In this document: one piece after another, positions 1 through 64,000 of the stretch
How the letters are laid out: each line of letters starts with the position of its first letter
How positions within the stretch are numbered: position 1 is the stretch's first letter
From: an uncultured Christensenellaceae bacterium
GTDB taxonomy: Bacteria > Bacillota > Clostridia > Christensenellales > UBA3700
Length of the DNA stretch: 64,000 nucleotides
Direction: 5' to 3'
Assembly: GCA_944381365.1 (NCBI GenBank)
Contig: CALWKW010000002.1
Span: 385,952 to 449,951, forward strand
Notes under the pieces: generated by a model
The model's database searches: none
Told to the model about the DNA's origin: nothing
What the model saw: only the letters and a program-made list of their open reading frames with translations
Translations under genes and position numbers: made by a program

Positions 1-276
1 ATTGACAAGCGAAGGGGGGCACTTTGTGCCTTTTTTCACAGAAAAACACAACCCATTGGCTTGTCCTTCGCCGTGATAAGGATCTTGTCCCAATATTACC
101 GCCTTGACATTTTCATAAGGAGTATATTCAAATGCCGACAATATCTCTTTCATAGGAGGATATACTCTGAAATGGCTGTATTCCTCACGCAAAAACTTTC
201 TTATATCTTCAAAATAATCCTTGGAAAATTCACTTTCAAGCTTTTCGTCCCAACTGTTTCCCAAATGCGATGACAT
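1..276 (-). CDS. ung: uracil-DNA glycosylase, N-terminal 92 codons (3' part runs off the window)
   Basis: Not in the ORF track because it is cut by the window edge. Reverse translation from ATG at 276 gives MSSHLGNSWDEKL...KAVILGQDPYHGEGQANGLCFSVKKG, which contains the family-1 UDG GQDPYH motif. AGAGG RBS lies upstream. Confidence 0.85.
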   Translation of the reverse strand, partial: MSSHLGNSWDEKLESEFSKDYFEDIRKFLREEYSHFRVYPPMKEILSAFEYTPYENVKAVILGQDPYHGEGQANGLCFSVKKGTKCPPSLVN

Positions 277-305
277 AATATTTTGCCTCTTTGATTTTTT
301 GTAAT

Positions 306-375
306 ATTTTAGCATTATTTTTTATGCTTTGTCAATGTGCTATGTTTGACATACAAAGCTTGTTTGGAGTATTAT
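306..375. promoter_or_regulatory. divergent sigma-70-like promoters for ung (-) and the PHP gene (+)
   Basis: Plus strand: TTGACA (346-351), 18 nt, TATTAT (370-375). Minus strand: TTGACA (330-335), 18 nt, TAAAAT (306-311). Both -35 boxes lie inside an imperfect inverted repeat at 326-359. Confidence 0.5.
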
Positions 376-399
376 ATTGCATGCAGGAGTAAATAAATT

Positions 400-1203
400 A
401 TGTTTGATACGCACACGCACTGCATGCACTCGCATGACAGCCGACAAAATCCCAAAGAACTTATCGAGAAAGCTATCAAAATGGGGCTTGAATACATCGC
501 TATTACCGACCACTATGACGGGGAATTGACATTCCTTCCCGAATTCGATTATATCCCTCAAATCGACCTCGACAGACACTTTAAAGAAATTGCCGAGTTA
601 AAAGAACAATACAAAGACAAAATAGAGGTAGGCGTAGGCATAGAATGCGGATATATGAAAGAGGCAGAAAAGCTTTATCTCGACACTTTAAAAAACTATG
701 ATATAGATATGACGATAAACTCTATCCATACCATAGAATACGAAGATTGCTATCTTCCCTCATACTTTGAAAAACGCACAAAATATCAGGCATATCTTGT
801 GTATCTTCAAGCCGTAAGAGAAAGCATTGACGCACCTTATCACTATGACAGCATAGGTCATATCGGTTATGTGATAAGAAAATCCATATATGACGATATA
901 TCTCTTAATTACAGCGATTACAGCGATTTGATTGATGATATTCTCAAAAACATTATCTCAAAGGGCAAAGCCTTGGAAATAAACACTCACAGCGAAGGTA
1001 CGGGACTTGACTTTCTTCCCTCAGTCGAAATTACAAAAAGATACAAAGAGCTTGGCGGAGAACTTCTCACATTCGGCTCTGACGCACACAAATTCGAGCA
1101 TCTTTGCAGAGGATATGACAAGTCCTGCGAAGTATTGAAATCATTGGGATTTAAGTACCTTTTCAAATACCTAAATCACAAGCCTATCGCAGTAAAGATA
1201 TAA
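400..1203 (+). CDS. PHP-domain metal-dependent phosphatase (HisJ-family histidinol-phosphatase-like)
   Basis: 267-aa ORF beginning MFDTHTHCMHSHDS, then ITDHYD and later IGH / GSDAH. This His/Asp pattern is typical of PHP hydrolases. AGGAG RBS present. Confidence 0.6.
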   Translation: MFDTHTHCMHSHDSRQNPKELIEKAIKMGLEYIAITDHYDGELTFLPEFDYIPQIDLDRHFKEIAELKEQYKDKIEVGVGIECGYMKEAEKLYLDTLKNYDIDMTINSIHTIEYEDCYLPSYFEKRTKYQAYLVYLQAVRESIDAPYHYDSIGHIGYVIRKSIYDDISLNYSDYSDLIDDILKNIISKGKALEINTHSEGTGLDFLPSVEITKRYKELGGELLTFGSDAHKFEHLCRGYDKSCEVLKSLGFKYLFKYLNHKPIAVKI

Positions 1204-1337
1204 TAAAGATCAAAGATAAATTATTATCATATCCAATTCGATTCTAATTCAAACAATATAATCTTAAAGCTTTATTATTGCGTCAAACATCCTTTTGTTT
1301 AATTTGTGTAAAATTGCAAGTTATTTGATTTTTGATA

Positions 1338-1366
1338 TTGTCAAAGCATATTTTGTATGATATGAT
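1338..1366 (+). promoter_or_regulatory. sigma-70-like promoter upstream of the ABC stub
   Basis: TTGTCA (1338-1343), 17 nt, TATGAT (1361-1366). Confidence 0.5.
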
Positions 1367-1416
1367 AGACAAAAAATATTTTTTCTTGAAATGCCTTGAG
1401 AAAAAAGGAGGCTAAA

Positions 1417-1799
1417 ATGTTAGAAGTAAAAAACCTCACAAAAATCTACAAGACAAAAGGCGGAGCAGAAGTAAGGGCACTTGATAATGTATCCATATCT
1501 TTTGCAGAAAAAGGCATGGTATTTTTGCTCGGTAAATCGGGCAGCGGTAAATCTACTTTGCTCAACATCTGCGGAGGACTGGACGCTCCCGACAGCGGCG
1601 AGATAATCGTAAAAGGAAAGAGTAGCAAAGATTTTTCGGCAGGCGATTTTGACAGCTACCGAAACACTTATGTAGGTTTTATTTTTCAGGAATACAACAT
1701 CCTCAACGAATTCAGCATAGAGGAGAGGACAACATTGCTTTGGCACTTGAATTGCAAGGAAAGCCCAAATACAAACAAGAGATAGCAAGATTTCAATAA
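1417..1799 (+). pseudogene. truncated, frameshifted MacB/LolD-type ABC ATPase fragment
   Basis: AAGGAGG RBS plus ATG at 1417. Walker A GKSGSGKST and Q-loop region IFQEYN are present. The frame is lost after NEFSIEE; the homologous continuation NIALALELQGKPKYKQEIARFQ* is in another frame. No signature motif or Walker B follows. Confidence 0.7.
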
Positions 1800-1812
1800 T
1801 GTGAGGAAGTTT

Positions 1813-4497
1813 ATGAGAAAACTTAATATTTTTTGTCTTATTGCCGTATGTGCAATATTGATAGGCGTTTTGATGAGTTCTGTCGCTTGCGATAAAAGCG
1901 ATGACTCTTTTTTTGACGAAAAAATGTCATTTTCCTATGAATACGAAGAGTATGTGAGCAGCGGCTCAAACCCTTCTACCGCTTGGCGTGAAGGTATGGT
2001 TTCGGGCAACGGGCTTCAGGGCTTTATTACAAACGGCTCTTCTTATGAAGATGTATTGATTTATCAAAACATTCACTTTGTTCTTCCAAACAAAAATATG
2101 AGAGAAAATCCCGTCTCTTTTGACGATTTGGAGAGCATAAGACAAAATATCGTCAACGGCAAAGATATTGTGGATAATCAAAGTTATGACGATGTCTATA
2201 TGTACCACGCAGGCGGTATCTTGCGTATTTCTCAAAAAGAACAAAAGACATCCGAATACATGCGTTATACCGACTATGAAACAGCTCAGGTCGGCGTAAA
2301 ATACAAAGACGACAGAGGCGAGTGGGAAAGAATTAGTTTTACCTCTCAGAAAGATAATGTGTCAATCACAAAAATATCCTCGTCAAGTACGGGCTCAAAA
2401 CTCAATCTAACTTTGTCTATTGACAATATCTCTACCATGACAAATTTCGGTCAAGGCAACGAAGTAGACCTTCAGTATAAAAAAATCGCAGGCTCTGATG
2501 CGGACTATATTGCTATGGTAGCTCATTATCCCGACTATGAAAACAGCGAGCTCAAAAAAGGCGGATATGCTACGCTTTGCTATATCGTATGCGAGGGCGG
2601 AAGCAAAGAGCTCACTTCTCTCGACAAAGTAAACGACACGCAGTATGTCGGTGATACCAATCCCGCCATAAAAATAAGCGATGCAGACAATGTCTATATC
2701 ATTGCCGTATCCGACCGCACTTATGATATGGGCGATATGTCTACTTTTGCAAATAAAGAAGACTATGAGCTCGTAAACAGCCTTTATGACACAGCTTCTT
2801 CTGTGGCAAGCAAATATACCGAAAATTCAAAATTTGATTATGACAAGGCTCTCAAAGCTCATACAGATATTTTTTCGCCCTTGTTCAATTCAGTGGAGTT
2901 TTCTATCGGCGGCTCCAATGATATTGCCAACGAAAGCCTTTTGAAGTCTCAAAGATTGCATAAAGATGAGATAAGCTCCGATTTGGCTCAAAAGGCTTAT
3001 TATTCAGGCAGATACGCATATCTTTGCTGTGCAGGATATTCTACAAGCAGACTTTACGGAATGTGGACGGGTGAATGGAATTGCAAGTGGGGTGCCAAAT
3101 ACACAATGGACGCAAATGTCAATCTCCAGACTTCCTCTATGAATACGGGAAATATCATATCTGCACCTTTGGGATATGTAAATTTTATTCTCCGTCAAGT
3201 GGACGATTGGGAAGACAATGCCTATGCTACTCACGGCTTTGAGGACGCCATACAGGCTCCTGTAAACTCTGACGGCGACAGAGCTATCTTTACAGAAAGC
3301 TGTTATCCCTATCCTTTCAGATATTGGAACGCAGGTGCGAGCTGGATGCTCCAACCTCTTTATGAGACAGTCCTTTGCTACGGCGACTTGCAAGTGCCTT
3401 TGTCGGACGAATTTGACCTTAACGACATAAAATCAGTCTTGTCAATGACATCTGTCGACCTTACGGAAAGTCAAATAAAAGCCATTGAAGAAAAAGGCTA
3501 TATGATGCTCAAAGAAGATATCCTTTTGCCTCTTCTTCTCAAGTCGGCAAATTATTGGAAACAACTTCTTACACCAGAATATTATACCGATGCTCAAGGA
3601 TATATTCACTATGAAGAGGGCAAAACTCAGCTTGACGAAAACGAATCATATTGCATTATCCCTTCATATTCTCCCGAAAACAATCCTTCCAATTATCCCA
3701 GCCCTTCTTGTGCAAATGCCACGATAGATATTTCCGCATGCCGCAGCAATATAGAAATGCTCATTGACATAATGCTCGATGTAAATCCTGCTGCTGATAT
3801 ATCTGAATGGCAGACTATTATCGACAAACTTCCTCCTGTGCTTTTGGACGATACGGGAGCTATAAAAGAGTGGTCGACTTATCAATTTGAAGAAAACAAC
3901 GAGCACAGACATCTTAGCCACTTGTATTGCGTATGGCCTCTCAACGATACTCAATACGACCAAGCTTTAAAAGATGCCGCAATTCAGGCTATTGCAAATC
4001 GTGCGAGCGAAAACAATGCAAGCCATGCACTCGTGCATCGCTCTTTGATAGCTGCAAGATTAAAAGACAGAGACGCTATGACCGAAGCTTTGCTGGGACT
4101 TATGGCTTCGAGAATATATTACAATTCGCTTATGACAAACCATGATACCGACAAGGGCAGTGCATATTGTACAGACTACGCAATAGGCTATGTGGGTATT
4201 GTCAACGAAAGCCTTGTATATTCCGATAAAAATGCAGTAGAAATTTTGCCTTGTCTTGCTACAAGCGGATTTGAAAAGGGCCGCATAAGCGGTATAAGGC
4301 TCAAAATACAAGCAGTCATGACAAAACTTGAATGGAATCTTGCCGACAAAACTGCAAGCGTGACAATCTTGCCCGAAAAGGATTGTAAGGCTACAATCTC
4401 TTGTCCTTTGTCCTCAAGCTCAAAAACACTCGAGCTCACAAAAGGCAAAGCTGTCACAATTGATTTCTATTTGGACAAATTGAACATTAAAGATTGA
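1813..4497 (+). CDS. GH95-like glycoside hydrolase (alpha-L-fucosidase family) lipoprotein
   Basis: GAGGA RBS plus ATG at 1813. Signal peptide ends in lipobox SVAC. Motifs MVSGNGLQG, DANVNLQ and EWSTYQFEENNEHRHLSHLYCVWP resemble conserved GH95 blocks. Confidence 0.6.
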   Translation: MRKLNIFCLIAVCAILIGVLMSSVACDKSDDSFFDEKMSFSYEYEEYVSSGSNPSTAWREGMVSGNGLQGFITNGSSYEDVLIYQNIHFVLPNKNMRENPVSFDDLESIRQNIVNGKDIVDNQSYDDVYMYHAGGILRISQKEQKTSEYMRYTDYETAQVGVKYKDDRGEWERISFTSQKDNVSITKISSSSTGSKLNLTLSIDNISTMTNFGQGNEVDLQYKKIAGSDADYIAMVAHYPDYENSELKKGGYATLCYIVCEGGSKELTSLDKVNDTQYVGDTNPAIKISDADNVYIIAVSDRTYDMGDMSTFANKEDYELVNSLYDTASSVASKYTENSKFDYDKALKAHTDIFSPLFNSVEFSIGGSNDIANESLLKSQRLHKDEISSDLAQKAYYSGRYAYLCCAGYSTSRLYGMWTGEWNCKWGAKYTMDANVNLQTSSMNTGNIISAPLGYVNFILRQVDDWEDNAYATHGFEDAIQAPVNSDGDRAIFTESCYPYPFRYWNAGASWMLQPLYETVLCYGDLQVPLSDEFDLNDIKSVLSMTSVDLTESQIKAIEEKGYMMLKEDILLPLLLKSANYWKQLLTPEYYTDAQGYIHYEEGKTQLDENESYCIIPSYSPENNPSNYPSPSCANATIDISACRSNIEMLIDIMLDVNPAADISEWQTIIDKLPPVLLDDTGAIKEWSTYQFEENNEHRHLSHLYCVWPLNDTQYDQALKDAAIQAIANRASENNASHALVHRSLIAARLKDRDAMTEALLGLMASRIYYNSLMTNHDTDKGSAYCTDYAIGYVGIVNESLVYSDKNAVEILPCLATSGFEKGRISGIRLKIQAVMTKLEWNLADKTASVTILPEKDCKATISCPLSSSSKTLELTKGKAVTIDFYLDKLNIKD

Positions 4498-4530
4498 GTT
4501 TTTGTTAAATCAAAATACCATAGACAGAAA

Positions 4531-4555
4531 AACAAGCACCTAAAAAGTGCTTGTT
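4531..4555. terminator. bidirectional stem-loop terminator
   Basis: AACAAGCAC-ctaaaaa-GTGCTTGTT, with an A-run before and a T-run after. It lies between convergent genes. Confidence 0.7.
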
Positions 4556-4665
4556 TTTCTTTGCGAACTTTGGTATCCGTTTTACTTTTTATCCCCATTC
4601 CCTCGATATCGCTTTTGCCATAAACTTTTCCCTCCACATTACACATACGATACATACAAATTTTA

Positions 4666-5349
4666 TTAGTGCTTATCCATTTCTTCCAAAGATTGCTCGT
4701 TTGGCAATTCTTCATTTTCATGATTTGTGTGGCGATATCTTAATCCTACTCTTATCAAGAGCAATACTCCCATCAAAAGTGCACAAATACCGAATACCGT
4801 TCCGCCCAACGCATTCGCAATAGAATTATTTCCCCCCTTTGCCGACAAGATAGCTACTTGCGTCAAGACGATTGCATAAAATCCGCTTACAATATTGCAA
4901 CTTCTAAGTCCTATCAACATAATATCCTTTTCTTTTACGGACTTGACAAAGTTGTGTATTCCTACCCCTAAATCACCAAAAGAAAATGCGGCTATCGCTA
5001 TCGAAGTTATCGTTCCGTAAGAGCTTTCGTCCTCTATAAAAAACAGTCTTACCATATACACGATAAATGCCGTAGCCGATATTATAATCAGCAAACCCAT
5101 TATAATGCTGACCTTGAGTTCTTGTTTTTCATCAGCATTCTGATAGTGCCTGAAGAATATACTCTTGATTATGCCTATACACAAAGTATGCACACCGCTT
5201 ATACTGAAAAAGAATGCCTTGGAAAAAATGCCAAACAAAATCTTGCCTGTCGACCAGATTATGTTGTATAAAAATCCCAAGAGCGTAAAAAGTCTAATAC
5301 GCTTTATTCTGTCAGTTTTTAAGGTATGTATAAAATCTTTTAGCCACAT
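4666..5349 (-). CDS. polytopic membrane protein, unknown function
   Basis: 227-aa ORF with several hydrophobic helices. No motif recognised. Confidence 0.4.
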   Translation of the reverse strand: MWLKDFIHTLKTDRIKRIRLFTLLGFLYNIIWSTGKILFGIFSKAFFFSISGVHTLCIGIIKSIFFRHYQNADEKQELKVSIIMGLLIIISATAFIVYMVRLFFIEDESSYGTITSIAIAAFSFGDLGVGIHNFVKSVKEKDIMLIGLRSCNIVSGFYAIVLTQVAILSAKGGNNSIANALGGTVFGICALLMGVLLLIRVGLRYRHTNHENEELPNEQSLEEMDKH

Positions 5350-5407
5350 TTTTCTTTCCGTTTATATATTTTCCGTCATACGGAGTCACCTCCGTATGAC
5401 GATTGTC

Positions 5408-5932
5408 TTATAATGCTCCTGCCTTCTCGCAAGCCTCTGCAAGCTTGTCAAATTCTACTTCGAGAATAGGATTGATTTTTGATATTTTCTTACGGCGAAT
5501 AAGCTTTCTCAAGAAATGAGCAAGACACACTACTCCCGCTCCTGCTACTCCCAATACGACTCCCGCTATCGTACCGCCGAGACCTCCTATCGTCATAATT
5601 ATGCTCATACCGCTTCCTAATACGAGTGTTCCGAGAATGCCGAGACATACGCCTGCTGTCCAGCCGGCTGACTTTTTGCTTCTTTGCAAAATATCGATGT
5701 TTGAAAGATTGTTGTCTATTTTTTCCTGCTCTTTGAGAAGCTGAATCTTATTGGCAATCTTTCTGTCTCTTTTAAAAGACAAATTGACATAACTAGGCGA
5801 GCCCTCTGCCACGCTGCTTGAGGTAAGCTCCCAGCCCAATACCTGATAACTGTCGCATACCACTACTTCCATATCTCTTCTTGCTTTTACTGTTTTGTAA
5901 TCATAAGTGATTGATTTTACTTGTTCTGACAT
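5408..5932 (-). CDS. hypothetical membrane-anchored protein
   Basis: 174-aa ORF with a strong AAGGAG RBS. The N-terminal half is soluble and the C-terminal half has Gly-rich TM helices. Confidence 0.4.
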   Translation of the reverse strand: MSEQVKSITYDYKTVKARRDMEVVVCDSYQVLGWELTSSSVAEGSPSYVNLSFKRDRKIANKIQLLKEQEKIDNNLSNIDILQRSKKSAGWTAGVCLGILGTLVLGSGMSIIMTIGGLGGTIAGVVLGVAGAGVVCLAHFLRKLIRRKKISKINPILEVEFDKLAEACEKAGAL

Positions 5933-5992
5933 AATTTTTTCTCCTTTTATTGATTATTTATTAATAGGACACATGTTTTTTTAATATCCTTC

Positions 5993-6062
5993 TTGTATCC
6001 TCATCAAAAGTATAGTATAATAAAAGCATATTCTGCACCGACAAAAAATTTTGTTGTGTCGG
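5993..6062 (+). promoter_or_regulatory. tetR-family gene promoter with inverted repeat in the leader (operator candidate)
   Basis: TTGTAT (5993-5998), 17 nt, TATAAT (6016-6021). An inverted repeat CCGACA...TGTCGG at 6038-6062 lies just before the RBS. Confidence 0.4.
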
Positions 6063-6079
6063 GATAAAGGAGTTTTTTT

Positions 6080-6670
6080 ATGAATATTGCCAACAATTCT
6101 CGCTTTGCGACTACTGACGACAAGATAAGACAAGCTCTTTACAGCCTTTTAAGATACAAAAATTTTGACAATATTACAGTTAAAGATATCTGTGAGCAAG
6201 CAAATCTTCACAGAAGTTCTTTTTATACGCATTATACCGATATCAACGATTTGCTTATCCGCACCGAGCAATACCTCTCAAAAGGCATTACAAACATTCT
6301 CCAGCACAACGACAATTTTTTGCTTTACAATTTTGAAAAGATGTTTGAGTATATCAAACAAAACAAAATATTTTATAAGGCGTACCTTAGATACAGCATA
6401 GAAAGTTTTGTGGAAAAAGAAATGTATGCAAAATTCAAAATCCCGCTTATGAATGTGGCAAAAGAAAAAAAGTTTTATTACAACGAAAGCGAGCTCGACT
6501 ATCAAATGAGATTTTTCGGGGCGGGACTGAAGGCAATCTGTGCAAGATGGCTGGAAAAAGATTGCAAGGAAACTCCAAAACAAATGGCTGATCTTATAAA
6601 CAAGCAATATGCAAACAGCTCGAGATTTTTTCAAAATATAATAGACAATAATTCTGAAAATCAAAAATAA
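6080..6670 (+). CDS. TetR/AcrR family transcriptional regulator
   Basis: N-terminal HTH block ITVKDICEQANLHRSSFYTHYTDINDLL is typical of TetR_N. Length is 196 aa. Confidence 0.85.
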   Translation: MNIANNSRFATTDDKIRQALYSLLRYKNFDNITVKDICEQANLHRSSFYTHYTDINDLLIRTEQYLSKGITNILQHNDNFLLYNFEKMFEYIKQNKIFYKAYLRYSIESFVEKEMYAKFKIPLMNVAKEKKFYYNESELDYQMRFFGAGLKAICARWLEKDCKETPKQMADLINKQYANSSRFFQNIIDNNSENQK

Positions 6671-6688
6671 TTTTTATGTATCTATATA

Positions 6689-6722
6689 CTGACAAAAGAC
6701 AGCCGAGGCTGTCTTTTGTCAG
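6689..6722. terminator. long perfect stem-loop between convergent genes
   Basis: CTGACAAAAGACAGC-cgag-GCTGTCTTTTGTCAG, a 15-bp perfect stem. Confidence 0.6.
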
Positions 6723-6835
6723 GTAATTAAAAACATAAAATGGAGGTATAATCATTTATATCTTGTTATGCGTGTAGCATAATGATATAGACTTTATTTT
6801 ATCAAAATCATATTTTTGTTTTTTATCAAATATAT

Positions 6836-8251
6836 TTATTTTCTTTGTAAAAAATCGTGAGCAAGCTTTTTTGTGCCGCAAGCACTTATTACGCCATCAG
6901 AAATAATCGCCGTATTGTCGCATAGTGCGTCAATACATCTTTTGTCGTGAGTAGTGGCGATTATCGTATTCTGACTTTTAAGATGCAAATCATTGAGAAT
7001 GCTCATAAGTCTTTTCAAACCCTGATAATCCTGTCCGACAGTAGGCTCGTCAAGAAGCAAAACTTGAGGCTCGGTAGCGACTACGCTTGCTATCGTGACA
7101 AGTCTTTTCTGTCCTTCTGACAAAGACTGCGGATGTCTGTCCAAAAGGTGCGTCAAAAAAAATCTCTCTGCTATTTCCATGGCATATTCTTTTGAAGTCG
7201 CACCAAATTCGAGCTCTTTTTTTACGGTAGGCATAAAAAGCTGATAATTGGGATTTTGATACACAACTCCTACTTTTCTGAACCACTTTTTGCTTGCTCT
7301 TTTCTGTCCGAGACTTTTGTCTATAAATTGCGTTATTTTGCCTTCGCAAGGCTTTATGAGTCTTGAAATTAGTCGCATGAGAGTAGTCTTGCCGGAGCCG
7401 TTTTCTCCCATCAAAAGCGTCCTGCCGCCTCTTGCTATTTGCAAGTCGATACCTTTGAGAATATCCTTTTTTGCGACTTTGTATTTTACATTTTCAAGAC
7501 TCATTATGTTTCCCTGACCGAGAATTTGTCCGATATCGTCATTTATGCTTTCCGCTCTTGACAAAAGATATTTTTGCTTGTCATTGACCATAAAAATATT
7601 GCCGTCTTCTATATGCCACACTCTGTCCACATAGTCCATTACGCTGTCAAGCCTGTGCTCTATGACAAGTATGGCATATCCGCTTTTCGCCAAGTAAAGC
7701 AAAGATGTCATCAAAAGCTTTGCCCCTTGCATATCGAGATTTGCCAATGGCTCGTCAAGTATGAGTATCTTTTGTCGCATGGCAAGTACCGATGCCGTAA
7801 TAAGTCTTTGTTTTTGTCCGCCAGATAAGGTGCGAGTGGACGCTGTCTTATCGAGTTTCATTCTGTCGCAAGCCGTATCTATGCTTTCTTTTATATCGCT
7901 TGCCTTCATACCTAGATTTTCGCACCCGAAAGCTATCTCGGCTTCTACTATATCCTGAATTATCTGTGCATCGGCATTCTGAAGCACGACTCCTACGCTT
8001 CGACATATCTGCCCCATGCTAAGACCTTTTGTGTTTTTGTCATCAATGTATATTTCTCCCGATAATTGACCTTTTATCACATGAGGAATAATACCGGCTA
8101 TGATGTTCATAAGCGTACTTTTGCCAGAACCCGACACGCCTGAAAGCAGCGCTAGTTCTCCGTATTCCATAAAAAAGTCAATGTCTTCGAGAGCTTTTTG
8201 TTTCATCCCCTCGTATGTAAAATTGATATCTTTTAATTTGATTGCACTCAT
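6836..8251 (-). CDS. ECF transporter ATPase, fused duplicated EcfA-A' type
   Basis: Two ABC cassettes: GVSGSGKST...LSGGQKQR...LILDEP and GENGSGKTT...LSEGQKRL...LLLDEP. I place the start at MSAIKLKD (ATG at 8251), which overlaps the upstream stop as ATGA. Confidence 0.85.
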   Translation of the reverse strand: MSAIKLKDINFTYEGMKQKALEDIDFFMEYGELALLSGVSGSGKSTLMNIIAGIIPHVIKGQLSGEIYIDDKNTKGLSMGQICRSVGVVLQNADAQIIQDIVEAEIAFGCENLGMKASDIKESIDTACDRMKLDKTASTRTLSGGQKQRLITASVLAMRQKILILDEPLANLDMQGAKLLMTSLLYLAKSGYAILVIEHRLDSVMDYVDRVWHIEDGNIFMVNDKQKYLLSRAESINDDIGQILGQGNIMSLENVKYKVAKKDILKGIDLQIARGGRTLLMGENGSGKTTLMRLISRLIKPCEGKITQFIDKSLGQKRASKKWFRKVGVVYQNPNYQLFMPTVKKELEFGATSKEYAMEIAERFFLTHLLDRHPQSLSEGQKRLVTIASVVATEPQVLLLDEPTVGQDYQGLKRLMSILNDLHLKSQNTIIATTHDKRCIDALCDNTAIISDGVISACGTKKLAHDFLQRK

Positions 8252-8922
8252 ACTGCCACCGATAGTATTGTAATCGCCAAAAACAATATGGCAAATACAA
8301 AATCCGTCCATTTGGTTTTTACTTTTTTATACACACTGAAATTTTTGTCGCCTACTTCAAATCCTCTTGTTTCCACACTCAAAGAAAGCGTATCCGATAT
8401 GTTGACAAGTCTTACCACCAATGGCAAAAGAAAAGCTCTGTAAAATATCTTGGGACTGAGGATGCTTCCTGCTCCTCTCGTCTTCATGGCTTCTCTTATC
8501 TTTTTTGTTTCCTTGACAAGAAGAGGGAAGAATGACAATGCTATCATCATGCCAAGCGTCAATACTCTCGGAGCCTTCAATGTAGACAAATTGCTCACAA
8601 GCTTTGACGGCTCGAGTCCAAGCCCAGGGATGACTGCCACGCATACGGCAAGTATTCTGCCAAGTGCGGATAAAGTAGCGTTTGTATCTTTGGATATGGC
8701 ATAAGTCGCAAGACAGAATATTCCCGACATAACACAAGAAAAGGGAATAATCGCAAGACATGCCTTGTAATATCCAAACAGCAAAAACAACAACCATATC
8801 CCGCCAAGATAATACAATCCCTTTGTGCTCTTTGCCATCAAAAGTCCGACTACAAGTATGACTATACTCGTGAGAATACTCAACAACGGATATATGCCGT
8901 TTTTATTTTTTATCGTTTGCAT
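8248..8922 (-). CDS. ECF transporter transmembrane (T) component
   Basis: 224 aa and polytopic. EcfT-like coupling motifs KIREAMKTRGAG and SVETRGF are present. Translationally coupled to the ATPase gene. Confidence 0.75.
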   Translation of the reverse strand: MQTIKNKNGIYPLLSILTSIVILVVGLLMAKSTKGLYYLGGIWLLFLLFGYYKACLAIIPFSCVMSGIFCLATYAISKDTNATLSALGRILAVCVAVIPGLGLEPSKLVSNLSTLKAPRVLTLGMMIALSFFPLLVKETKKIREAMKTRGAGSILSPKIFYRAFLLPLVVRLVNISDTLSLSVETRGFEVGDKNFSVYKKVKTKWTDFVFAILFLAITILSVAV

Positions 8923-8923
8923 A

Positions 8924-9712
8924 TTACTTTTTGAATACTCCCGCTTTTTTGAGTTCTTTAGAAATTCTGATGCCTATCAATGTGCCTATTACACTCACCG
9001 CAAGCACTGCCGCACTCATGCCTACCGCCATCCAAGGTGCTTTGTCCGCTACTGCGGTCATGACCTCGTTGCCGATAATGAGATTGTAGACATAATTGAA
9101 GGGCAGAGATAAAGGATTGTACAAAGCTACCGCAAAAAATACCGCACTGTCTTTTTTATAGCCTCTGAAAATCAAGATTATCATTAATTCCAATATAAGT
9201 CCTATGACGATGTTGTTGACAAACATTGCAGGGGACATTATAAGCTGTATTATGCCCGTAAATATCGACATGAAAAACATACTGCCTACCTTTCTCACTT
9301 TCATGATTGCTATTGCGGGAAATATGGAAAGCTGAAGTCCCGTCACAAGCTGAGCAATGCCGAATACCGTAGCCTGAAGAGGGATTACCAATGGCATGAC
9401 GGCACTTGTCACAAGCACTATTGCAGACATTATCGCAAGAAAGACTATATCTTTGACCTGATATTTTTCAAATATTTTGTTGCTCTTTTTTGAGCTTTCA
9501 AGATTTTTTTCGTTTATACTTTTATGAATATCATTGTCGCTTGTTTCTTGATAATTATCCTGCAAAATATTGTCGCTGTTTTTTATATCGCTTAAAGCTT
9601 CTTTATCGCAGAAAGTGTCGGCTTCTTTGTGCTTGTATTTTACAAACAACTCGTCTTTTGCATTTTCCTCTTTTGTTTGATTTTGATTTGTCTTTATAGC
9701 TTTATCTTCCAC
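8924..9712 (-). CDS. putative ECF S (substrate-capture) component with ~90-aa hydrophilic N-terminal extension
   Basis: GTG start with AGGAGG RBS. The C-terminal ~170 aa form about six TM helices. Its position between the ABC pair and EcfT matches the MptD/Trep_Strep-type cluster as I recall it. Confidence 0.5.
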   Translation of the reverse strand: MEDKAIKTNQNQTKEENAKDELFVKYKHKEADTFCDKEALSDIKNSDNILQDNYQETSDNDIHKSINEKNLESSKKSNKIFEKYQVKDIVFLAIMSAIVLVTSAVMPLVIPLQATVFGIAQLVTGLQLSIFPAIAIMKVRKVGSMFFMSIFTGIIQLIMSPAMFVNNIVIGLILELMIILIFRGYKKDSAVFFAVALYNPLSLPFNYVYNLIIGNEVMTAVADKAPWMAVGMSAAVLAVSVIGTLIGIRISKELKKAGVFKK

Positions 9713-11397
9713 TATCTCACCTCCTTGATTTTGCCGTCTTCTATTTTGTAGACTCTGTCTGCTATCGCCATTGTCGATTCTCTATGCGATACCAAAATAA
9801 TACATTTGTCCTTTTTGCTGTCCTTGAGCGACTTAAGAATTATGCCTTCATTGATACTGTCTACATTGCTTGTGGGCTCATCCAAAAGTATAAGTTTGCT
9901 GCCTCTCAAAAAGGCTCTTGCAAGTCCTATTCGCTGTTTTTCGCCCGCACTCAGATTGTCGCCTAGAGTGCCTGCCTGCTGATTGTAGCCTTCGGGAAGG
10001 CTCTTGATAAGATTGTATACAGAAGCTTGTCTTAAGGCTTCATCGAGCTGGGCGAGTGTTGCGTCCTTGTTGGCTATCAAAAGATTTTCTTTTATAGTGT
10101 CGTCAAAAAGATAAGTGCTTTGACTGACCATTGTCACATTGTCCAAAAGACTGTCCGTGTTGACTGATTCTATATCTTTGTCATTATAGAAAATATCGCC
10201 TTCGCTCTTTTGCCAAAACCTGAGAAGAAGTTTTAAGAGCGTGGATTTTCCCGAGCCGCTTTCGCCGATAATTCCCACTATTTCGCCTTGTTTTGCGTGC
10301 ATGCAGATATCCTGCAATACCTTGTGAGAGTCATCGTAGCCAAAAGACAAATTTTGTACTTTTAGATTTTCAAAGACAAAATTTTCTTTGCCTTCTATGG
10401 GATATACTATCGGCTTTTCGTCCACAAGATTCAAGACTCTTTCGCCGCTTGCAAAAGTCTGTGTAAGATTGCTAGGCAATGCGGATATGGCAATGACGGG
10501 TCCGAAACTTCCGAATATTATTACAATGCCGACTATCATTTTGCCGATGTCGATTATATCTTTTTGATACAACCAAATGCCCACAACGACAGCTAGCAAA
10601 GTAAAGACAGATACCGCAAGTTCTGTAAGGGCAAAAGATAGAGTAGTCTTTCTTTTAAGACGGCGGGCATGAAGCAAAAGTTCGTCAGATTTTTTGTTGA
10701 CTTCTTCTCGTCTTTTATCGCCTGCATTGTGCAAGACGATATCCTTGATGCCTTTTATGCTGTCCATATAAAAAGCATTGAACAGCGAGAATGACTTTCT
10801 ATAACTTACTCCGTCATTTTTAAGATAAGAAGAAAATACAAGAGGGAAGACAATGCCAATCGTCAAATATCCTATAAGTGCCACAAGAGCCATATATGGA
10901 CTTATGGCAAAAAAGAGTATTGCAAGCATAGTAAGACTTACCGCAATCGCTATACATACGGGCGAAACGGTGTGTGCGTAAAAGACTTCGAGCGTCTCGA
11001 TATCCGCTGTAATCATAGCGATAATACTGCCTTTTTTCTTATCCTCGAGTTTTGCAGGGCAAAGCCTTCTCAACGCAATAAATATTTTGTTTCTCAACAC
11101 CGCCAAAAGTCTGAAAGCAATGAAGTGATTGAGATATTGCTCGATAAATCTCAAAAGTCCTCTTATGATGCCAAGGCCTATCGTAAGCCCGATTATCCAG
11201 CCGTATGACAATGCTATGCTTGCTCCCAATGCTTTGGCTATGCCGAGCGAGCCGAATATCGTGATTCCCATTGCACTCAAAAATCCTAAGCTTCCGTTGA
11301 GGACGGCAAAGAGCATTGCGTAGGCAAGACTGCCAAGCAAAACTATGAGCCTTGACATAATGACTATACCGCTTCTTCTCGATTTTTGTTTTTTCAT
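9712..11397 (-). CDS. ABC exporter-fold half transporter (TMD-NBD), CydC-like
   Basis: 561 aa with an N-terminal 6-TM domain. Motifs GESGSGKST, LSAGEKQR and LILLDEPTS. ATGA overlap with the upstream gene. Confidence 0.85.
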   Translation of the reverse strand: MKKQKSRRSGIVIMSRLIVLLGSLAYAMLFAVLNGSLGFLSAMGITIFGSLGIAKALGASIALSYGWIIGLTIGLGIIRGLLRFIEQYLNHFIAFRLLAVLRNKIFIALRRLCPAKLEDKKKGSIIAMITADIETLEVFYAHTVSPVCIAIAVSLTMLAILFFAISPYMALVALIGYLTIGIVFPLVFSSYLKNDGVSYRKSFSLFNAFYMDSIKGIKDIVLHNAGDKRREEVNKKSDELLLHARRLKRKTTLSFALTELAVSVFTLLAVVVGIWLYQKDIIDIGKMIVGIVIIFGSFGPVIAISALPSNLTQTFASGERVLNLVDEKPIVYPIEGKENFVFENLKVQNLSFGYDDSHKVLQDICMHAKQGEIVGIIGESGSGKSTLLKLLLRFWQKSEGDIFYNDKDIESVNTDSLLDNVTMVSQSTYLFDDTIKENLLIANKDATLAQLDEALRQASVYNLIKSLPEGYNQQAGTLGDNLSAGEKQRIGLARAFLRGSKLILLDEPTSNVDSINEGIILKSLKDSKKDKCIILVSHRESTMAIADRVYKIEDGKIKEVR

Positions 11398-13118
11398 ACA
11401 GCCGCCTCCTCAAGATAACCTTGCTCGAGTCTTTTTTGAGTAATGCAAAGTTTTTGATATTCTCCGCCTTTTTCCATGAGATAATCGTGCTTGCCTTGCT
11501 CGATTATTGTGCCGTCAGAAATATAATAAATATTGTCTGCATCTTTTACATTGGCAAGCCTGTGCGATATGATGATTACCGTTTTGTCTTTTGCAAGCTC
11601 CAAAATATTTTTCATGATGACAGCTTCGCTCTCTATGTCTATATTTGAAGTCGCCTCGTCAAAAATATAAATTGACTTATCTTTTAAGAGATTGACGGCA
11701 AGGGCAAGTCTTTGTTTTTGTCCGCCTGAAATATTGTCGCCTTCCTCGTTGACGATTTTGTCAAGTCCGCCGTTTTGTCTTATAAACTTGTCGAGATTGA
11801 CTTTTTCAAGTGCCTGCCACATCATATCTTCTGAAGCATTGGGACAAGCAAGCAAAAAGTTGTCATACACGCTCTCGTTGAAAATATATGTATTGTAATT
11901 TACCACGCAAAGATTTTCGTAATAATCGCTTCTATCCAAAGAAGAAAGTTCTTTTCCGCCTACCTTTACGCTTCCTTTATAAGGCTTTAAAGCACCCGTA
12001 AGCAATCCGGCTATCGTGGATTTTCCCGAGCCGCTTTCGCCTACTATTGCCGTCATACCCTTGTCAAATGTCATGTTTATATCTTTGAGAATATCTCGGC
12101 TTTTATCATAGGAAAAACTTATGTCCTCAAGCTCTATCTTTGTGCCTTGCACTTTTTCTTTTCCCCATACGGGCAAAGGCGTATTGAGTAGTTTGTATAT
12201 TTTTTTGCCTGCACTCGCTCCGTTCATAGCGACATGGAAGGCACTTCCTAAGCTTCTTAAGGGCAGGAAAAATTCTACTGCTATGAGAATTAAAAACAAA
12301 GCTACAAAAGGCGAGAGATTTTTTGCTGCCACTCCCCATATTGCTATAGCTATGCCTGCTCCCGCTCCGCCAAAAGCCACTATGTCCATTATCGTGGTAC
12401 TTGCAAGTTGCATTACAAGTACTTTCATGGTTATCTTTCTGAACTCTTCGGCTTTTTGGTTCATTCTTTCGTTGTAGACCTCGTCCATTTTGAAAATTTT
12501 CAGCTCTTTCATGCCTTGTATGCTGTCAAGAAAGCTGTCGCCCATTGTGATGTATTTGCCCCAATATTTTGCAAAGATTTTTTTTGCATACTTGGACACC
12601 GCCACAATAGATACGGGTATGAGCGGAACGCATGCCAACAATACAAGTGCCGTACGCCAATCCAAAAATACGCACACGATAAAAAGCAATACAGGTGCTA
12701 TCATCGAATAAAAAAACTGAGGCAGATAATTGGAATAATACAAATCGAGCTGTTCGATACCTTCAAGGCTCACTTGGGTAAGTCCTGCGACATTCATGTC
12801 GTCCAAAGAATTGACTCCCAAATCGACTATCTTCTTGTATGTCTTTCCTCTCAAATCTTTTTTGACTTTTGCACCGAGATTGTCTTTTATTCTGCCATTT
12901 AAAACAGACAAAATCATGCGAATGATTATTCCTAAAAATATCCCTGAAAACAAGGGGATAAAATCTACAAAAGACGCTTTGTTGTAGGCAAAATAAATCG
13001 CAACGCAGATACATGCCGTAATGCCTATATTTATGAGCATAGACAATACTGATATAATCACTGCAAAAACTATGCCTTTTTTGTTTTCTAGCAATTTGAA
13101 TAATTCTTTGTCCAACAT
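11394..13118 (-). CDS. ABC exporter-fold half transporter (TMD-NBD), CydD-like
   Basis: 574 aa. Motifs GESGSGKST, ISGGQKQR and IYIFDEATS. Confidence 0.85.
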   Translation of the reverse strand: MLDKELFKLLENKKGIVFAVIISVLSMLINIGITACICVAIYFAYNKASFVDFIPLFSGIFLGIIIRMILSVLNGRIKDNLGAKVKKDLRGKTYKKIVDLGVNSLDDMNVAGLTQVSLEGIEQLDLYYSNYLPQFFYSMIAPVLLFIVCVFLDWRTALVLLACVPLIPVSIVAVSKYAKKIFAKYWGKYITMGDSFLDSIQGMKELKIFKMDEVYNERMNQKAEEFRKITMKVLVMQLASTTIMDIVAFGGAGAGIAIAIWGVAAKNLSPFVALFLILIAVEFFLPLRSLGSAFHVAMNGASAGKKIYKLLNTPLPVWGKEKVQGTKIELEDISFSYDKSRDILKDINMTFDKGMTAIVGESGSGKSTIAGLLTGALKPYKGSVKVGGKELSSLDRSDYYENLCVVNYNTYIFNESVYDNFLLACPNASEDMMWQALEKVNLDKFIRQNGGLDKIVNEEGDNISGGQKQRLALAVNLLKDKSIYIFDEATSNIDIESEAVIMKNILELAKDKTVIIISHRLANVKDADNIYYISDGTIIEQGKHDYLMEKGGEYQKLCITQKRLEQGYLEEAAV

Positions 13119-13119
13119 A

Positions 13120-13638
13120 TCAACCTACCAACACCGCTTTTGTCAAATCGACTCTTATCGAAAATTTTACTTCTTTGCCCATGAGTTTTACTTTGGTACT
13201 CATTGCCATTTTGTCGTCAAGCATATCCCTTTGAATATCAAATTTATAGCCGTATTTATCTCCTTCTATCATGCTTTGTCCCTCTATAAAAATGTCGTCT
13301 TTTCCAAGTTTTACATTGTCAAGCATATTGCCCGAGCAATAGAAAGTAAGAGTGCAAATGCCTTCGTCTATATTTACAATCACATAGTCTTCGCAATATT
13401 TGCTTATCATACTTTTGCCCATAGTGCTTGTGTCTTCTATCTCATAAACGATTGAGTATGTGCCGCTTTTATATTCATCGATATCGTATATCTGACCGTA
13501 AGTCCTGCCAAAAGAATCCACTCCCGACTTTATAGTTTCTGTGCTTTTGTCTTCGCAGGCTGCAAACATTGCCACAATACCGATAAGGACAATCAAAACT
13601 ATGATATTGACAATCAATTTATTTTTGAGTTTTTGCAT
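13120..13638 (-). CDS. small NEAT/Shp-like lipoprotein
   Basis: Lipobox MFAAC. The block GTYSIVYEIEDTSTMGKSMISKYCEDYVIVNIDEGICTLTFY follows the NEAT pattern (G-Y-x-v-y...S-M-x-x-K-Y...dG-x-y-x-t-l). The C-terminal beta-strand region is Met-rich. Confidence 0.5.
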   Translation of the reverse strand: MQKLKNKLIVNIIVLIVLIGIVAMFAACEDKSTETIKSGVDSFGRTYGQIYDIDEYKSGTYSIVYEIEDTSTMGKSMISKYCEDYVIVNIDEGICTLTFYCSGNMLDNVKLGKDDIFIEGQSMIEGDKYGYKFDIQRDMLDDKMAMSTKVKLMGKEVKFSIRVDLTKAVLVG

Positions 13639-13966
13639 TTTGCTTTTTCTCCTTTTTTTGTTGATGTTTGTTTTTTATTGTTTCGCTAATATGCTGAATG
13701 GCAAGTCGGGGATTGTAAATCATCATTCTCGGTCCGCTGTACTTCATGACTTGTCTTATCTTTTCTTTCATAGAGGGCTTATAACAATGTATCTTGCAAT
13801 TACTGCAAAATGTCTTGTTATCGCCAAAAGGGCATTTGTGCCGTCTTTCTTTGACATAATCCAAAAGCTCCTTACATTGCTCGCACAAATTGTCGCACTT
13901 GTGCTTTTTTTTGCAATAAAGCTTTATCATGAATTCTACGACTTGAATTTCTTTTTGTTCTTGCAT
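13619..13966 (-). CDS. nitrous-oxide-stimulated-promoter (YgbA-like) family Cys-rich protein
   Basis: The spacing CxxLCxxC...RRHKCPFGDNKTFCSNCKIHCYKPSMKEKIRQVMKYSGPRM matches the conserved YgbA-family pattern as I recall it. Confidence 0.7.
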   Translation of the reverse strand: MQEQKEIQVVEFMIKLYCKKKHKCDNLCEQCKELLDYVKERRHKCPFGDNKTFCSNCKIHCYKPSMKEKIRQVMKYSGPRMMIYNPRLAIQHISETIKNKHQQKKEKKQNAKTQK

Positions 13967-13985
13967 AATATCCTCTTTATTAATA

Positions 13986-14001
13986 GTTAGTCTATGCTAA
14001 C
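13986..14001. promoter_or_regulatory. GTTAG-class operator-like palindrome
   Basis: GTTAGtctatgCTAAC, flanked as AGTTAG...CTAACTTTATAG. It sits in the leader 20 nt upstream of the ygbA-like ATG. Confidence 0.55.
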
Positions 14002-14106
14002 TTTATAGTCCAAAAAAAATTAAATCTTTCGATTTTTATATTTTGTCAAAGCCTTAAAAGCGATTTATTTATCTTGGCTTTTTTGTCTTCTGCTGTAATC
14101 AACTAT

Positions 14107-14135
14107 ATTGTAAAAGATAAAAATGCGTTTGTCAA
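14107..14135 (-). promoter_or_regulatory. strong sigma-70-like promoter of the ygbA-like/NEAT/ABC/ECF operon
   Basis: On the minus strand: TTGACA, exactly 17 nt, TACAAT. Confidence 0.6.
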
Positions 14136-14142
14136 TAAAAAT

Positions 14143-14158
14143 GTTAGCTTTGGCAAAC
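14143..14158. promoter_or_regulatory. degenerate GTTAG-class site next to the -35 box
   Basis: GTTAGctttggCAAAC, with one mismatch in the right half-site. Confidence 0.3.
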
Positions 14159-14331
14159 TTTTTTATAATTTTCTTTATATGCTATGTTTTTGGCGATTAT
14201 TTTATGACAATCATATTGCAGTTTTTTATCTTTAATATTTTGAATATAAAATTTCAACCTTTGAATATAGTTTTAAAATAAAAAATTTTGTTTTTTTCTA
14301 ATAAACAAACTAATAATAGAAAAACTTACAA

Positions 14332-14361
14332 TAAAAAAATGCACTTCTTTTTGAAGTGCAT
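14332..14361 (-). terminator. rho-independent terminator of the aspartate kinase gene
   Basis: ATGCACTTC-ttttt-GAAGTGCAT followed by a T-run on the minus strand. Confidence 0.75.
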
Positions 14362-14379
14362 TTTATATTTTAATTGAGA

Positions 14380-15699
14380 TTATTTTTCAAAAGCTTTGTA
14401 TATTGCGTTGATAGCTTTTTCATAATCGCTCGTAGCAATACCTACGATGATGTTCATTTCGCTTGAGCCTTGGTCTATCATTCTGATATTGATATTCTCT
14501 TTTGCCAAAGCCTGACAAAGCAAAGACGCTGTACCGGGCTTGTATGACATACCGTGTCCTACGGTAGCTACCAAAGATATGCCGCTCTTTATCTCGATAT
14601 GGTCGGGATTTACGACTTTCTTGATTCTTTCGATTACTACTTCTTCCTTGCCTGCAAGTTCGCTGTCGGCAATGACGATACTCATTGTGTCAATACCTGT
14701 GGGCAAATGCTCAAAAGATATATTGTAGTATTCAAGCACAGCCAAAACTTTGCGTACAAAGCCGAGCTCGCTGTTCATCATTGATTTTTCGATATAAACA
14801 ATGCTATATCCCTTTTTGCCTGCAATACCTGTGATGACTCTGTCTGCCATATCTTTTTCTTCGAGTTCTGCCACAATCATAGTACCTTTTGCTTCGGGGC
14901 AGAAAGTATTGCGAATATTGATAGGAATATTGCTTATTCTTACAGGGAAAATAGACTCGGGATGTAATACATTGGCACCCATATAAGCCAATTCTCTCAA
15001 TTCTCTATAAGACAACTTTTCGATAGGCTTGGGATTTGCGACAATACGAGGATCAGCGGACATAAAGCCGTTGACATCGGTCCAGTTCTCGTACAAGGAA
15101 GCACCTACCGCACGAGCAATTACAGCACCTGAAACATCGCTTCCGCCTCTGCTGAAAGTATGCACGAGACCGCTTTCGTCTCCGCCGTAAAAACCGGGGA
15201 TAACAGCTCTGTCGATTTTGCTGAGCACTTCTTTGACTTTCTGATTTGTGATTTCAGGCTCAAAATCACCGCTCTCATTGAAGACCATGATATCCTTTGC
15301 ATCGATAAAAGTGAATCCCAACTTAGCAGCGGTGATAACAGCAGAAAGATATTCGCCTCTCGAAGCACAGAACTCTGCGGAGTTGTACTTCAACATATCG
15401 CTTTCTACTTTGTCGAGATAGCTGTCGATATCGAGGTCGAGAGCAAGATCTTCTACTATGCCTTTGAATCTTTCTCTGATTTTTTCAAAAGTAGCTTTGC
15501 ATTCGCCATTGATTTGCAAATCGTGATAGCAAGCATAAAGCATATCCGTAATTTTGTGGTCTTGAGAAAATCTCTTGCCGGGAGCGGATACTACTACATA
15601 TCTACGCTTTTTGTCTTGATTGATGATATCGGCAACTTTGGAAATAGACTTGGCATCAGCCATAGAAGTTCCGCCGAATTTAACAACAGTAACTGACAT
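14380..15699 (-). CDS. aspartate kinase (monofunctional, YclM/AK-III-like)
   Basis: VVKFGGTSMAD and VVVSAPGK N-terminal kinase motifs. Length 439 aa, with a C-terminal ACT-like region. Confidence 0.9.
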   Translation of the reverse strand: MSVTVVKFGGTSMADAKSISKVADIINQDKKRRYVVVSAPGKRFSQDHKITDMLYACYHDLQINGECKATFEKIRERFKGIVEDLALDLDIDSYLDKVESDMLKYNSAEFCASRGEYLSAVITAAKLGFTFIDAKDIMVFNESGDFEPEITNQKVKEVLSKIDRAVIPGFYGGDESGLVHTFSRGGSDVSGAVIARAVGASLYENWTDVNGFMSADPRIVANPKPIEKLSYRELRELAYMGANVLHPESIFPVRISNIPINIRNTFCPEAKGTMIVAELEEKDMADRVITGIAGKKGYSIVYIEKSMMNSELGFVRKVLAVLEYYNISFEHLPTGIDTMSIVIADSELAGKEEVVIERIKKVVNPDHIEIKSGISLVATVGHGMSYKPGTASLLCQALAKENINIRMIDQGSSEMNIIVGIATSDYEKAINAIYKAFEK

Positions 15700-15732
15700 A
15701 ATGTACTTCCTCTTATAATCTTTATACTCAAT

Positions 15733-15761
15733 ATTTTACAATGCCACTTGTCTTTTGGCAA
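15733..15761 (-). promoter_or_regulatory. aspartate kinase promoter
   Basis: On the minus strand: TTGCCA, 17 nt, TAAAAT, with a TG immediately upstream of the -10 box (extended -10). Confidence 0.5.
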
Positions 15762-15794
15762 GCAATTTGAAATGACAAAATAATATTTTGTTGT

Positions 15795-15833
15795 AAAAAA
15801 ACCGCCATATAAGAGCTTAAAGGGCGGTTTTTT
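15795..15833 (-). terminator. rho-independent terminator downstream of the DUF1015 gene
   Basis: ACCGCC...GGCGGT stem followed by a run of 7 T on the minus strand. A second stem-loop without a T-run (GATACCGCA/TGCGGTATC, 15927-15963) abuts the stop codon. Confidence 0.6.
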
Positions 15834-15969
15834 AGAATTATTCAGCAAAATTTTATAAATTGTTGTCAAAACCAAATCCATAGCGGATTTGAATAAATTT
15901 GTTTTTTGACAATCATTATCAATTAAGATACCGCAATTTATCTTCCATTCAAAATGCGGTATCAAAATA

Positions 15970-17211
15970 TCAATCTTCAGTGATTTTTCTGCACTCGAGA
16001 TAGTATCTCTTGTCTTCGGCATGTCCCATGGAAAAAGATTTTCTAGGCAATACGCCTCGTCTTACCACATAATCAAACAATCCGTCTTTTTGAAGTTTTG
16101 GCATAAAGACTGCCACGCCTTTTCCATCTTTTGCGACTTTCAGTAAGTGCTCATCGCCATGGATATAGTCTATCACCATATTTTTGTGCTTTTTTGCGTA
16201 TTCGTCCATAAGCGATTGAATATCTGCGATAGCATCGCTCGGATTGTCGCATACATTCCAATAATATATGGTATCTTCATATACTACTTTTATCTGCTCC
16301 TTCCCGTCAAGTTTTTGCAATCTGTCATGCATGAAGTCTATAAACTTTTTGTCCACGCCGAATACCACTCTGTGTATAGGCTCGAAATCGAGAGATTTGT
16401 CATGAAGATTGACAAGCTCGCAAAGTGCATATCGTGCGGGATGATTTTTTTGCTGTTCGGCGGTAAGGTTTTTCTTTACAGCCTTCCAGCATTCCTTCGC
16501 CGTAGCCAATGAATGATTGCCGTCTCCTACTGCAAACAAAATAGGCTTTTTTGTTCCGTATTTTTCCTCAAGCACTTCTTCATCCAAAAGCTTTGCAAGT
16601 TCGTCAAGAATCTGCGAACAGTTTGTCACCTTATAGCCTTTTACTCTTCCGCCGTTCATATTGAGTTCGAAGTCATATATAAGCTCTAGAAAATCTCTGC
16701 TTTCATAAAGCTTTTCTATTATCTTCTGGCTTCTGTCATCCATAAGCATCATTATATGAGGAAGCTCGAGACACGCTCCTTTTCTCACTTCTATACGGGC
16801 AGGAAGTCTTTCTACGACAGTCTTTTCCGTGGCTTTTATAAGAGCATCGTTTTCCTCGGTATATTCATAGTCCTCGAGGTCTACCGCTATAACAAGTCCC
16901 AATCTGTGTCTTCCGTCATTCATGGTTCTGTCAACAAGCACAAAGCCTTCGAATTCTTCAAAAACACCGCCTTTTAGATAATTGTACATATTGGCGTTGA
17001 TTTTTTCTATACGGGCTTGTTTGTCGTCTTTTTCAAGATATACCTCAGGATAAATGAGATTTAAAGTAGAAGGGCTTTCTCCTACAAAATCGCTGAGCTT
17101 TTCCCAATAATCTACCTGTGATGTAAACTGGTCGCAAGCAATGACGCTCCACTTGCTTTTGTCTATGTATTGTTTGGGTAAAAGTATTTTGGGAACTTTG
17201 ACTGTCTTCAT
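15970..17211 (-). CDS. DUF1015 family protein
   Basis: 413 aa. The blocks AVGDGNHSLATAK, FEPIHRVVF and PRKSFSMG...YLECR resemble the conserved DUF1015 blocks. Confidence 0.65.
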   Translation of the reverse strand: MKTVKVPKILLPKQYIDKSKWSVIACDQFTSQVDYWEKLSDFVGESPSTLNLIYPEVYLEKDDKQARIEKINANMYNYLKGGVFEEFEGFVLVDRTMNDGRHRLGLVIAVDLEDYEYTEENDALIKATEKTVVERLPARIEVRKGACLELPHIMMLMDDRSQKIIEKLYESRDFLELIYDFELNMNGGRVKGYKVTNCSQILDELAKLLDEEVLEEKYGTKKPILFAVGDGNHSLATAKECWKAVKKNLTAEQQKNHPARYALCELVNLHDKSLDFEPIHRVVFGVDKKFIDFMHDRLQKLDGKEQIKVVYEDTIYYWNVCDNPSDAIADIQSLMDEYAKKHKNMVIDYIHGDEHLLKVAKDGKGVAVFMPKLQKDGLFDYVVRRGVLPRKSFSMGHAEDKRYYLECRKITED

Positions 17212-17289
17212 TTATGTTTTCCTCTTATGATAATATATAGATAAGACTTTATCGGCATTAAAAACTGAATATTTTTTTGAGCCGACTAT

Positions 17290-17318
17290 AAAAAATGTCA
17301 AACTTTTTCGTTTGACAT
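17290..17318 (-). terminator. rho-independent terminator of cdaA
   Basis: ATGTCAAAC-tttttc-GTTTGACAT followed by a T-run on the minus strand. Confidence 0.7.
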
Positions 17319-17331
17319 TTTCGTCACACTC

Positions 17332-18150
17332 TTATTTGTCTTTTTTGGTGCCTTTTTTCTTTCTCTTTCTAGCAGGCTGAGAGCTTATGCGATAGATGAC
17401 TTTTATCTCTTCGAGCAACTTTTCGGGAGTCATATATCTTTTGATAGTGCCTGATTGTACAACGCTTATGATACCTGTTTCCTCACTCACTACAATGGCA
17501 AAAACATCGCTTTCCTCTGTGATGCCGATAGCAGCTCTGTGTCTGGTACCCAAATCCTTTGCAAGCGTCACTTCCTGCGACAAGGGCAAGAAACAACCTG
17601 CCGAGATAATTCTGTCGCCGAGCACTACTACCGCACCGTCATGCAAAGGTCCTTTTGTGCTGAATATACTCTCAAGCAAACCGCTGGAAATCGTAGCGTC
17701 CATTGTCGTACCCGTATCGAGAATGTGAGGGGGAATTTCCGTAGGAGCAATGATAATCAAAGCACCCACATCGTTCTTTGCCATATTCTGACAAGCCTTT
17801 ACTATCTCTGTGGCAGAAATAAGGAGTTGTTCGTCCGTGGTGGCATAATCGCCGTACTTGACTTTTTGTTTTCTTGCGATTTTGCTCATGAATATCTTGA
17901 GGTCAGAGCGGTAGACCGTAACTGTCGCAACAATCCAGAATATCGTCACATACCTCAATATGTCTACTGCTATGAATGCAATATTGCTGTACTTATGATT
18001 GAGAATAAGCAAAGCAAGATAAACAACGGTATAAATAGCCACGCAAACCGCTATACGATAGCTGTTGCGTCTTGCAAAAAAGGTAAGCATTGCTATTGCT
18101 ACCGACAATGTAACTACTATATCAATAATCACCCAAGCTGCCGATTCCAT
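17332..18150 (-). CDS. cdaA: diadenylate cyclase CdaA (3 TM + DAC domain)
   Basis: N-terminal TM helices. DAC motifs GALIII, PLHDGAVVV and LGTRHRAAIGITEESDV. Confidence 0.9.
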   Translation of the reverse strand: MESAAWVIIDIVVTLSVAIAMLTFFARRNSYRIAVCVAIYTVVYLALLILNHKYSNIAFIAVDILRYVTIFWIVATVTVYRSDLKIFMSKIARKQKVKYGDYATTDEQLLISATEIVKACQNMAKNDVGALIIIAPTEIPPHILDTGTTMDATISSGLLESIFSTKGPLHDGAVVVLGDRIISAGCFLPLSQEVTLAKDLGTRHRAAIGITEESDVFAIVVSEETGIISVVQSGTIKRYMTPEKLLEEIKVIYRISSQPARKRKKKGTKKDK

Positions 18151-18279
18151 ACCGTCCTCCGAAATTTTCTTTCTTATCTATAATATTACATTTTATGTTA
18201 AAAATAAAGTGTTTTTGGGCAAGTTTGGCTTTTAGCCCGCAATATATTTATTTTGAGCCTGAAAACCTATCGATTTTGA

Positions 18280-19680
18280 TTATACAAAAGGGTCGTCATC
18301 GTCTTTTTTGTTATGAGCAGGCTCACTATTCTTTTCTATATGACTATCGCTTTTAAAAGTATCGAAATTGTCGTCAAAAGGCTCTTTTTCTTGTTCTGAA
18401 GAATTTTCCTCTCCGCCCATATTGACGATATATTTGTCCCTGTTTTTCTGCACATAATTCTTGACTGCAATCGAGCCGCCGAAAATAAGAGCAATCACGA
18501 CAGCTTTTACGGAAATGTTTATCCATGTAGCTGTTCTTGAGCTTTGAGCTGTTTGGTTGACTTGCTCGTCCTTGGCAAGTGACAAAGCTTTTGTCATAAC
18601 TTCGCTGTTTTGAGTGTCGAGTGCCACAAGCACAGAATTTATGACATCGTTTGTCATGCCCTTGACTGCCTCTTCGCCTTTTCTCTCTATCATATTGGCA
18701 AAAGTATCGTCTTTTGTATGATATACATTCGTCTTGCCTTTTATCTCAGTCATCATAGGGTTGTCGTTTGTCGACCAATCCAAAGACAAATAGTTTGCCG
18801 CAGGTATTCCCTTGTTCATAAGATAGTATTGATTTCCGAGCATACCGATATGAGAATAATTGTAGATGGCACTGCTTTCCAAAATAAAGTTTCCCGCCTG
18901 TTTGTCAGCAGGCAACTTCGTAAGTCCCTGTGAAGCCTTTGAAAGATAATTGCCATAACTTGTCTGAGTCTCTCCGGTATAAAGATAAAGATTTGTTCCG
19001 CCGGCAAGCATAGAGAAGTTGATAGCGAGTTTTATGTTTTCCACATCGGCTCTTTTGAGATTGTCGGCAAAATATTTTGCTCCCATCCATGTATAGCTTC
19101 CGCCCGTTAAAAACGCAAAAGTAATGTCATAGCCATAATCGGTATCTTTCATTAGTTCGGCAAGAGTAAGCATTACGGCTACGCCCGCACCGCTCTCATA
19201 ACTGCCGTCTGCCGCCCATTCTCCGTCACTGCCTTTTTCGGCATAGAGATTGTCATATTGAGTCATGAGAAGAATTTCACCTTTTGACTGAGCGGATTTT
19301 TTTGTGAAAATCACATTATAAGCAAGGCTGTCTTTTACGGAACTTCCGTCATATCTGTTGAAGCCCAACTTGAATGAATCCAAGCCCGCAACGCCGTCCG
19401 TCTCGTATTCGCTCGTATAGCCCCATCCGCTCATAAGAGAAGCGATATATTCTGCCGCTTTCTTTTCGCCTTCGGTAGCCATGGTACGGTTTGCGTATTC
19501 GCCCGACAATTCTTGCATATATGAATATGCCTTATCGCCGTATTCTCCTTTTGATGTCTTTATGTCAAAATCCGTCAAGACTTTCTGACAACCCGAAAAG
19601 GACAAAAGCATTATGCCTGCAAGTGCAAGTATTATCAATATTATCGCAACGCTTCTTTTCATCAATCTGTTTATCGTCAT
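18280..19680 (-). CDS. membrane-anchored M28-peptidase-like protein, metal ligands apparently degenerate
   Basis: GAGGTGA RBS plus ATG at 19680. N-terminal signal/lipobox-like SFSGC and a C-terminal TM. The M28 scaffold is recognisable (ESGAGVAVMLTLAEL, YHTKDDT), but the HxD, EE and D positions read QYD, GG and S. Confidence 0.5.
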   Translation of the reverse strand: MTINRLMKRSVAIILIILALAGIMLLSFSGCQKVLTDFDIKTSKGEYGDKAYSYMQELSGEYANRTMATEGEKKAAEYIASLMSGWGYTSEYETDGVAGLDSFKLGFNRYDGSSVKDSLAYNVIFTKKSAQSKGEILLMTQYDNLYAEKGSDGEWAADGSYESGAGVAVMLTLAELMKDTDYGYDITFAFLTGGSYTWMGAKYFADNLKRADVENIKLAINFSMLAGGTNLYLYTGETQTSYGNYLSKASQGLTKLPADKQAGNFILESSAIYNYSHIGMLGNQYYLMNKGIPAANYLSLDWSTNDNPMMTEIKGKTNVYHTKDDTFANMIERKGEEAVKGMTNDVINSVLVALDTQNSEVMTKALSLAKDEQVNQTAQSSRTATWINISVKAVVIALIFGGSIAVKNYVQKNRDKYIVNMGGEENSSEQEKEPFDDNFDTFKSDSHIEKNSEPAHNKKDDDDPFV

Positions 19681-19690
19681 AATACTCACC

Positions 19691-20344
19691 TCACACAAAC
19701 AACAGCAAAGTAATTGCCGGTATCATCATAATATGGAAGATTATAGGATAAAGCTTTTTTTCTGTCTTTCTCGTGTACAACAAGAAAAACAATGCCATTG
19801 CCAAAACTGCCAAAAAGACATTTACCAAAGCTCTGCCTATGTTGTAAGCAATAGGATTGAGATAAAAGATAAGCTCTGCTATACCCAATGCCAATGTAAG
19901 GAAAATAAAACTCGAATCGAGACATATTCTGAATTTTTTGATGTCGAATGTATTTCCCAAAACAAGCATCTGATTGAACAAAAGATATGCAAAAAACTTT
20001 GCATAAAGATGATACAACAAAAAGAATATCAAAGTCATGATAAGCGGCGTAATTATCTTATAGCTTATCATCACCATATTGTTTTGGAATATGCCCAAAG
20101 CTTCGAGCATGTTTGCTCCGCCCAAAAGTTCGGTAAAATAATCCGTGCTGTTTGTGGATATCTTATAAAAAAACATCGTATTATAAGATTGCAAATCCGT
20201 AAACACCAACGAAAAGAATATCGTACAGAAAAGCACTACCTTGAGGATTATTGTCAAGGCATTGTTTTTGAGCTTCGGCGTCTTGGGACGGATATAATAC
20301 ATCTGATTGTTCATATTAGGGTTTGGATTCTGATTATACTGCAT
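19691..20344 (-). CDS. polytopic membrane protein, unknown function
   Basis: 217-aa ORF with an Asn/Pro-rich N-terminus followed by about six TM helices. Confidence 0.4.
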   Translation of the reverse strand: MQYNQNPNPNMNNQMYYIRPKTPKLKNNALTIILKVVLFCTIFFSLVFTDLQSYNTMFFYKISTNSTDYFTELLGGANMLEALGIFQNNMVMISYKIITPLIMTLIFFLLYHLYAKFFAYLLFNQMLVLGNTFDIKKFRICLDSSFIFLTLALGIAELIFYLNPIAYNIGRALVNVFLAVLAMALFFLLYTRKTEKKLYPIIFHIMMIPAITLLLFV

Positions 20345-21329
20345 TTGTCTTTCCCATCAAATATACTATCGCTTTGTCAAGTGCGTTTTCGGGCGAAATC
20401 TTTCCGCTTTTGAAATCGTACTCCAAGTCATAGAGATAGTAAAGTGTATTTTTTATTTTGTAAAGATAGCCGGGGATTTTTCGTTTTGATTCCTCTATCC
20501 TCTTTTTTATGTTGTAGATTGCACCGCTTTTTATGTTGAGACTTTTTGCAAGAAAATCTGTTTCTCCGCTGTTTGTCATAAGTGCAAAAATGTTTTTGTA
20601 GCTTGCCGTGATAAGTGCCAAGAGTCCCGAGGGCTTTTCGCCTCTTGCTCGCATAACGCTCATTATTCCCATGGCTTTGTCATAGTTTTTGTCCTGCATG
20701 GATGATATAAACTCATAGACTTTTGTCTCTATGTCGGCAGGTACGAGTTCTTCCACGATATGAGTATCTGCCACTATTTCCTGACCGCAATACAAGATTA
20801 TCTTGTCAAGCTCGTTGTTTATCTTGGCAAAATCCCTGTTGCAGGCATTGGCAATGGCTGATGCGGTCTTTTCGTCATACTTGACTTTGTAGTACTTGAG
20901 CAAGGTCTGGATATAGTTTACACACATAGGCAAATCCATAGTATTGCAATCCACTACTACTATGTATGAATCTATTACTTTGGCTATCGAAGGGCTGTTG
21001 ACCAAAACAAGAATGTTGTCTGAAGATTTGTCATTGATATAATCCAGCCATTTTTCAGCGTCATCCACACTGAGTTTTGCCGTCACATCTCTCACTATTA
21101 CTATTCTTTTGTCGCCAAACATGCTTCCGTAGGCAAGCGATGCGATAATCTCGTCAGTGGTGGTTTCGTTTCCTTCAAAAGTCTGTATGCAAAACTCTCT
21201 TCCTTCTTCAGGTATAAGCTCAGAAAACTTTTCCAATGAATACAAGATAAGCCCCTCATCGTTGCCGATAAGAGAATAAATATCCGCTATATTATCCTTG
21301 AATGAGCGTTTGAGCTGAAGTGCCTGCAT
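20334..21329 (-). CDS. holA: DNA polymerase III delta subunit
   Basis: 331 aa, directly downstream of comEC (the conserved Firmicutes comEC-holA pair). Delta-like N-terminal pattern IYSLIGNDEGLI. Confidence 0.65.
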   Translation of the reverse strand: MQALQLKRSFKDNIADIYSLIGNDEGLILYSLEKFSELIPEEGREFCIQTFEGNETTTDEIIASLAYGSMFGDKRIVIVRDVTAKLSVDDAEKWLDYINDKSSDNILVLVNSPSIAKVIDSYIVVVDCNTMDLPMCVNYIQTLLKYYKVKYDEKTASAIANACNRDFAKINNELDKIILYCGQEIVADTHIVEELVPADIETKVYEFISSMQDKNYDKAMGIMSVMRARGEKPSGLLALITASYKNIFALMTNSGETDFLAKSLNIKSGAIYNIKKRIEESKRKIPGYLYKIKNTLYYLYDLEYDFKSGKISPENALDKAIVYLMGKTNAV

Positions 21330-21342
21330 ACCTTCTCCGTGA

Positions 21343-23472
21343 TTATGATGCTTTTATTTTAGCATCTTTTATCTTAATTGTAAATGTTGATGATATATAA
21401 TTTTGCAGTGAATTTACAAATCCTTCTTCGCACACGATATACTTGTCTTTTTCTCCCGCTCCTGCCAAATCGTAGCTCACAAGAATATCATATTCGTTGT
21501 CTTTGTTGACATAACCGTCTGCCAGCACCTTGATTTTTGTTTCGCCTATTATTATTTCCAAAGTGCCTCTATTGTAAAAGCCAATCATAAAATCCGTGTC
21601 AAAAAGCAAAGTGTTTACCTTGTAGCCGATATTGAGATAATCGTTTTCTGAAAAGCTGTAAAGCTCAGAGCAATTCGACTTATACATTATCTCTTTCAAT
21701 ATCTCTTCTTCGCAAGTATCCACCACGACTACGCCGTCAATCTTTGTGATATGATATTCTCTTATCTTTTCTTGAGTAATATCGGGTGCGTCATAGCCCG
21801 CTTGTCCGTTAATAATCAGATATGTACCGTTTTTTGTATCATCGACAATGATTATCTGACATTCGCTTGCGTCTTCAAATCCATATACAAAAGTAGTATC
21901 TGCCGTCTTTATGTTGAGGTTTGCGATTATGCCTATACAAAACGCCGCAAGCAATACTCCCGAGGTAATCTGCTTTGCCTTTTTGGGTATCATAATGTAT
22001 TTTGACAAAACAAGCATTATCAAAATGTTTATTGCTATAAAGACTTTATTCAATTTGAAGTTTATCATAAGGAAATTCCACTTGCTGATTCCCTTGACGA
22101 TTTCCACAAGCAATGTAAATATCCACCCCATAGCCGTGAGCAAAAATCCCATAAAAGGCAGTATAGCCACCAAAAAAGCAACGATAAGATATACGGGGAA
22201 TATTATCGAAAGCACAGGCACGACAATGAGATTTGCCACTACAAACAACATCGATTGTCCGCCGAAATATACAAGCATGACGGGAAGCAAAGCTATGTTT
22301 GCCGAAAATGTAGCACTCAAAGGACTTATCAACTTTGACGGACATCTAAGCTTTTTGAGACACCTTGCTATCGGCTTTGAGAGCGTAATAAGTCCCAAGA
22401 CCGCCAAAAAGCTCATCAAAAATCCTAAGTCAAACAAATACATAGGATTCACTACAAGAAGTATGACGGCCGCCAAAGACAGATTTGTCAAAGCATCGCT
22501 TCGCATCATAAATATTCTGCTTGCCAAAAATACAAGCACCATAATTGTCGCCCTTATTGTCGATGGCGAGAATTCGCACATCGCACAAAAAGATATGAGA
22601 ACTGCTCCCACTACCAAAAAGTTTGCGAGACTGTTTTTTATCTTGAATTTTTTGAGCAAATACAACACCGCTCCCGCTATCATACCGATATGAAGACCTG
22701 ATACCGCAAATATATGTGCCGTGCCCGTGTATGAAAAAGCGTCAATGGTTTCATCATCCAATCCCGATTTGTCGCCAAAGGTCATTGCATACAAAAAGCC
22801 TGCCGTATCAGATTTTATGTTGTTATAAAGCACGCTTTTTATTCTGAGCTTTATTTTGTCGGTTATGGTCGCATCGTTTCCTTTGTTTTCAAAGACAAAA
22901 TCGTCTTTTGTGCTGTCCCAATCGGCTTTTATATAATAATAAATGCCGTCCGTATAATCCGCCACAGAATAGCTATCGTTTGCGTCCACCTTCAAAGGAC
23001 TCACATCTCCCTTGAATTTTATTCTGTCGCCTATTTTGTATCCTTCTAGCAAGCTGCCATCCAATATGACTGTCTGTGCCTTTCCCTTATACTCAACTCC
23101 CGCAAAAGTTAGGTCCTCGAGATATATCTCCACTTTTCCTTCGGCATTGACAAAGCCACTTTTATCGCTTTCGCTGATTATGTCTATTCTGCCTGTTATC
23201 TCCACATTTTTGAGATAAATCTGTCTGTCTTCGATTGCCGCAAAATTCAGTTCTGTCACGCCAAGCATAATGCAAAAAGCAAGAAGCACCGCTATGAGTT
23301 TGCCTCTTGCCTTTTTCATTTGTCTTACGAATACCGAACACAACAAAAGTATCAATGCTCCCGCAAGCACAGCAAGAATGAGTGCCGTATCGAGATATAC
23401 CCCACAACATACAGCCAAAATAATACCCATCAAAATCAATGGTATCAATCTGAAATTAAAAATTCTTTGCAT
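21343..23472 (-). CDS. comEC: ComEC/Rec2 DNA internalisation channel protein
   Basis: 709 aa with an N-terminal OB-like region. Central competence domain (YTGTAHIFAVSGLHIGMI) with many TM helices. The C-terminal beta-lactamase-like region lacks an HxHxDH motif. Confidence 0.8.
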   Translation of the reverse strand: MQRIFNFRLIPLILMGIILAVCCGVYLDTALILAVLAGALILLLCSVFVRQMKKARGKLIAVLLAFCIMLGVTELNFAAIEDRQIYLKNVEITGRIDIISESDKSGFVNAEGKVEIYLEDLTFAGVEYKGKAQTVILDGSLLEGYKIGDRIKFKGDVSPLKVDANDSYSVADYTDGIYYYIKADWDSTKDDFVFENKGNDATITDKIKLRIKSVLYNNIKSDTAGFLYAMTFGDKSGLDDETIDAFSYTGTAHIFAVSGLHIGMIAGAVLYLLKKFKIKNSLANFLVVGAVLISFCAMCEFSPSTIRATIMVLVFLASRIFMMRSDALTNLSLAAVILLVVNPMYLFDLGFLMSFLAVLGLITLSKPIARCLKKLRCPSKLISPLSATFSANIALLPVMLVYFGGQSMLFVVANLIVVPVLSIIFPVYLIVAFLVAILPFMGFLLTAMGWIFTLLVEIVKGISKWNFLMINFKLNKVFIAINILIMLVLSKYIMIPKKAKQITSGVLLAAFCIGIIANLNIKTADTTFVYGFEDASECQIIIVDDTKNGTYLIINGQAGYDAPDITQEKIREYHITKIDGVVVVDTCEEEILKEIMYKSNCSELYSFSENDYLNIGYKVNTLLFDTDFMIGFYNRGTLEIIIGETKIKVLADGYVNKDNEYDILVSYDLAGAGEKDKYIVCEEGFVNSLQNYISSTFTIKIKDAKIKAS

Positions 23473-23517
23473 TCTTCTTTTGTCGTTTTGTCTTTTGTAA
23501 TAATAGTTTGTCAGTAT

Positions 23518-23554
23518 AAAAAAGTACGATGATTACACCGTACTTGCTTTTTTT
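23518..23554. terminator. bidirectional terminator downstream of ppa
   Basis: AAGTACG...CGTACTT stem flanked by an A-run and a T-run. Confidence 0.6.
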
Positions 23555-23560
23555 GATATG

Positions 23561-24094
23561 TTATTCTTTGAGAAATACCTCATCATAAAGCTGTATGGCT
23601 TTTGATATAGATTTTATCGCTACCTCTCTTCCCGAAAGTTCCAGAACTTCCATTTTTTTGCCTTCGAGCTGCTTATATACTCCAAAGAAATGCTTTATCT
23701 CCTCTATAATGTGCTGAGGCAGCTGTTTTACATCGGTATAATCGTTCCAGTTCGGATCTCTGAAAGGTACGGCAAGTATTTTTATATCCTCTCTGCCATC
23801 ATCAATCATGGCTATCTGCCCGATAGGATAACATCTCACAAGAGCCAGCGGGGCTATCTCTTCGCTGCAAAGCACCAGCACATCCAAAGGATCGCCGTCA
23901 TCTGCGTAAGTGCGAGGTATAAAACCGTAATTGGCAGGATAGTGAGTGGCTGTATACAAAATTCTGTCTAGAATAAGCATACCCGTCTGCTTATCCACTT
24001 CATATTTGTTTTTGCAGCCCTTAGGGATTTCAATACAACTTATAAAATCCTCAGGAGCAATTCTGTCCTTGCTCAAATCATGCCAAATATTCAT
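23561..24094 (-). CDS. ppa: family I inorganic pyrophosphatase
   Basis: IEIPKGCKNKYEVD, YPANYGFIPRT and DGDPLDVLVL are classic family I PPase blocks. Confidence 0.9.
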   Translation of the reverse strand: MNIWHDLSKDRIAPEDFISCIEIPKGCKNKYEVDKQTGMLILDRILYTATHYPANYGFIPRTYADDGDPLDVLVLCSEEIAPLALVRCYPIGQIAMIDDGREDIKILAVPFRDPNWNDYTDVKQLPQHIIEEIKHFFGVYKQLEGKKMEVLELSGREVAIKSISKAIQLYDEVFLKE

Positions 24095-24219
24095 ATCTTT
24101 CCCCCAAAAAATTAATCTTTATGATATATTTATAATGTATCGTACTACAATTTTACTACAAAACCGCAAATAAATCTATCAAAAACAAAAAATTTTTAAT
24201 TGATTTTATAAAAAATTGA

Positions 24220-24248
24220 TTGCAAATAGCAAAATATTATGCTAATAT
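24220..24248 (+). promoter_or_regulatory. tRNA-Leu promoter
   Basis: TTGCAA, 17 nt, TAATAT, with a TG-extended -10 box. It lies about 25 nt upstream of the tRNA 5' end. Confidence 0.55.
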
Positions 24249-24272
24249 ATTAAAGCAATTAGCAAAACATAC

Positions 24273-24359
24273 GCCGAAGTGGTGGAATTGGCAGACGCGC
24301 CGGACTCAAAATCCGGTGATGGCGACATCATGCGGGTTCAAGTCCCGCCTTCGGCACCA
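24273..24359 (+). tRNA. tRNA-Leu (anticodon CAA), CCA encoded
   Basis: Acceptor stem GCCGAAG/CTTCGGC. Anticodon loop CT-CAA-AA. Long variable arm (GGTGATGGCGACATCATG). T-arm GCGGGTTCAAGTCCCGC. 3' end is ACCA. Confidence 0.9.
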
Positions 24360-24370
24360 AGCAGGAATAA

Positions 24371-24406
24371 AACGAACCCTGAAAATTCAAGGTTCGTTTT
24401 TTTCTT
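24371..24406 (+). terminator. rho-independent terminator after tRNA-Leu
   Basis: AACGAACC...GGTTCGTT stem followed by a T-run. Confidence 0.7.
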
Positions 24407-24544
24407 TTCCAAAGATTGGTTTGCAACTATCATTTGTATAAACTTTTGATTTTCTTATATAGTGTTTTAATATAAGTGTTGAGGTTTTCTTTATTTACAA
24501 TTCAAATTATATTGATGCTATTTTTGAATTTAATAACAAAGTAA

Positions 24545-24571
24545 AAGGCAATCCTTAATTTGAATTGCCTT
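24545..24571 (-). terminator. terminator of the flavodoxin operon
   Basis: AAGGCAAT...ATTGCCTT stem followed by a T-rich tract on the minus strand. Confidence 0.6.
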
Positions 24572-24600
24572 TATTTTGATATAGATATTTTTATATTGAA

Positions 24601-25020
24601 TTATTTGCCGACTGACAATCTGCCAAGCGATTTGCAAGCATCTATTGCTTCGTCATCCGGCTCATTGTTTGCTATTATACCTTCGGCAAGCATTATTCCG
24701 CCTGCGTTTTGCACTCTTTCTTGCCAAGTACGCATCCACTCTCCGTCACCCCAATCATATGAACCGAATAATCCTATCTTTTTGCCATTGATATTACCTT
24801 CGATTGATGAGAAAAAGGGTTCAAACTCTTCGGATTCGAGCTCTTCGGCACCCATAGCAGGACAACCGAGCAACAATACATCGTATTCGCTTATGTCTCC
24901 TACTTGAGCTACATTGCAAAGTTTTATATCTCCGCCCGCTTCTTTTGCTCCTTCATAAACCGCTTGTGCCATAGCTTCGGTATTGCCTGTTCCTGACCAA
25001 TATACTATTATGCTTTTCAT
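24601..25020 (-). CDS. short-chain flavodoxin
   Basis: 139 aa. MKSIIVYWSGTGNTE FMN-phosphate loop and a later GSYDWGDG block. Confidence 0.9.
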   Translation of the reverse strand: MKSIIVYWSGTGNTEAMAQAVYEGAKEAGGDIKLCNVAQVGDISEYDVLLLGCPAMGAEELESEEFEPFFSSIEGNINGKKIGLFGSYDWGDGEWMRTWQERVQNAGGIMLAEGIIANNEPDDEAIDACKSLGRLSVGK

Positions 25021-25038
25021 TGTTAATCCTCCTGTTTT

Positions 25039-25581
25039 TTATTCTACTTGAAATATTTTTGTAATAGATTGACCCGCAATCATTCTGTTGCAAATACAAT
25101 TTGTGCACTTTCTGAATCTGTCAAAAATCTTTTGTTTTTCGCATTCGTTTGAATATACTTTCCAATAACCGCACAATTCTGTGCGTGCGGTAGGTTTTTC
25201 GATAAAGCCTCTTACATCTTCTAAAGGATAACCTAGAAATACTCCTATTTCGTGAGGAAAATCCTCCTCTTGCAACCTTTTTCTCATAAGCTCAACGGCT
25301 TGAGTCAAAGTTTTGTAATTGTATCCTTTTTCTTTAAGAAAATGGCGATTGAGCTCATCAAAAAGAATTTTTTCTAGACAGCTGCGATTATAAACATATA
25401 CGAGCAATCGACCTTTTGCCGCTCTCATAAATTTATATTCAAAGCCTTTTGCTCTGAACTTGCCTAAAAAATGGATGAATGTATCTTTCTCATCTTCTTT
25501 TATCGTATATAAACTAGCCGGCTTTAACTTTGCAAATGTTATACCGCAATGTTTGCCTAAATTATATTCTGCTTGACTCAT
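25039..25581 (-). CDS. DUF3793 family protein
   Basis: I place the start at MSQAEY (ATG at 25581, AAAGGAG RBS). The blocks FPHEIGVFLGYPLEDVRGFI and CGYWKVY resemble DUF3793, a frequent flavodoxin neighbour. Confidence 0.55.
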   Translation of the reverse strand: MSQAEYNLGKHCGITFAKLKPASLYTIKEDEKDTFIHFLGKFRAKGFEYKFMRAAKGRLLVYVYNRSCLEKILFDELNRHFLKEKGYNYKTLTQAVELMRKRLQEEDFPHEIGVFLGYPLEDVRGFIEKPTARTELCGYWKVYSNECEKQKIFDRFRKCTNCICNRMIAGQSITKIFQVE

Positions 25582-25594
25582 ATTTTCTCCTTTA

Positions 25595-25610
25595 GTTCGC
25601 ATATGCGAAC
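25595..25610. promoter_or_regulatory. GTTCG-class operator-like perfect palindrome (proximal)
   Basis: GTTCGCATATGCGAAC, between the -10 box and the RBS of the DUF3793-flavodoxin operon. Confidence 0.6.
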
Positions 25611-25618
25611 CTATATGT

Positions 25619-25647
25619 ATTGTAGCATTACTTTTTCAAAAACGCAA
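25619..25647 (-). promoter_or_regulatory. promoter of the DUF3793-flavodoxin operon
   Basis: On the minus strand: TTGCGT, 17 nt, TACAAT, with a TG-extended -10 box. Confidence 0.55.
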
Positions 25648-25664
25648 GCCTTTTTATATAAATA

Positions 25665-25680
25665 GTTCGCATATGCGAAC
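25665..25680. promoter_or_regulatory. GTTCG-class operator-like perfect palindrome (distal)
   Basis: Identical 16-mer GTTCGCATATGCGAAC, centred exactly 70 bp from the proximal copy and upstream of the -35 box. Confidence 0.6.
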
Positions 25681-25741
25681 TTATTTTAAGAGAGACTAAC
25701 CTTCATCCTATTATATGTATAAATTTTCTATAAAATGCAAA

Positions 25742-25790
25742 AAGAAAACGACTATGCCTTAGAAATAATCTTTTGCATAATCGTCTTCTT
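25742..25790 (-). terminator. candidate terminator of the ABC/lipoprotein/NEAT operon
   Basis: 16-nt arms with 14 of 16 paired (AAGAAAACGACTATGC / GCATAATCGTCTTCTT), followed by a T-run on the minus strand. Confidence 0.45.
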
Positions 25791-25904
25791 AAAATCCTAA
25801 CAATGATTTTGGAGATATTACTATTTTTTGTTTATATTTATAAACTTTTTATAACTCGTATCTAATAATTAATTATCTATAGTGTTTTGTCTGATTGACT
25901 ATTA

Positions 25905-26519
25905 TTATGCTTTATAAATTACGCCTTCAGCCAAACACCATACTTTCTTTGCTGTATGTAACTGAATATCTTCAAAGCCTGCTTTGAGCAAAAACTCTTT
26001 TAACTCTTCAGGAGTATAGATATTCATACCTTCGCAGCGTTTTGTCCAGAATTGTGCTTTTTGAGGATTTGTCATCTCTAATGCAAGAATAATCCTTCCT
26101 TTATCCTTTAATACCCTTGCGATTTCCTTAAGTCCTTCTACGGGGTCAGGCCAAAAATATATTGACTCAAATGAAATAACTTTATCGTACGAATTATCCT
26201 CAAATGGAAGATTCATAACATCTCCGCACACTATGTTTGTGCGTGATTTGAACTTTTGCGTATTTTGTATGCTGCTCTCGACGCTTGTGGCTGAATAATC
26301 TACGCCGTCTACCTCAATTGACGGATATTTCTTGAGAAGTATTATAATATTTCCGCCGCCGCCACATCCTACATCCAAAACCTTTTCTTCATTGTCAAAA
26401 GGCACCAAATCAAATGCCCAATTGCATAAAGGAGCATGTCCTTTGTTCATAGCATTTAATACCATTTTGCCAAACTTACCTTGGGGCTTTTTACAATTAC
26501 TTAAAAATTTTCTAAGCAT
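25905..26519 (-). CDS. class I SAM-dependent methyltransferase
   Basis: VLDVGCGGGGN SAM-binding motif I and a later DKVISFESIYF block. RBS GGAGAG. Begins 15 nt after the NEAT gene. Confidence 0.8.
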   Translation of the reverse strand: MLRKFLSNCKKPQGKFGKMVLNAMNKGHAPLCNWAFDLVPFDNEEKVLDVGCGGGGNIIILLKKYPSIEVDGVDYSATSVESSIQNTQKFKSRTNIVCGDVMNLPFEDNSYDKVISFESIYFWPDPVEGLKEIARVLKDKGRIILALEMTNPQKAQFWTKRCEGMNIYTPEELKEFLLKAGFEDIQLHTAKKVWCLAEGVIYKA

Positions 26520-26534
26520 AACTCTCTCCTTTTA

Positions 26535-27842
26535 TTACGAATTTGCGTTGTCTTGCAAGACTTTTTTCTTATGTTTTTTGACTATAAGCACGATGCTTGT
26601 TGTAAGGGCTGCTATTAAAACAAGACTTCCTAAGATAATCAAAGCATATCCCCACATAGGCATTACAAAGTCTACTCCCGGTATACATACAATAAATGTA
26701 CCCGTCTTGTCAGTATTGATTTTTACATAACTTCCTCCATTCTCACTTGAAATCTTTATAAGTGAACCATTCTCTGCCATATAGTAAACAACTATATCGT
26801 TTCTGTCGTAAGTAGATTTTGCTTTTATGTATAGTACATATTCTCCTAAAGGCGTGGCTTTGCTTCCGTCTGTATTTATAAGACTTGTTTGAAATACTTC
26901 AAAGTTTGTTGCAATAGTTTTCATTTGTTCTGCCACGGTATTGTAAATTGTACTTTCTTCTGTAAGCCTGCTTGCTTGAATAGATACACCTTTGTCCAAA
27001 ACTCCATCAGGATCCTCAAACTTTGCAAGAGTACCTCCTTCGGCAAGAGATAATATTTTTATAATTTTTTCGGTAAAAGTATTATTTCCCAGCAAGGATT
27101 TATATTGTGAACTTTCTGCACGATAAACGACATTATATTCGCCTATCTCATCAAGTGCAAACTGATTATTTGTTACACTCACTTCTATTTTTTTGTCACC
27201 GCTTAAATAATATACTAATATCCTGACTTTGCAATTTTCTTCTCCGAGCGTTGCTTTTGCCTCGGGAATAGTAAATACCGAACCTTGTACCGTTTCGTAT
27301 TCATTGCCTGATGTAGTAGAAATTACAGGAACAAACTCTGCCGGACGATCAGTAGTAGCATCTTCGATATCTCCAATTCTGGTTGCGTTGGCAAGATTAA
27401 GCCGGATAGTGAAATAAAAAGTTTCGTCTCTAGGCGCTACAAATACCGAAAACGGCAACTCTTTTGATAAATTCTCTTTTGATAATGTAAATCGATAAGT
27501 CTTTTTGTTTGCGTCACTATATGTAATGCTGTAACCGACTTGTTTACCATCTTCAAGATTAAGCGAAAGATTTTGCATAGATGAAGAAAGCTGTGTAATG
27601 GACGCGTAATAATTGTTGCCTATTTTTTCGACTATGGCATTGTTATCAAAATATTTTGCAATCATATTTGCGCCAATGCCCGATTGTCCGCCGATAGAAT
27701 AAGACACATTATATTCGCCGTCCATTGAGAATATATCGCTTTGCGCATAAACAACTTGTTGTCCTGCCGACAATGCAATAGTACAAGGTATAAATAGCAT
27801 AAGCACGATGATAAATATTGAACTTATTTGCTTAACTTTCAT
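26535..27842 (-). CDS. NEAT-domain surface protein with Ig-like middle domain and C-terminal TM anchor
   Basis: Signal peptide. NEAT-like block DGEYNVSYSIGG...ANMIAKYFDNNAIVEKIGNNYYASITQ...KKTYRFTLSKENLSKELPFSVFV...TFYFTIRLN. C-terminal hydrophobic helix plus KKHKKK tail. No LPXTG. Confidence 0.6.
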   Translation of the reverse strand: MKVKQISSIFIIVLMLFIPCTIALSAGQQVVYAQSDIFSMDGEYNVSYSIGGQSGIGANMIAKYFDNNAIVEKIGNNYYASITQLSSSMQNLSLNLEDGKQVGYSITYSDANKKTYRFTLSKENLSKELPFSVFVAPRDETFYFTIRLNLANATRIGDIEDATTDRPAEFVPVISTTSGNEYETVQGSVFTIPEAKATLGEENCKVRILVYYLSGDKKIEVSVTNNQFALDEIGEYNVVYRAESSQYKSLLGNNTFTEKIIKILSLAEGGTLAKFEDPDGVLDKGVSIQASRLTEESTIYNTVAEQMKTIATNFEVFQTSLINTDGSKATPLGEYVLYIKAKSTYDRNDIVVYYMAENGSLIKISSENGGSYVKINTDKTGTFIVCIPGVDFVMPMWGYALIILGSLVLIAALTTSIVLIVKKHKKKVLQDNANS

Positions 27843-30800
27843 AAAGACATCTCCTTATCTTTGAATACAGCATAAAGAATAATTCTATTGCCCGAACTAA
27901 TATATTCGATGAGAATAGGGTCTTTTTCTAGATCAAACTGCTTATATTCACCATCAACATATACTGCCCAATATGCAAACTCTTTAGCGAGATTTGTGCA
28001 AGTTACGGAATTAAGTTGATCGAGCTTGCTATCTGAAACACTTTCGGCTATCGTACTATCTTCTAAAATATTACGCGAACCGCTTACGATATTCGTAAAT
28101 TCTAGACTATTACCATTTTCATCAACTGCTTGATAGCTTATATTCATTACTTTTTTAACGACTACCCACAAAGTAAATGTTTCTTTCACATTAAAGCTAA
28201 AATCAAAACCTTTATCTGTAGTATAACTATATACGGCGTTTGATCCGTATCCCTCACTAAAAACAGGTTTGTCTGCACGCCAACCTACCTGTTGGTACCC
28301 GTTAGGGAAAGAGTAGAATTGTCTGAAATCAAAAATATTGACTGTGTAATTTGAATATCCGCCATTGTTGGGTCTATAATATGTTACCTCTCCCATATAT
28401 TCTGTATCTTTGCCATCCATATCATAATAAGCCTTTATTGTTATACCTTTATCCCATAAAGCATATATCATAGGCTTAAGCGTACCCAATTCGACTCCCA
28501 ATTTACCCACTGAACTTCCTGCTTTGAATAAATATCCACTCATTTGAGGTGTCGAGCTCCATCCGTATAATCTATCCTTTGTGGACTCAAAATGGAGCGA
28601 AGATAATGACATGTTATTATTTGCCATACTAACGGTAATCGTATAGTAGTAATAGTTTTGATCTTCTGTAATAGTCGCACCATTCAAACGATCTATATTG
28701 AATGGATGTTCCTTGTCCGTAACATAAGTAACTTGTATATCACATTTATCATCATATACGATAAATTTGCGACATAGTGAAGCTGTAACGAATGTATCTG
28801 AATCAGAAGGATCATAATTAGAGAATACAGGGTCACCATATTCGTTGGTATGGAATGCAAAAACAAGTTCTACCATATACTCTCCCTCTTGCAAAAATGT
28901 GAGTACCGTACCAAAATCTGTGCTTTGGTTTGTATATAAATCTCTTGATGCATAACTATAGTTGTCACCCGAACGCATATAGACATAATATGTGCCACGA
29001 GATAGAGAGGTATTACCACTAAAGATTTTGGGTCTTTCCATCTTGATCTCTTGCCCCGTAAACAATGCCGAACCATCGTCTATAAACTTATACTCTGCCA
29101 CACTTTTTGCATCGATCATAAAATTATACATTGCACTACAAGAAGCGTGGTCGCCATAATTATTGTAATAATGCAAAGTAATTACAGCATAAGGTTGATT
29201 TTCTATCAATTCCCATATCTGCCCGATATCATTTATTGTTTGAGTATTATCACGCAGATATATTGTAGCATAAGAAAAAGCTAACTGCGATAAATATGAT
29301 TGTTCGGATTCGGTAATGTACATATCATAATATTGTGGAAGATTGGCAATATCTGTTTGGTTTTGCAATACATAAGTATCTATATGTTTATAGTTAATAG
29401 TGTCACGAACCCCATCGGTATAAGTAAAGTCGCTAGACTGTAGCCTACCCCCGCTTGCATCGGTGATATAATAATTCCCCACATTGTTTCCTCGATATTC
29501 AAGAATAATCGTTTGCCACTCTCCGAATCGGTTGGCAAGACGCATAGAAATCCTCATTCGCTCTGAGCTCAAAGTAAAAATATTGTTTCCCTCTCCATAT
29601 GAGCCTGCAAACTGACTATATTCACGCTGATACATTCCATTCCAATACTTCCATACTGCAACATACAGATAATTTGTTCGGTATTCATCGCTTCCGTCTT
29701 CATATTTAATTAAAGAATATGTAGTATATTCTCTTCCTAGCCACTTATACCTTATCTCAGGTACCTGGACATATGACCCTAAAAGAAAGCGTTCGTCCGT
29801 AATCCATACATCTTCATTTTCATCGTATCTCCATTTACTATCCTGAATTTCATAGGTAGGATCCTCTTGAGGCAAAAGCGTAACTATACAACTACGTTTT
29901 GTGTTTTCATAGTTTGCTGTGTATGAAATAGCAACTCCCTCATCAAATTTGAAATTGCGTGATAAATTTATAGGAGAAGAAAAATCTATATTGCCGTTTT
30001 TATCCAATAGGTATGCTTGCCATTCTAGATTTGACAGCGATATTGTCGGATAAACTTTTTCTTGATATAGCTCAACCAAATCAACATCTGTATTAGGAGC
30101 TATAGTTTTACCTATATCGACAGGCATTCTGTCTGCGTTTGTAGCCGCCATATTTATTAACGAAAGGTAGGACACTGCGCTTGAATATAGTTCGCCTTGA
30201 GTCTTGCAGTCATATCCATAAGCCTCATATACTATATCGAAATAAGACAGTTTTCCACGCATATCGGCTACATTTTTTTCTGCAGTCTGTGCGGATGGAG
30301 TAATAGTCATTTTGCTATCGTAATTGACTAAACCCGTCTTTCCTCCGTCGAGAGATGAATAGAACATATTTACCATTCTCACTGCATACTCATAATTTTG
30401 CAAAGTACTATATATAGTATTATCATTGGCAAAATCCACATCTGCATAACCTGAATAAAAAGGTACATTATCTGAATATGTATATGAATCGCCTTTTAGA
30501 GGAGTATAATCCCAATCTGTAATACGAACCATACTATTGTATCCTATACAAAGTCTACGATAGCCAAAAGGCATATTAAACATTTGCTCCATAGCACCAG
30601 TACTGCCACCATACAAAATTATATCCTTTTTTAATTCATTGCCTAAGTCAAAAGTATAATAATACTTTCCGCTATCGGCATGAAACTCATATGTGAGAGT
30701 TCCGTAAGCACCTGCATCCAAAAGTCCGGGAATGTATACATTTGAAGAATTAAGTTCTTCTTGACTTACGGTATTGCTTGAATTAATCAAAAAATATGCA

Positions 30801-31864
30801 AAATCTCGAGCATAACCAGTGCTTCGATCAAAATAATCGTCGCCTTCTAAGTTCATAAGATCAGAATTATATGCTGTAAGCTGTTTGATAAGCTTATAAT
30901 GTCCGTTCTCTGCTACGATATACGAATATACCGGATGAAAAAAATCTAATATTGCCGCACCTTTATCTAACTCTGTGTAGTGAGTAGGGACAAGATATAT
31001 ACCGTCTTCCAACACTCCATCTATATTGACAAAGGACTGAGAAAAACCGAACAAACAAGTGATATCCACTTTTACTGCATATGATACAGAACAATTATCA
31101 CGATTTTCGCCCGATTCAAGTTTTGATACCCAATTGTAATACTCTACATAAAGAGTGATTGGTTGAGAAATATCCAAATCAGAAATATCATAATATAGAG
31201 TCTGTAATGTACTTGTTCTGTCAAATACGCTAAGTTCTTCTGAGATTCTGCCCGTGCCTCCGTCTGTAAGCGTATATGCTTGCTTAGACATATTTCCGTC
31301 GTTGCCAAAAATAGGTCCACGCTCGTGTGCGTCATACTGAATACGCAACCAAGTACCTAAATCATTTTTTTCTATATATGTTTCGGATGCAATTATGTCC
31401 TCGCTAAAATCACGCCAACCATACTTGTCGGCAAGGATTCCTTTAGCAATACTTTCTTCGTCAATACGAGCCTCAAATTCGATATCGTATTTACCATTGT
31501 TGACTATTGCTTCTTTTTCCCATTTTGCATGCAACATTACATCGCACATTTTCCAATATAAATCTCCATCCGAAACATCACAAGGATCTGTAAAGGCAGA
31601 ATCAAAAAACCAACCGGCAAAGACATATCCCACTCTTTCGGGTATGGGAAGAGTAGGCATATCGTTGGCAGAATAATAGATGTCCGAAATAGGCTCTTCT
31701 AAATTGCCTGCATAGAATGAAATCTTATACTGCTTATCACCATAAGCGTCTTTGATGGCATCCTGAGGTGTATTTATTCCATTCTGCACAGTACAACCTG
31801 CAATGCTTAATGCCATAATCATTAAAAATATCAACAATATAATGCCTTTTATTTTGTTTTTCAA
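27839..31864 (-). CDS. giant (1341-aa) lipoprotein, mostly unassignable; Listeria-Bacteroides-type repeat at both ends
   Basis: TTG start with GGGAGG RBS. Lipobox SIAGC. GYVFAGWFFD near the N-terminus, and GYQQVGWRAD / FAYWAVYVDG near the C-terminus. ATGA overlap with the NEAT gene. Confidence 0.6.
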   Translation of the reverse strand: MKNKIKGIILLIFLMIMALSIAGCTVQNGINTPQDAIKDAYGDKQYKISFYAGNLEEPISDIYYSANDMPTLPIPERVGYVFAGWFFDSAFTDPCDVSDGDLYWKMCDVMLHAKWEKEAIVNNGKYDIEFEARIDEESIAKGILADKYGWRDFSEDIIASETYIEKNDLGTWLRIQYDAHERGPIFGNDGNMSKQAYTLTDGGTGRISEELSVFDRTSTLQTLYYDISDLDISQPITLYVEYYNWVSKLESGENRDNCSVSYAVKVDITCLFGFSQSFVNIDGVLEDGIYLVPTHYTELDKGAAILDFFHPVYSYIVAENGHYKLIKQLTAYNSDLMNLEGDDYFDRSTGYARDFAYFLINSSNTVSQEELNSSNVYIPGLLDAGAYGTLTYEFHADSGKYYYTFDLGNELKKDIILYGGSTGAMEQMFNMPFGYRRLCIGYNSMVRITDWDYTPLKGDSYTYSDNVPFYSGYADVDFANDNTIYSTLQNYEYAVRMVNMFYSSLDGGKTGLVNYDSKMTITPSAQTAEKNVADMRGKLSYFDIVYEAYGYDCKTQGELYSSAVSYLSLINMAATNADRMPVDIGKTIAPNTDVDLVELYQEKVYPTISLSNLEWQAYLLDKNGNIDFSSPINLSRNFKFDEGVAISYTANYENTKRSCIVTLLPQEDPTYEIQDSKWRYDENEDVWITDERFLLGSYVQVPEIRYKWLGREYTTYSLIKYEDGSDEYRTNYLYVAVWKYWNGMYQREYSQFAGSYGEGNNIFTLSSERMRISMRLANRFGEWQTIILEYRGNNVGNYYITDASGGRLQSSDFTYTDGVRDTINYKHIDTYVLQNQTDIANLPQYYDMYITESEQSYLSQLAFSYATIYLRDNTQTINDIGQIWELIENQPYAVITLHYYNNYGDHASCSAMYNFMIDAKSVAEYKFIDDGSALFTGQEIKMERPKIFSGNTSLSRGTYYVYMRSGDNYSYASRDLYTNQSTDFGTVLTFLQEGEYMVELVFAFHTNEYGDPVFSNYDPSDSDTFVTASLCRKFIVYDDKCDIQVTYVTDKEHPFNIDRLNGATITEDQNYYYYTITVSMANNNMSLSSLHFESTKDRLYGWSSTPQMSGYLFKAGSSVGKLGVELGTLKPMIYALWDKGITIKAYYDMDGKDTEYMGEVTYYRPNNGGYSNYTVNIFDFRQFYSFPNGYQQVGWRADKPVFSEGYGSNAVYSYTTDKGFDFSFNVKETFTLWVVVKKVMNISYQAVDENGNSLEFTNIVSGSRNILEDSTIAESVSDSKLDQLNSVTCTNLAKEFAYWAVYVDGEYKQFDLEKDPILIEYISSGNRIILYAVFKDKEMSL

Positions 31865-31910
31865 ATTCTATGCCTCCCTTGTATGTATGCACAAACAATG
31901 CATAATTGCA

Positions 31911-31926
31911 GCCCGTATATACGGGC
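31911..31926 (-). other. intercistronic perfect palindrome / stem-loop
   Basis: GCCCGTATATACGGGC lies in the 83-nt gap between the two giant lipoprotein genes. No T-run follows. Confidence 0.4.
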
Positions 31927-31947
31927 CACAATTATACTTTCTAGTTA

Positions 31948-34900
31948 TTATACTTTGCTTAGTCGAATTTTACCCATGCCTTCTTCTGTATATCCTTGAT
32001 ACCAACCATCTTCAAATACTGATTGATTTGCAGATATAAACTCAGCTAAAGTTTTGCCAGAAAATTCTCCCATATAGTCTGAGTACTGAATATATATATC
32101 TGTACCGCAATCTGTAAATGCATTTTGGTGTATTTTGGATACTGAATTAAAAATAATTGTAGTACTATATGATGTCTTATCATTGATATAGTAGAACGAA
32201 CCTTCCATCACTTCATAATTAATTATATTCTTGCTATCCGTTATATCTCCAAGACTTATCATTACAATATCTTTGTTGGCATTGACAGCTCCTGCACTTG
32301 CAACAAATTTTACATTCCAAGTAGTTACACCGTCTTCTGAAGTTGTTTTACCTGCATACTGATACAATCCGTATCCGCCGTATACGGGTGAGAAACCATC
32401 TATGCCGACAATATCCTGACGAATAAAGAAGTCGCCAACTTTTAAGTCTGATTTTGTCAACATATTTCTATCTTCTTCACCCTTTGCAGGAATAAATTCT
32501 TTTAGCGTTTCTGTCTTAAAAGCGTATGCTCCCACTTCTTTTAGATTTGCAAGAGGCAAAGCAATTTCAGTCAAAGAAGTACCCTCAAAAGCACTTGCGC
32601 CAACAACTTCCAATCCACCTGTTGCAATTTTTGCACCAACAAGACCTTCACACATATAAAAAGCCTTTTCGCCAATAACTTTTACTGAAGAAGGAATGCT
32701 TACATATCCTATATTAATACAATTGGGATTCTTTGTTGCATCGAAAGCTCCGTCTGCAATCTCGGTTACCTTAAGCTTTGCACCATTAATAGTTACTTCA
32801 TTAGGAATACCTACGATATAAAGTCCATTGCTAGTCTTATATCCGTTGTTTGCAAAACCTGTAATCTTTGCAGTACCATCACCATTGTCTTCTGCTATAT
32901 AACCTCCGTCGATCACATAATCACTCACAATGGTCAAATATACATTTGTAGTAAGGTTTTTATCAAAATCATATTCAGCTCCAAACGAAGTTACGCTAGA
33001 AATTTTAAGAACTTTGTCTGTCGAATATGCCTTGTATAGTGATGTGCTATTTGCTGTATCAATAGCTTTCAAAAGTTCATCTAATGTTAGTTTATCATTT
33101 TTGTTCTTTTCAATCTTTGCTGAATAACTCTCGCCTGTAAACTCATTTTTGAGTACAACTTGTACTTGTGGAGTATCTGTTTTTCCAATATAAACAACAA
33201 CATCTTTATATGATGTAGATGTATAGGGTTCATATTGAGATTCTATCATACTGCCATTACCTGTAGGGTCACCCATAAAAGCAAACCCTGCACAATCGCC
33301 TACAAGAGCTTCTCCGTTGAATACTAGATTGATAAGGTCATCTATTTTATTGTATACAGCATATCCGCCAATAGCGATATTACCTCGAGGAGAAGATGCA
33401 AACTGTTCATCCCATAGGAAATTATTACAACCAGAATATGTACTGCTATTATAAGTATAAGCTGCATAATCATTTGCGTTTGCATTATAACCTATATAAT
33501 TGAATGACTCAGGCAAAACAATATAGTTATATGAACGATTCATATAAGTACCTACTTGGATACCTTCTACTCCTTCAGGAACTATAAGAGTACCGCCCTC
33601 TTTACTGTAATCGGCTATAAGAAGAAGTTTACCCTCATGTCCTTGTGCATTGTCTATTTTATATACATAATTTCCATCTCTATAAAACTCGCCAATTTCC
33701 GCAGTTGATTTTGTAGCTTCAAAAATAAAGTTTGCAGGAATCATTGAGAGATTTTTTACACTTGAAGGAACTTTTATATCAAAAGAATAAGGTTCTCCCA
33801 AATTCACTTTTCCTGCAAGACTATTCCAACTTGCATTGCAATTTGCCCAAAAACTTCCTATAATTACTTCTACGCCTTGAGGAATTTCAACAGTTTGTAG
33901 TTTGTTGAGGTTGTTGAAACAATTTATAATCACCTTTAGTGTAGAAGGAAGTGATATTTCTTTTATTGTACAAGCAGTAGACGCATTGATATTTTGTATA
34001 ATAGATATTCCTTCGCCTATTATAAGTTTTTCTATAACAGAACCACTTAATAGGGTACCATTAAGATTTACCTCTTCTACCTTATAGGTTTCTGCAATAC
34101 CATCTTTGTCCATATCAAAAGTAAGCTCTCCGGGAATAGAGATTACGGGTACCGTGTTTGCCTTAGCGTCTGTTTGTGTATCATCATAAATATATTTATC
34201 ATTTTGATACATTGTCAACCTTAAGTTGCCTGTAGCTTCGTTGACTTGATATGCTAAAAATGGAGATCTCCAAGTTACGGTGATGTTGGTATTTTGAGTG
34301 ATAGGCTGAGAAAAATCAAACTCCTTATTATCTTCTCCCCAATATGCTATATCATATTTGGACATATAATTCTTTCTGATTTCTGTCGCCTCAATGCCAC
34401 CTTCAGATGCAGGATTGGTAAATACCGTTCCGGGGGTTACTGTTGTGGTAAATACATCTTCGTATCCATTGTTAAAAGTAATGCGTGCTACTGAACGAGC
34501 ATAAAGCGTAGTAACAATAGATTTGCCGTCCCATTTAGTACTTTCAGTGAAATTAGCGTTAGTGTACCATCCGCTGAACTCCAAGCCTTCGCCCGGATCA
34601 TATGTACCGTTTACTACATCTATTAGATTTTGCGTACCCAAATTTTCGCCGTTGATCACTACTCCTACCTCAATAGGCACAAATTTTGCATATACGCTTA
34701 TACTTTGCTTTATATCCTTATTTGCAAAAGCATCCCCTGTCAAGTCTTGCTTATAATACCAGTTGCTGAAATTATAATACAATTTATCGGGGTTTTTAGG
34801 CATCTCCACTTTTCCGTCCACAACTTCTGCTTCGTGGAAAGATGCCCATTCGCCCTTGTCGTTCTGCACCATAAAGGTGACTTTGGGATTGTCTTTATCA

Positions 34901-34989
34901 CTGTTGCAAGCAGAAAATATAGAAATCCCCGCAAAAATTACTACGACAAGTGCAAGCACGATGAGCAATTTCTTTTTTGCTATTATCAT
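31948..34989 (-). CDS. 1013-aa lipoprotein with Listeria-Bacteroides repeats and BspA-type leucine-rich repeats
   Basis: Lipobox FSAC. Repeats YYNFSNWYYKQD and LEFSGWYTNANF. LRR_5-like segments such as IPSSVKVIGEKAFYMCEGL...VVGASAFEGTSLTEIALP...EVGAYAFK. Confidence 0.65.
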   Translation of the reverse strand: MIIAKKKLLIVLALVVVIFAGISIFSACNSDKDNPKVTFMVQNDKGEWASFHEAEVVDGKVEMPKNPDKLYYNFSNWYYKQDLTGDAFANKDIKQSISVYAKFVPIEVGVVINGENLGTQNLIDVVNGTYDPGEGLEFSGWYTNANFTESTKWDGKSIVTTLYARSVARITFNNGYEDVFTTTVTPGTVFTNPASEGGIEATEIRKNYMSKYDIAYWGEDNKEFDFSQPITQNTNITVTWRSPFLAYQVNEATGNLRLTMYQNDKYIYDDTQTDAKANTVPVISIPGELTFDMDKDGIAETYKVEEVNLNGTLLSGSVIEKLIIGEGISIIQNINASTACTIKEISLPSTLKVIINCFNNLNKLQTVEIPQGVEVIIGSFWANCNASWNSLAGKVNLGEPYSFDIKVPSSVKNLSMIPANFIFEATKSTAEIGEFYRDGNYVYKIDNAQGHEGKLLLIADYSKEGGTLIVPEGVEGIQVGTYMNRSYNYIVLPESFNYIGYNANANDYAAYTYNSSTYSGCNNFLWDEQFASSPRGNIAIGGYAVYNKIDDLINLVFNGEALVGDCAGFAFMGDPTGNGSMIESQYEPYTSTSYKDVVVYIGKTDTPQVQVVLKNEFTGESYSAKIEKNKNDKLTLDELLKAIDTANSTSLYKAYSTDKVLKISSVTSFGAEYDFDKNLTTNVYLTIVSDYVIDGGYIAEDNGDGTAKITGFANNGYKTSNGLYIVGIPNEVTINGAKLKVTEIADGAFDATKNPNCINIGYVSIPSSVKVIGEKAFYMCEGLVGAKIATGGLEVVGASAFEGTSLTEIALPLANLKEVGAYAFKTETLKEFIPAKGEEDRNMLTKSDLKVGDFFIRQDIVGIDGFSPVYGGYGLYQYAGKTTSEDGVTTWNVKFVASAGAVNANKDIVMISLGDITDSKNIINYEVMEGSFYYINDKTSYSTTIIFNSVSKIHQNAFTDCGTDIYIQYSDYMGEFSGKTLAEFISANQSVFEDGWYQGYTEEGMGKIRLSKV

Positions 34990-35060
34990 ATTTTTACTCC
35001 TTTATAATTATTTATTTGAATTCTTCCCCTCAATTAGGAAAGTTTATTCCGAATTTAGTA

Positions 35061-37571
35061 TTAGATATCATATCTCGAAAGAATTTGCGATGGCGTCTTA
35101 AATAGCACAAACAAATATGGTATTAGAGATATAATCATCATTATAATCGCACTTATCGCAAACAATGCAAATGCAAGTCCGATAAATGCACCAAATGCTA
35201 TATTTCCCATAAAGTATCTTATACTCATAACAATAGCAACAATGATAAATGTTATAAGATATCCTATTAGGTTATTGATGCATGCATTTATTGTTTCTTT
35301 GAATAAAAGATTGCTTTTATTCACACCTATAGCACGATAAATACCATACTCTTTGCTATTTTTTATACTTCCTGACTTTTCTATGAAGAAATAAATCAGA
35401 TACATCAATACTGCAGCAACTAAAAATATCATTAGATTACTTAGCGACTGTTTTAGCGTATTGGCTTGTTCTTCTTCATATAATGCACTGAGATTGACTG
35501 CTACCACACCTCTTTCTGCAAGCCTTTGATTTAAGTTTGCAAGTTGTTCTCCTCCCGATGTATTTATCTCAAAATAGTATCCTGAGTCACTTCCCAACGC
35601 ATCAAGATTGGGACGGATATATACAAAAATATCATTGAGAGTATTCTGCGTAACATATATGCGTATATCCGTTGTCATTGCGGACCTTGTGAGTTGCATT
35701 TGTCGAACATACATAGGATAGCTATCTGTCAATGAGATAAGCTGTGGAGAATTGAGAAGTATTTTATTTGCTGATTCTATGAGATAATCCGCCTGCGAAG
35801 TATCTTCAATCATCCTATACACCGCGTTTCTATTGATCTCTACGACCACTTCATCGTTATTGAGATCAAGCGTGTTGCCGTCATACAAACATATTTCTGC
35901 CGAAAAACCATTTATGGTAGATTTTGTCTCTCTATCTATATAACTATCTTTGAAAAACAGATTGGTTCGATCGGTAAAATATATGTCGCCATATACTCCT
36001 AGAAAATTAATATAATCCTCTCTATTCATATAGATAAAAGGCTCGTCGCCATACGCAATACCGCTTATGCTATACTTTTTTTCAAAAAGCATAAGCAATA
36101 TAGAACTGTCATTTTGCAATTCAGCTATACGCAGTTGACTTTTGAGTGTTTGCGCTAGGTTGCGACTGATAAGAACTTCTCCTCTCTTTGGCATATCTCC
36201 ATACTGCAAACCCACGCTTTTAGCCGTTGAATCGCTTGGCAAGGATCTAGGCTCGTATTTTACCTTAATTCCCGACAACGACTGAATGTTGTTGTACGAA
36301 AATAATCCCTCGATATAATCTAATGCAAAGAAATCTATGTCATTATACAAAGGTACTGATTGTCTGTTCAATCTGCTTACCTCTGCATATGAATTCATAT
36401 CTACATACACGCTCGCATTGCCCAATGGTTTTTTCTCATCTGTCAAATTGATTGCTTCAAAGGCAAAGAATGAAAAAAAACACATTATTACTGCCATTGC
36501 AACAATAAATATCTGCTTAAATATATTTGCAGTAGAATATAGTTTTTCTTCTCCATTCAGACGAAACTGCCTTAATATATTTTTGAATCTAAATAGCCTG
36601 CCATTATGCTTTGTTTGGCTTTTTTCAAACATTACCATATTGGCTTTACAAGAATTTACACTATCTTCATTCCTACCATTAAAAACCAAACGCTTTTCGC
36701 TTGTATCATCAAGAATAGTTACATTTTTCCCTGCACGAATATAAAGTTCGTCGTTTTTATTGATAATTTGTATTTTATCTTTTTTCTCAATAGTCGAACC
36801 AAATACTTCGATATTCAACCCCTCTGCTTTATATTCACGAGCATCTTTTTCGTCTACAAATATATCGTTTGTCTGCGTTTCATAGTTTGCAACCTCTTCA
36901 AGATAGGCGTCTTCCACTAGTTGGCCGTCTACTATTTTGATAAAACTATCTGCATATTCCTTTATTAGCATTATTTCATGCGTAACAAGAACCACAAGCC
37001 TTGTCTTGGATATTTCCTTTAATATATTCATAACCTTGATTGTATTTTGAGCATCAAGATTACCAGTAGGTTCGTCCGCAAGTATAATGTCCGCTCCTTT
37101 TATAAGAGCTCTTGCTATGGCTACACGCTGTTTTTGCCCGCCTGACAATGCGTCACCTTGCTTGTTTTTATATCGCTCCATATCCACTATTTTCAAGACT
37201 TCGTCACTGCGTCTTTTTATTTCCGCTTCGTCCTTAAATCCTGCAATATACATTGCATTGTGCATTATTTCGGATATGGTATATCCACCTTCTAGATAGT
37301 AGTTTTGAAAAATAAAACCTATTTTTTCATTGCGAATTTTATCTACCTTTCGCCCTACACATTCGCCGTCGATATATATCTTGCCACTATCCTGCTTTTC
37401 AAGCCCACCGATAATGTTCAAAAGCGTGGTTTTACCACTACCGGATTTTCCAAAAATCGCAACAAGACCTTTTTCAGGTAATTCAAAAGATACTCCTTTC
37501 AACACCTGATTACGATTGAGGGAGCGGGGATTAAATACTTTGCTTATATTTTCAACCTTTATTTTTGCCAT
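35061..37571 (-). CDS. fused MacB-type ABC protein (N-terminal ATPase + FtsX-like permease), 836 aa
   Basis: GKSGSGKTT, LSGGQKQR and ILADEPTGNLD. One TM, then a large extracytoplasmic domain, then three C-terminal TM helices. Confidence 0.8.
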   Translation of the reverse strand: MAKIKVENISKVFNPRSLNRNQVLKGVSFELPEKGLVAIFGKSGSGKTTLLNIIGGLEKQDSGKIYIDGECVGRKVDKIRNEKIGFIFQNYYLEGGYTISEIMHNAMYIAGFKDEAEIKRRSDEVLKIVDMERYKNKQGDALSGGQKQRVAIARALIKGADIILADEPTGNLDAQNTIKVMNILKEISKTRLVVLVTHEIMLIKEYADSFIKIVDGQLVEDAYLEEVANYETQTNDIFVDEKDAREYKAEGLNIEVFGSTIEKKDKIQIINKNDELYIRAGKNVTILDDTSEKRLVFNGRNEDSVNSCKANMVMFEKSQTKHNGRLFRFKNILRQFRLNGEEKLYSTANIFKQIFIVAMAVIMCFFSFFAFEAINLTDEKKPLGNASVYVDMNSYAEVSRLNRQSVPLYNDIDFFALDYIEGLFSYNNIQSLSGIKVKYEPRSLPSDSTAKSVGLQYGDMPKRGEVLISRNLAQTLKSQLRIAELQNDSSILLMLFEKKYSISGIAYGDEPFIYMNREDYINFLGVYGDIYFTDRTNLFFKDSYIDRETKSTINGFSAEICLYDGNTLDLNNDEVVVEINRNAVYRMIEDTSQADYLIESANKILLNSPQLISLTDSYPMYVRQMQLTRSAMTTDIRIYVTQNTLNDIFVYIRPNLDALGSDSGYYFEINTSGGEQLANLNQRLAERGVVAVNLSALYEEEQANTLKQSLSNLMIFLVAAVLMYLIYFFIEKSGSIKNSKEYGIYRAIGVNKSNLLFKETINACINNLIGYLITFIIVAIVMSIRYFMGNIAFGAFIGLAFALFAISAIIMMIISLIPYLFVLFKTPSQILSRYDI

Positions 37572-37572
37572 A

Positions 37573-39642
37573 TTACTTAGATCCCCTTCTTAAACTCTTG
37601 CGAATAGATTGACTATTGATGCTTTTATTGAATCCGTATGCTACAAACTCTACAATCAACAACATCATTATTTCAATAAATATATAGTTGCCTATTGAAA
37701 TTAGCATAAAATTGCTTCCCGGCAAAATCGCCATAATGAGGCTTACAATAGGCAAAAGTATTAGAGTAGGCAAGAAAATAAACAACATTTGCATATAAAG
37801 ACTGTTGGCACTTATTTTTCGCGATATGCCAAGCGTTCGATATACAGAAAAATCAGCTTGATAAATCTTTACGCTTCGCATAAAAATAACGCTTATCAAC
37901 ATTGCAAATATAAGCCCCACTGCAATTAGTGCTAAATACCACAATATGTTGATTGTGAATACATCCATCACATCTTGTACATATACAGTTGTAGTCGATA
38001 GCATACCTATATACCCTTCAGGTAGTAATGCTATTGCAGCTTTTGCCTCATCGTTATTTTTATAAAACAGCACGCTTTGCACCGCATTATCATCGCTCAA
38101 AAACATTGCTTCATAATCCCCTCGATTCATCTGAACAATAAGTCCGGATACTTCGTTATTCTTTTCGTCTGAGCGAATAACTATATATGATTTATCTGTT
38201 TTTGCATCAAATACTACAGTCTTGCCATCAGCTGAATAAAAATTTGAGTTTACTAAATTTACTTGTCCCTCAAGCAAATTTTCATTTACTTCGAAACTAT
38301 AGACTCTCGTCTTATCCGTCCCGAAAGTCATCATCGAATACAAAGCTTGGATTTTTTCTCCGTATTCGTTCAAATCATCATAACTTAAATATAGATATAC
38401 TCCATCTACATTCAAACTGCTCTCTATGGATATTTCATACAATCCTATACCCGCATTCAAAAAAGCTTCTTTAATGGTATCAGCATCACCCTTTTGCGAA
38501 TTAGGTACAACAAGTACAGCTTTTCCCGCTTCGATATTATGCTCATAAGGAGAATAAAGACACACAATTTCGTGTTCTCGCAACATACCGCCTAATTTAG
38601 GAATACTTACGCTAAACTGTGAAAGTTCTCTGTCCAAAAAGAAAAATCCGGCTTTTGTCTTGCCCGCAACCTCGTCAAGTTGCTTTTGCGTTATTTTGTT
38701 TTGCTGATTAGAGATTATGACCTTACCGGTTATCCCTGTGTGATCCAATGTTGTCGTTGTTGGCTTAATAAGTCCCTGTCCGAATATTGCCACAACGAAA
38801 AACATAGTAATTGCACATACAAACAACGCAAATGACATCATTAAAGTGAACTTCGGACGACTCTTATAATTGAGCGCTCCTATGTGGAAAGTGTTTTTTA
38901 GGTTAAGCCATTTGCTTACTTTGCGGTCTTCTTTTTTTTCTTCTGTTTCCTCTCTTTCTTTTGGCTTCGTTATCAATTTATCTTCACTGATTTTTCCGTC
39001 AAATACACGAATTCTCCTCGTCGCATACTCTTTGAAAAATTCAGGGTTGTGCGTTACTACAATTACCAATTTGTCTTTCGACAACTCTTTGAGTAACGAC
39101 GCTACCTCTTTGCTCGCTTTTACATCCAAGTTACCCGTAGGCTCATCTGCAAGTATAACAGGACTATCCTTTGCCAAAGCTCTTGCAATTACCGTCCTCT
39201 GCTTTTCTCCGCCGGACAACTTGCTTCCTCTTTGATTTATCTGCTTGCCAAGTCCTACCCTCTCTATGAGCTCTTTTGCTCGTCTTCTTCTCTCTTTTTT
39301 ATCCTCTATTCTCAACAATGCCAGCTCTACATTTTCCAGCACCGTAAGATTTTCTATTATATTAAAGTCTTGAAATATCGTGGCAATATTGTTTTCTCTG
39401 TACCTTTCCCAATCGCTTTCGGAATAGTGCGAAGTTTCTTCTCCGTTAAAATACAACTCTCCTTCTTCGTATGTATCGTTGGCGCCTATGACATTCAAAA
39501 GCGTACTCTTTCCCGAACCGCTCTCTCCCTCGATTGTTACAAACTCGTTGTAATCCAACTCGAGATTAATACCTCTGATTCCTATGGTAAATATTCCGTT
39601 GCTGTCATAAATCTTTCCGATATTCTTTAGCTTTAATAACAT
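37573..39642 (-). CDS. fused MacB-type ABC protein (N-terminal ATPase + FtsX-like permease), 689 aa
   Basis: GESGSGKST, LSGGEKQR and ILADEPTGNLD. Topology is 1 + 3 TM with a ~300-aa external loop. A 1-nt gap separates it from the next gene. Confidence 0.8.
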   Translation of the reverse strand: MLLKLKNIGKIYDSNGIFTIGIRGINLELDYNEFVTIEGESGSGKSTLLNVIGANDTYEEGELYFNGEETSHYSESDWERYRENNIATIFQDFNIIENLTVLENVELALLRIEDKKERRRRAKELIERVGLGKQINQRGSKLSGGEKQRTVIARALAKDSPVILADEPTGNLDVKASKEVASLLKELSKDKLVIVVTHNPEFFKEYATRRIRVFDGKISEDKLITKPKEREETEEKKEDRKVSKWLNLKNTFHIGALNYKSRPKFTLMMSFALFVCAITMFFVVAIFGQGLIKPTTTTLDHTGITGKVIISNQQNKITQKQLDEVAGKTKAGFFFLDRELSQFSVSIPKLGGMLREHEIVCLYSPYEHNIEAGKAVLVVPNSQKGDADTIKEAFLNAGIGLYEISIESSLNVDGVYLYLSYDDLNEYGEKIQALYSMMTFGTDKTRVYSFEVNENLLEGQVNLVNSNFYSADGKTVVFDAKTDKSYIVIRSDEKNNEVSGLIVQMNRGDYEAMFLSDDNAVQSVLFYKNNDEAKAAIALLPEGYIGMLSTTTVYVQDVMDVFTINILWYLALIAVGLIFAMLISVIFMRSVKIYQADFSVYRTLGISRKISANSLYMQMLFIFLPTLILLPIVSLIMAILPGSNFMLISIGNYIFIEIMMLLIVEFVAYGFNKSINSQSIRKSLRRGSK

Positions 39643-39656
39643 TTGCTCTCCATATA

Positions 39657-39672
39657 GTTCGCATTGACGAAC
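39657..39672. promoter_or_regulatory. GTTCG-class operator-like site in the ABC operon leader
   Basis: GTTCGcattgaCGAAC, immediately upstream of the GGAGAG RBS of the first ABC gene. Confidence 0.5.
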
Positions 39673-39785
39673 TTGACTATATATTTATGCGGTTGCAACA
39701 GTCTGTTTTCTTCACTTCCTAATAGCGTTTAACACGAATTAGTTTAATGATAAAACAAATCTTTTAAACTTGCAAAAGAGATTTT

Positions 39786-39801
39786 GTTAGCCAAGGCTAA
39801 C
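39786..39801. promoter_or_regulatory. GTTAG-class operator-like perfect palindrome
   Basis: GTTAGCCAAGGCTAAC. On the minus strand it is directly preceded by TGcTATAAA (extended -10-like box). Confidence 0.55.
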
Positions 39802-39811
39802 TTTATAGCAT

Positions 39812-39838
39812 AAAAAAATTAATGCTTCTATCAAGCAT
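39812..39838 (-). terminator. terminator downstream of the DtxR-like genes
   Basis: ATGCTT-gatag-AAGCAT on the minus strand followed by a run of 7 T. It lies 49 nt after the stop codon at 39887. Confidence 0.55.
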
Positions 39839-39842
39839 ATTT

Positions 39843-39872
39843 ATTATAAAAGCACGCAAATCTTAATGTCAA
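39843..39872 (-). promoter_or_regulatory. consensus-like promoter of uncertain function
   Basis: TTGACA, 18 nt, TATAAT on the minus strand. However, the terminator hairpin starts within about 10 nt of the predicted start site, so the role is ambiguous. Confidence 0.3.
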
Positions 39873-39886
39873 TTTGTAGCCTTGGC

Positions 39887-40258
39887 TTACAACTGATTTT
39901 TTTCGACAGATTTTAAGCTGATGATAAGTTTTGCGTTTTCACTCATTGAACAATAAGCATTTGAAGCTTCTCTATACGATATTTTACTGTTTATACCGCA
40001 AGTATTTTCTAGTACCTCTTGCAAAAACCTGATACCATTTCTTACTTCCTCAAGTTTTTCTTTTCCCTTTTCTGTCAAAAACCATTTCCCTTCTTTTGTC
40101 GTGTCGATAAGCTTGTTTGCCCTCAACTTTTCCATTGCCCTATATGAGCTTACTCTGGATACTCCCAACTTTGTCGCTATACTTGCCATATTGAAGTTTT
40201 CGTTTTGCTTACAAAGGCTGTCGATACAATCGAGATACTTATATTGTGATGCCGTCAT
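39887..40258 (-). CDS. DtxR-family-like regulator lacking the canonical metal ligands (paralogue 1)
   Basis: 123 aa. wHTH block IATKLGVSRVSSYRAMEKLRANKLI plus a helical dimerisation region. The positions equivalent to the DtxR ligand residues read ASQYKYLDC and NAYCSMSE. Confidence 0.55.
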   Translation of the reverse strand: MTASQYKYLDCIDSLCKQNENFNMASIATKLGVSRVSSYRAMEKLRANKLIDTTKEGKWFLTEKGKEKLEEVRNGIRFLQEVLENTCGINSKISYREASNAYCSMSENAKLIISLKSVEKNQL

Positions 40259-40264
40259 ATTAAT

Positions 40265-40280
40265 GTTCGTATTAGCGAAC
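40265..40280. promoter_or_regulatory. GTTCG-class operator-like site between SD and start codon of paralogue 1
   Basis: GTTCGtattagCGAAC. Confidence 0.5.
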
Positions 40281-40340
40281 CCCTCCTTATATTTTTATGG
40301 CAATTTTATTGCCATTATGATACGATTTTTTAATTCGCTT

Positions 40341-40356
40341 GTTCGCAAAAGCGAAC
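40341..40356. promoter_or_regulatory. GTTCG-class operator-like site upstream of paralogue 1
   Basis: GTTCGcaaaagCGAAC, which is palindromic over GTTCGC/GCGAAC. Confidence 0.5.
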
Positions 40357-40415
40357 CTCGGGACTATTTTTTTGACGGTCCGTGCCGTCAACCTTTATTT
40401 ATTCCTATGCAAAAC

Positions 40416-40787
40416 TCAGTCTTTGTTTTTTACATAATTCTTGATTATTTCAAAGACATCTTTAGATATTACATGCTCTATACGACAAGCATTCTCCTCT
40501 GCGGATTTTTTCTCTGCCCCAAGACTTACAAGCAAGCTTGTGATAACCTCGTGTCTTTCGTATATTTCAACTGCTCTTTGATACCCTTCTTTGGTAAAAT
40601 TAATCTCACCGCTCTCGTGAGATATAGTAATATATCCTTTTTTTTGCAAAAGATTAACGCCTCTCGATACGCTAGATTTTGCATAATCCATAGACTCTAC
40701 AATATCTACTGACCTTACCGAAGGCTTTTGATTTTTCAACAAATATATTGTCTCAAGATACATTTCTTCTGATTCTTTTGTTCTCAT
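40416..40787 (-). CDS. DtxR/IdeR-family metal-dependent repressor (short form, paralogue 2)
   Basis: SEEMYLETIYLL (compare DtxR TEMYLRTIYEL), ERHEVITSLL, and NACRIEHVIS with the C-x-x-E-H arrangement of the DtxR primary metal site. Confidence 0.8.
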   Translation of the reverse strand: MRTKESEEMYLETIYLLKNQKPSVRSVDIVESMDYAKSSVSRGVNLLQKKGYITISHESGEINFTKEGYQRAVEIYERHEVITSLLVSLGAEKKSAEENACRIEHVISKDVFEIIKNYVKNKD

Positions 40788-40980
40788 TAAAAACCCCTTT
40801 TGATTATTATACTACCACAATCGTGCAAAGTAAAGATTTTTGTAAAATTTATTATAATTTCAAGTATATAAATATCTTAAACTGCTCTAATTAATCTTTT
40901 TCAATACGAAAAATATATTAAATTTTTTAAGACAACACTAATCTGCGTTTGAAGTCAAATACATAAGACTTTATCACAAT

Positions 40981-41092
40981 AAAAAAACAACACCTCATTG
41001 ACATTCGGCAAAATTTGAATTGTAAATTTGCCTTTGTTTGTATTTCATTGCATTTTGCGTTGTCGCAATAAAATACTGTCAATGCGGTGTTG
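40981..41092 (-). terminator. compound terminator after the ABC heterodimer operon
   Basis: 16-nt outer arms (15 of 16 paired: CAACACCTCATTGACA / TGTCAATGCGGTGTTG) enclose two internal hairpins. A run of 7 T follows on the minus strand. Confidence 0.5.
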
Positions 41093-41128
41093 ATTATAAT
41101 TAATTATATTTGCTTCAATAAATAAAAT

Positions 41129-42856
41129 TTATATCTTCCATTCACTGGATTTTGATTGAAGCTCTTTCATTTTATTATATGCTCTGCTATTTGTTTCAAG
41201 TTCTTTCGGCGAGCCCTGTGCCTCAACAACTCCGTCTTTAATCATCACTAATTTATCTGCTTTTGCCACAGTTCGCATTCTGTGAGCTATTATCAGCACC
41301 GTTTTATTTTTTACAAGAGTGGAAATAGCTTTCTGAATTTCGGTTTCGTTTTCCACATCGAGGCTGGCAGTTGCTTCGTCCAACAGAACAATCGGTGCGT
41401 CTTTAAGCAAAGCTCTTGCAATAGATATTCTCTGTCTTTCGCCTCCCGACAACATACTGCCGTTTTCTCCGATTACGGAATCGTAACCATTGGGCAATTT
41501 ATTGACAAATTCATCACACCTTGCCGCTTTTGCCGCTCGTATAACTTCTTCGTCGCTAGCGTCTTTTTTACCTATTCGAATATTTTCCTTTATCGTATTG
41601 TTGAATAGCGTAACATCCTGAAATACTATAGAATATTTATTCATAAGCGTTTCGGGATCAACCTCCGAAATATCTTCTCCGCCTACGGATATTTTTCCGC
41701 CTTGAATATCCCAAAATCTTGCTGCCAGTTTTGCAATAGTGGATTTTCCGCCGCCGCTAGGACCTATTAAAGCAGTTATTTCACCTTGTTTTGCCACAAA
41801 AGATACACCGTTCAACACCTGTTCATCTTGATTATAAGCAAATTTTACATCATTGAATTCTATATCATAATTCTTTGGTTCAAAAACTTTCTTACCGTCC
41901 TGTATAGGCGACTGGTATATTTCTTTCATTCTGCCGATATTGATTCTGCAAGATATTACTGCCGCCAAATTCGTAAGCGCACTATTCATAGGATCGTATA
42001 CTCTCGACACTACCAACAAAAACATAAAGAAAGTCATCAGCGTCAACTTGTTGTCAGACAATAGAAGTCCGCCAGCCAAAGCAGTTGTTGCTATCCCAAA
42101 CTTTAGGACTAATTGTGCACTTACTACAAAAATAGCCGTCATATATTCGCTTGTAATATGTCTTTTTTCCACACAATTAATTTTCTTTTTAAGTCCTTCC
42201 AAATATTTATCCTCTGCATTACACGACTTAAGATCTCTGATACTTTCAAGACATTCTTGAATGCCGTCTGCCAAAGCCAAGTCAGCATTGTGCTTTTTAC
42301 GGTTGAATATATTCTGAACCTTTCCGGACGAGGCTACGATAATTATGGCAACAGGCAATACCCACATAGACGCAAGAGCCATTTGCCAATTGTATATAAA
42401 CAACATAACGGCAATTAAAGTCGTGCTGATAAATGAGGCAACTAATTCGGGATAAAAGTGCGAAAAACTAGTTTCTATAAAAGCACAATCGCCCATAATA
42501 GTAGTAGTCAAATCCGATAAATCTTTTTTACCGAAGTAAGACAACGGCAGTTTTCTCATTCTCTCCGCAAGCGATATGCGACGGTTTGCACTTTCTTTGT
42601 ATGTAGTAAGATAATTGCAATTATACTGTATATAATTTGTAAGATACATAACAATCAAAATACCCAGACTGCACAATATGTAGAACAAATAATTGTAATT
42701 GCTTTTTCCGCTTACAAATGTATCGACAAGAATATACAGCAATGACACGGGAAACATTTTGACCAAATTTACGACAGTACCTGCAACACAAGCTTTTATA
42801 TAATCGACTGCCCCTTGACGGGATAGTGCATATTTTTTCATTAATGCATTAACCAT
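41129..42856 (-). CDS. ABC exporter-fold half transporter (TMD-NBD)
   Basis: 575 aa. Motifs GPSGGGKST, LSGGERQR and VLLDEATASLD. Confidence 0.9.
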   Translation of the reverse strand: MVNALMKKYALSRQGAVDYIKACVAGTVVNLVKMFPVSLLYILVDTFVSGKSNYNYLFYILCSLGILIVMYLTNYIQYNCNYLTTYKESANRRISLAERMRKLPLSYFGKKDLSDLTTTIMGDCAFIETSFSHFYPELVASFISTTLIAVMLFIYNWQMALASMWVLPVAIIIVASSGKVQNIFNRKKHNADLALADGIQECLESIRDLKSCNAEDKYLEGLKKKINCVEKRHITSEYMTAIFVVSAQLVLKFGIATTALAGGLLLSDNKLTLMTFFMFLLVVSRVYDPMNSALTNLAAVISCRINIGRMKEIYQSPIQDGKKVFEPKNYDIEFNDVKFAYNQDEQVLNGVSFVAKQGEITALIGPSGGGKSTIAKLAARFWDIQGGKISVGGEDISEVDPETLMNKYSIVFQDVTLFNNTIKENIRIGKKDASDEEVIRAAKAARCDEFVNKLPNGYDSVIGENGSMLSGGERQRISIARALLKDAPIVLLDEATASLDVENETEIQKAISTLVKNKTVLIIAHRMRTVAKADKLVMIKDGVVEAQGSPKELETNSRAYNKMKELQSKSSEWKI

Positions 42857-44636
42857 TTTGCTCCTCCTTTGTCACATTCCATTCTACTGAAGTGATATAA
42901 TCTTTCCACATCTTTGAATAAACGCCGCCCTCTTTAACTAAATCTTTGTGTGTACCGCTTTCAACGACTTTGCCTTCAGAAAGCACAAATATATTATCGA
43001 CATCGACAATTGTGGATAATCTGTGGGCAATCATAAGCACAGTTTTCCCTTTTGTCAAAAACTTGAGAGCGTGTTGTACCATATGCTCGTTTTCAGGATC
43101 GGCAAAGGCAGTAGCTTCATCCAGAACCACTATAGGAGCATTTTTTAATATCGCTCTTGCGATAGCTATTCTCTGGCACTCGCCTCCGGATAAATATACA
43201 CCGTTTTTTCCTATAACCGTATCCATTCCCTCCGGTAATTTTGCAAGAATATCATCGCATTGAGCATAGTGCAAGGCATCTCGCACCTCTTCCCTCGATG
43301 CTTTGGGATTTGCAAGTCGTACATTTTCCAAAATCGATGTTTTTAACAATTTGCTATCTTGAAATACATATGATACATAATCGGAAAGTTCGATTTTGCT
43401 TATATCCTTAACATTTACTCCGCCTATAAGTATTTCGCCGCTCTTAACGTCCCAAAATCTAGACACTAAACCTGCCAACGTTGTTTTTCCGCTGCCGCTT
43501 TCTCCTACCAATGCTACTTTCTGTCCCGCCTCTATCGATATGTCGATACCGTCCAAAGCATTAATATCTGAATCGGGATATGAAAAGCTTACGTTTTTGA
43601 TTTCTATACTGTTATTCACAGGCTTTACGCTTTTATCCGGCTCGACCAATTGATTTACATTCATAATACGATCTATCCTATTTAGCGCATCCTTTACTAT
43701 CATATTGTTTTCGCTCATATACATGATTCTGGTGATAGTAAGTACCAAAAGAGGCGAAAATATTATATAAAATACCAAGTCAGTAATAAATGATTTATCA
43801 GCAGGGGCTCTGCCTACAATAAGCAAACTTACAGCAATCAAAAATACAAAAACTGAATCAATCAGCAATGTAAAAAACATCATAGGCTGTCGCAATTGTT
43901 TGGTATATTCAACCACCCACTTATGATAGCTGTCAATACTCGCTTTGAATTTTGCAAAAGAAAACACTGTCTGTCCGAAAGTCTTTACGACAGGTACGCC
44001 TCTTATATACTCTACTGCTTCGTTGTTCATATCCATAAGGGCATCGTTGTATTGTTTCATTTTTTCCTGCATTCTCTTGCCTGTCATTTTGGACATAATC
44101 AAAAAAGCACAAATTACCGGAGCAAGACAAGCAAGCCCGAGTCTCCAATCAAATACGAATAATAATACTATTATTGCCAAAGGAGTAACAATAGCCCCTA
44201 TCAAATCGGGAAGATTGTGTGCTAAGTATGTTTCTGTTGCAGAACTCGATTCGCTGATAGTTTTTCTAATCTTTCCGCTACCTATCAAATCAAATGCTCC
44301 TACAGGCAACTTTACCACATGTTCCAAAGTGCTTTTTCTTATGTTTGCCGCTACCCTGAAAGCCGATATATGCGAACACATCAATGAACCGACATAAACT
44401 ATAATTGAAAGAACGGCAAACAATACAGCCATCCAGCCGTAATAGGCTATATTGCTAGCTTTATCGAATTCAGGGGCGACAGCCAACACATCTCTTATCA
44501 TATACCAAATATATACGAAAGGCATAAGAGCAAGTACCGCACTAATTGCTGAAAGAATAAGCGAGGTATATGTTAGATATTTACGATTGCCCGCATATTC
44601 CATTAAACGTCCCAAAGGTTTATCTTTTTTTTGCAT
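42849..44636 (-). CDS. ABC exporter-fold half transporter (TMD-NBD)
   Basis: I place the start at MQKKDKPLG (AAGGAGG RBS, ATG at 44636). Motifs GESGSGKTT, LSGGECQR and VVLDEATAFAD. Confidence 0.9.
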   Translation of the reverse strand: MQKKDKPLGRLMEYAGNRKYLTYTSLILSAISAVLALMPFVYIWYMIRDVLAVAPEFDKASNIAYYGWMAVLFAVLSIIVYVGSLMCSHISAFRVAANIRKSTLEHVVKLPVGAFDLIGSGKIRKTISESSSATETYLAHNLPDLIGAIVTPLAIIVLLFVFDWRLGLACLAPVICAFLIMSKMTGKRMQEKMKQYNDALMDMNNEAVEYIRGVPVVKTFGQTVFSFAKFKASIDSYHKWVVEYTKQLRQPMMFFTLLIDSVFVFLIAVSLLIVGRAPADKSFITDLVFYIIFSPLLVLTITRIMYMSENNMIVKDALNRIDRIMNVNQLVEPDKSVKPVNNSIEIKNVSFSYPDSDINALDGIDISIEAGQKVALVGESGSGKTTLAGLVSRFWDVKSGEILIGGVNVKDISKIELSDYVSYVFQDSKLLKTSILENVRLANPKASREEVRDALHYAQCDDILAKLPEGMDTVIGKNGVYLSGGECQRIAIARAILKNAPIVVLDEATAFADPENEHMVQHALKFLTKGKTVLMIAHRLSTIVDVDNIFVLSEGKVVESGTHKDLVKEGGVYSKMWKDYITSVEWNVTKEEQNG

Positions 44637-44693
44637 TCTTTTTACCTCCTTGATTTTATTATACAAAGAGATATTCAAAAACAAAAATTTTAA

Positions 44694-45683
44694 TTATACC
44701 CTAACGGGCGAAATAATATCCCAATCAGACAAATTTGCATTTTTTCTATATTGTCTTGGCGTTATTTTATAAAAATTAACAAATGCTTTAGAAAATTTAC
44801 TTTCACTCAAATACCCCACATCTTTAGCGATTTGAGATATCTTATCGTTTGTTTTAACCAATTTAGCTCCCGCAACTTGCATACGACAAATATTAATATA
44901 TTTATGAATAGAACAACCATATAATATTTTAAATTGAGTTTTCAAAGAAGATTGACTGATGCCAAATCGTTCTGACAGCTTTTTTATTGTTAAGTCATTA
45001 TCCAAATTATCCCAAAAATATAATTCGATTTTTTCAATTAGTTGTGCCGATTCTTTCGATAAAAAACTTCCCTTAGATATTTCATTATCAAAATCAATAG
45101 TATTCAAAAATAATAACAGTTCAAGTATTTTTATCTTAAAATAGCCCATTCTGTTATTGGGTTTGACAAGATAAAGTTCATCAAAAATATGCTCTATCCT
45201 TTCGTTTGCTCTTAATAAATACACTCCTCCCGCCTTCTTCGTATCATCAACTATTTTATTGATATTAATTTCCATAGTTTTCAATAAATCTTTGAATACG
45301 CTGTCTTTGGCCGTGTATATCATTATCGTAATTCCGTGATAGTGCCTTATAGGCATTGCAGCCCTGCAAATTTCCCCATAATCCATATTATGGACACAAA
45401 TATCTCCTGCCCCTATATAAAAGTGTCTTCCGTCAAGAAAATCCGCTTCGAATCTTCCCTCTTTACAATGCTCGATAATTAATAATGAATCGCCTGTTGT
45501 TCCCTCTCCGAATGATTTCATATGCATATCATCAAAAAGTATCAATACATCATCAAACACTTCGTATTCCGTAATTATACCGCTTCCTGTATCGTTTTCC
45601 AAATAATACTTTTTGCAATCTTCAGACAACTCAATTTTTAATTTGTCTCCCTTTTTCAAACATTCTTGACGATAAACTTCCAT
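44694..45683 (-). CDS. AraC-family regulator with N-terminal cupin-like sensor domain
   Basis: C-terminal double HTH: LTIKKLSERFGISQSSLKTQFK...ISQIAKDVGYLSESKFSKAFVNFYKITPRQYRK. Confidence 0.9.
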   Translation of the reverse strand: MEVYRQECLKKGDKLKIELSEDCKKYYLENDTGSGIITEYEVFDDVLILFDDMHMKSFGEGTTGDSLLIIEHCKEGRFEADFLDGRHFYIGAGDICVHNMDYGEICRAAMPIRHYHGITIMIYTAKDSVFKDLLKTMEININKIVDDTKKAGGVYLLRANERIEHIFDELYLVKPNNRMGYFKIKILELLLFLNTIDFDNEISKGSFLSKESAQLIEKIELYFWDNLDNDLTIKKLSERFGISQSSLKTQFKILYGCSIHKYINICRMQVAGAKLVKTNDKISQIAKDVGYLSESKFSKAFVNFYKITPRQYRKNANLSDWDIISPVRV

Positions 45684-45709
45684 ATCTCCCTCGTTTTTAT
45701 AAAAGCAAA

Positions 45710-45725
45710 GTTAGAGAAAGCTAAC
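45710..45725. promoter_or_regulatory. GTTAG-class operator-like site at the AraC/ABC operon start site
   Basis: AAAGTTAGagaaagCTAACTTT (8 + 8 nt symmetric). It begins 8 nt downstream of the -10 box. Confidence 0.55.
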
Positions 45726-45733
45726 TTTTGTTT

Positions 45734-45762
45734 ATTATATTACTATTCATTTGTTTTGTCAA
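45734..45762 (-). promoter_or_regulatory. consensus promoter of the AraC/ABC operon
   Basis: On the minus strand: TTGACA, exactly 17 nt, TATAAT. Confidence 0.65.
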
Positions 45763-45827
45763 TATATAGACTATTACCATTTGCTTTATAAGCATATTCA
45801 TTTAATCTTGGCACCGTGACGTGTGCT

Positions 45828-45885
45828 TGTCATAGACAAGTGGCGTCGCTTCGCTCCGCCAAACAAGCACTCGTCTGAACAACTC
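45828..45885. other. GC-rich nested stem-loop of unknown function
   Basis: GACGTGTGCTTGT (45828-45840) pairs with ACAAGCACTCGTC (45873-45885) at 12 of 13 positions. It encloses a GGCG...CGCC hairpin. CTTGTC/GACAAG (45836-45850) offers a competing local pairing. Confidence 0.35.
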
Positions 45886-45961
45886 TTTGACTTGCTAAAA
45901 TGAAAGCGAGAGGCAATCTCTTATTTTACTCAATTTAAGAATATAAATTTTGGGCACTAAG

Positions 45962-45999
45962 AAAAAAAATACGAACCTAGAAACTAGGCTCGTATTTTT
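45962..45999. terminator. bidirectional terminator after the 46031-46798 gene
   Basis: TACGAACCTAG-aaa-CTAGGCTCGTA (10 of 11 paired), flanked by an A-run and a T-run. Confidence 0.65.
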
Positions 46000-46030
46000 G
46001 TTTGCTTATTTGAGTGGAAATAAAATGGTC

Positions 46031-46798
46031 TTAGTAGGATATGACAATATTGTTTTCTGTGATAAAATATGTGCCTATCAACACGACTAAAAATATAAGT
46101 GTCAATATGCCATTGATTGACCATGATTTTATGCAATCGGTTTTTGTCTTTTCTGCATCCTGACAAAGAAGACAGGTTTCGTCCTTGTCAAAAAAGGAAT
46201 CTACAATATTTATTAACGTCAATATTACAGCATAGATTGAGGTAGATATACTGAAAGACCATGTAAATGCCGATGTAAGATATGAAAGCACCATTGCTAT
46301 AATCCCAACAGAAGGTATTAAGATAAAAGCTTCTTTGGAACTTTGCAAATATATATTTTTGCTACCCACACAAAGAGCCCAAGCAAATATCCACATATCT
46401 ACCAATAAAAATACAATATGGGCGATACAAGCTATCATGGCTATGTTCTGCAATATTGTGTCGAACATGAGTAGTTGTAGATTGTATGGCGTAAAAAACA
46501 ATGCTACAATAGCAAACATACCCGAAAGCCAATACAATGTGGTCACCCTGATATTCTTTTTGCGAGTCAAAAAGCCTGTAAGCATGCCTAATGCCCAGCC
46601 AAGCACGCAAAATACTGCCACCAATACGGACACGCTCAGTTTTTTGCCTATTTCGCCGAGATTGCCGAGGTCAAATGCCGAATATATATTTTCATTGATA
46701 TAATATCTGAATTCGGCGACATAAGTAAAAGCCAAAAGTATAAGAACAAAAAATGAAATATGCTTTGCAGATTTGATTTTTTTCATAACATTATTCAT
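46031..46798 (-). CDS. polytopic membrane protein, unknown function
   Basis: 255-aa ORF with about seven hydrophobic helices. It is the last gene of the phosphoesterase/GH18 operon. Confidence 0.4.
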   Translation of the reverse strand: MNNVMKKIKSAKHISFFVLILLAFTYVAEFRYYINENIYSAFDLGNLGEIGKKLSVSVLVAVFCVLGWALGMLTGFLTRKKNIRVTTLYWLSGMFAIVALFFTPYNLQLLMFDTILQNIAMIACIAHIVFLLVDMWIFAWALCVGSKNIYLQSSKEAFILIPSVGIIAMVLSYLTSAFTWSFSISTSIYAVILTLINIVDSFFDKDETCLLCQDAEKTKTDCIKSWSINGILTLIFLVVLIGTYFITENNIVISY

Positions 46799-46800
46799 AG

Positions 46801-48195
46801 TTACACCTCCTTGCTGAAGGCATCTCTTGCCCTGCCGAGTTCCGCCGTCAAAGACAAGGGATTGGATAAAGGCAAATCTTCATTCTGACTGAAAACCATT
46901 ATTCCGCCCAAGCCTCTCAAAATGCAATATACGGCTTTGTCTCTCACAGTTGTGACGGTGTTGAAATATATATCGTTTATAATCATAATATATTCATTCT
47001 TTTCATAGTCAGGATTATTATAATCCACCCATACTCCGCTTGCGTCAGAAGGTCTGCCATAATATGAAATACCGAGATTGAGCTGCTCGAGCTTGAAACC
47101 TTGTTTTAGCATATAATCGACAGAAGTGGCACATGCTCCTGCATAAGAATTGTTGTCGCCGTTGTGGTCAAAAAGGTCATACGCCATTATATGCACCTGA
47201 TCAATCGCAGCTACTGCTTCTTTGGAAAAATCAAGTCCCCAAGGAGATAATGCCAACGCAAGAGTTTTGTCTTTTTGGTGCAATTTATTCGATAATTTTA
47301 CTATAAACTCGCTGAATAATGAATATTCTTCTTTACCGTACGGATATTCCCAGTCAAAGTCCACGCCTTCGACATCTGCGTCAATTATTGTCTTGACTAC
47401 TGATTCGACAGCTTTGTCCATATTGTTTTTGAGCATATCTGCCATACTTCCGTCAGAAGGAGTGAAAATCGTAAGAGTAATATTGACATCTCTGTCTCCT
47501 ATGATATACTTAAGATTTTCAAGTCCTCTTTTGGCACTCTCATCGATTGTTACATTTCCGTTGACAGAAAGTCTGCCGTAAGCGATAAGCTGCACATCGG
47601 TAATCACATCAAAAGCTTTCACATCGAGATTTGCTCCCTCTCCGGTCTCAGGATTATATTCGGAGACAGAACCAACCGTAACATAGGAAGTGATACGGAA
47701 TTTTTCTTCTCTTTCTCTTTGATTGAGACAATACATTTTTATATCAGAAATACGAGCAATATTTTTAAAATCGTCAATTACGATTTTTATGGCTTTTGCT
47801 TTTACGGTATAAAAAGTCGCCAATCTGTTTATGCCTATTTCATTTTGTCTATAACAAAGTTTCCAGTTTTCTCCATCGTTGTAATATACAGAAAACTGTC
47901 TGACATTATATCCGTTTTCATTGATTAATAAAGCATTGATATTTTTGAATTCATCAAACTCAACGACCGCTTGCATGCCTTTTTTATTGACCGACCATAC
48001 CGTAAGCATATTGTCGTCAAAAGCGAGTTTGCTTCCCGTATCACCGCTTATGCTTGCCGTTGATGCAAGATTTGTCTCGGTAATATTGAGATTATTGTCT
48101 TTGTTGAGAGCAACGCCATAAAAAACAAGCAAGGTGGCGAGTATCACAACAATTAATATTATCGGCAATATCTTGATTAATAGTTTTGATTTCAT
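46801..48195 (-). CDS. membrane-anchored GH18-family (chitinase-like) protein with N-terminal discoidin-like domain
   Basis: N-terminal TM helix. F5/8-type-C-like segment (FDDNMLTVWS...ISDIKMY). GH18 catalytic motif DADVEGVDFDWEYP. Confidence 0.7.
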   Translation of the reverse strand: MKSKLLIKILPIILIVVILATLLVFYGVALNKDNNLNITETNLASTASISGDTGSKLAFDDNMLTVWSVNKKGMQAVVEFDEFKNINALLINENGYNVRQFSVYYNDGENWKLCYRQNEIGINRLATFYTVKAKAIKIVIDDFKNIARISDIKMYCLNQREREEKFRITSYVTVGSVSEYNPETGEGANLDVKAFDVITDVQLIAYGRLSVNGNVTIDESAKRGLENLKYIIGDRDVNITLTIFTPSDGSMADMLKNNMDKAVESVVKTIIDADVEGVDFDWEYPYGKEEYSLFSEFIVKLSNKLHQKDKTLALALSPWGLDFSKEAVAAIDQVHIMAYDLFDHNGDNNSYAGACATSVDYMLKQGFKLEQLNLGISYYGRPSDASGVWVDYNNPDYEKNEYIMIINDIYFNTVTTVRDKAVYCILRGLGGIMVFSQNEDLPLSNPLSLTAELGRARDAFSKEV

Positions 48196-48212
48196 AATCC
48201 CCCCTTGTGATA

Positions 48213-49544
48213 TCAGATTGTAATTTTAAAAGTTTGTTTTTGGCTTTCGTTGCCAAAAGATTCCATCGCCCAAATCTCAATCGTATAAGTTCCCTTTGGC
48301 AAGTCGGAAGGGATAGCAAATTTTATTTGAGGATTATTGCTGCCTTGGAAGAAATCACTATAATATTTGAGAGTGTCCACCTGAGCATTGTTTCTTTCAA
48401 ACATCACAGCTTTTCCGTCTTTCAAGAATCTCATTCTGTATTCAGTCACCAAACCTTCGCATTTAGCGGCAGAAACATTTATACATTTTTGTCCGTCACA
48501 ATCTATTACTTCCCCATTGAAATTTTCAAAATAGGGATTACCTGCCTTAATCTTTCTGTCCATTGTATATGGTGCTGTATTTTTATCATAAGGGAATGTC
48601 AACACATAAGGATTTCCAGGATTGTATTCCTTGCCATCGTTTACAGAAATTCTTTCTATTTTTACGGTATTGCCTTCTATTGTCATATACAAAAGCATAG
48701 GATTGGATTCTATATCTGCCGTAACGGATATAGGCTCATAACCCCCGTCAAAATCCGTATAAGACAAACTTTGTGTGCCGATAGAGGTATAATCTGTCTG
48801 CATAATATTTGTTTCGTCAAGCATGGAATAGTGCAAATGTCCTGATATGGATACAATGTTTGGATAATTTTTGAAAAGCTCGTTGAGTTCTGAGTTGCCC
48901 CAATCTTTACTGCCTCTTATAGTATCTGAAGGAGTCTGATGAGTGATTACAAAAATAGGCTTTTGAGGATCACGCTCTACGGCTTCGTCCAAAACCTTGC
49001 GTGCAAGCTCTATATTATAATCGCCTTCCATAGAGCCGTCATCGGGGCTGAATGCAAAGAAAGTATAACCGTTTATGACTTTTACATTAATATAATCGTC
49101 TCCAAAGATATTTTCCAGCCTTCCACGCATTTTTGACTTAAAAGGAATTTCCCAGCAATCAAAGAAATTCGCAAGCCAATAATCGTGGTTTCCCATTACA
49201 GCAAGGCTTATGGGCTTGTTGTCGCCATACACACTATCATATACGCTTATGAACCTATCGGCCGCTTTTTGCGTACCCAAATCTGAATAGTCGCCGCCGA
49301 ATATAAGCACATCCGTGTTGCGATTTTTAAGATATGAGAGAGCTTTTTCAAGATTCTCTGCATATTTATCATAATTTGCCGTAAGTTGGGTATCCGATAT
49401 TATGCCTACTTTTATTGCTTCTTTATCAAGATCAATATATTTTGTGTTTACTTTGTCAGAACAGCCTGCAAAACCTATCAATGAAAATGTCATAATACCC
49501 ACCAATAAAATACTGATTAAAATTTTAGCTGAATGTGTTTTCAT
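48213..49544 (-). CDS. calcineurin-like metallophosphoesterase lipoprotein
   Basis: Lipobox FAGC. Motifs VGIISDTQL, LIFGGDYSD, MGNHDYW, ITHQ and SGHLHY. A beta-rich C-terminal domain follows. Confidence 0.7.
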   Translation of the reverse strand: MKTHSAKILISILLVGIMTFSLIGFAGCSDKVNTKYIDLDKEAIKVGIISDTQLTANYDKYAENLEKALSYLKNRNTDVLIFGGDYSDLGTQKAADRFISVYDSVYGDNKPISLAVMGNHDYWLANFFDCWEIPFKSKMRGRLENIFGDDYINVKVINGYTFFAFSPDDGSMEGDYNIELARKVLDEAVERDPQKPIFVITHQTPSDTIRGSKDWGNSELNELFKNYPNIVSISGHLHYSMLDETNIMQTDYTSIGTQSLSYTDFDGGYEPISVTADIESNPMLLYMTIEGNTVKIERISVNDGKEYNPGNPYVLTFPYDKNTAPYTMDRKIKAGNPYFENFNGEVIDCDGQKCINVSAAKCEGLVTEYRMRFLKDGKAVMFERNNAQVDTLKYYSDFFQGSNNPQIKFAIPSDLPKGTYTIEIWAMESFGNESQKQTFKITI

Positions 49545-49735
49545 AAAATCCCCCTATTATATCTACATTTGATAATAAAATTTTCTTATTGTCAAAAACA
49601 AAATAAAATTTTGAAATGACAAATTTTATACTTTCTACTCTATAATTTTAACATTGATTTTTTTATAAATAAATAGAGAAAACCATAATGGATGTTAAGA
49701 AAATAATACTAAGAGACAAATTTTCAGCAAAAAAA

Positions 49736-49758
49736 TATGCTTGTACAAGACAAGCATA
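49736..49758 (-). terminator. terminator of the small membrane protein gene
   Basis: TATGCTTGT-acaag-ACAAGCATA followed by a run of 7 T on the minus strand. Confidence 0.65.
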
Positions 49759-49812
49759 CAAAATATTTTATCGATATTATTTACTATAATTGTTTTATAT
49801 TTCTAAATAAAA

Positions 49813-50064
49813 TTAAGGCTGCGAAATATCGCTTACATCGAAAAAATTATATGAGTATGAATAGTCCTCATTCTCTTCTTCATCAATCTTGGAGACATTC
49901 TCTTGATTAAAAGAAGAGTTTTCATTGGGATTAATGTTTTTTATCACAATTACCGCAATACAACCAAGAACGATACTACCTATTATAATTACAGCCATAA
50001 TCGTGCATAGAATTTTTCTCCAATTCCCGTATTCTTCCAATCTCTCAACAAATTTCTGCGACAT
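49813..50064 (-). CDS. small single-pass membrane protein with acidic tail
   Basis: 83-aa ORF with one clear TM helix (ILCTIMAVIIIGSIVLGCIAVIVI). Confidence 0.35.
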   Translation of the reverse strand: MSQKFVERLEEYGNWRKILCTIMAVIIIGSIVLGCIAVIVIKNINPNENSSFNQENVSKIDEEENEDYSYSYNFFDVSDISQP

Positions 50065-50227
50065 AACTATCCCCCTTGCAGTTCAAATAAAAACTTTTTG
50101 AATACTTTCTATATATAAAACAATTTAGATAAGCAAATTGTTTCAAAATTTTTATATTTTTATCAAATATATAATAATCAAAATAAATTAATGTTTTATT
50201 TAACTAAGGAGTACTTGTAAATTAAAA

Positions 50228-50249
50228 AAGCACCTCATTTGAGGTGCTT
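50228..50249. terminator. bidirectional terminator
   Basis: AAGCACCTC-attt-GAGGTGCTT, flanked by an A-run and a T-run. Confidence 0.7.
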
Positions 50250-50270
50250 TTTGTTTGACTTTAAATATAA

Positions 50271-51629
50271 TTAAGCCTTTCTTCCGTATCTCAACTCTTT
50301 GAACATTTCGATATTGTTTTCTACTTTGTCTGTAGGTTGTACAGCATAAGAGCTTATTTCCTGCTTTTCGTCATAAGACAACAATTCGCAAGTATGAGCA
50401 AACAACTTAGCCCAGCTGGGAATAGGGAATGCTTTAGTGGTGAAACCAACTGCTTCAGCACCATTTATTGTAGGTGTCTGAACTACTGACTTATTTGTAG
50501 CCAAGATAATAATACCTGCATGAACATACTTGTTTCCGTCACTACCTGTCTTGAGGTAAGCAGCAAATTTAGAATCGGTGATTTGCTTTTGAACATTGCT
50601 ATTTACGAGATCAGCAAGAGCTTCATTGGGGGGCATAAGTGTAATGCCGTCTGTGGACTTCCAGTTGTAGATATCGAGGAAACCTTCGATATTGAGAGTC
50701 TGTTGACACTCGGGCTTATTCTTGTTGCCGCCGCCGTCACCGTTGTATCCATAGAACAAGAAACCGCAAACGATAGATGTGGACAATACATTGTTCTTAA
50801 GTGTTACGGTAGAGCCCTTACGATGGTCAGTACCGGAAGCAATCAAAGCATCTGAGCTGTTGCGGAGAATACAGCCTTCGATAGTGACATTTGCACCATA
50901 CAAGCTGATGAGCTTGTGGCCGTTTTCCAAAATACAGTTCTTTATGTAAGAAGGGAGATAATCGCCGCTTTCACCTACTTTGTCACTTACGATAGAGATA
51001 AGAGCACCTCTAGCAGCAAAGTCTTCGAGAATAACTTCATCGCCTTCATTCTTCTTTACGCCGATAATACGCAAATCCTGAATCCAAGCACTCATATCGG
51101 GACCTTCTGCTACGAACACATCAGCACCGCCTTTTACAGAAGTCTTTGTAGAATCGATGACATGTCCGTTTCCGTAAACTTTTCCGTATGTCATAAATGA
51201 TTCTTTCTTTTCAGTAGCGATATCAGCCTGAATTACAACATTCTTTTTGTCTACATTGAGAGCTGTTCTGAGTTCGTCTTCAGTATAAACATTTTCGCCA
51301 TCAACTACGAAAAGATTTTTTTCTACGGTTGCACCATTCTGAGTGAATGTCAACTTACCTTCGCCAGCAGCATTGATAGTAGCTTTGCTACCGCTCAATG
51401 TGAGTTCATCGCCGTCATAAGCGAAATTGGTAGCTCCTTCAAATGCTGTCGCAAAATCAAAAGTATTGCTACCCTTTGTCTGTGTACCGATATAGAAATC
51501 GTTTTCCATATACACATCAAGATTTGTCATTATTATTTTGGTAGTAGTTTTCTTACAAGCTACAAGACCGATCATTGCAGTCGCAACTATACAAATGACC
51601 AATAATGCCAAGATAATTTTCTTCTTCAT
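50271..51629 (-). CDS. lipoprotein with probable right-handed beta-helix (pectin-lyase-fold) repeats
   Basis: I place the start at MKKKIILALL (GGAGG RBS). Lipobox LVAC. Repeated short N/G-rich beta-turn segments, for example NCILENGHKLISLYGANVTIEGCILRNSSDALIASG. Confidence 0.4.
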   Translation of the reverse strand: MKKKIILALLVICIVATAMIGLVACKKTTTKIIMTNLDVYMENDFYIGTQTKGSNTFDFATAFEGATNFAYDGDELTLSGSKATINAAGEGKLTFTQNGATVEKNLFVVDGENVYTEDELRTALNVDKKNVVIQADIATEKKESFMTYGKVYGNGHVIDSTKTSVKGGADVFVAEGPDMSAWIQDLRIIGVKKNEGDEVILEDFAARGALISIVSDKVGESGDYLPSYIKNCILENGHKLISLYGANVTIEGCILRNSSDALIASGTDHRKGSTVTLKNNVLSTSIVCGFLFYGYNGDGGGNKNKPECQQTLNIEGFLDIYNWKSTDGITLMPPNEALADLVNSNVQKQITDSKFAAYLKTGSDGNKYVHAGIIILATNKSVVQTPTINGAEAVGFTTKAFPIPSWAKLFAHTCELLSYDEKQEISSYAVQPTDKVENNIEMFKELRYGRKA

Positions 51630-51812
51630 AAATATCCTCCATAAAATTTTGACGATAATATAGAATACGCACATTCTATATTCATAAGAATAATTATATA
51701 TTATTTAATGCGTTTAATAAATATAAAATATAACATTTTTTTTGTAAATTTTCACATACATATTGCAAAATATCACAATGGCTTATCTAACACCGTATTT
51801 TTTATAATCAAT

Positions 51813-52371
51813 TCATATAAAATAAATCATTCCGCACAACCCCGCAAGCAAAATAGTAGCTATCGGCGGCATGGATTTTTTCTTTATCAGCTTATATACA
51901 ATCATACAAGTACCCACAATAATAGCTATCGCGAGAGCATGGAAGTTGAATTGACCTTTTTCGTCAAAGTTGTTATAATTTGCATACAGACAATACACCA
52001 CAAGCAAAATACCTGTCGATATAATAAGTCCCCAGATTACAGGCATAATGCCCTCGAAAGCGGCTTTTACATATTTCATTTTTGCAAAGTTGTGAAATAC
52101 CATGGCAATAATCAAAATGATTATAAAAGCAGGCAAAACTATACCGATAGTAGCGACTAAACTTCCGAAGAAGCCGCCTTGAGCTTGGCCTACAAAAGTA
52201 GCACAATTTATGGCAATAGATAGGCCCAGGGGTAGATTCTGCGACAGCGATAATTTCATAAAGCTCTACTTCGTTTATCCATTTCTTTTTATGAACAAAC
52301 TCTCTTTCTATCAAAGCTATCATGGCATAACCGCCGCCAAAAGTAAACAATCCTATTTTGAAATAGCTCAA
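51813..52371 (-). pseudogene. chrA: chromate transporter (CHR family, short form) remnant with internal frameshift
   Basis: Two overlapping ORFs join to a 559-nt span. FGGGYAMIALIEREFVHKKKWI...AESTPGP is in one frame and SIAINCATFVGQ... in another. The shift lies at about 52218-52221. TTG-only start, no RBS. Confidence 0.65.
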
Positions 52372-52380
52372 AAATAAATT

Positions 52381-52415
52381 GAGAGGAGTGCAAGTTTTTC
52401 TCTTGCACTCCTCTC
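52381..52415 (-). terminator. terminator of the citrate synthase gene
   Basis: 14-bp perfect stem GAGAGGAGTGCAAG/CTTGCACTCCTCTC followed by a T-rich tract on the minus strand. Confidence 0.7.
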
Positions 52416-52519
52416 GTCTTTGATTTTTATTTTGGTTTTGCGAGAAGATTTTTTGTCGACTCTTTTATCGTCTTCTAAATTTTCTTCTTGTGATTTCTCT
52501 GTGTTGTCATCAAGCATAT

Positions 52520-53872
52520 TTATTTTCTCTTTTCAAGATCTTCATATTCTCTTATCTTGACGATATCGATGTATGCGGGACGAATAATCTTGTCCGCATT
52601 TATGAGTTCTTCCAATCTGTGAGCAGACCAGCCTACTATTCTCGCAATAGCAAACATAGGAGTATAAAGCTCCATAGGAATGCCGAGCATGCTGTATACA
52701 AATCCGCTGTAAAAATCTACATTTGCACTCACGCCCTTATAGATTGCTCTTTCGCTTGCAATAGCCTTTGCAGCGAGTTTTTCTACTCTTTCATAGAAAG
52801 CGTATTGCTTGCTTCTGCCTTTTGATTTGGAAAGCTCGTGAATAAACTTTTTGAATACCTGAGCTCTGGGATCTGAGAGAGAATATACCGCATGTCCCAT
52901 GCCGTAAATCAAACCTTTGCCGTCAAAAGCCTCTTTTCTCAAAATCTTGATAAGGTATTGATATATTTCGTCCTCATCCTCGAGATTATGGACATTTTCT
53001 CTGATGTTTTTCATCATCTGAACGACTTTGATATTTGCACCGCCGTGCTTGGGACCTTTGAGAGATGCTAGTGCTGCGGAAACGGCAGAATAAGTGTCTG
53101 TACCTGATGAAGTGACTACTCTTGTGGTGAATGTAGAGTTGTTGCCGCCGCCGTGCTCCATGTGCAATATAAGAGCAAGGTCAAGCACTTTTGCTTCCAG
53201 CTCGCTGAATTTTGTATCGGGACGAAGCATACGCAAGAAGTTTTGTGCCGTGCTCAAATTGGGGTCGGGTCTGTGAATATACAAGCTGTCATCGCAGATA
53301 TAGTGATTGTATGCCTGATAGCCATATACTGCAAGCATAGGAAAAACGCTTATGAGCATAAGGCTTTGTTTGATGACATTTCTCACACTGATATCATCGA
53401 ATTTTTTGTCATAAGAAGCAAGAGTAAGCACGCTTCTCGACAAACTCATCATCATATCTTTGCTGGGAGCTTTGAGAATTACATCCTTTGTGAAATTACG
53501 AGGAAGTTTTCTCATTTCGGCAATCATACCGCAAAATTCTTCAAGCTGTTTTTTGTCGGGCAATTCGCCAAACAACAACAAATAAGTAATTTCTTCAAAA
53601 CCGAATCTATCGCCGGCAATAAGTCCGTCCACCAAAGAGTTTATGCTATAACCTCTATAATACAGCTCGCCGTCACAAGCGACTTGCTGACCGTCTACAT
53701 TCTTAAAAGATACTATCTTGGAAATGTTTGTAATACCAGCCACAACACCCTTGCCCGACTTATCTCTTAGTCCTCTCTTGACATTGTATTCCTGAAACAA
53801 TGCACTATCCAAAGGATAACTTTTAAGACAGTCATCAGCATAATTATCCAAAATCAATTTTTTATCCAACAT
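52520..53872 (-). CDS. citrate synthase
   Basis: 450 aa. Motifs MEHGGGNNSTF, GPKHGGAN, GMGHAVYSLSDPRA and RIVGWSAHRLEE. Confidence 0.85.
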   Translation of the reverse strand: MLDKKLILDNYADDCLKSYPLDSALFQEYNVKRGLRDKSGKGVVAGITNISKIVSFKNVDGQQVACDGELYYRGYSINSLVDGLIAGDRFGFEEITYLLLFGELPDKKQLEEFCGMIAEMRKLPRNFTKDVILKAPSKDMMMSLSRSVLTLASYDKKFDDISVRNVIKQSLMLISVFPMLAVYGYQAYNHYICDDSLYIHRPDPNLSTAQNFLRMLRPDTKFSELEAKVLDLALILHMEHGGGNNSTFTTRVVTSSGTDTYSAVSAALASLKGPKHGGANIKVVQMMKNIRENVHNLEDEDEIYQYLIKILRKEAFDGKGLIYGMGHAVYSLSDPRAQVFKKFIHELSKSKGRSKQYAFYERVEKLAAKAIASERAIYKGVSANVDFYSGFVYSMLGIPMELYTPMFAIARIVGWSAHRLEELINADKIIRPAYIDIVKIREYEDLEKRK

Positions 53873-54232
53873 ATTGCCTCCTTTACCAAACGGGTAGTAT
53901 ATGGTATATAAAAATATGGCTCAAAATTTTCCTTAAAAAAACAATGCGTAAACACAAAAAACACACACTTATGGCAAAATTTTACTATATTTTGAGCATT
54001 TTGTCAAGTTTGACTTCAACACGCAGTGCTTTTATGAAAAACAAAAATTGATGATTTTGAAGCAATTTTGCATTATTTTGCAACTTATTTGAGATTTTAA
54101 AGCATCAATATTATTAGATTTTTGTCGAATATAATAAATACTGACAAATAAATTTTTACAAAAAATTTAATCTAATTTCACTCATATTGACTATTTTTGA
54201 ATGATATTTTATAATAAATTCAAGAGATAATT

Positions 54233-55054
54233 ATGACAATAAGAGAAATAATAGGCAAATTAAATCTTGACAAAAACCTTTCTGAGCCTGCTATAAAATG
54301 GATAGAAGGCAATAATATTTTGTGTCAAGAATACTCCCGTCAACTTTTAAAAAACAAATTGAACAAGATATCTAGACTTGACAATATAAAAAAACTTGCA
54401 ATAGTGCTTTATACCCTGCCTTTTACCTATAAGGCTTATCTAGAAAAAGGCATTGATGAGAATATCTTTTGGGACACGATGAGCGATATAAAAATATGGT
54501 GCAAAAACGATTTTGAAAGATTCAACACTTTAGGGCTTGAGAATATAAATTGGATAAAAAAACATCTTACCTTAAAAATATTCAGACTAAAGCGATTGCA
54601 ATTTGAATTCTCAAGATTTATGATTTTGCCTCATGCAAAATTCAAAGATATCCTAAAATGCCCTTTCAGGCTCGGCGAAAAGTGCATTACTTTACACATA
54701 CCCCAAGGCGAAAAACTAGACAACGAGCTTTGCAAACAATCTCTTTCTATGGCAAACGAATTTTTTGCAAAATACTATCCCGATTATAAATATCGTTGTT
54801 ATACCGTGATTACATGGCTTTTAAATCCCGATTTCAAAAGCGTACTCAATGAGGATAGCAATATCGTGAAGTTTGGAAAAATGTTTGACCTTCTCGGCTA
54901 TGTCCCCGACAGCGATATGAACGAAAGACGAGTGTTTGGCTATGACAAAGACAGAAAAAACTATAATCCTAAAAACGCACTGCAATTATACACACTCTCT
55001 CGCATACAAAACAAAAAACCGCTTTATTCCTACAACGGCTATCGTGCCAAATAA
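54233..55054 (+). CDS. hypothetical protein (possibly the N-acyltransferase-like DUF5596/GNAT-C family)
   Basis: 273-aa ORF. The assignment rests only on overall resemblance to proteins annotated as acyltransferase domain-containing. No catalytic motif identified. Confidence 0.3.
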   Translation: MTIREIIGKLNLDKNLSEPAIKWIEGNNILCQEYSRQLLKNKLNKISRLDNIKKLAIVLYTLPFTYKAYLEKGIDENIFWDTMSDIKIWCKNDFERFNTLGLENINWIKKHLTLKIFRLKRLQFEFSRFMILPHAKFKDILKCPFRLGEKCITLHIPQGEKLDNELCKQSLSMANEFFAKYYPDYKYRCYTVITWLLNPDFKSVLNEDSNIVKFGKMFDLLGYVPDSDMNERRVFGYDKDRKNYNPKNALQLYTLSRIQNKKPLYSYNGYRAK

Positions 55055-55071
55055 AATTTTCATTGACAATT

Positions 55072-55290
55072 ATGGAAAAACAAAGACTAAACAAATTTTG
55101 TGAAAGAATATCTGAATTACGCCTTGAAAAAGGCATGTCAAGACAAGAGCTTGCCGACAAATTGCATATATCGGTAAGACTTGTGGGCTATTGGGAAAAA
55201 GGCGAGAGAGAATGTTCTCTCGATATGCTGATAAAGATAGCTAATATATTGGATACTGACATAAATTATCTTATAGGCTTTTCTGATTAA
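55072..55290 (+). CDS. XRE-family HTH regulator (paralogue A)
   Basis: LRLEKGMSRQELADKLHISVRLVGYWEKGE HTH block. Start is either ATG at 55072 or TTG at 55063. Confidence 0.8.
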   Translation: MEKQRLNKFCERISELRLEKGMSRQELADKLHISVRLVGYWEKGERECSLDMLIKIANILDTDINYLIGFSD

Positions 55291-55307
55291 TAGATATTCA
55301 ATCAATG

Positions 55308-55338
55308 AAAAAGGCTTGCTGACTGCAAGCCTTTTTTG
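55308..55338. terminator. bidirectional terminator
   Basis: AAGGCTTGC-tgact-GCAAGCCTT, flanked by an A-run and a T-run. Confidence 0.75.
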
Positions 55339-55376
55339 TTTGTTGTTTAATTTTCTATTTCTAGCTTTAAGAATAA

Positions 55377-55446
55377 TATTGCATCTCTACTTAATCAAGC
55401 CCTTGGAAATTAGTGCAATCTCTACTTAGTTAAGCCGTTGGAGAAT
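55377..55446. repeat. two tandem ~34-nt direct repeats
   Basis: TGCATCTCTACTTAATCAAGCCCTTGGAAAT and TGCAATCTCTACTTAGTTAAGCCGTTGGAGAAT. The period is 34 nt and about 28 of 33 aligned positions are identical. Confidence 0.7.
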
Positions 55447-55454
55447 GGTGCGAT

Positions 55455-55536
55455 TTTGCGAATTTTCAGCGGTTGTCCCGAATCCTGAGTGTACTTATCG
55501 TACTCGACTGTGAGGGGCGTTCCTGAAATTCGCAAA
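55455..55536. other. 82-nt imperfect nested hairpin just past the helicase stop codon
   Basis: Outer arms TTTGCGAATTTTCAG / CTGAAATTCGCAAA with one bulge. Inner GTCCC/GGGGC helix. Apical GAGTGTAC...GTACTC helix. No flanking T-run on either strand. Confidence 0.5.
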
Positions 55537-55559
55537 GGCGTATCGTTATACAACGGCGA

Positions 55560-58500
55560 TTATGTCGAAAGCTTGCCGTCAACCGTCACCATCAACTGCC
55601 TATCATCTATCGCCATATCGATAGCATTGTCAATCCATTCTGCAATAGCCTTGGTCTTCTTGCCGTAAGCAAAGAGTGTGATTACTTCTTTGATTACTCC
55701 GTCTCTGTCAAGTCCTATATTGCTCTCGAGAGCACATTTGACGGCACATATAATTTCTTCGGGATATATCTTGTTGATATCTCTCTTGACTTTTGCATCA
55801 GAAGGTCTGAATGTATCCACAGGCTTGTCTACATAGAATACTTTGCCTGCGACTTCCTTCTTGAACGAATCAAATTCTGCCACATAATTTTGCAAGGTTG
55901 CGATAGCTTTCTTTGCACTGTTGGGAAGGTTGAACATATAAGTCAACTTGTCCATGAGATAATGATATTCGATAGGCGACTCTCTTTCGATAATAGCTCT
56001 TATCTTTTCTTTTATCTTTTCCTCATTAATTATATCGAGTACAAAGTCAGTACCTACACGCATCATAGGCTTGATAGGATAAGCCTTGTAAGGCACACGG
56101 TACTTGGCAATAGTTTCTCTGACAGCCTTCTTGCTGAGTACTTTCTTTTGAGTGAGCGTAGCGATATAATCCTTTATCTTCTGGATTTCTCTTCTAGGGT
56201 TGTTGAAGTAATTTACAGTCCACAGCTGATAGGTATTCCAGCCGAGTTTTCTCAAAATCTTGGTCTGCATCATTACTCTGTCTCTTACGCCCTTGAGCTT
56301 GCAAGAATTTTCGCTGTCTGCAAGAATAGCAAGGATATACTTGTTTTTGTTTTTGGGATCGACAACTGCGACATCGATTTTGAAATCGCTCACGCCGACA
56401 TTGTAATCGCAAAGTATTCCTCTGTCTTTGAGCTCCTTGCCGAGAAGTTCGCTGATGCCTGCACTTCTTCTGACAATATCCATATTGCTGATAGCAAGCA
56501 TTTCCTTGCCTCTTTCGGCATATTCGAGGAAGGCTTTCAATCCCTCTACACCCTTGCTGCTCGTACGGTTGAGATCAATCATATTGCCTGTGATACCGCT
56601 GAAGATAACCATTTCGTTTCTTGCTCTCGTTACGGCAACATTGAGTCGCTTATAACCGCCGTTCTGGTTGATAGGACCGAAGTTGAGGGAGAGTTTTCCG
56701 TTTTTGTCAGGGCCATAGCCCACACTGAAAAGAATGAGGTCTCTTTCATCACCCTGAACATTTTCGAGGTTCTTGACAAATATAGGCTCGTCTCTGTCAT
56801 AAGCATAGGCATCGAGATGATGTTCATGCAATTTTTTGGAAAGCTCGTTTTCGATATAGACTTGTTGTGCCATATTGAAAGTGACGATACCGATACTGTA
56901 CTTTCTTTCCTGAGGGTCTTTGAGTCTTCTGATTACTTCTTCTACGAGTTCATCGCCCTCTTTCTTGTTGTGTTTTGCACCGCCACGCTCATAGACACCG
57001 TCTACATACCTGAACGAAACTTTGCTGTTCATCTCGTTGGGTGAAGGGAATGTGAGCAATGTGTTGCCGTAATACATAGCATTAGAGAAAGCGATAAGAC
57101 TTTCATGCAACGAACGGTAGTGCCACAACAAGTGATTCTGAGGCATACCGAGAGCCAAGCAGTCATCGAGAATACTGTCAAGGTCTTCTACCTCATAATG
57201 CTCGTCATCTTTATAGTCTACATTAAAGAATGTGGTAGGAGGCAACTGCTGAGGATCGCCCACGACAATAACATTCTTACCTCTTGCGATACAGCCCACA
57301 GCCTTGCAAGTAGGAAGCTGAGATGCTTCGTCAAAGATAACAAGGTCAAACTTGTTTTCCATATCGATGTCCAAGAACTGCGTCACCGAAGTAGGGCTCA
57401 TCAACATACAAGGACAGCATGCCGAAAGTATGTTGGGGATTTTGGCAAAGAGGTTTCTCAAAGTAGTACCTTTCATGCCCGATTTTTCGGCACGCATAAG
57501 CACTACTCTTTCGAGATTGTGGTCGCCCTCTTCGTCAGGACGAGGTATTCTCGCAACAAGCTTTTCGTAAAGCTCGCCCTTTGTCCATCTTTCATAGTCT
57601 TCTGTAAGCTCCTTGAACTTGTTTGCCAATTCCTCGAGAGTAAGACCTGAGAATTGACAAAGCACATCGTCAAGCAACAATTCGCTTCTTACAAAGTTGA
57701 AATATACGCACTTTTTAAAACAACTCAATACATCGACAGCCGATATTTCGCCGTCATTGAGAGGCTCGAGAATAAAGTCGAGACCGCTTGCTTTACATTT
57801 TTCCACAATTTCCTGATATTTGCACCAGTTGGGAATAAAGTCTAAGTTTTTCTGTATATTGCTGAGGTATTCTATCTTTGTATTGATATCGTTGCCTCCG
57901 CTATAACCTCCCGTGCTGAATATCTTGCAGAATGCACCTTCTGCTTTTGCACAGCTTTCGTATGCGTATTGATAATACAGCATAAAGGTATTGGGACCGT
58001 ACTTGACGAGTCTTGAACAGCTGTCTTCGAATACTTCGTTGTTGAGCTCGGCATAGAGCTTTTGAGCATTCTCATAAAGCTGGGCAATCTCACTTGTGCA
58101 AGCTTTGATTTTTGCAGATTCGTTGGCAGGAATCTGAAGAATATTCGCAAGCTCTTCTTCTCTCTTCTTGAGAGTAGAACGGATTTGTTCGCACTTGGAA
58201 AGATATTCTACGAATGCCCATCTGTCTTTCTTGTCTATGCCTGCGGGGATAACTCTTTTTATTCTGCCGCTGATATTTCCGCTCTTCAAAGTAGCGATAA
58301 GCTCGCCAGAAGAAACGCCCTCGGGATAAGTGCCGTATTTTGCGGTGTACTCATTGAGCATTGTATCCACACGGCTTTCTGCCTCGAGATATGACTCTAC
58401 AAGACCTCTTGGAGATCTCGAAAGATTTTTGAAATAATTCTGAATATACTCAAGATGCAAAGCCTTGCATATTCTGTACAATGCCTTTAGTTTTGCAGTA

Positions 58501-61232
58501 GTCAAAGCTACCGTACGCATATTGAACAAAGGCATGAGCGTGCGTGCATACTGACGCAAATGCTTGAGCTCCATGAGATATATCTCGAGAATAGAACTTC
58601 CTTCTTCGCTCCATTTCTCGCTATAACTGAAACCTCCAATATGTCTGAAAGGCGATTTTTCGATATCGCCGCATTCCTTGGCACGCAAAGCAAGTTCGGT
58701 AAGTATATCTATATATTTGTTGAAAGTAGAGCCAACGAGTTTTTCATAGAAAATACTGTCTATACGCAAGCAATCGGGAGAATCCTGATTTTCAAAATAT
58801 CCCATAATACCCTGATACAAGGAAATACCGAGATATCTCTTGCGGTGCATGGCCTCGAGTTCTCTCTCGAGCTTGTCTATACAATCGTTGATATCCTGAA
58901 GCTTGTCGTCTTCGACTTGTTCTGAAGGCTTGTTGTCAGCAAGGGACAAGGTATTGACAATCTGACTCAATACGGTAGTCTTGTTTGTCTTGTTTGAATG
59001 CAATTCAAGGCAGAAATCGCCAAGACCAATGCTTTGCAATCTGTGATGAACGACAGAAAGTGCCGCCATTTTTTCTGCCACAAACAAAACTCTCTTGCCT
59101 CTTACGATATTGTTGGCAATAATATTTGTGATAGTCTGTGATTTTCCCGTTCCGGGAGGTCCATGCAAAACAAAGCTCTTGCTAAGACTGTCTTTTATGG
59201 CAGAATACTGCGATGAGTCTGCCGATATAGGCAAATACATTCTGTCTTCTGACTTGTATGCTTCATCGCTCGAGCAATCTGACAAATTGAATGCGTCCTG
59301 AGGAAGCTCGAGCTTGTTGTTTATAAGCGAATTGACAATAGGATGTTCCCTAAACTTATCCGACTTGTATTTTACATCATACCAAAGCTGATAATTGCCA
59401 AACGACAAAGTAGCTAAGAATACATTGGGCATTATTTCCCAACCCTTAAAGCCTACCGTTTCTTTTTTGATTCTGGCAATTACGGAAAGTATGTTTTGCT
59501 GAGAATCGAGCGATACCGTGGACAATCCTCTTATGTCAAGATTGAATTCCTGATACAAAAACTCAAGCAAAGTGCTGTTGAGTCTTACATCTTCGACATT
59601 GACATCGAGATTGAATGTGGGAGATGCCACGCCCTTTTTGCTGAGACTTACGGGGTACAAAAGCAAAGGTGCGTATTTTTCTTCTGCCGTCTCGTTTTCT
59701 TTCCACTTGAGAAAACCTACCGAAAGATACAATGTGCTTGTACCTGTTTCTTCTTGAATGGACTGCTCTTTTCTGAACAATCTCAACATTATGCTTTCGT
59801 GAGATTTTTGGTCATATACAGAGAGTATTCTCTTGTTTTTGTACTCATAAGCCACATAATCCACAAAAGGCTTTAAGAAAGAACTTCTCTCAAATCCGTC
59901 CGTAATCTTTTCAAGGCTGGTAGCTCCGTCCTTGGGTTTTGCATCGACAATAAAGGATTTGTTTTCGCTCATCGCAGCGACAAAATCTTCTAATGTAGGC
60001 ACGAGAAGTTTTACTGCCGAACGGGATACCTTGAAATTGAGAAGGGCATTTCTCATATCCATATCGAGCAATCTTCTTTCCCACTGCGTGACACGGCTTA
60101 TTTCCTTTTCGCCGCCTATCTCGCCGTTGTATTCTTTGAACTGCTTGGGAGCAAGCGAAGTGATATAATCCTTGCTCTGAACGAGGTCATATCCGTCCTT
60201 GCCGAGCACTCTCTCGGGCAAAGGATATATGTGCATTATTCTCGCTCTTTTTATGTCTACGATAAAATCTACTACGCAATCTTTTTTGATAGTATTGAAA
60301 GCATTCTTTTCTGCTTTTTCGAATGATACGCCGCTTACGGTATCAGCCATAGCGACCATAGTAAAATCATTGACGCCCTTTTCTGCTTTCTGAGCGATAA
60401 GCTCTGCGTCATCGCTGACAAGAAGCGGCAGACATTCATTGGTAGTAAATACACCCACATACCAATCTTCGCCTATATGAGCAATCACGGCATTCTGTCC
60501 GTTTGCCTCTACAAGAGACGCATACAACAAGGCAAGCTCGGTAGCCGTAGCCACTTTTCCTTCAAGTAAATCCTTGTGAGTCTGAATCATCTCGCTCTTG
60601 CCCTCTTGCGATTTGCAATACTCAAAACGCATATCGTTGAGGACGCTGAATATACCAGCAAAATAGTTGCGGACATTATTTTTGTTGGTATTTGCAGAAT
60701 ATCCGCTCTGCATTGTAAAATTCCACTTTTTGAGTTTTTCCTCGACAAGCGACATCAGATAATTTACCTGAGGCGTTCTCTTGACAAAAGTAGCCAAGCT
60801 TTCGGGGCTGTTTTCATAATTGCATTCGTTGAACGCACTTATTTGAACTTCACAGCTTTGCTTTGCCACTACCTCTTCGCCAAAAAGCACCTCAACGGAT
60901 ATAATACCCGTAAGAGGCTTGTCCACCGCAACCATAAACAAGGGGGACAACTTTGCCTGACAATCGAACTTGGCATTCATACGGCGAGGAAGCACCGCTT
61001 GCTCTATCTCGCACGGCAACATAAAATCAGGCTGAGAAGTAATTCTAACCTTGATATTTTCTTTGTCCTCGTTGCTTCTGTTTTTGACATAAAGTCTCTT
61101 GATAGGGCAAATGTCATTCTGGACCTGATAATAATTGACCACATTGGAGCATTCCAAAGTGATATCCACAGGACCTTCGGGTTTTACCTTTTCTTTGACT
61201 TCTTTTTCTTCCTGGATAATTTCTTCTGCCAT
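55560..61232 (-). CDS. giant SF1 (Upf1-like) helicase with C-terminal PD-(D/E)xK-like nuclease domain (DUF4011/AAA_11/AAA_12/DUF3320-type architecture)
   Basis: I place the start at MAEEIIQ (AAAGGAGAG RBS, ATG at 61232). Motifs: LLDMDMRNALLNF; Walker A HGPPGTGKSQT; VIFDEASQ; VGDPQQLPPT; VQGDERDLILFS; NVAVTRARNEM. Then FKIDVAVVDP...ILADSE. Confidence 0.85.
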   Translation of the reverse strand: MAEEIIQEEKEVKEKVKPEGPVDITLECSNVVNYYQVQNDICPIKRLYVKNRSNEDKENIKVRITSQPDFMLPCEIEQAVLPRRMNAKFDCQAKLSPLFMVAVDKPLTGIISVEVLFGEEVVAKQSCEVQISAFNECNYENSPESLATFVKRTPQVNYLMSLVEEKLKKWNFTMQSGYSANTNKNNVRNYFAGIFSVLNDMRFEYCKSQEGKSEMIQTHKDLLEGKVATATELALLYASLVEANGQNAVIAHIGEDWYVGVFTTNECLPLLVSDDAELIAQKAEKGVNDFTMVAMADTVSGVSFEKAEKNAFNTIKKDCVVDFIVDIKRARIMHIYPLPERVLGKDGYDLVQSKDYITSLAPKQFKEYNGEIGGEKEISRVTQWERRLLDMDMRNALLNFKVSRSAVKLLVPTLEDFVAAMSENKSFIVDAKPKDGATSLEKITDGFERSSFLKPFVDYVAYEYKNKRILSVYDQKSHESIMLRLFRKEQSIQEETGTSTLYLSVGFLKWKENETAEEKYAPLLLYPVSLSKKGVASPTFNLDVNVEDVRLNSTLLEFLYQEFNLDIRGLSTVSLDSQQNILSVIARIKKETVGFKGWEIMPNVFLATLSFGNYQLWYDVKYKSDKFREHPIVNSLINNKLELPQDAFNLSDCSSDEAYKSEDRMYLPISADSSQYSAIKDSLSKSFVLHGPPGTGKSQTITNIIANNIVRGKRVLFVAEKMAALSVVHHRLQSIGLGDFCLELHSNKTNKTTVLSQIVNTLSLADNKPSEQVEDDKLQDINDCIDKLERELEAMHRKRYLGISLYQGIMGYFENQDSPDCLRIDSIFYEKLVGSTFNKYIDILTELALRAKECGDIEKSPFRHIGGFSYSEKWSEEGSSILEIYLMELKHLRQYARTLMPLFNMRTVALTTAKLKALYRICKALHLEYIQNYFKNLSRSPRGLVESYLEAESRVDTMLNEYTAKYGTYPEGVSSGELIATLKSGNISGRIKRVIPAGIDKKDRWAFVEYLSKCEQIRSTLKKREEELANILQIPANESAKIKACTSEIAQLYENAQKLYAELNNEVFEDSCSRLVKYGPNTFMLYYQYAYESCAKAEGAFCKIFSTGGYSGGNDINTKIEYLSNIQKNLDFIPNWCKYQEIVEKCKASGLDFILEPLNDGEISAVDVLSCFKKCVYFNFVRSELLLDDVLCQFSGLTLEELANKFKELTEDYERWTKGELYEKLVARIPRPDEEGDHNLERVVLMRAEKSGMKGTTLRNLFAKIPNILSACCPCMLMSPTSVTQFLDIDMENKFDLVIFDEASQLPTCKAVGCIARGKNVIVVGDPQQLPPTTFFNVDYKDDEHYEVEDLDSILDDCLALGMPQNHLLWHYRSLHESLIAFSNAMYYGNTLLTFPSPNEMNSKVSFRYVDGVYERGGAKHNKKEGDELVEEVIRRLKDPQERKYSIGIVTFNMAQQVYIENELSKKLHEHHLDAYAYDRDEPIFVKNLENVQGDERDLILFSVGYGPDKNGKLSLNFGPINQNGGYKRLNVAVTRARNEMVIFSGITGNMIDLNRTSSKGVEGLKAFLEYAERGKEMLAISNMDIVRRSAGISELLGKELKDRGILCDYNVGVSDFKIDVAVVDPKNKNKYILAILADSENSCKLKGVRDRVMMQTKILRKLGWNTYQLWTVNYFNNPRREIQKIKDYIATLTQKKVLSKKAVRETIAKYRVPYKAYPIKPMMRVGTDFVLDIINEEKIKEKIRAIIERESPIEYHYLMDKLTYMFNLPNSAKKAIATLQNYVAEFDSFKKEVAGKVFYVDKPVDTFRPSDAKVKRDINKIYPEEIICAVKCALESNIGLDRDGVIKEVITLFAYGKKTKAIAEWIDNAIDMAIDDRQLMVTVDGKLST

Positions 61233-61396
61233 TTCTCTCCTTTCCTTTGTCAAACGATAGGTTTGCAATAATAATTTTGTCCGTTCAGAAAACTTATAAC
61301 GGGGTCTGAGTAATTTTTAAAAAATCTGCCGAATACTATCGGTAAAAAGGGCAAAACGCCCGTAAAAAATTTCCCCTATTCCATCTTCTGTTTTTT

Positions 61397-61425
61397 ATTA
61401 TACAATATAATCTGGCTATTTGCAA
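61397..61425 (-). promoter_or_regulatory. helicase gene promoter
   Basis: On the minus strand: TTGCAA, 17 nt, TATAAT, with a TG-extended -10 box. This predicts a leader of about 158 nt. Confidence 0.55.
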
Positions 61426-61843
61426 TACGCATTTTTTATTATATTTAAATTTTAATAGAAAGCAAAGTTTTATATTTGATTGAAAAAATTGTTAATTTGC
61501 GATAATGTGTCGGTTTAAAGCATTGATAAAATTTTTGTATTTGCACAAACTTTTTTCATGAAAAATTTTTTTGCGTGTCTTTAAAAAAACTTTATACGAC
61601 TATATCGATTTGTCTTTTTTTGATTTTACCTGCCTATATTTATTCCCTATCTAGGTATAGACTCAACCTTTACAAAAAATCACTTTGTCTTGTCAAGCCG
61701 ATTTAGCTGGATATATCATTACGACATTAGACCTTGCCGACAATACCACTATGAAAAATGTCATGTCTATATAAAAATCAAGACAATTATTTTGGCAATT
61801 ATCTTGTAAAATACGATTATTATTTTGATTTGCACAAACAAAA

Positions 61844-61870
61844 ATATCCGCACAAGATTTGTGCGGATAT
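61844..61870 (-). terminator. terminator of the ddh gene
   Basis: ATATCCGCACAA-gat-TTGTGCGGATAT followed by a T-run on the minus strand. Confidence 0.8.
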
Positions 61871-61887
61871 TGATAGTTTTTTAGATA

Positions 61888-62871
61888 TTAAAGCATTTTT
61901 GCTCTTAATTCTTCGCCGCTTAAAGGTGAGAGATAAGAAGGTGCGACATCGAGTACGGTAATACAGCCTGTCTTGCCTTCCTTGCTCATTCTGTATACGG
62001 CTCTTGCATAAGCCACGAGTACGGATGAAGTAAAAGCAGGGTTTGAATCGAGCTTCAAAGAATATTCGATGACATTGTTGTATTCATCGTGTTCGCCTGT
62101 CTGACCGCTGCGAATTACAAAACCGCCATGAGGAATACCGTTGTGTTTTTCTTTGAGTTCTTCCATAGAAATAAAGTTGACGGTAGTATCGTAATCGGCA
62201 AAATAATTGGGCATCTCCTTGATTTGCTTTTCGATAGATGCTTTGTCTGCTCCTTCTTCTACTACTACAAAACATTCTCTTGTGTGCTTTTGTCTTGTGG
62301 TAAGCTGAGGATTCTTTCCGCTTCTTACTGCCTCGAGAGCACTCTCCACAGGCACTGTGTATTGTCTTGCGTCAAGCACGCCTTTAATTCTTCTGATTGC
62401 GTCAGAGTGTCCCTGACTTACGCCCTTGCCCCAGAATGTATAAGTAGCACCGCCGGGCAATACGCTTTCTGCATAAACACGGTTTAAAGAGAACATACCG
62501 GGATCCCAGCCGCAGCTTATAAGTGCCAAAGTATTGTTTTGTTTTGCGGCATTGTCTACGTCTTGGAAATGCTGAGGAATGTTGGCATGAGTATCGAAGC
62601 TGTCGATTACATTAAAATATTTTGCTACTTCAGGAGTCTGCTTGGGCAAATCCGTAGCAGAACCGCCGCACAAAATAAGCACATCTATATCATTTTTGTA
62701 ATTTGCGATATCTTCAGCTTTATATACATTTACGCCCTTGGTAATAGGGGTAATGCTGTCGGGATTTCTTCTTGTAAAAATAGCAACGAGTTGTGTATCG
62801 GCATTATGAGCGACTGCGTTTTCTACGCCTTTTCCCAAATTGCCGTATCCTAAAATACCTATTCTAATCAT
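61888..62871 (-). CDS. ddh: meso-diaminopimelate D-dehydrogenase
   Basis: 327 aa, collinear with Corynebacterium Ddh as I recall it. Blocks: IGILGYGNLGKGVE, GWDPGMFS, FWGKGVSQGHSDA, PHGGFVI and LDSNPAFT. Confidence 0.9.
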   Translation of the reverse strand: MIRIGILGYGNLGKGVENAVAHNADTQLVAIFTRRNPDSITPITKGVNVYKAEDIANYKNDIDVLILCGGSATDLPKQTPEVAKYFNVIDSFDTHANIPQHFQDVDNAAKQNNTLALISCGWDPGMFSLNRVYAESVLPGGATYTFWGKGVSQGHSDAIRRIKGVLDARQYTVPVESALEAVRSGKNPQLTTRQKHTRECFVVVEEGADKASIEKQIKEMPNYFADYDTTVNFISMEELKEKHNGIPHGGFVIRSGQTGEHDEYNNVIEYSLKLDSNPAFTSSVLVAYARAVYRMSKEGKTGCITVLDVAPSYLSPLSGEELRAKML

Positions 62872-62903
62872 ATTCAGTACTCCTTTTATTCTGAATTTTC
62901 TCT

Positions 62904-62934
62904 ATTATATAACACTCATTGTTTGTTTGTCCAA
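62904..62934 (-). promoter_or_regulatory. ddh promoter
   Basis: On the minus strand: TTGGAC, 17 nt, TATATA (overlapping TATAAT), about 35 nt upstream of the AAAGGAG RBS. Confidence 0.45.
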
Positions 62935-63060
62935 AATTTTTTATAAAAAAATTATGTGAGTATTGAATTTTTTTATGGATAAAATAAATCGTGAATATTA
63001 AAAATACATAATCGTATTTTGCAAAATAATATACACCAATTACCCTATAAATCTATTACA

Positions 63061-63087
63061 AAAACAAAAAGCGGGAAAATCCCGCTT
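63061..63087 (-). terminator. rho-independent terminator upstream of the ddh promoter
   Basis: AAAGCGGGA-ttt-TCCCGCTTT followed by TTTTGTTTTTG on the minus strand. Confidence 0.7.
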
Positions 63088-63205
63088 TCTGCAAATTGTA
63101 CAAATCCGACAAATATTCTTTTGTTCCTCAAAGCCAAATCTCTGCCGCATAAAGAATATTGTCTATCCCTTTACTGATTATTCTCGTAGCCCCAAGGTGC
63201 TATCT
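63061..63205 (-). ncRNA. candidate ~145-nt small RNA (promoter-to-terminator unit with no credible ORF)
   Basis: Defined by the promoter at 63212-63240 and the terminator at 63061-63087. Contains an internal 10-bp hairpin AATATTCTTT/AAAGAATATT (63111-63160). No RBS-preceded ORF. Confidence 0.3.
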
Positions 63206-63231
63206 TGCTTATATTCTACTACCTTGGGGCT
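63186..63231. promoter_or_regulatory. 12-bp perfect inverted repeat (operator candidate for the adjacent XRE regulator)
   Basis: TAGCCCCAAGGT, 22 nt, ACCTTGGGGCTA. The right arm fills the spacer of the minus-strand promoter and the left arm lies at about +8 to +19. Confidence 0.5.
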
Positions 63232-63240
63232 AAAATGTCA
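63212..63240 (-). promoter_or_regulatory. near-consensus promoter divergent from XRE paralogue B
   Basis: On the minus strand: TTGACA, 17 nt, TAGAAT. Confidence 0.5.
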
Positions 63241-63273
63241 ACAAATACATATAATAACCTAAACAGGAGTTTT

Positions 63274-63483
63274 ATGAAAGTTATTGTAGCTCAAAGAATA
63301 AAAGAATTGATGCAGGAAAACGGACTCAACCAAGTTCAGCTTGCTGAAAAAATCGGGTTGAAACAAAATACTATAAGTGCATGGCTTTTAGGCAAAAAGG
63401 AGCCTTGCATCACAAGTCTTTGGGCATTGGCAGATTATTTCGATGTGGATATAGATTATCTTGTAGGTCGCAAAAACTATTGA
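63274..63483 (+). CDS. XRE-family HTH regulator (paralogue B)
   Basis: I place the start at MKVIVAQRIKEL (AGGAG RBS). HTH block NGLNQVQLAEKIGLKQNTISAWLLGKK. The C-terminal DVDIDYLVG matches DTDINYLIG of paralogue A. TATAAT box at 63250-63255. Confidence 0.85.
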   Translation: MKVIVAQRIKELMQENGLNQVQLAEKIGLKQNTISAWLLGKKEPCITSLWALADYFDVDIDYLVGRKNY

Positions 63484-63484
63484 C

Positions 63485-63518
63485 AAAAATCCCGCCTTTT
63501 GAGCGGGATTTTTTTTTG
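63485..63518. terminator. bidirectional terminator
   Basis: ATCCCGC-cttttga-GCGGGAT, flanked by an A-run and a run of 9 T. Confidence 0.8.
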
Positions 63519-63558
63519 ATAATGATTTTAATCTTTTTGATAAATTTTATCTTCTGAC

Positions 63559-64000
63559 TTATTCTGATTTTTTTGTTTTTGAATTTGTGCTTGTCTTCGA
63601 GCTTTTGCTTGAAGGGGAAGATTTTGAAGAGGTCTTAGAGTTTGAAGTCGTCTTCGAAGCAGACTTTTCGGCTGTCTTTTTGGAAGAAGCATTTATTCCT
63701 TCTTTTGTCGATTTTGTCGCTTTTTGACTATTAGCGGATTTTGAAGTGCTTGCCTCCTTCTCGCTCTTTTGACTCTTTAATACTTTTTCTTCTTTATCCT
63801 TAGTCGATTTAGGTTGGGAAGATTTTGCATTATCTACTGCTTTTGATTTTTTCGAGGTGCTTGAAGATGTTGACTTTTTAGTCTCTTTTTTAGTACTCTT
63901 TTTCTCCTTGATTTTCTCGTCTTTCGGCTCTACCAAGCTTTTGAATTCTTTTAATATATCCTCGTCATTTTCATCGTTTTGAAGCGTCATAAATCTGTTT
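63559..64000 (-). CDS. Lys/Ser-rich low-complexity protein or C-terminal tail (5' end may lie outside the window)
   Basis: The ORF is open to the window edge. The first in-window Met is at 63990. Composition is dominated by K, S and T (STSKKSKA, KTSSKSSPSSKSSKTSTNSKTKK). Confidence 0.4.
   Translation of the reverse strand, partial: NRFMTLQNDENDEDILKEFKSLVEPKDEKIKEKKSTKKETKKSTSSSTSKKSKAVDNAKSSQPKSTKDKEEKVLKSQKSEKEASTSKSANSQKATKSTKEGINASSKKTAEKSASKTTSNSKTSSKSSPSSKSSKTSTNSKTKKSE

Follow-up and report, generated by a model that had tools for sequence, protein, structure and literature searches.

A conserved five-gene envelope cassette of gut Clostridia, possibly the surface capture stage of heme acquisition

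Among MacB-type transporters, HrtAB is a heme exporter, and protoporphyrin is exported by MacAB. On the acquisition side, clostridial NEAT domains have been characterised by a missing YXXXY motif, with two conserved Phe residues in its place (PMC4143258). ChtD and ChtE of C. perfringens lack these tyrosines yet bind heme, and their iron-regulated locus also encodes two TMD-NBD half-transporters (PMC5026354). HupY is a heme-binding, MtsR-regulated adhesin with BspA-type LRRs (PMC6593403), and heme import by an ECF transporter encoded within an isd locus has been described (PMC7299338).

Here we analyse a 64,000-nucleotide stretch of DNA (the window) from an uncultured Christensenellaceae bacterium. 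A first-pass annotation had described six co-oriented minus-strand genes with short gaps or an overlap between them, and their coordinates were exact; they are listed here together with a hairpin found in the present analysis:

37573-39642, minus strand: ABC1, 689 aa
35061-37571, minus strand: ABC2, 836 aa
31948-34989, minus strand: LP1013, lipoprotein
31900-31937, minus strand: 17-bp GC-rich hairpin between LP1013 and LP1341
27839-31864, minus strand: LP1341, lipoprotein, TTG start
26535-27842, minus strand: NEAT protein, 435 aa
25905-26519, minus strand: MT, class I SAM methyltransferase, 204 aa

A five-gene cassette conserved in order

Intergenic gaps in this run measure 1, 71, 83 and 15 nt, and LP1341 overlaps the NEAT gene by 4 nt; the 1-nt gap and the overlap suggest translational coupling. 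The hairpin, a strong one, keeps its position, though not its sequence, in 12 of 13 lineages and may act as a leaky terminator or stabilise the mRNA. Co-transcription of all six genes is a tentative reading.

The phylogenomic comparison of the gene set covered about 20 related gut Clostridia MAG loci. The order ABC1-ABC2-LP1013-LP1341-NEAT is the same in L005, L006, L009, L011, L012, L015, L016, L018, L021, L022 and L024-L031, and was kept wherever the flanking DNA of a related locus was long enough to show it, at identities down to about 45% for NEAT and 26% for LP1341. In L012, L015 and L016 the lipoproteins retain 27-31% identity, as against 47-58% for the ABC and NEAT proteins. These five genes form the conserved core and are almost certainly a real functional module, whose host group is uncultured gut Christensenellales-like Clostridia. 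The methyltransferase, which the first-pass annotation had counted as part of the system, does contain class I SAM methyltransferase domains according to a domain search, but beyond the window's own species it accompanies the cassette in only one other lineage (L021). It is an accessory gene or occasional passenger outside the conserved system.

The annotated mode of anchoring, by lipid or TM helix and with no sortase, held up: we found no LPXTG-like motif in LP1013, LP1341 or the NEAT protein and no sortase among the ORFs scanned. Lipoboxes are kept in every orthologue checked, and the ABC pair is always found alongside exactly two lipoproteins that bear them.

Operators, regulators and linked operons

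The long leader of ABC1 contains, as previously noted, one operator of each of two classes. Two regulator genes lie upstream of it:

39843-39872, minus strand: sigma-70-type promoter, TTGACA-18-TATAAT (12/12)
39876-39889: degenerate class A site just upstream of the cassette promoter
39786-39801, no strand assigned: class A operator GTTAGCCAAGGCTAAC (GTTAG-N6-CTAAC)
39657-39672, no strand assigned: class B operator GTTCGCATTGACGAAC (GTTCG-N6-CGAAC)
39887-40258, minus strand: HTH2, a 123-aa DtxR/MntR-like winged-helix regulator
40265-40280 and 40341-40356: two class B operators preceding HTH2
40416-40787, minus strand: DtxR/IdeR-like repressor, 123 aa, without an SH3-like domain

Counted from the predicted start of transcription, the class A operator covers about +35 to +50; about 5 nt separate the end of the class B operator from the ribosome-binding site of ABC1. 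Five perfect class B copies occur in the window, a number reached in 0 of 100 shuffles. The leader of ABC1 also contains the class A motif in L025, L026 and L027 and the class B motif in L027-L031; with at most 1 mismatch, 8 of 9 lineages have one or both classes in this leader, against a background of 0.045 per kb for class A and 0.125 per kb for class B. Class A is presumed to be the site of the DtxR/IdeR-like repressor, and class B that of HTH2, a protein without the canonical metal ligands. HTH2 homologues are encoded directly upstream of ABC1 in L024 and L028-L031. A DtxR-family gene, in many loci an orthologue of the window repressor, immediately follows NEAT in L006, L008, L010-L012, L014, L015, L024, L026 and L028-L031. 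At the sequence level, DtxR-type control of the cassette is well supported. The best structure matches of the window repressor are IdeR and DtxR (1e-10), and it keeps the equivalents of IdeR Met10, Cys102, Glu105 and His106.

Operators of the same classes precede other operons in the window:

25039-25602, minus strand: DUF3793
24601-25020, minus strand: flavodoxin, in an operon with DUF3793
25595-25610 and 25665-25680: two class B operators of the DUF3793/flavodoxin operon
44694-45683, minus strand: AraC-family regulator
42849-44684 and 41129-42856, minus strand: type-I ABC half-transporter pair
45710-45725: class A operator ahead of the AraC/type-I ABC genes
13986-14001: class A operator of the NEAT-like lipoprotein/ECF operon
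13619-13966, minus strand: YgbA_NO protein
13120-13638, minus strand: NEAT-like lipoprotein, 172 aa
11394-13118 and 9712-11397, minus strand: type-I ABC half-transporters of this operon
8924-9712, minus strand: Trep_Strep S-component
8248-8922, minus strand: EcfT
6836-8311, minus strand: EcfAA'

Flavodoxin is a classic iron-sparing stand-in for ferredoxin. Because of the recurring operators, the adjacent gene for a repressor with Fe-type residues and the co-regulation of flavodoxin, an iron-repressed surface system, as originally suggested, is the best reading, and repression of the cassette by metal (iron) appears likely.

The reported lack of an importer is correct within the cassette itself, but a co-regulated NEAT-lipoprotein/type-I ABC/ECF operon lies at 6836-13966. 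This linked operon was absent from the first-pass annotation. Its 172-aa lipoprotein is paralogous to the cassette NEAT protein (28% identity, E 4e-9). In L030 and L031 the module immediately precedes HTH2 and the cassette; in L024, L028 and L029 only its ECF end is seen, and the loci stop further upstream. The trio of AraC regulator and type-I ABC pair is found directly downstream of NEAT in L005.

The ABC pair and the giant lipoproteins

Domain searches identified ABC_tran in both ABC1 and ABC2, whose Walker A, Q-loop, signature, Walker B and H-loop motifs are all complete. Both have the 4-TM MacB topology, in which an N-terminal ATPase is followed by TM1, an ectodomain (about 280 aa in ABC1 and about 340 aa in ABC2) and TM2-4, and the closest solved structures to the ATPase domains are MacB, the nearest, and LolD (1e-38). 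No Pfam FtsX domain scored above threshold in either protein. The TM2-4 region of ABC2 matches proteins with ABC_tran and Pfam FtsX domains (E down to about 1e-13), in which FtsX scores 43-54 bits; through these intermediate homologues only, ABC2 can be classed as a very divergent fused ABC-FtsX (type VII) protein. The membrane domain of ABC1 is extremely divergent, with no statistically significant FtsX similarity, and the protein fits this class only by topology and one loop motif. Of the two ATPase-FtsX fusions originally proposed, at least the second, ABC2, is borne out. The two proteins probably form a heterodimeric type VII (MacB/FtsX-like) complex.

Full-length alignments of the ABC2 ectodomain were obtained for only about 10 clusters (50% identity; 1.84 billion representatives searched), and by sequence the ectodomains of both proteins are cassette-specific. 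That the motors 'drive' the lipoproteins is inferred from this specificity and from strict co-occurrence. Action of the pair on extracytoplasmic partners, rather than as a small-solute pump, is a tentative assignment that falls somewhat short of an even chance.

LP1013 carries N-terminal Listeria-Bacteroides (Flg_new) repeats and two BspA-type LRR_5 blocks, as described for the window, but its L005 orthologue lacks the LRR block. LP1341 has a single N-terminal Flg_new repeat. The claim that more than 1000 aa of it match nothing familiar stands insofar as a 75-sequence profile gave no further PDB match; the high-confidence model, however, is an all-beta chain of Ig-like beta-sandwich domains, with no enzyme fold. 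LP1341 resembles an ordinary protein of the Ig-like stalk or adhesin type rather than a new fold, and its predicted architecture is generic, Ig-like arrays being found in adhesins and S-layer proteins. Its full-length homologues are all 1,232-1,370 aa long, and every one looked up lies within a cassette, so the family appears limited to this context.

These proteins could also be read as a Lol-like machine, in which the giant lipoproteins, and perhaps the NEAT protein as well, would be extracted, positioned or released by an ABC-FtsX heterodimer. The product would be a surface layer or an adhesin induced by iron starvation, or else a hemophore-like complex that is shed, and the motors would serve biogenesis rather than capture. 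Two different FtsX-type subunits are reminiscent of LolC and LolE, and the LolD match, the constant pair of lipoproteins, the S-layer- and adhesin-like arrays of LP1341 and the much faster evolution of the lipoproteins, as expected of exposed surface proteins, are all consistent with it. Yet the hosts are presumed single-membrane, the nearby genes include none for a LolA/LolB-like carrier, sequence comparison detects no similarity of the cassette-specific ectodomains (280-340 aa) to LolC or LolE, and neither the strictly coupled NEAT protein nor the NEAT-lipoprotein/ECF link is explained. We consider this reading unlikely.

The NEAT protein and its ligand

The NEAT protein starts with a signal peptide, continues with a NEAT domain (residues about 41-150; Pfam 39.4 bits, gathering score 32.8) and Ig-like domains, bears an invariant CIPGVxFxMP motif and ends in a TM helix followed by a basic tail. 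The NEAT fold is genuine: the top Foldseek matches of the AF2 model (pLDDT 82.9) are IsdX1 (TM 0.76), IsdX2-N5 (TM 0.77), Hbp2-N2, IsdA, IsdC and Shp, all heme-binding NEAT domains. The annotated fold and TM anchor are borne out, but the canonical heme ligands are missing. Strand beta8 reads ETFYFTIRL: ETFxF replaces the YXXXY tyrosines, and neither Tyr nor Met is conserved in the strand. In the SXXXXY lip motif, N or Q takes the place of the initial S. The sequence therefore does not allow heme ligation to be predicted, and heme binding can be argued by analogy only. The case for heme or a related porphyrin as the ligand is evenly balanced.

The same architecture might serve another ligand, such as a different tetrapyrrole, a metallophore, a ferritin- or transferrin-like protein, or a host or dietary glycoprotein, and the metal might be Mn. 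Regulators of the DtxR family that have this size often respond to Mn, MntR models have the highest NCBIfam scores for the repressor, and the Mn exporter gene MntP is near the cassette in L026; but the repressor keeps the Met10 and Cys102 equivalents that tell Fe-type DtxR/IdeR from Mn-type MntR. As to the ligand, none of the loci scanned showed a gene for heme degradation (heme oxygenase, ChuW-type or other) beside the cassette, and we know of no substrate assigned to Trep_Strep-type S-components, in the Pfam description or in the ECF literature. The missing YXXXY ligands point the same way. Against this stand the uniformly heme-binding structural neighbours, the lack of a cobalamin or other riboswitch in the window and the binding of heme by tyrosine-less clostridial NEAT domains (PMC5026354). 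We judge such a ligand rather improbable.

Less probable still is a pump of the HrtAB/MacAB type that would protect the cell from heme or porphyrin during heme import, with the lipoproteins and NEAT protein as extracellular sinks or shields. The precedents of both exporters, MacB as the nearest solved ATPase and the NEAT fold speak for it; the DtxR-family operators, however, look like repression of the starvation type and not induction by heme, the adjacent genes include no HssRS- or HrtR-like regulator, the ectodomain of HrtB is several times smaller than those of the cassette, and two co-evolving lipoproteins of >1,000 aa are not expected for a pump. That the cassette is merely a row of unrelated neighbours (a pair of ABC exporters, two adhesins and the NEAT protein) is very improbable: the conserved hairpin could yield two transcripts and the methyltransferase proved a passenger, but the idea is effectively refuted by the same five-gene order across lineages at 26-50% identity, with overlapping or abutting start and stop codons and cassette-specific protein families.

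Our preferred reading, which we hold with middling confidence, is an envelope module induced by iron scarcity that acts as the surface capture stage of heme (iron-porphyrin) acquisition. With iron present, the DtxR/IdeR-like repressor (class A) and HTH2 (class B) would block the operon leader. Iron starvation would bring out the two lipid-anchored giant proteins and the TM-anchored protein with its tyrosine-less NEAT domain, LP1013 supplying BspA-type LRR binding surfaces and LP1341 an Ig-like stalk of about 1,300 aa. At the cell wall or beyond it, these may bind free heme or a hemoprotein of host or dietary origin and hand the ligand to the paralogous NEAT-like lipoprotein, for import by the co-regulated ECF transporter and/or type-I ABC pairs. 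The ABC1/ABC2 complex would not import the ligand; it would spend ATP on extracytoplasmic partners. On the lipoprotein/NEAT assembly it might power ligand release or conformational work; alternatively, it might extract and position the very large lipoproteins.

Parts of this arrangement have described counterparts. BspA-type LRRs are common to HupY and LP1013, although the LRR region of the latter matches the HupY model weakly, and the canonical tyrosines are missing from ChtD/ChtE and the cassette NEAT domain alike. A point against the preferred reading is that, to our knowledge, no type VII ABC transporter takes part in nutrient uptake. If the reading is right, the cassette is probably the outer stage, that of capture, in a heme/iron uptake route not described before.

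Organization and conservation of the cassette

All six minus-strand ORFs that the first-pass annotation had assembled into a possible hemoprotein-capture operon were recovered with exactly the coordinates it gave. Its domain calls were confirmed with Pfam and NCBIfam, including an ABC_tran domain in each of the two ABC proteins and class I SAM-methyltransferase domains in the product of the last gene. The successive genes are separated by gaps of 1, 71, 83 and 15 nt, with a 4-nt overlap between LP1341 and NEAT.

Genes of the cassette and the adjoining methyltransferase gene (ORF calls)
37573-39642, minus strand: ABC1, first ABC protein
35061-37571, minus strand: ABC2, second ABC protein
31948-34989, minus strand: LP1013, 1013-aa lipoprotein
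27839-31864, minus strand: LP1341, 1341-aa lipoprotein
26535-27842, minus strand: NEAT, NEAT-domain protein
25905-26519, minus strand: MT, class I SAM methyltransferase

Cluster look-ups in the source databases returned no name for these six proteins, for the nearby regulator HTH2 or for a 172-aa NEAT-like lipoprotein encoded elsewhere in the window, and our literature search found no description of this gene set. Homologues of the NEAT protein form more than 1,300 clusters at 90% identity, all of them nameless and all metagenomic. Among contigs representing one genome per GTDB species the protein was found in 19 loci, whose hosts are all uncultured Clostridia (labelled Christensenellaceae, Catabacter, Stercoripulliclostridium, Neoclostridium and similar). 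The order ABC1-ABC2-LP1013-LP1341-NEAT is kept in every one of these loci with enough upstream DNA, the sole exception being L023 (here and below, L numbers denote related loci from gut Clostridia), and is shared by further loci found through LP1341 and ABC2 homologues; it holds down to 26% identity of LP1341 and ~45% identity of NEAT. Thus, the phylogenomic search that the first-pass annotation had called for does reveal a conserved unit, made of five genes rather than six. In L023 (3171-9828) two class A operator sites, HTH2, a 143-aa ORF and a type-I ABC pair precede an apparently frameshifted NEAT gene, and the contig contains no giant lipoproteins.

The gene that drops out is the methyltransferase, which had been counted among the six. 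Beyond the window's species it follows NEAT only in L021, the slot elsewhere being occupied by a DtxR-family gene or, in L005, by an AraC gene, and we rejected MT as a core gene on conservation. Its 90%-identity cluster has 51 members, several present on dozens of contigs, compared to 8-16 members for each of the cassette proteins. Such numbers would fit a housekeeping-type gene of wider distribution that just happens to adjoin the cassette here.

The five genes do not evolve at the same rate. In L012, L015 and L016, LP1013 and LP1341 are 27-31% identical, versus 47-58% for ABC2 and NEAT, and such fast divergence of the lipoproteins fits what would be expected of exposed surface proteins. A strong GC-rich hairpin (31900-31937, minus strand) lies between the LP1013 and LP1341 genes and was found in 12 out of 13 lineages; folding energies of this intergenic region range from -24 to about -40 kcal/mol in the window and its equivalents in L005-L026. 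The position of the hairpin is conserved, its sequence is not, and a T-run follows it in some lineages. It may act as a leaky terminator or a stabiliser that sets the ratio of the operon halves.

Downstream of the cassette and its DtxR gene, L024 and L028-L031 encode a WYL-domain protein. In the longer loci (L024, L028 and L029) it is followed by genes for an S24 peptidase repressor and a small sigma factor and then by mobile-element genes, which encode MobL with a T4SS coupling protein (L028) or giant MutS_I/helicase proteins (L024, L029). Since mobile-element genes lie downstream in these three loci, the cassette borders an integrative element.

Proteins encoded by the cassette

By hydropathy, both ABC proteins have a MacB-type layout, with the ATPase followed by TM1, an ectodomain of 280-340 aa and TM2-4 (helices at about 269, 570, 622 and 646 in ABC1, and at about 353, 712, 764 and 799 in ABC2). 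The catalytic motifs are complete in both ATPase domains, the closest solved ATPases are MacB and LolD, and the best NCBIfam matches include LolD, FtsE, MacB and DevA. The pair therefore has type VII ABC topology together with ATPases of the MacB/LolD/FtsE clade.

The first-pass annotation had described both proteins as ATPase-FtsX fusions. A direct scan with Pfam FtsX (PF02687) gave a sub-threshold match over the full profile length for ABC2 (15.4 bits, E 0.019; cut-off 25.5) and no match for ABC1. When a profile of ABC2 orthologues was compared with the PDB, the best match was to TM2-4 of MacB at the homologous position (E 0.14). In an exhaustive search of 1.84 billion representatives, only about 10 clusters aligned with the entire ABC2 ectodomain. 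ABC2 TM2-4 (residues 700-836) matched hundreds of fused proteins of ~800-1000 aa with E-values down to about 1e-13, and the full-length relatives that were scanned contain ABC_tran and bona fide FtsX domains (43-54 bits). Because its TM2-4 relatives bear bona fide FtsX domains, ABC2 is, on homology, a divergent fused ABC-FtsX protein. The earlier description thus stands for ABC2 by way of intermediate homologues but not for ABC1, which shares only the MacB-like topology and a cytoplasmic-loop motif, YR(T/A)(L/I)G(I/V)S(R/K)K. No MacA/HlyD-like membrane-fusion adaptor was detected among the cassette genes or their neighbours in the window and related loci.

LP1013 combines Flg_new with BspA-type LRR_5, a second LRR block being located at about residues 315-500, while for LP1341 Pfam and NCBIfam report a single Flg_new repeat and no other domain. 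Lipoboxes are present in LP1013 (FSAC), LP1341 (IAGC) and the 172-aa NEAT-like protein (FAAC), with the lipobox Cys conserved in all 18 orthologues checked. A search for LPXTG/NPQTN sorting signals found none in LP1013, LP1341 or the NEAT protein. The LP1013 orthologue of L005, a Christensenellaceae MAG (4049-5872), is just 608 aa long and has no C-terminal LRR block; hence, this block is dispensable or swapped in some lineages.

A direct sequence search of the PDB with LP1341 returned an InlB B-repeat as the sole match. Its AF2 model (residues 118-1317, 75-sequence alignment) is all beta with a mean pLDDT of 89.8, and Foldseek matched it only to generic tandem Ig-like arrays at TM-scores of 0.25 or below: contactin, the Sap and EA1 S-layer proteins of B. 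anthracis, alpha2-macroglobulin, titin and cadherins. The first-pass annotation had proposed structure prediction as a check against ordinary adhesins or glycosidases; for LP1341 it produced Ig-like arrays and no enzyme fold such as a glycosidase. Since Foldseek returned nothing but such generic Ig, cadherin, S-layer and alpha2-macroglobulin arrays, we ruled out a glycosidase, peptidase or other enzyme. As modelled, LP1341 is a long stalk or scaffold.

The NEAT assignment was borne out by both profile and structure. The protein scores 39.4 bits with Pfam NEAT (PF05031, gathering threshold 32.8) over residues 41-148, and PF05031 is also present in most of its homologues. It starts with a signal peptide, has Ig-like domains after the NEAT domain and ends in a TM helix with a basic tail. 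Direct sequence search of the PDB gave no significant match. The AF2 model (pLDDT 82.9) has IsdX1 (TM-score 0.76, rmsd 2.6 Å) and IsdX2-N5 (0.77) among its Foldseek neighbours, further ones being Hbp2-N2, IsdA, IsdC and Shp, and the best are all NEAT domains; the model folds into an Ig-like sandwich of eight strands plus a lip helix, which can be superimposed on solved NEAT domains. Directly before the C-terminal TM helix lies an invariant or nearly invariant stretch, C-I-P-G-V-x-F-x-M-P (residues 386-395), that corresponds to no known sorting signal.

The canonical YXXXY motif is absent from the last strand. The beta8 strand reads ETFYFTIRL, with ETFxFTITL as the consensus across 71 homologues, so that the sole tyrosine of this strand occupies a variable position; E140, F142 and F144 are conserved, F144 without exception and F142 nearly so. 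The profile alignment to IsdX1 ends before this strand. The lip helix (N/Q)M(I/L)xKY aligns to SRMNRY of IsdX1 with the first Ser replaced, an invariant Met60 and a nearly invariant terminal tyrosine, Tyr64. Clostridial NEAT domains without YXXXY, with two conserved Phe instead, have been described (Honsa et al. 2014, PMC4143258), and the tyrosine-less ChtD and ChtE of C. perfringens bind heme (Choo et al., PMC5026354). The cassette NEAT follows this Clostridial Group pattern in its missing YXXXY and two conserved Phe, and the Met conserved in the beta7-beta8 loop of that group (PMC4143258) is not present in it. Given the shared pattern and heme binding by ChtD and ChtE, it is plausible by analogy that the cassette NEAT binds heme, a question that sequence alone cannot settle.

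Operators, regulators and linked transport operons

Two classes of operators occur in the window, class A (GTTAG-N6-CTAAC) and class B (GTTCG-N6-CGAAC), with half-sites that differ by one base. Both are present in the leader of the cassette, one of each class, as the first-pass annotation had read them.

Regulatory features upstream of the cassette
39872-39843, minus strand: cassette promoter TTGACA-18-TATAAT, perfect match
39786-39801: operator in the cassette leader, GTTAGCCAAGGCTAAC
39657-39672: operator in the cassette leader, GTTCGCATTGACGAAC
39887-40258, minus strand: HTH2, second DtxR/MntR-like protein
40265-40280 and 40341-40356: class B sites before HTH2
40416-40787: gene for a DtxR-family repressor

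No riboswitch was found in the ~190-nt leader (Rfam at gathering thresholds over the whole window gave tRNA only). Class A sites also precede an operon with an AraC-family regulator and a type-I ABC pair (45710) and a third operon (13986). Class B has five perfect copies in the window, a number reached by none of 100 shuffles: two at HTH2, one at the cassette and two at a DUF3793-flavodoxin operon. With up to one mismatch allowed, class A and/or class B sites were found in 8 of the 9 ABC1 leaders across lineages, against background densities of 0.045 (class A) and 0.125 (class B) per kb. Leaders with HTH2 directly upstream contain just class B sites and those of L025 and L026 just class A sites; the two classes occur together in the window and in L027. 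The HTH2 gene itself is preceded by class A sites in L009 and L023, an arrangement suggestive of a regulatory cascade.

The best solved matches of the 40416-40787 product are IdeR and DtxR. It scores 42.0 bits with Fe_dep_repress (cut-off 26) and 51.7 bits with Fe_dep_repr_C (cut-off 27), has 123 aa and is devoid of the C-terminal SH3-like domain. Aligned to IdeR, it keeps the equivalents of Met10/Cys102/Glu105/His106 (in EMYLETIY and NACRIEHV), a site we take, from the DtxR/MntR literature, to be of the Fe type and not of the Mn type. HTH2, for which class B is the presumed operator, contains several Cys and, as we read its sequence, has no canonical metal-site residues. In most lineages a DtxR-family gene directly follows NEAT; together with the flavodoxin link, this supports probable induction of the cassette by iron starvation. 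The pairing of operators with regulators and the metal sensed are inferred from sequence. The DUF3793-flavodoxin operon (24601-25680, minus strand) carries two perfect class B operators. No function is known for DUF3793, a literature search gave nothing relevant, and it could be an iron-sparing or heme-processing partner.

The first-pass annotation saw no substrate-binding-protein importer in the operon; importer-type modules do lie outside the six-gene span. A linked operon (6836-13966, minus strand; 6836-14001 with its class A operator) encodes a YgbA_NO protein, the 172-aa NEAT-like lipoprotein, two type-I ABC half-transporters, a Trep_Strep S-component, EcfT and a fused EcfAA'. The last three form an ECF transporter (6836-9712), as identified by Trep_Strep at 34.2 bits (cut-off 28.7), CbiQ at 59 bits and a protein with two ABC_tran domains. 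The NEAT-like domain of the lipoprotein is 28% identical to the cassette NEAT over the whole domain (E 4e-9) and shares its lip and beta8 features. An equivalent module is located immediately upstream of HTH2 and the cassette in L030, where the small NEAT gene is missing, and in L031; in L024, L028 and L029, which end further upstream, only its ECF end is visible. The second module, the AraC-family regulator with a pair of type-I ABC half-transporters (41129-45725, minus strand), has a perfect class A operator at 45710-45725, and in L005 such a trio lies directly downstream of NEAT. Since importer modules adjoin the cassette in L030, L031 and L005, we consider it to be part of a larger iron-controlled supercluster.

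Among the ORFs scanned in the window and related loci there was no sortase domain; nor did the scanned ORFs include a substrate-binding-protein-dependent type II ABC importer or an IsdG-family heme oxygenase, and neighbourhoods scanned in several loci contained no heme oxygenase or ChuW-like genes. A cobalamin/corrinoid system was considered in view of a weak CpaM match and the 'CbiQ' label. We judged this unlikely because CbiQ is the generic EcfT family, no B12 riboswitch is present and regulation is of the DtxR type. A 1902-aa protein with DUF4011, an AAA_11/AAA_12 superfamily-1 helicase and an MTES_1575 nuclease (55560-61268, minus strand) looks defence- or repair-like, with no tie to the cassette.

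Possible function and relation to known systems

The best-supported reading is that the cassette acts at the cell surface as an iron-repressed stage that captures heme or hemoproteins. Captured ligand would be handed to the NEAT lipoprotein and then to the ECF and/or ABC importers, and the type VII ABC pair would act on extracytoplasmic partners and not carry the ligand inwards. The weakest links are the role of the motors, for which the basis is co-occurrence and cassette-specific ectodomains; heme as the ligand, given no canonical residues and no heme-degrading gene nearby; and the identity of the sensed metal. A bolder version, which we think unlikely, has the heterodimeric ABC delivering ATP-driven mechanical work to a lipid-anchored receptor assembly, so that heme is stripped from hemoproteins of the host or the diet, or released for the NEAT lipoprotein and the ECF importer. 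The assembly would comprise the LRR lipoprotein, the Ig-stalk lipoprotein and the tyrosine-less NEAT outside the single membrane. Functionally, it would be the Gram-positive equivalent of TonB-energised receptors, and a mechanotransmission ABC transporter would for the first time have a part in nutrient uptake; we give such a new role a minority chance.

The motors resemble several known type VII ABC mechanotransducers. Like MacB, ABC1 and ABC2 have an N-terminal ATPase, closest to MacB/LolD, fused to a 4-TM domain with a large TM1-TM2 ectodomain. FtsX-type TM2-4, seen for ABC2 via intermediates, is common to MacB, LolCDE, FtsEX and HrtAB, and co-encoded extracytoplasmic partners recall FtsEX-PcsB/EnvC. 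Unlike in MacB/Lol, the ectodomains have no detectable sequence similarity, and Pfam FtsX is below threshold (ABC2) or absent (ABC1). The partners, too, are different, being giant lipoproteins and a NEAT protein, with no MacA-like adaptor or hydrolase. Lol-like handling or assembly of lipoproteins is a rival that draws on the two unlike subunits, as in LolC/LolE, and is weakened by the absence of LolA and LolB here; HrtAB-like detoxification is a second rival, and no heme-sensing regulator is present. A different ligand or metal is the third: the missing tyrosines speak for it, heme binding by ChtD and ChtE against it. Should the ligand turn out not to be heme, the two NEAT domains without tyrosines would still argue for a class of NEAT ligand not seen before. 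Mere adjacency, of the sort that applies to the methyltransferase, is effectively excluded for five genes whose order is so widely kept.

To our knowledge, nearly all detailed work on heme capture by NEAT proteins comes from aerobic or facultative pathogens with sortase-anchored relays. The cassette suggests a differently built, iron-controlled NEAT system across a clade of uncultured, strictly anaerobic gut commensals. If so, the range of heme/iron piracy would come to include abundant commensal Clostridia, as well as colonic heme that stems from the diet or is shed by the host, and a function would be assigned to a fused ABC-FtsX family with giant ectodomains that is nameless in the source databases. 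It would also offer a test case for mechanotransmission ABC transporters in nutrient acquisition and define for the clade a two-operator, two-regulator DtxR-family iron circuit with half-sites one base apart.

Among known systems, Cht of C. perfringens is an iron-regulated operon with a sortase, an LPQTG signal, the ChtABC1 substrate-binding-protein importer and Fur boxes (PMC5026354). Likenesses to it are iron regulation in a Clostridium-class anaerobe, where control here is deduced from sequence, NEAT domains without the YXXXY tyrosines, and TMD-NBD type-I ABC pairs, chtC2/chtC3 versus 41129-44684 and 9712-13118 (PMC5026354). The likeness to the Clostridial Group, two conserved Phe in place of YXXXY, is one of motif pattern only (PMC4143258). 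In contrast to Cht, anchoring here is by lipobox or TM helix, operators are of the DtxR family, the likely importer is of the ECF type, and the locus has two extra ABC-FtsX proteins along with two giant lipoproteins. The AraC/ABC pair (41129-45725) recalls YbtA/YbtPQ-type or ChtC2/C3-type arrangements.

With Isd of Staphylococcus and Bacillus and Shr-Shp-HtsABC of S. pyogenes the cassette would share an iron-repressed NEAT-fold surface relay, with two NEAT-type proteins at different envelope depths in donor-acceptor style. A hydrophobic C-terminal tail retains both Shp and Shr, and the Shp ligands are non-Tyr (Met) (PMC5026354). In contrast to these systems, we saw no sortase, LPXTG/NPQTN signal, IsdE/HtsA-type binding protein or IsdG/I oxygenase, and the cassette NEAT is devoid of the canonical Tyr ligand; the type VII ABC proteins and >1,000-aa lipoproteins have no counterpart in them. 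LhaSTA of Staphylococcus lugdunensis, an ECF-type heme importer in the isd locus, is an iron-regulated S/T/A transporter beside NEAT proteins and a precedent for 6836-9712 (PMC7299338). Here, however, the S-component is of the Trep_Strep type, the two ATPases are fused (EcfAA'), and the module adds a type-I ABC pair and a YgbA_NO protein.

Another parallel involves MtsR, a DtxR-family metalloregulator. An LRR module in heme capture is not without precedent: the BspA-type LRR surface protein HupY/LrrG of S. pyogenes and S. agalactiae, which MtsR controls, binds heme and contributes to iron acquisition (PMC6593403). LP1013 matches the HupY model weakly (25 bits, cut-off 1250) and, unlike HupY/LrrG and IlsA/Shr-type proteins, is a lipoprotein with Flg_new repeats, LRR and NEAT being on separate polypeptides. 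All parts of the cassette are thus of known kinds, and its iron-repressed NEAT logic is that of Isd and Cht. What is new is the architecture: anchoring by lipid or TM helix, giant lipoproteins of the LRR and Ig types, a putative type VII ABC heterodimer, ECF coupling and probable control by two DtxR-like regulators.

Follow-up and report, generated by a model that had tools for sequence, protein, structure and literature searches.

The window (the whole stretch of DNA analysed, 64,000 nucleotides) carries short palindromes in two flavours, GTTAG-N6-CTAAC and GTTCG-N6-CGAAC, and encodes two DtxR-family paralogues, P2 and P1. It is somewhat more probable than not that these palindromes are single-dimer operators of DtxR-family proteins, and that the one-base difference in flavour splits two regulons, with GTTCG as the operator of P2 and GTTAG as that of P1. 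The two proteins are

40416-40787, minus strand: P2, predicted two-domain DtxR-family repressor, 123 aa (Pfam, PDB sequence matches, ligand map)
39887-40258, minus strand: P1, predicted divergent DtxR-fold regulator of an unnamed subfamily, 123 aa (profile and predicted fold)

The motif GTTMG-N6-CKAAC has eight exact matches in the window, at 13986, 25595, 25665, 39657, 39786, 40265, 40341 and 45710, compared with a mean of 0.10 and a maximum of 2 in dinucleotide-preserving shuffles (0 of 100 reached eight); together with a ninth, degenerate copy of the GTTAG class at 14143 (GTTAGCTTTGGCAAAC), they confirm the nine sites of shared architecture that the initial annotation had listed. Scored against the 12-position consensus GTT[A/C]GC-N4-GC[T/G]AAC, sites of both flavours with at most two mismatches were intergenic in nine cases out of nine and never coding, in a window that is 87% coding and 13% intergenic; at three mismatches the scan falls to background (intergenic:coding 3:4 and 6:10). 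This comparison of intergenic with coding DNA, proposed earlier as a check and run here within the window, rules out a chance origin of the sites in combination with the shuffle counts. The genes downstream of every palindrome lie on the minus strand, and the claim that the sites precede minus-strand operons therefore holds, all nine being intergenic. The division into two flavours, one base per half-site apart, also proved real and separable: half-sites were never mixed (GTTAG...CGAAC) among the nine window sites. Positions 6 and 11 of the palindrome are 91% C/G over 60 sites. LexA was rejected as a binder; its Cheo box, CGAAC-N4-GTTCG, has half-sites in the opposite orientation and a different spacing. 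The candidate operators and associated promoter elements are listed below; the palindromes are given without strand.

13986-14001, no strand: candidate GTTAG operator, YgbA_NO gene about 20 nt downstream
14143-14158, no strand: degenerate site of the GTTAG class, GTTAGCTTTGGCAAAC, directly adjoining a TTGACA -35 box
25595-25610, no strand: candidate GTTCG operator GTTCGCATATGCGAAC, between the -10 box and the nearby SD of the DUF3793-flavodoxin operon
25665-25680, no strand: candidate GTTCG operator, identical in sequence to the 25595 site and situated 5' of the -35 box in the same promoter
39657-39672, no strand: candidate GTTCG operator, minus-strand reading GTTCGTCAATGCGAAC, 5 nt ahead of the first fused ABC gene's SD
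39786-39801, no strand: perfect candidate GTTAG operator GTTAGCCAAGGCTAAC, leader of the fused-ABC/LRR/NEAT operon
39812-39838, minus strand: 5'-proximal hairpin ATGCTT-gatag-AAGCAT followed by TAATTTTTTT, between promoter and GTTAG operator
39839-39872, minus strand: predicted sigma-70-type promoter TTGACA-18-TATAAT of the fused-ABC/LRR/NEAT operon (hexamers match 12/12)
39876-39890, no strand: degenerate GTTAG-like palindrome, minus-strand reading GTAAGCCAAGGCTAC, abutting the -35 and overlapping the P1 stop codon
40265-40280, no strand: candidate GTTCG operator, minus-strand reading GTTCGCTAATACGAAC, between the SD-like AAGGAGG and the P1 start codon
40341-40356, no strand: candidate GTTCG operator GTTCGCAAAAGCGAAC, P1 upstream region
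45710-45725, no strand: candidate GTTAG operator, 8 nt downstream of TTGACA-17-TATAAT, ahead of the AraC-type regulator and ABC pair

Since the DUF3793 start codon is at 25581, site 25595 falls outside the gene, just 5' of its SD; its partner at 25665 is 70 bp away and outside the transcript of that promoter, and the two GTTCG sites ahead of P1 are 76 bp apart. The palindrome at 39876-39890 is a tenth one, missing from the earlier list; equivalent sites abutting a -35 box occur in loci L010, L012, L013, L014, L028, L090 and L136, and at 14143 in the window. For 39786, the initial assignment to a -10 box is open to doubt; the site more likely occupies a leader position, about +35 from the perfect TTGACA-18-TATAAT promoter at 39843-39872 and after the 5' hairpin.

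Judged by sequence, the window palindromes are the single-dimer unit of the classical DtxR box. The 19-bp IdeR/DtxR consensus TTAGGTTAGGCTAACCTAA is built of two TTAG-N6-CTAA units that overlap; this unit is contained in the GTTAG class, and the GTTCG class differs at T3 alone. The 6-nt spacing had been taken as a departure from the classical box, a misleading reading since TTAGGTTAGGCTAACCTAA holds the same unit twice. A second conserved unit is absent from the flanks of the 16-bp sites, which thus do not form a 19-bp box for two dimers. In IdeR-DNA crystal structures, T3 of each CCTAA repeat is contacted by Ser37 and Pro39, and a T3-to-G3 change abolishes IdeR binding (PMC8464063); because CTAAC and CGAAC differ at exactly T3, the flavour base would be the T3 that IdeR contacts. 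The IdeR study favours indirect readout, as the P39G variant retains binding (PMC8464063); residue 39 may consequently mark specificity and not cause it.

P2 passes both Pfam thresholds (PF01325, 42.0 bits, cutoff 26; PF02742, 51.7 bits, cutoff 27) and matches the PDB sequences of IdeR, DtxR and MntR at E about 1e-10; where the source gives a name for its 2017 homologues, it is 'metal-dependent transcriptional regulator'. Met9, Cys101, Glu104 and His105 of P2 correspond to the primary-site residues Met10, Cys102, Glu105 and His106 of DtxR; among the ancillary-site columns His79 is kept, with Thr at position 83 and Glu at position 98, and the oxygen-ligand set of MntR (Asp8, Glu99) is absent, its columns being occupied by Met and Cys. 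The C-terminal SH3-like domain is lacking; P2 ends at residue 123, and the DtxR alignment stops at about 120. The recognition helix reads A36-K-S38-S-V-S-R42, with Ala and Ser at DtxR positions 37 and 39; Ser39 is shared by almost all close homologues. Insofar as its sequence tells, P2 is a bona fide two-domain DtxR protein with a Met/Cys/Glu/His iron site. Its promoter region contains no site with two or fewer mismatches, so that ligand map and motif scoring both uphold the initial description of a paralogue that keeps the DtxR primary-site ligands and has no site in its own promoter.

P1 has lost six of the seven metal ligands of DtxR: Lys7 takes the position of Met10, and Cys102, Glu105, His79, Glu83 and His98 have no equivalents. 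Its conserved cysteines are Cys87 and Cys103, of which the second aligns with His106; in the P1 family, this Cys is the sole conserved one among the metal-ligand columns, with Lys/Arg in column 10, Ile/Val in column 79, Tyr/Phe in column 98, and variable non-ligands in columns 83, 102 and 105. The recognition helix, S34-R-V36-S, has Ser and Val at DtxR positions 37 and 39. P1 matches no Pfam family at cutoff, PF01325 and PF02742 included, and the NCBIfam MntR model is matched at E 3.6e-8, below the model cutoff; among 34 relatives, PF01325 is found at E<1e-3 in 25 and PF02742 in only one. At 50% identity the family comprises 63 clusters, and a profile search gives 224; its profile matches solved DtxR/MntR structures over positions 8-120 (E 2.5e-9 to 1e-4), and its HMM matches P2-types at 1e-13 to 1e-17. 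The AlphaFold2 model of P1 (pLDDT 93.4, pTM 0.81) finds DtxR, MntR, IdeR and SloR as best Foldseek matches (TM 0.70-0.80, probability 1.00). P1 is accordingly predicted to adopt a two-domain DtxR fold, with a winged helix-turn-helix and a helical dimerisation domain. Membership of both paralogues in the DtxR family was thus correctly proposed at the outset, by Pfam thresholds for P2 and by profile and predicted fold for P1; the ligand map and motif positions likewise support the view of P1 as a paralogue without the DtxR ligands, preceded by two GTTCG sites.

The palindromes stand before four operons, apart from the P1 gene itself:

9712-13966, minus strand: YgbA_NO operon, GTTAG (YgbA_NO at 13619-13966, a 172-aa protein, two exporter-fold ABC proteins)
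24601-25581, minus strand: GTTCG operon of DUF3793 (25039-25581; Pfam 3.9e-51) and flavodoxin (24601-25020; Flavodoxin_1, 6.5e-20)
26535-39642, minus strand: fused-ABC/LRR/NEAT operon, control region with both flavours
41129-45683, minus strand: AraC-family regulator and two exporter-fold ABC proteins, GTTAG (gene calls, domain matches)

The fused-ABC operon encodes fused MacB-like ABC proteins of 689 and 836 aa, an LRR_5/Flg_new protein of 1013 aa, another protein of 1327 aa and one with a NEAT domain, and its fused-ABC/LRR gene order recurs after a P1-family gene in L015. The 172-aa protein of the YgbA_NO operon has a weak NEAT-like match; the gene set of this operon recurs after P1-family genes in L007, L008, L009 and L014. 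The ABC pairs are exporter-fold, which leaves the label 'uptake-type' given to such operons unproven.

The pairing of protein and flavour had been regarded as not determinable from the sequence; it can be inferred, since residue 39 of P2-type proteins covaries with the flavour base. Ser39 P2-types sit in GTTCG loci (the window, L027/L028, L060 and L065/L134) and Pro39 P2-types in GTTAG loci (L004, L006, L012 and L136), such that all five P2-types adjoining GTTCG have Ser39 and all four adjoining GTTAG have Pro39. Counted as independent lineages this is four versus four with no exception (hypergeometric p = 1/70), where three of the four Ser39 lineages came from the GTTCG search, so that in these only the residue is an independent variable, and where the comparison covers P2-types with a site nearby and not the loci without one (L001, L002, L003, L005, L139). 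Similarly, P0096, a P2-type with Ala39, has no sites nearby in three loci. The flavours of L012 and L136 were foretold from residue 39 before inspection, and both were confirmed; in L136, four GTTAG sites match perfectly and a fifth has one mismatch, and a perfect GTTCG site is absent. The suggested check of recognition-helix covariation with operator flavour has therefore been run, and in eight lineages residue 39 of the P2-type tracks the flavour. The DUF3793(-flavodoxin) operator follows the same pattern, with dual GTTCG in eight Ser39-context loci and GTTAG in the Pro39 locus L136; dual GTTCG sites about 69 bp apart precede DUF3793 in L027, L028, L043, L055, L060, L070 and L108. In a motif-only metagenome scan, dual GTTCG sites were found with feoA (nine loci), DUF3793 (seven), DtxR-family genes (eleven), and YgbA_NO and ABC genes, after the many hits that are unrelated, regularly spaced repeat arrays (e.g., L041, L042, L116) had been set aside; in L065 and L134, where the fragments contain no P1-family gene, a P2-type is followed by dual GTTCG and then feoA. 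On this evidence P2 most likely binds GTTCG. The reciprocal motif-only scan for dual GTTAG, made in viral contigs only, yielded 37 loci, and a DtxR-family gene was absent from all of them; many contained dense phage arrays of GTTAGC-N4-GCTAAC, which stands as a caveat to the model. As a flavour determinant, the Lys/Arg that P1-family members have at DtxR position 38 was considered and dismissed, the Arg-type member in L012 having only GTTAG.

The assignment of GTTAG to P1 draws on other evidence. The GTTAG operons of the window are gene sets that adjoin P1-family genes elsewhere, there always with GTTAG in the leader; these neighbours are YgbA_NO with the ABC pair (L007, L008, L009, L014), the ABC pair (L179), and fused ABC with LRR (L015). 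Composite promoters with a GTTAG-like palindrome at -35 and GTTCG in the leader occur in L013, L090, L028 (imperfect) and the window, and the presence of both flavours implies two different binders. Val39 of P1 is hydrophobic, as is Pro39, and P1 also has Ser37. As a caveat, Val39 P1-family genes in L028, L108 and L044 are preceded by GTTCG only, and L028 has no perfect GTTAG site in 13 kb; the link between P1 and GTTAG is thereby confounded, and Pro39 P2-types may be the real binders in the GTTAG lineages. The two-tier cascade of the initial annotation gains support in its first part, a metal sensor controlling the ligand-less paralogue, since GTTCG is the flavour of Ser39 P2-types and two such sites precede P1; its second part, P1 reading the other flavour, is suggested by synteny, composite promoters and the Val39 analogy, from which we infer that P1 may bind GTTAG.

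On computational grounds, namely the sites with their enrichment, the two protein folds, the patterns of metal ligands, the covariation of residue 39 with flavour and the content of the regulons, we infer actual binding and metal response, as well as the operator, regulatory sign and ligand of P1, in the following form. P2 would sense Fe(II), and iron-loaded P2 would bind GTTCGC(A)-N2-(T)GCGAAC; it would repress the DUF3793-flavodoxin operon through two sites flanking the promoter, repress the P1 gene through its two sites, and repress the haem-like fused-ABC/LRR/NEAT operon through the site in its leader. P1 would bind GTTAGC-N4-GCTAAC at the YgbA_NO/NEAT-like/ABC operon, at the AraC/ABC operon, and at the promoter and leader of the neighbouring ABC/LRR/NEAT operon. 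Ser39 would pair with G at the T3 position (CGAAC), and Pro39, and by inference Val39, with T (CTAAC). Such wiring, with P2 repressing both P1 and the haem-like operon and P1 repressing the haem-like operon as well, would amount to an incoherent feed-forward loop or an AND gate; the haem-like operon would be on only if iron is low and P1 is released, and P1 should consequently respond to some ligand, for which haem would be a guess.

It is conceivable, if fairly unlikely, that only P2-types bind both flavours, with GTTAG read by a Pro39 P2 paralogue encoded outside the window and P1 binding elsewhere or not at all. Residue 39 covaries with flavour within the P2-type family alone, the P1-family helix being the same under either flavour, and in L004 and L136 Pro39 P2-types suffice for GTTAG, with no P1-family gene on those fragments; yet the window has exactly one P2-type and one P1-family gene, the close homologues of P2 nearly all have Ser39, the operon types that bear GTTAG in the window are exactly those found in synteny with P1-family genes, and the predicted DtxR DNA-binding fold of P1, with Ser37 and Val39, is complete and confident. 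Shared specificity, in which both proteins bind both flavours at different affinity, or heterodimerise, and the flavours tune affinity, is distinctly improbable. P1 and P2 are homologous and share the same predicted dimerisation fold, L006 and L012 (Pro39) have a P2-type and a P1-family gene in tandem amid GTTAG sites only, and the variation between ACGAAC and GCGAAC half-sites points to graded affinities; against these observations stand the loss of IdeR binding upon the T3-to-G3 change, the clean split of flavours in the window sites, and the wholesale change of the DUF3793 operator with residue 39 of P2.

The opposite assignment, in which P1 autoregulates via its two GTTCG sites and P2 binds GTTAG, has even less probability, although autoregulation is usual among local repressors, GTTAG resembles the classical TTAG...CTAA half-sites of DtxR, and dual GTTCG lies directly ahead of the P1-family gene in L013 as in the window. 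It is at odds with L065 and L134, where dual GTTCG and feoA accompany a P2-type on fragments free of P1-family genes; with the strict Ser39 (five) and Pro39 (four) division of P2-types by flavour; with the P1-family helix, identical in L009 (GTTAG) and nearly so in L028 (GTTCG); and with flavodoxin and feoA, canonical iron-starvation genes, bearing the flavour that tracks P2. Finally, the palindromes might be mRNA hairpins by ribosome-binding sites that alter translation or stability, a reading to which we give very little credence. Three GTTCG sites abut the SD, and the transcribed palindromes fold at -5 to -9.8 kcal/mol, one with z = -3.9; the SD lies outside the hairpins, however, the arm sequence is invariant across distant taxa beyond mere complementarity, and the palindromes co-occur with DtxR-family genes. 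Action at the DNA level is indicated because sites 25665, 14143 and 39876 lie upstream of inferred -35 boxes, and are thus untranscribed from those promoters, because positions 6 and 11 are conserved, and because no Rfam family was found in the leaders; the only real Rfam match in the window was a tRNA, and weak miRNA-model matches are explained by the inverted repeat that 39786 and 39876 form.

Among known regulators, the Fe(II)-dependent DtxR (Corynebacterium diphtheriae) and IdeR (Mycobacterium, Saccharopolyspora) share with P2 the winged helix-turn-helix and the dimerisation/metal-binding domain, the primary-site residues Met10, Cys102, Glu105 and His106, and His79; one dimer of these repressors occupies TTAG-N6-CTAA, the same unit as the window operator. 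In contrast to P2, with Ala37/Ser39, they have a third, SH3-like domain and Ser37/Pro39; IdeR requires T where the inferred P2 operator has G. The 19-bp double-dimer box contrasts with isolated single-dimer units for P2, usually in pairs 33-86 bp apart and, unlike the DtxR/IdeR box, often in the leader beside the SD. The Mn(II) regulator MntR (Bacillus subtilis, E. coli) shares the two-domain size and architecture of P1 and P2 and is among their best sequence or fold matches; it has Asp8/Glu99, whereas P2 has iron-sensor Met/Cys ligands and P1 neither set. The best sequence match of the P1-family profile is SSO2273 (PDB 2x4h; E 2.5e-9, fold TM 0.74), an archaeal, uncharacterised two-domain DtxR-like protein with only 16-18% identity, which is not known to be connected with operators of this kind. 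In Corynebacterium glutamicum, iron-loaded DtxR represses the gene of RipA, which controls further iron-related genes; this cascade shares the two-tier logic proposed for P2 and P1, yet RipA is of AraC type, whereas P1 is a degenerate paralogue of the sensor, with a proposed operator one base off the sensor's own. Available excerpts on haloarchaea describe DtxR paralogues (Idr1, Idr2, SirR and TroR in Halobacterium, TroR in Haloferax) that cross-regulate and share iron-homeostasis targets (PMC5737653, PMC3074139, PMC10783522); several paralogues per genome resemble the P1 and P2 combination, but in these excerpts the archaeal paralogues are described as metal-responsive, and a one-base operator code or residue-39 covariation is not described.

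A literature search on the half-site strings, these regulators, DUF3793 regulation, and DtxR in Clostridia returned nothing relevant. To our knowledge, the control of iron genes in the Oscillospirales, abundant in the gut, has hardly been explored. In Clostridioides difficile, the flavodoxin and feoAB genes are Fur-regulated, according to the available part of the source (PMC6311696); if the model is true, a DtxR-type protein would govern flavodoxin and feoAB in gut Oscillospirales. The model would supply a testable rule, with Ser39 specifying G and Pro39 or Val39 specifying T at repeat position 3, that bears on direct versus indirect readout in IdeR/DtxR, and a clean natural example of duplicated regulators insulated by a one-base operator change. 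P1 points to a family of at least about 220 clusters with a DtxR fold and without metal sites, potentially a new effector class; the iron and haem regulons of uncultured gut bacteria would become predictable from sequence alone.

A more far-reaching scenario is speculative and, taken as a whole, unlikely: the P1 clade would be widespread in gut Clostridia and would have abandoned metal-ion sensing, with just two conserved cysteines retained; it would respond to another signal, haem being the most attractive candidate in view of the linkage with NEAT, YgbA_NO and ABC genes, and would serve, below the iron sensor, as second node of an incoherent feed-forward loop; one base pair in each half-site would insulate the paralogues, with residue 39 reading it in a Ser/Pro/Val code, contrary to purely indirect readout, and the leader hairpin with its T-run could add roadblock-assisted termination. 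The order promoter, hairpin, T-run, operator was found in 17 of 28 regulatory regions versus 7.6% in shuffles, with the hairpin and T-run 15-22 nt ahead of the operator.

The window holds eight exact matches to GTTMG-N6-CKAAC, three of the GTTAG class and five of the GTTCG class, compared with a mean of 0.10 in 100 dinucleotide-preserving shuffles, none of which reached eight; a further GTTAG-class site at 14143 carries a single mismatch. The half-sites are in fact six bases long, GTTAGC-N4-GCTAAC and GTTCGC-N4-GCGAAC. Scored over these 12 positions with at most two mismatches, all nine sites were intergenic and none coding, in a window that is 87% coding, and every site has a minus-strand gene downstream; at three mismatches, the signal in the window equaled background. 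The list of nine sites in the initial annotation is therefore exact and complete; one addition is a degenerate GTTAG-like palindrome at 39876-39890, right next to the -35 box of the promoter that follows P1, the divergent DtxR-fold protein (39887-40258, minus strand).

Exact palindromes in the window and the minus-strand genes behind them
13986: GTTAG site before a YgbA_NO gene, behind which lie genes for a 172-aa protein (weakly NEAT-like) and an exporter-fold ABC pair
25595 and 25665: GTTCG pair, 70 bp apart, on either side of the promoter that serves the genes for DUF3793 (25039-25581) and flavodoxin (24601-25020)
39657: single GTTCG site, 5 nt upstream of the Shine-Dalgarno (SD) sequence of the first of two fused MacB-like ABC genes
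39786: GTTAG site in the leader of the fused-ABC/LRR/NEAT operon
40265 and 40341: GTTCG pair in front of P1
45710: GTTAG site before an AraC regulator gene with two further exporter-fold ABC genes

One of the DUF3793-flavodoxin sites lies upstream of the -35 box, the other between the -10 box and the SD. The fused MacB-like ABC genes are followed by genes for an LRR protein, a 1327-aa protein and a NEAT protein; since the promoter of this operon is a perfect TTGACA-18-TATAAT (39843-39872), site 39786 sits at about +35 in the leader, past a small hairpin and T-run, and its earlier placement at a -10 box is probably wrong. The 172-aa protein (13120-13638), whose gene separates YgbA_NO from the ABC pair, matches the NEAT domain weakly (E 2.9e-4, below cutoff), a hint that the exporter-fold ABC pair may handle haem. 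The AraC regulator and its two exporter-fold ABC proteins (41129-45683) presumably resemble YbtA-YbtPQ of Yersinia siderophore import. Rfam matched nothing in the window except a tRNA gene (24273-24356, plus strand, 57 bits) between the pyrophosphatase and flavodoxin genes.

The classical 19-bp DtxR box, TTAGGTTAGGCTAACCTAA, consists of two overlapping TTAG-N6-CTAA units, one per dimer, so that GTTAG-N6-CTAAC in the window represents one such unit with ordinary spacing; this decomposition refutes the former claim that the 6-nt spacing departs from the classical box. In IdeR-DNA crystal structures, Ser37 and Pro39 (DtxR numbering, used here for recognition-helix and metal-site residues) are in van der Waals contact with the position-3 thymine of each CCTAA repeat, and a T3 to G3 change abolishes binding (PMC8464063). 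This position-3 base is the sole difference between CTAAC and CGAAC. In the feoA promoters of three related loci (L047, L057, L133), three GTTCG operators follow each other at 33-nt spacing, about three helical turns, which suggests cooperative binding along one face of the DNA.

P2, the two-domain protein encoded next to P1 (40416-40787, minus strand, 123 aa), scored above threshold for both Pfam DtxR domains and aligned to IdeR, DtxR and MntR structures at E of about 1e-10. It has Met, Cys, Glu and His at DtxR positions 10, 102, 105 and 106, and also keeps His79. P2 is like DtxR and IdeR in ligand set and operator unit; lacking an SH3-like domain, it shares the two-domain build of MntR, and it differs from IdeR in that its inferred operator has G where IdeR needs T. 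Most of its approximately 2000 homologs stem from metagenome bins of Acutalibacteraceae, Ruminococcaceae and other Clostridia; where named by a source, the homologs are called "metal-dependent transcriptional regulator".

Related loci (L-numbers; from other genomes, metagenomes or viral contigs) came from three sources: searches starting from the proteins, targeted look-ups, and a metagenome scan by motif alone, for pairs of GTTCG sites separated by 40-70 nt. Using no protein information, this motif-only scan picked up feoA (nine loci), DUF3793 (seven) and DtxR-family genes (eleven), in addition to YgbA_NO and ABC genes. Many of its dual GTTCGC-N4-GCGAAC matches (L041, L042, L116 and many others in L016-L135) are regular identical repeats, for example with a 76-77 bp period, and look like repeat arrays unconnected with iron regulation. 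Among relatives of P2, residue 39 of the recognition helix covaries with operator flavor:

Residue 39 of P2-type proteins and operator flavor
Ser39 (helix A/S-K-S-S-V-S), in the window, L027/L028, L060 and L065/L134: GTTCG sites
Pro39 (helix S-K/R-P-S), in L004, L006, L012 and L136: GTTAG sites

The division into four versus four independent lineages is free of exceptions (hypergeometric probability 1/70). The flavors of L012 (six GTTAG sites, no GTTCG) and L136 (four perfect and one single-mismatch GTTAG, no perfect GTTCG) were predicted ahead of inspection. The strongest single piece of evidence for the assignment is a flavor switch between orthologous operons: in the window and seven other loci, DUF3793(-flavodoxin) carries two GTTCG operators spaced by about 69 bp, and in the Pro39 locus L136 it carries GTTAGCATACGCTAAC in place of GTTCG. 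In L136, AraC and a FecCD uptake operon also have GTTAG sites, and no P1-family gene occurs across the 20 kb examined. In L065 and L134, a P2-type gene is followed by dual GTTCG sites and feoA, and these fragments contain no P1-family gene. The P2 of the window (Ala37, Ser39) very probably binds the GTTCG class, judging from these sequence comparisons; the assignment, previously considered beyond reach of the sequence, can be made for P2 on the basis of residue-39 covariation and the DUF3793 switch. Ahead of a GerE-type regulator in L136 (17333-17379) lie a pair of degenerate GTTCG-like palindromes spaced by 31 bp; all other sites in this Pro39 organism are GTTAG.

P1 shares only 22% identity with P2 (E 0.03) and falls below every Pfam cutoff. 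Its family comprises 63 clusters of 120-130-aa proteins in an exhaustive HMMER search, or 224 by profile search, with no database name beyond "helix-turn-helix domain-containing protein"; 25 of 34 members match the DtxR N-terminal domain, the family HMM matches P2-type proteins at 1e-13 to 1e-17, and the family profile matches the solved MntR, SloR, ScaR, IdeR and DtxR sequences over nearly the full two-domain length. The AlphaFold2 model of P1 (pLDDT 93.4) superposes on DtxR, MntR, IdeR and SloR at TM 0.70-0.80. P1 is a true relative; in its family, position 10 is Lys/Arg, positions 79, 83, 98, 102 and 105 are hydrophobic or variable, and what remains is a conserved Cys at the 106 position plus another one near position 90. 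Though it has the DtxR fold, P1 does not pass the ligand test and should therefore not be called a metal-dependent repressor; profile, fold and ligand loss in P1, and Pfam matches and ligands in P2, uphold the original description of two DtxR-family paralogs, one with ligands and one without.

P1 lacks a normally spaced SD (40258-40290): an SD-like AAGGAGG stands 23 nt ahead of the ATG, the 16-nt GTTCG operator occupies the gap, and a possible RNA hairpin (-5 kcal/mol) would draw the SD nearer to the ATG. Some database gene calls in the P1 protein cluster begin at Met24, yielding 100 aa. The homolog P0002 (1.7-kb ENA contig) joins the first ~85 P1 residues, at 96% identity, to a C-terminal portion that matches Pfam models for sigma-70 region 4 and HTH; it is either a genuine fusion variant or an artifact of assembly or frameshift. 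A third DtxR-like subfamily occurs in higher-GC organisms (L051, L090, L119, L120); it starts with MTSSLL.Y, has the helix GVARASV (Ala at 37 and 39), and has neither metal ligands nor a conserved Cys. Its genes have two GTTCG sites directly in front, 79-86 bp apart, with an additional GTTAG at the -35 box in L090.

That P1 binds the GTTAG class appears somewhat the better reading, the evidence from the source genome being that of the window. P1-family genes elsewhere head YgbA_NO and ABC-pair operons (L007, L008, L009, L014), an ABC pair (L179) and fused ABC and LRR genes (L015), all with GTTAG sites in their leaders, and the GTTAG-carrying operons of the window are precisely these P1-linked types. 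Composite promoters with a GTTAG-like site at -35 and GTTCG in the leader (L013, L090, the ABC operon of the window; imperfect in L028) would need two different binders. Val39 of the P1 family, hydrophobic like Pro39, could by analogy pack on the thymine methyl group. The family has Ser/Thr at 37 and Val at 39 under either flavor, so that covariation is not usable for P1. Against P1 binding GTTAG, L028, L108 and L044 have Val39 P1-family genes with only GTTCG nearby, and in GTTAG lineages the true binder could be the Pro39 P2-type protein instead. In nine promoters (window 39876-39890 and 14143-14158; L010, L012, L013, L014, L028, L090, L136), a GTTAG-like palindrome precedes the -35 hexamer by 2-8 nt, even where the leader sites of the lineage are GTTCG, which suggests another binder or a loop joining upstream and leader sites. 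Phage-like contigs of the viral collection (L144, L151, L157, L161, L173, L178) contain dense arrays of 5-11 GTTAGC-N4-GCTAAC copies at 20-40 bp spacing, with no DtxR-family gene found nearby; an unrelated DNA-binding protein probably uses these as iteron- or centromere-like repeats. In L179 (1-900), the P1-family/ABC operon is preceded by ~650 nt (roughly 250-900) in which no frame has an ORF exceeding about 70 codons.

The earlier interpretation of the locus as a two-tier cascade, with the flavors split between the paralogs, is largely right: covariation and the DUF3793 switch favor P2 acting on GTTCG and controlling P1, and the P1-GTTAG half is still conjectural. Under iron-replete conditions, P2-Fe(II) on GTTCG sites would keep the DUF3793-flavodoxin, P1 and ABC/LRR/NEAT operons off; iron starvation would free all three, and the P1 then produced would reclose the ABC/LRR/NEAT operon, with GTTAG at -35 and in the leader, unless a ligand releases P1, in the manner of an incoherent feed-forward loop or an AND gate. 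Haem is a reasonable guess for this ligand, given the NEAT and NEAT-like proteins and the two conserved cysteines. A two-tier iron cascade is reportedly known from Corynebacterium glutamicum (DtxR-RipA). Multi-DtxR networks are described in haloarchaea (PMC5737653, PMC3074139, PMC10783522). In the literature searched, mostly outside subscription journals, the combination of a sensor with an adjacent ligand-less paralog, operators one base apart and residue-39/base-3 covariation was not found; the A/C preference of the operator and residue 39 bear on the debate over direct versus indirect readout in the DtxR family.

The palindromes are unlikely to act at the RNA level: several lie upstream of inferred -35 boxes, their arms are sequence-invariant across taxa (positions 6 and 11 are 91% C/G in 60 sites), the hairpins that they might form leave the SD uncovered, and Rfam returned no family match to palindromes or leaders. 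A short hairpin with a T-run behind it lies between promoter and first operator in the window (39812-39838) and in L006, L009, L015, L028, L051, L090, L134, L136 and L179, starting near the inferred transcription start and ending 15-22 nt ahead of the operator. Such elements occur in 17 of 28 regulatory regions versus 7.6% of shuffled controls, a count that includes three operator palindromes themselves and two to three possible terminators of the upstream gene. The leader hairpin could be a 5' mRNA stabilizer, or a weak terminator boosted by a repressor roadblock.

Follow-up and report, generated by a model that had tools for sequence, protein, structure and literature searches.

A ProA-type helicase-nuclease with a predicted inactive transglutaminase domain in a lineage of gut Clostridia

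The very large gene on the minus strand of the window (the whole stretch of 64,000 nucleotides analysed here) encodes, on the evidence of profile matches and domain order, a member of the ProA / PDC-S37 / Hhe (MTES_1575-type) family, in which helicase and nuclease are joined in one polypeptide. At the level of the family this is nothing new, as annotation pipelines already name relatives ProA, PDC-S37 or Hhe. A new result is that the cysteine and histidine of the transglutaminase domain, judged by alignment, are lost across the whole Clostridia clade to which the protein belongs. On the most likely reading, to which we give a probability of about 0.5, the protein is a ProA-type helicase-nuclease directed at foreign nucleic acid, and its gene has become fixed and vertically inherited in this lineage.

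Results

The open reading frame is complete and runs from an ATG at 61232 to a stop codon at 55560–55562, confirming the single ORF of 1890 residues reported in the initial annotation of this DNA (Table 1). An alternative TTG start, 12 codons upstream of the ATG, has no ribosome-binding site. The gene had also been called monocistronic, with its own promoter. Sites of the appropriate kinds do flank it, but these are consensus matches only, and for the promoter-like site such a match alone is no evidence of function. Downstream, a hairpin is probably a terminator shared by the large gene and a convergent XRE gene; upstream, a terminator-like site found by the terminator scan (61871–61843) lies 3' of the preceding gene. 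Folding of the 5' leader RNA is no more stable than that of shuffled sequences (z −0.5), and an Rfam scan of positions 54000–64000 gave nothing above gathering score, the leader-type matches in this interval proving to be terminator hairpins.

Table 1. Features of the gene and its product, with positions in the window
Feature	Residues	Position	Strand	Basis
ProA-like helicase-nuclease CDS, complete	1890 plus stop	55560..61232	-	ORF and translation; ProA and PDC-S37 profile matches
Ribosome-binding site AAAGGAAAGGAGAG		61235..61248	-	Direct sequence reading
Promoter-like site TTGCAA-17-TATAAT, ~165 nt 5' of ATG		61397..61425	-	Consensus scan, 10/12 matches
Ig-like beta-sandwich (predicted)	22-131	60840..61169	-	AlphaFold model (pLDDT 90), Foldseek
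Transglutaminase-like domain, predicted pseudo-enzyme	140-345	60198..60815	-	Alignment, domain model, Foldseek
DUF4011	387-559	59556..60074	-	Pfam PF13195, E 5.1e-33, full model
RecA1 N-terminal part, with Walker A GPPGTGKS (691-698) and motif Ia	672-797	58842..59219	-	Pfam AAA_11
Large insertion between helicase motifs Ia and II	~800-1260	57453..58835	-	No Pfam match
Helicase motifs II (DEASQ), III, V and VI	1283-1544	56601..57386	-	AAA_11 second stretch, Viral_helicase1, AAA_12
Vsr-like MTES_1575 nuclease fold	1598-1689	56166..56441	-	Pfam PF18741, 64.1 bits, cut-off 38.2
Tail homologous to DUF3320 (two winged-helix) region	1700-1890	55563..56135	-	Clade tail profile
16-bp hairpin with T-runs on both strands		55304..55340	.	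Terminator scan and inverted repeat

From the N terminus, the protein comprises a beta-sandwich, a transglutaminase-like domain, DUF4011, a split Upf1-like SF1B helicase core, a Vsr-like nuclease fold and a DUF3320-type tail. ProA has the same domain order. The NCBIfam model NF058533 ('anti-phage protein ProA', an equivalog) is collinear with the window protein from end to end, residues 33–1856 lying on profile positions 1–1901 of 1903 in one stretch, and the score of 1420.8 bits does not reach the cut-off of 1500. That cut-off divides the window clade itself: clusters P0065 (1396) and P0086 (1471) fall below it and P0078 (1607) above, and ProA proper (P0097, P0101) scores ~2180 bits. The window protein is ~50–120 residues shorter than ProA. 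No paper that first describes ProA turned up in our literature search, and 'anti-phage' is the label of the model alone.

The second curated match is to PDC-S37, a single-gene phage-defence candidate in PADLOC (968 bits, E 2.4e-291, model positions 9–1539 of 1550 on residues 380–1881). This model begins at DUF4011 and leaves the N-terminal 380 residues outside. PDC entries in PADLOC are candidates predicted from genomic association, not validated systems, and no mention of PDC-S37 was found in our literature search. Hhe, reportedly from Gao et al. 2020, likewise combines DUF4011, an Upf1-like helicase and a Vsr-like nuclease in one protein. Its models match the window protein only in part, NCBIfam NF042953 over residues 1114–1704 with 657 bits against a cut-off of 2000, and PADLOC PDLC02194 with 462 bits. 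Hhe-like relatives keep the nuclease motif ExDG..YH, the helix Glu of FDSPFE and the transglutaminase Cys and His; the window protein lacks the Glu and His of the nuclease motif, the helix Glu and both transglutaminase residues.

The architecture had been described in 2013, for MTES_1575-type proteins, as a transglutaminase domain, an SF1 helicase, a Vsr-family REase and two wHTH domains overlapping DUF3320 (Anantharaman et al. 2013, PMC3710099). The archetype carries this same set in one polypeptide; it differs from the window protein in having an N-terminal HEPN RNase domain, none being detected in the window protein with Pfam, and in its transglutaminase domain, which is predicted to be inactive in the window protein. 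Given this description, and relatives that are named defence proteins, the earlier statement that the architecture had no assigned function does not hold. Nor are Nhi and type II Mokosh, the comparators offered at that time, the closest ones. Both join an Upf1-like or COG1112-type helicase to a nuclease, as the window protein does, but they differ from it in nuclease type and accessory domains. PADLOC gave no match to an Nhi model, and its MkoA and MkoC models reached at most 97 bits, over the helicase core only.

The helicase core is complete. All of the motifs quoted in the initial annotation for an SF1B enzyme are present (GPPGTGKSQT 691–700, FDEASQ 1300–1305, GDPQQLPPT 1325–1333, VQGDERD 1492–1498 and NVAVTRAR 1531–1538), and the DUF4011-like segment noted there is a genuine Pfam DUF4011. 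Motifs I, Ia, II, III, V and VI are intact and invariant across 21 homologues of 31–91% identity, and Pfam AAA_11 and AAA_12 (residues 1357–1544) both score above their cut-offs. The insertion of ~460 residues that splits the core is spanned by the full-length models of ProA and PDC-S37. Among solved structures, the best sequence matches are IGHMBP2 (residues 670–728), Sen1 and Upf1, and this search gave nothing closer than generic Upf1-like helicases.

The ~380 N-terminal residues that had been left without assignment can now be resolved into a predicted Ig-like beta-sandwich and a predicted transglutaminase-like domain. Foldseek matches of the sandwich in the PDB (E ~1e-3) include RhoGDI, PDE6D, CARDB and the sandwich at the N terminus of factor XIII and of protein 4.2; when the whole N-terminal model served as query, all matches were to the beta-sandwich. 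The transglutaminase-like region, modelled separately (residues 138–346, pLDDT 94.7), gave a Foldseek list made up mostly of transglutaminase folds (PNGase, Rad4/XPC, 3kd4, menin, PeiP and LapG), none of them significant (best E 0.01–0.1, TM 0.3–0.4). Pfam DUF553 and Transglut_core give sub-threshold matches in relatives with an active-type transglutaminase. Rad4/XPC is itself a catalytically inactive transglutaminase fold within a DNA-recognition protein. It is among the top structural neighbours of the model, together with PNGase, but at E 0.03–0.4 and TM 0.3–0.4 these matches are not significant and offer an analogy only, with a shared function unsupported.

When the window protein is aligned with relatives that keep the motifs GTCLDM and GHAFAG, Ala230 stands in the place of the catalytic Cys and Asp256 in that of the His. 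Neither catalytic residue occurs in any of the clusters P0001–P0094, whereas ProA proper retains both, in 16 of 16 clusters. The genome loci, their motif status likewise classified by alignment, are split between the window clade and its relatives in the same way. Single species of the window clade are represented by many MAGs, with clusters of 100–340 members.

At the other end of the protein, a profile of the clade's tail matches the C-terminal regions in which ProA and Hhe-like proteins carry DUF3320, with 63–90 bits (hmmsearch). Pfam DUF3320 itself is faint here (E 0.047), unlike in ProA. The tail had been described as ~300 residues of DUF3320 type; the homology stands but the length does not, as ~200 residues follow the nuclease. 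The assignment of this region as wHTH comes from the literature (PMC3710099).

The neighbourhoods of the gene separate the two branches of the family. We found no defence genes within 8–10 kb in the window or at 17 other loci of its clade. Among 128 neighbour ORFs at 11 window-clade loci, 15 PADLOC models were matched, mostly generic UvrD or DEDDh, against 135 models among 127 neighbours at 11 loci with an active-type transglutaminase, where the matches include a Type III REase (1.6e-291), PDC-S02, HEC-01A and retron-type reverse transcriptases. Matches to PADLOC mad3, mad8 and AriA in the window are ABC-transporter ATPases, and these names were discounted in the neighbour sets as well. The enrichment near defence genes that the initial annotation had proposed as a check is thus not seen for window-clade homologues, in contrast to ProA. 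The defence suggestion made there agrees with the curated libraries (PDC-S37, ProA, Hhe) and finds no backing in the neighbours of this clade.

What the clade has in place of defence neighbours is a conserved order of housekeeping genes. The comEC-holA-cdaA-ask synteny is kept in 8 or 9 of the 17 other clade loci, as judged by Pfam on the neighbours: comEC lies directly 3' of the gene in eight (with a gap of at most 65 bp in five of these), holA and cdaA follow in nine, and a UvrD-like helicase of ~800 residues stands directly upstream in six. Such conserved synteny is the pattern of a core gene. In the window, the comEC-holA-cdaA-ask block lies 32 kb from the gene, on the same strand.

These observations bear on a rival reading, in which the enzyme has been domesticated for genome maintenance. 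A ProA-type defence gene of the ancestor would have been fixed in the chromosome and lost transglutaminase catalysis, its product now acting on nucleic acids of the cell itself, for instance at R-loops or replication-transcription conflicts or in repair, or on incoming transforming DNA. The synteny, the upstream UvrD-like helicase, the few and mostly generic PADLOC matches and the block retained in the window would all fit, as would a transglutaminase-dead clade that is monophyletic and conserved over its full length at 34–91% identity; there is also a precedent in P. aeruginosa, where a DUF4011 gene belongs to the core genome (PMC10250203). Synteny, for its part, attests vertical inheritance and says nothing on function, and within the window's own sub-branch (48–91% identity) the gene is in a different place in each species. 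Moreover, defence genes in core genomes exist, and the nearest named relatives bear anti-phage labels. We regard domestication as a serious rival, though less probable than action on foreign nucleic acid. A bolder version is more tentative still: that an order-level Clostridia lineage turned a ProA-type anti-phage helicase-nuclease into a core enzyme through a single ancestral switch-off of the transglutaminase, and that the gene took up a place upstream of comEC-holA-cdaA, in many cases following the UvrD-like helicase, where it would police own or incoming nucleic acids and not phages.

Elsewhere in the family, matches over at least 80% of the query occur in 12 plasmid records. One of these, from B. 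finegoldii, looks like a chromosome fragment. A reverse-transcriptase gene adjoins the B. finegoldii homologue, and resolvases lie near the P0101 locus. Genes of the B. finegoldii and B. xylanisolvens type are examples of ProA proper. In phage genomes we found no full-length copy except on one unannotated 11-kb faecal contig. The plasmid records, the resolvases, the reverse transcriptase and the active-type transglutaminase loci support a link of the family, as read from these sequences, to defence and mobility.

The Vsr/DUF559-like block of the initial annotation is an MTES_1575 REase above the Pfam cut-off, and our alignments show D1620, D1639, D1651 and R1652 to be invariant over deep divergence; the protein has neither the helix Glu nor the Glu of ExDG, nor the His. 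In the window protein ILADSEN stands opposite the ECDGxxYH of Hhe-like proteins, and the FDSPFE-type Glu is missing. A check of the nuclease residues, also proposed at the outset, speaks in part against the defence reading for this clade, the Glu and His of ExDG..YH in Hhe-like relatives being gone. Compared with the PDB, the nuclease profile finds RAP domains best (E 7e-4) and then the DUF559 protein 3hrl (E 0.016), whose VEADG aligns with the hydrophobic-x-D-G/S of the clade; the position of the Glu in VEADG, and in the ECDG of Hhe-like proteins, is hydrophobic both in the window protein and in ProA proper. Because of the missing residues and the RAP-like match, cleavage by the window protein is only putative.

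Taken further, the same evidence would make the protein a nuclease-dead translocase. The Vsr-like fold would then be a degenerate, RAP-like nucleic-acid-binding module, and the protein would remodel or displace its substrate by ATP-driven movement only, or would serve an unlinked effector as its sensor, in either case never cleaving. In favour of this reading, the RAP domains likewise lack the Glu. Yet the three aspartates and R1652 are still invariant, ProA proper is without the same Glu and is labelled anti-phage, and to our knowledge Vsr itself has no Glu at the position of the ExDG Glu. We consider the loss of all cleavage improbable.

The surroundings of the gene bear on the last alternative. 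One XRE gene (55063–55290) abuts it; a second (63205–63483) is parted from it by a diaminopimelate dehydrogenase gene. Of the two XRE genes said to bracket it, only the first is adjacent. With the AT-rich flanks and a local rearrangement relative to a 91%-identical relative, the XRE genes might suggest the cargo of a mobile element recently inserted between housekeeping genes, a reading that we reject as very improbable, since integrases, transposases, a tRNA-type boundary and flanking direct (att-like) repeats were all looked for and none seen, the GC content of the gene (0.41–0.45) matches that of neighbouring coding DNA, and the clade is vertically inherited.

Discussion

We still prefer to read the protein as a ProA-type helicase-nuclease whose targets are foreign nucleic acids. 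This reading is supported by the ProA and PDC-S37 scores, by the invariant helicase motifs, by a predicted nuclease above its Pfam cut-off with D1620, D1639 and D1651 invariant and by the link of the wider family to defence and mobility; the promoter-like and terminator-like sites flanking the gene also count in its favour. Against it stand the lack of defence neighbours in the clade, the core-gene synteny, the ProA score below cut-off, the missing nuclease residues and an 'anti-phage' that is a label only.

On this preferred reading, the protein would be made from its own promoter and loaded on nucleic acid by its DUF4011 and winged-helix modules. It would then translocate 5' to 3', driven by ATP, as Upf1-like helicases do, and a substrate that is foreign or aberrant, whether DNA from a phage or plasmid or an RNA-DNA hybrid, would be cut or blocked via the Vsr-like domain. 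The N-terminal sandwich and pseudo-transglutaminase would provide a surface for binding or sensing rather than an enzyme. In the Clostridia lineage the gene would now be a fixed, vertically inherited chromosomal gene and not the cargo of an island.

The useful result is the contrast within the family. One branch combines an active-type transglutaminase with defence-island neighbours; the other, a large branch of gut Clostridia, combines a dead transglutaminase with housekeeping synteny. This contrast warns against extending the 'anti-phage' label over the equivalog boundary. The transglutaminase domain is likely to be a switch or sensor in ProA-type proteins, and the two branches provide a natural comparison for its role. 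If domestication proves true, the gut Clostridia would offer a clear example of a defence protein that became a core gene, a bacterial immune effector recruited to housekeeping.

Placement in a catalogued family

The 1890-residue protein, read from a single unbroken frame (window positions 55560-61232, minus strand), is a member of the already known ProA / PDC-S37 architecture and lies in a distinct large sub-branch of it. The NCBIfam model NF058533, 'anti-phage protein ProA', aligns in one stretch (aa 33-1856 to positions 1-1901 of 1903), so that homology is end to end and a similar working is predicted; at 1420.8 bits the protein narrowly misses the equivalog cut-off of 1500. The PADLOC candidate PDC-S37, a homologue with a similar predicted working, matches at near full length from DUF4011 onward (968 bits). 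ProA scores run continuously through the sub-branch (homologue clusters P0065 1396, window protein 1421, P0086 1471, P0078 1607) and reach ∼2180 in the Bacteroidota-type clusters P0097 and P0101. The initial annotation knew of no assigned function for this architecture; NCBIfam and PADLOC already include it, and neither architecture nor defence hypothesis is new to the catalogues.

Its comparators, Nhi and type II Mokosh, proved less apt. Among PADLOC models, Nhi gave no match to the protein, MkoA and MkoC matched the helicase motifs and nothing beyond, and Hhe, for which Gao et al. 2020 is reportedly the source as a defence gene, matched within the second half; we reject all three as its identity. 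A review table puts Hhe among the defence genes credited to Gao et al. 2020. Our literature search found no primary paper behind the name ProA. The MTES_1575 archetype, as set out by Anantharaman et al. 2013 (PMC3710099), combines a HEPN domain with transglutaminase, SF1 helicase and Vsr-family REase domains and a pair of winged helices that overlap DUF3320.

Reading frame and helicase core

Translation starts at the ATG at 61232, which comes after AAAGGAAAGGAGAG; the mechanical ORF list reaches a TTG 12 codons further upstream, which lacks a ribosome-binding site. The initial picture of one large ORF with DUF4011, an SF1B core and a Vsr-like block holds overall, with three small corrections. 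The tail, put at ∼300 residues, is nearer 200. Of two XRE genes said to bracket the gene, one (55063-55290) adjoins it and the other (63205-63483) lies beyond the diaminopimelate dehydrogenase (DAPDH) gene. For the proposed monocistronic unit with its own promoter, the promoter-like and terminator-like sites found are consensus matches only.

The helicase motifs quoted earlier are all present and are invariant across 21 aligned homologues (31-91% identity), and a sequence search gave the Upf1-like helicases IGHMBP2, Sen1 and Upf1 as the closest solved structures. With Walker A and motif Ia at 691-728 but motif II at 1300-1305, the core is split by ∼460 unassigned residues within RecA1.

Features of the protein, its flanks and the downstream gene block
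Feature	Position	Strand	Basis
DUF4011	aa 387-559		Pfam, E 5e-33
AAA_11	aa 672-797 + second stretch		Pfam
AAA_12	aa 1357-1544		Pfam
REase_MTES_1575 (Vsr-like)	aa 1598-1689		Pfam, 64 bits vs cut-off 38
DUF3320			Pfam, faint only, E 0.047
Promoter-like TTGCAA-17-TATAAT	61425-61397		consensus match only
Terminator after upstream gene			consensus match only
Bidirectional hairpin	55304-55340		consensus match only
comEC	21346-23472	-	
holA	20337-21329	-	
cdaA	17335-18150	-	
DUF1015	15973-17211	-	
Aspartokinase	14383-15699	-	

The presumed 5' leader, between promoter-like site and ATG, contains a short GC hairpin followed by a run of T (GGGCGTTTTGCCC TTTTT; 61349-61361, minus strand); as a whole the leader folds no better than shuffled sequences. 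A 17-nt motif, TTTGTATTTGCACAAAC / TTTTGATTTGCACAAAC, is present at two sites (61534-61550, 61823-61839) of the AT-rich intergenic stretch upstream and may be an operator. Immediately 3' to the stop codon, a gap of 270 bp contains a 35-nt tandem direct repeat (55383-55452; two copies, 80% identical) and a 32-nt inverted repeat (55434-55557; 78% complementary).

An inactivated, probably transglutaminase-like domain

The ∼380 N-terminal residues that could not be assigned earlier comprise two domains. AlphaFold, run on an alignment of 44 sequences, gave a confident model (pLDDT 90) with a β-sandwich (aa 22-131) followed by an α/β domain (140-345). Foldseek neighbours of the sandwich are RhoGDI, PDE6D, CARDB and the N-terminal sandwich of factor XIII and protein 4.2. 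A second model (aa 138-346, pLDDT 94.7) has no statistically significant PDB neighbour in Foldseek, the list being nearly all transglutaminase-fold (PNGase, Rad4/XPC, 3kd4, menin, PeiP, 3isr, LapG). Pfam gave sub-threshold matches to the transglutaminase-like DUF553 in 6 of 11 relatives and to Transglut_core in 2, and a profile of the region aligned its Cys motif to 3kd4. From these results together with the published assignment, we take the α/β domain to be transglutaminase-like; the structural evidence fits but falls short of significance. Searching 1.84 billion cluster representatives with phmmer located the N-terminal module in 747 clusters; among the best 150 of these, roughly two thirds are long proteins (1.7-2.5 kaa) in which it stands N-terminal or nearly so, and the rest are shorter proteins that may be fragments.

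We compared alignments of 116 homologues and, separately, the genes of 71 genome loci. Hhe-like and ProA-proper proteins retain the Cys (GTCLDM) and His (GHAFAG), whereas in the window protein these positions are Ala230 and Asp256. Both residues are missing in every cluster from P0001 to P0094 (34-91% identity), which come from uncultured gut Clostridia, Christensenellales-like going by the relatives' names. In a neighbour-joining tree without bootstrap this group is monophyletic with two sub-branches, and isolated losses also occur outside it (loci L020, L028, L047, L059). These losses, of Cys, His or both, arose independently in scattered lineages, with partial loss in L046 and L082; L059 also lacks a conserved nuclease Asp.

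A nuclease-like domain with incomplete motifs

The nuclease motif set degenerates stepwise from Hhe-like proteins, which have a helix Glu (FDSPFE), D, ExDG and YH, to ProA proper and the window clade, where a hydrophobic residue replaces the Glu and the conserved His is gone. The block keeps part of the motif set: D1620, D1639, D1651 and R1652 are invariant in homologue alignments. A profile of the region matched RAP domains (E 7e-4) and the DUF559 structure 3hrl (E 0.016), whose VEADG lines up with the clade's x-x-D-G/S. The Vsr-like domain may still cleave; a nuclease-dead remodeller or sensor, which the missing Glu and His would suit and the four invariant residues would not, seems improbable. 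Clear homology (63-90 bits) links the tail (aa 1700-1890) to the C-terminal regions in which ProA and Hhe-like proteins carry DUF3320.

Contrasting gene neighbourhoods

The window gene is flanked on one side by citrate synthase, GNAT-like and XRE genes and on the other by DAPDH. Relatives at 48-91% identity are found at differing sites, always among housekeeping genes (DAPDH; chromate transporter and rubrerythrin; GroES/EL, dCMP deaminase and ScpAB; MTHFR and MetH). In a deeper sub-branch (34-36% identity), comEC follows on the same strand in eight loci, with a gap of at most 65 bp in five, and holA, cdaA and aspartokinase lie downstream in nine. The window has its own comEC-holA-cdaA-DUF1015-ask block (14.4-23.5 kb, same strand) 32 kb downstream of the gene; 14383-23472 corresponds to the block directly 3' of the ProA-like gene in those 8-9 relatives. 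In six loci/species (L006, L008, L009, L062, L091, L092), a gene for a divergent UvrD-like helicase (∼800 aa) precedes the homologue on the same strand at a distance of 100-900 bp. This helicase may be a functional partner; its matches to PADLOC GajB models are weak and partial.

In the 91%-identical relative (L001, compared at 8491-9654), an HTH gene orthologous to XRE gene 63205-63483 (78% DNA identity) sits between DAPDH and the big gene. A 282-aa L001 gene missing from the window, and a 143-aa Lys/Ser-rich low-complexity ORF in the window (63559-63990, minus strand), have no Pfam or PADLOC match.

Defence genes are enriched around some homologues only. With PADLOC models at E ≤ 1e-10 and 11 loci per group, the 127 neighbour ORFs of the active-transglutaminase group matched 135 models, including Type III restriction enzyme (1.6e-291), PDC-S02 (6e-134), HEC-01A (1e-129) and retron-type reverse transcriptases (1e-105), whereas the 128 of the window clade matched 15, mostly generic (UvrD-like to GajB, DEDDh). 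PADLOC names mad3, mad8 and AriA in the window denote ABC-transporter ATPases (eight ABC_tran ORFs, for example 41132-44684), so we discounted mad3 and AriA; such generic P-loop cross-matching inflates defence counts.

Twelve plasmid records match over at least 80% of the query. One, from B. finegoldii (L093, NZ_OY725931.1, 'plasmid 29'), resembles a chromosomal fragment because it carries rpsA and glutamine synthetase III; its ProA-type gene adjoins a reverse-transcriptase family gene. Resolvases lie near P0101. Together, the neighbour contrast and these signs of mobility make the family at large look like defence cargo and the window clade like a vertically inherited chromosomal gene, for which the literature offers a precedent in a DUF4011 gene that belongs to the core of P. 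aeruginosa (PMC10250203). For the window gene, an origin as recent mobile-element cargo is very unlikely.

Mechanism and meaning

The domain order, intact ATPase/helicase motifs, inactivated transglutaminase centre, conserved but incomplete nuclease motifs and family placement are established. By analogy with Upf1-like helicases, the protein would translocate 5'→3' on single-stranded nucleic acid, driven by ATP. The family label and relatives' context suggest phage or plasmid nucleic acid as its target and the Vsr-like domain as its effector; the sandwich and pseudo-transglutaminase would together form a surface for sensing or docking, with no catalytic part. We give this joint reading a probability of about one half. 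That the protein was domesticated for maintaining the host's nucleic acids, a reading to which the housekeeping sites point and the family label does not, is a tentative second choice.

The 'anti-phage' label should not be presumed for this sub-branch. The transglutaminase-dead, housekeeping-syntenic clade is a worthwhile, if inferential, side result.
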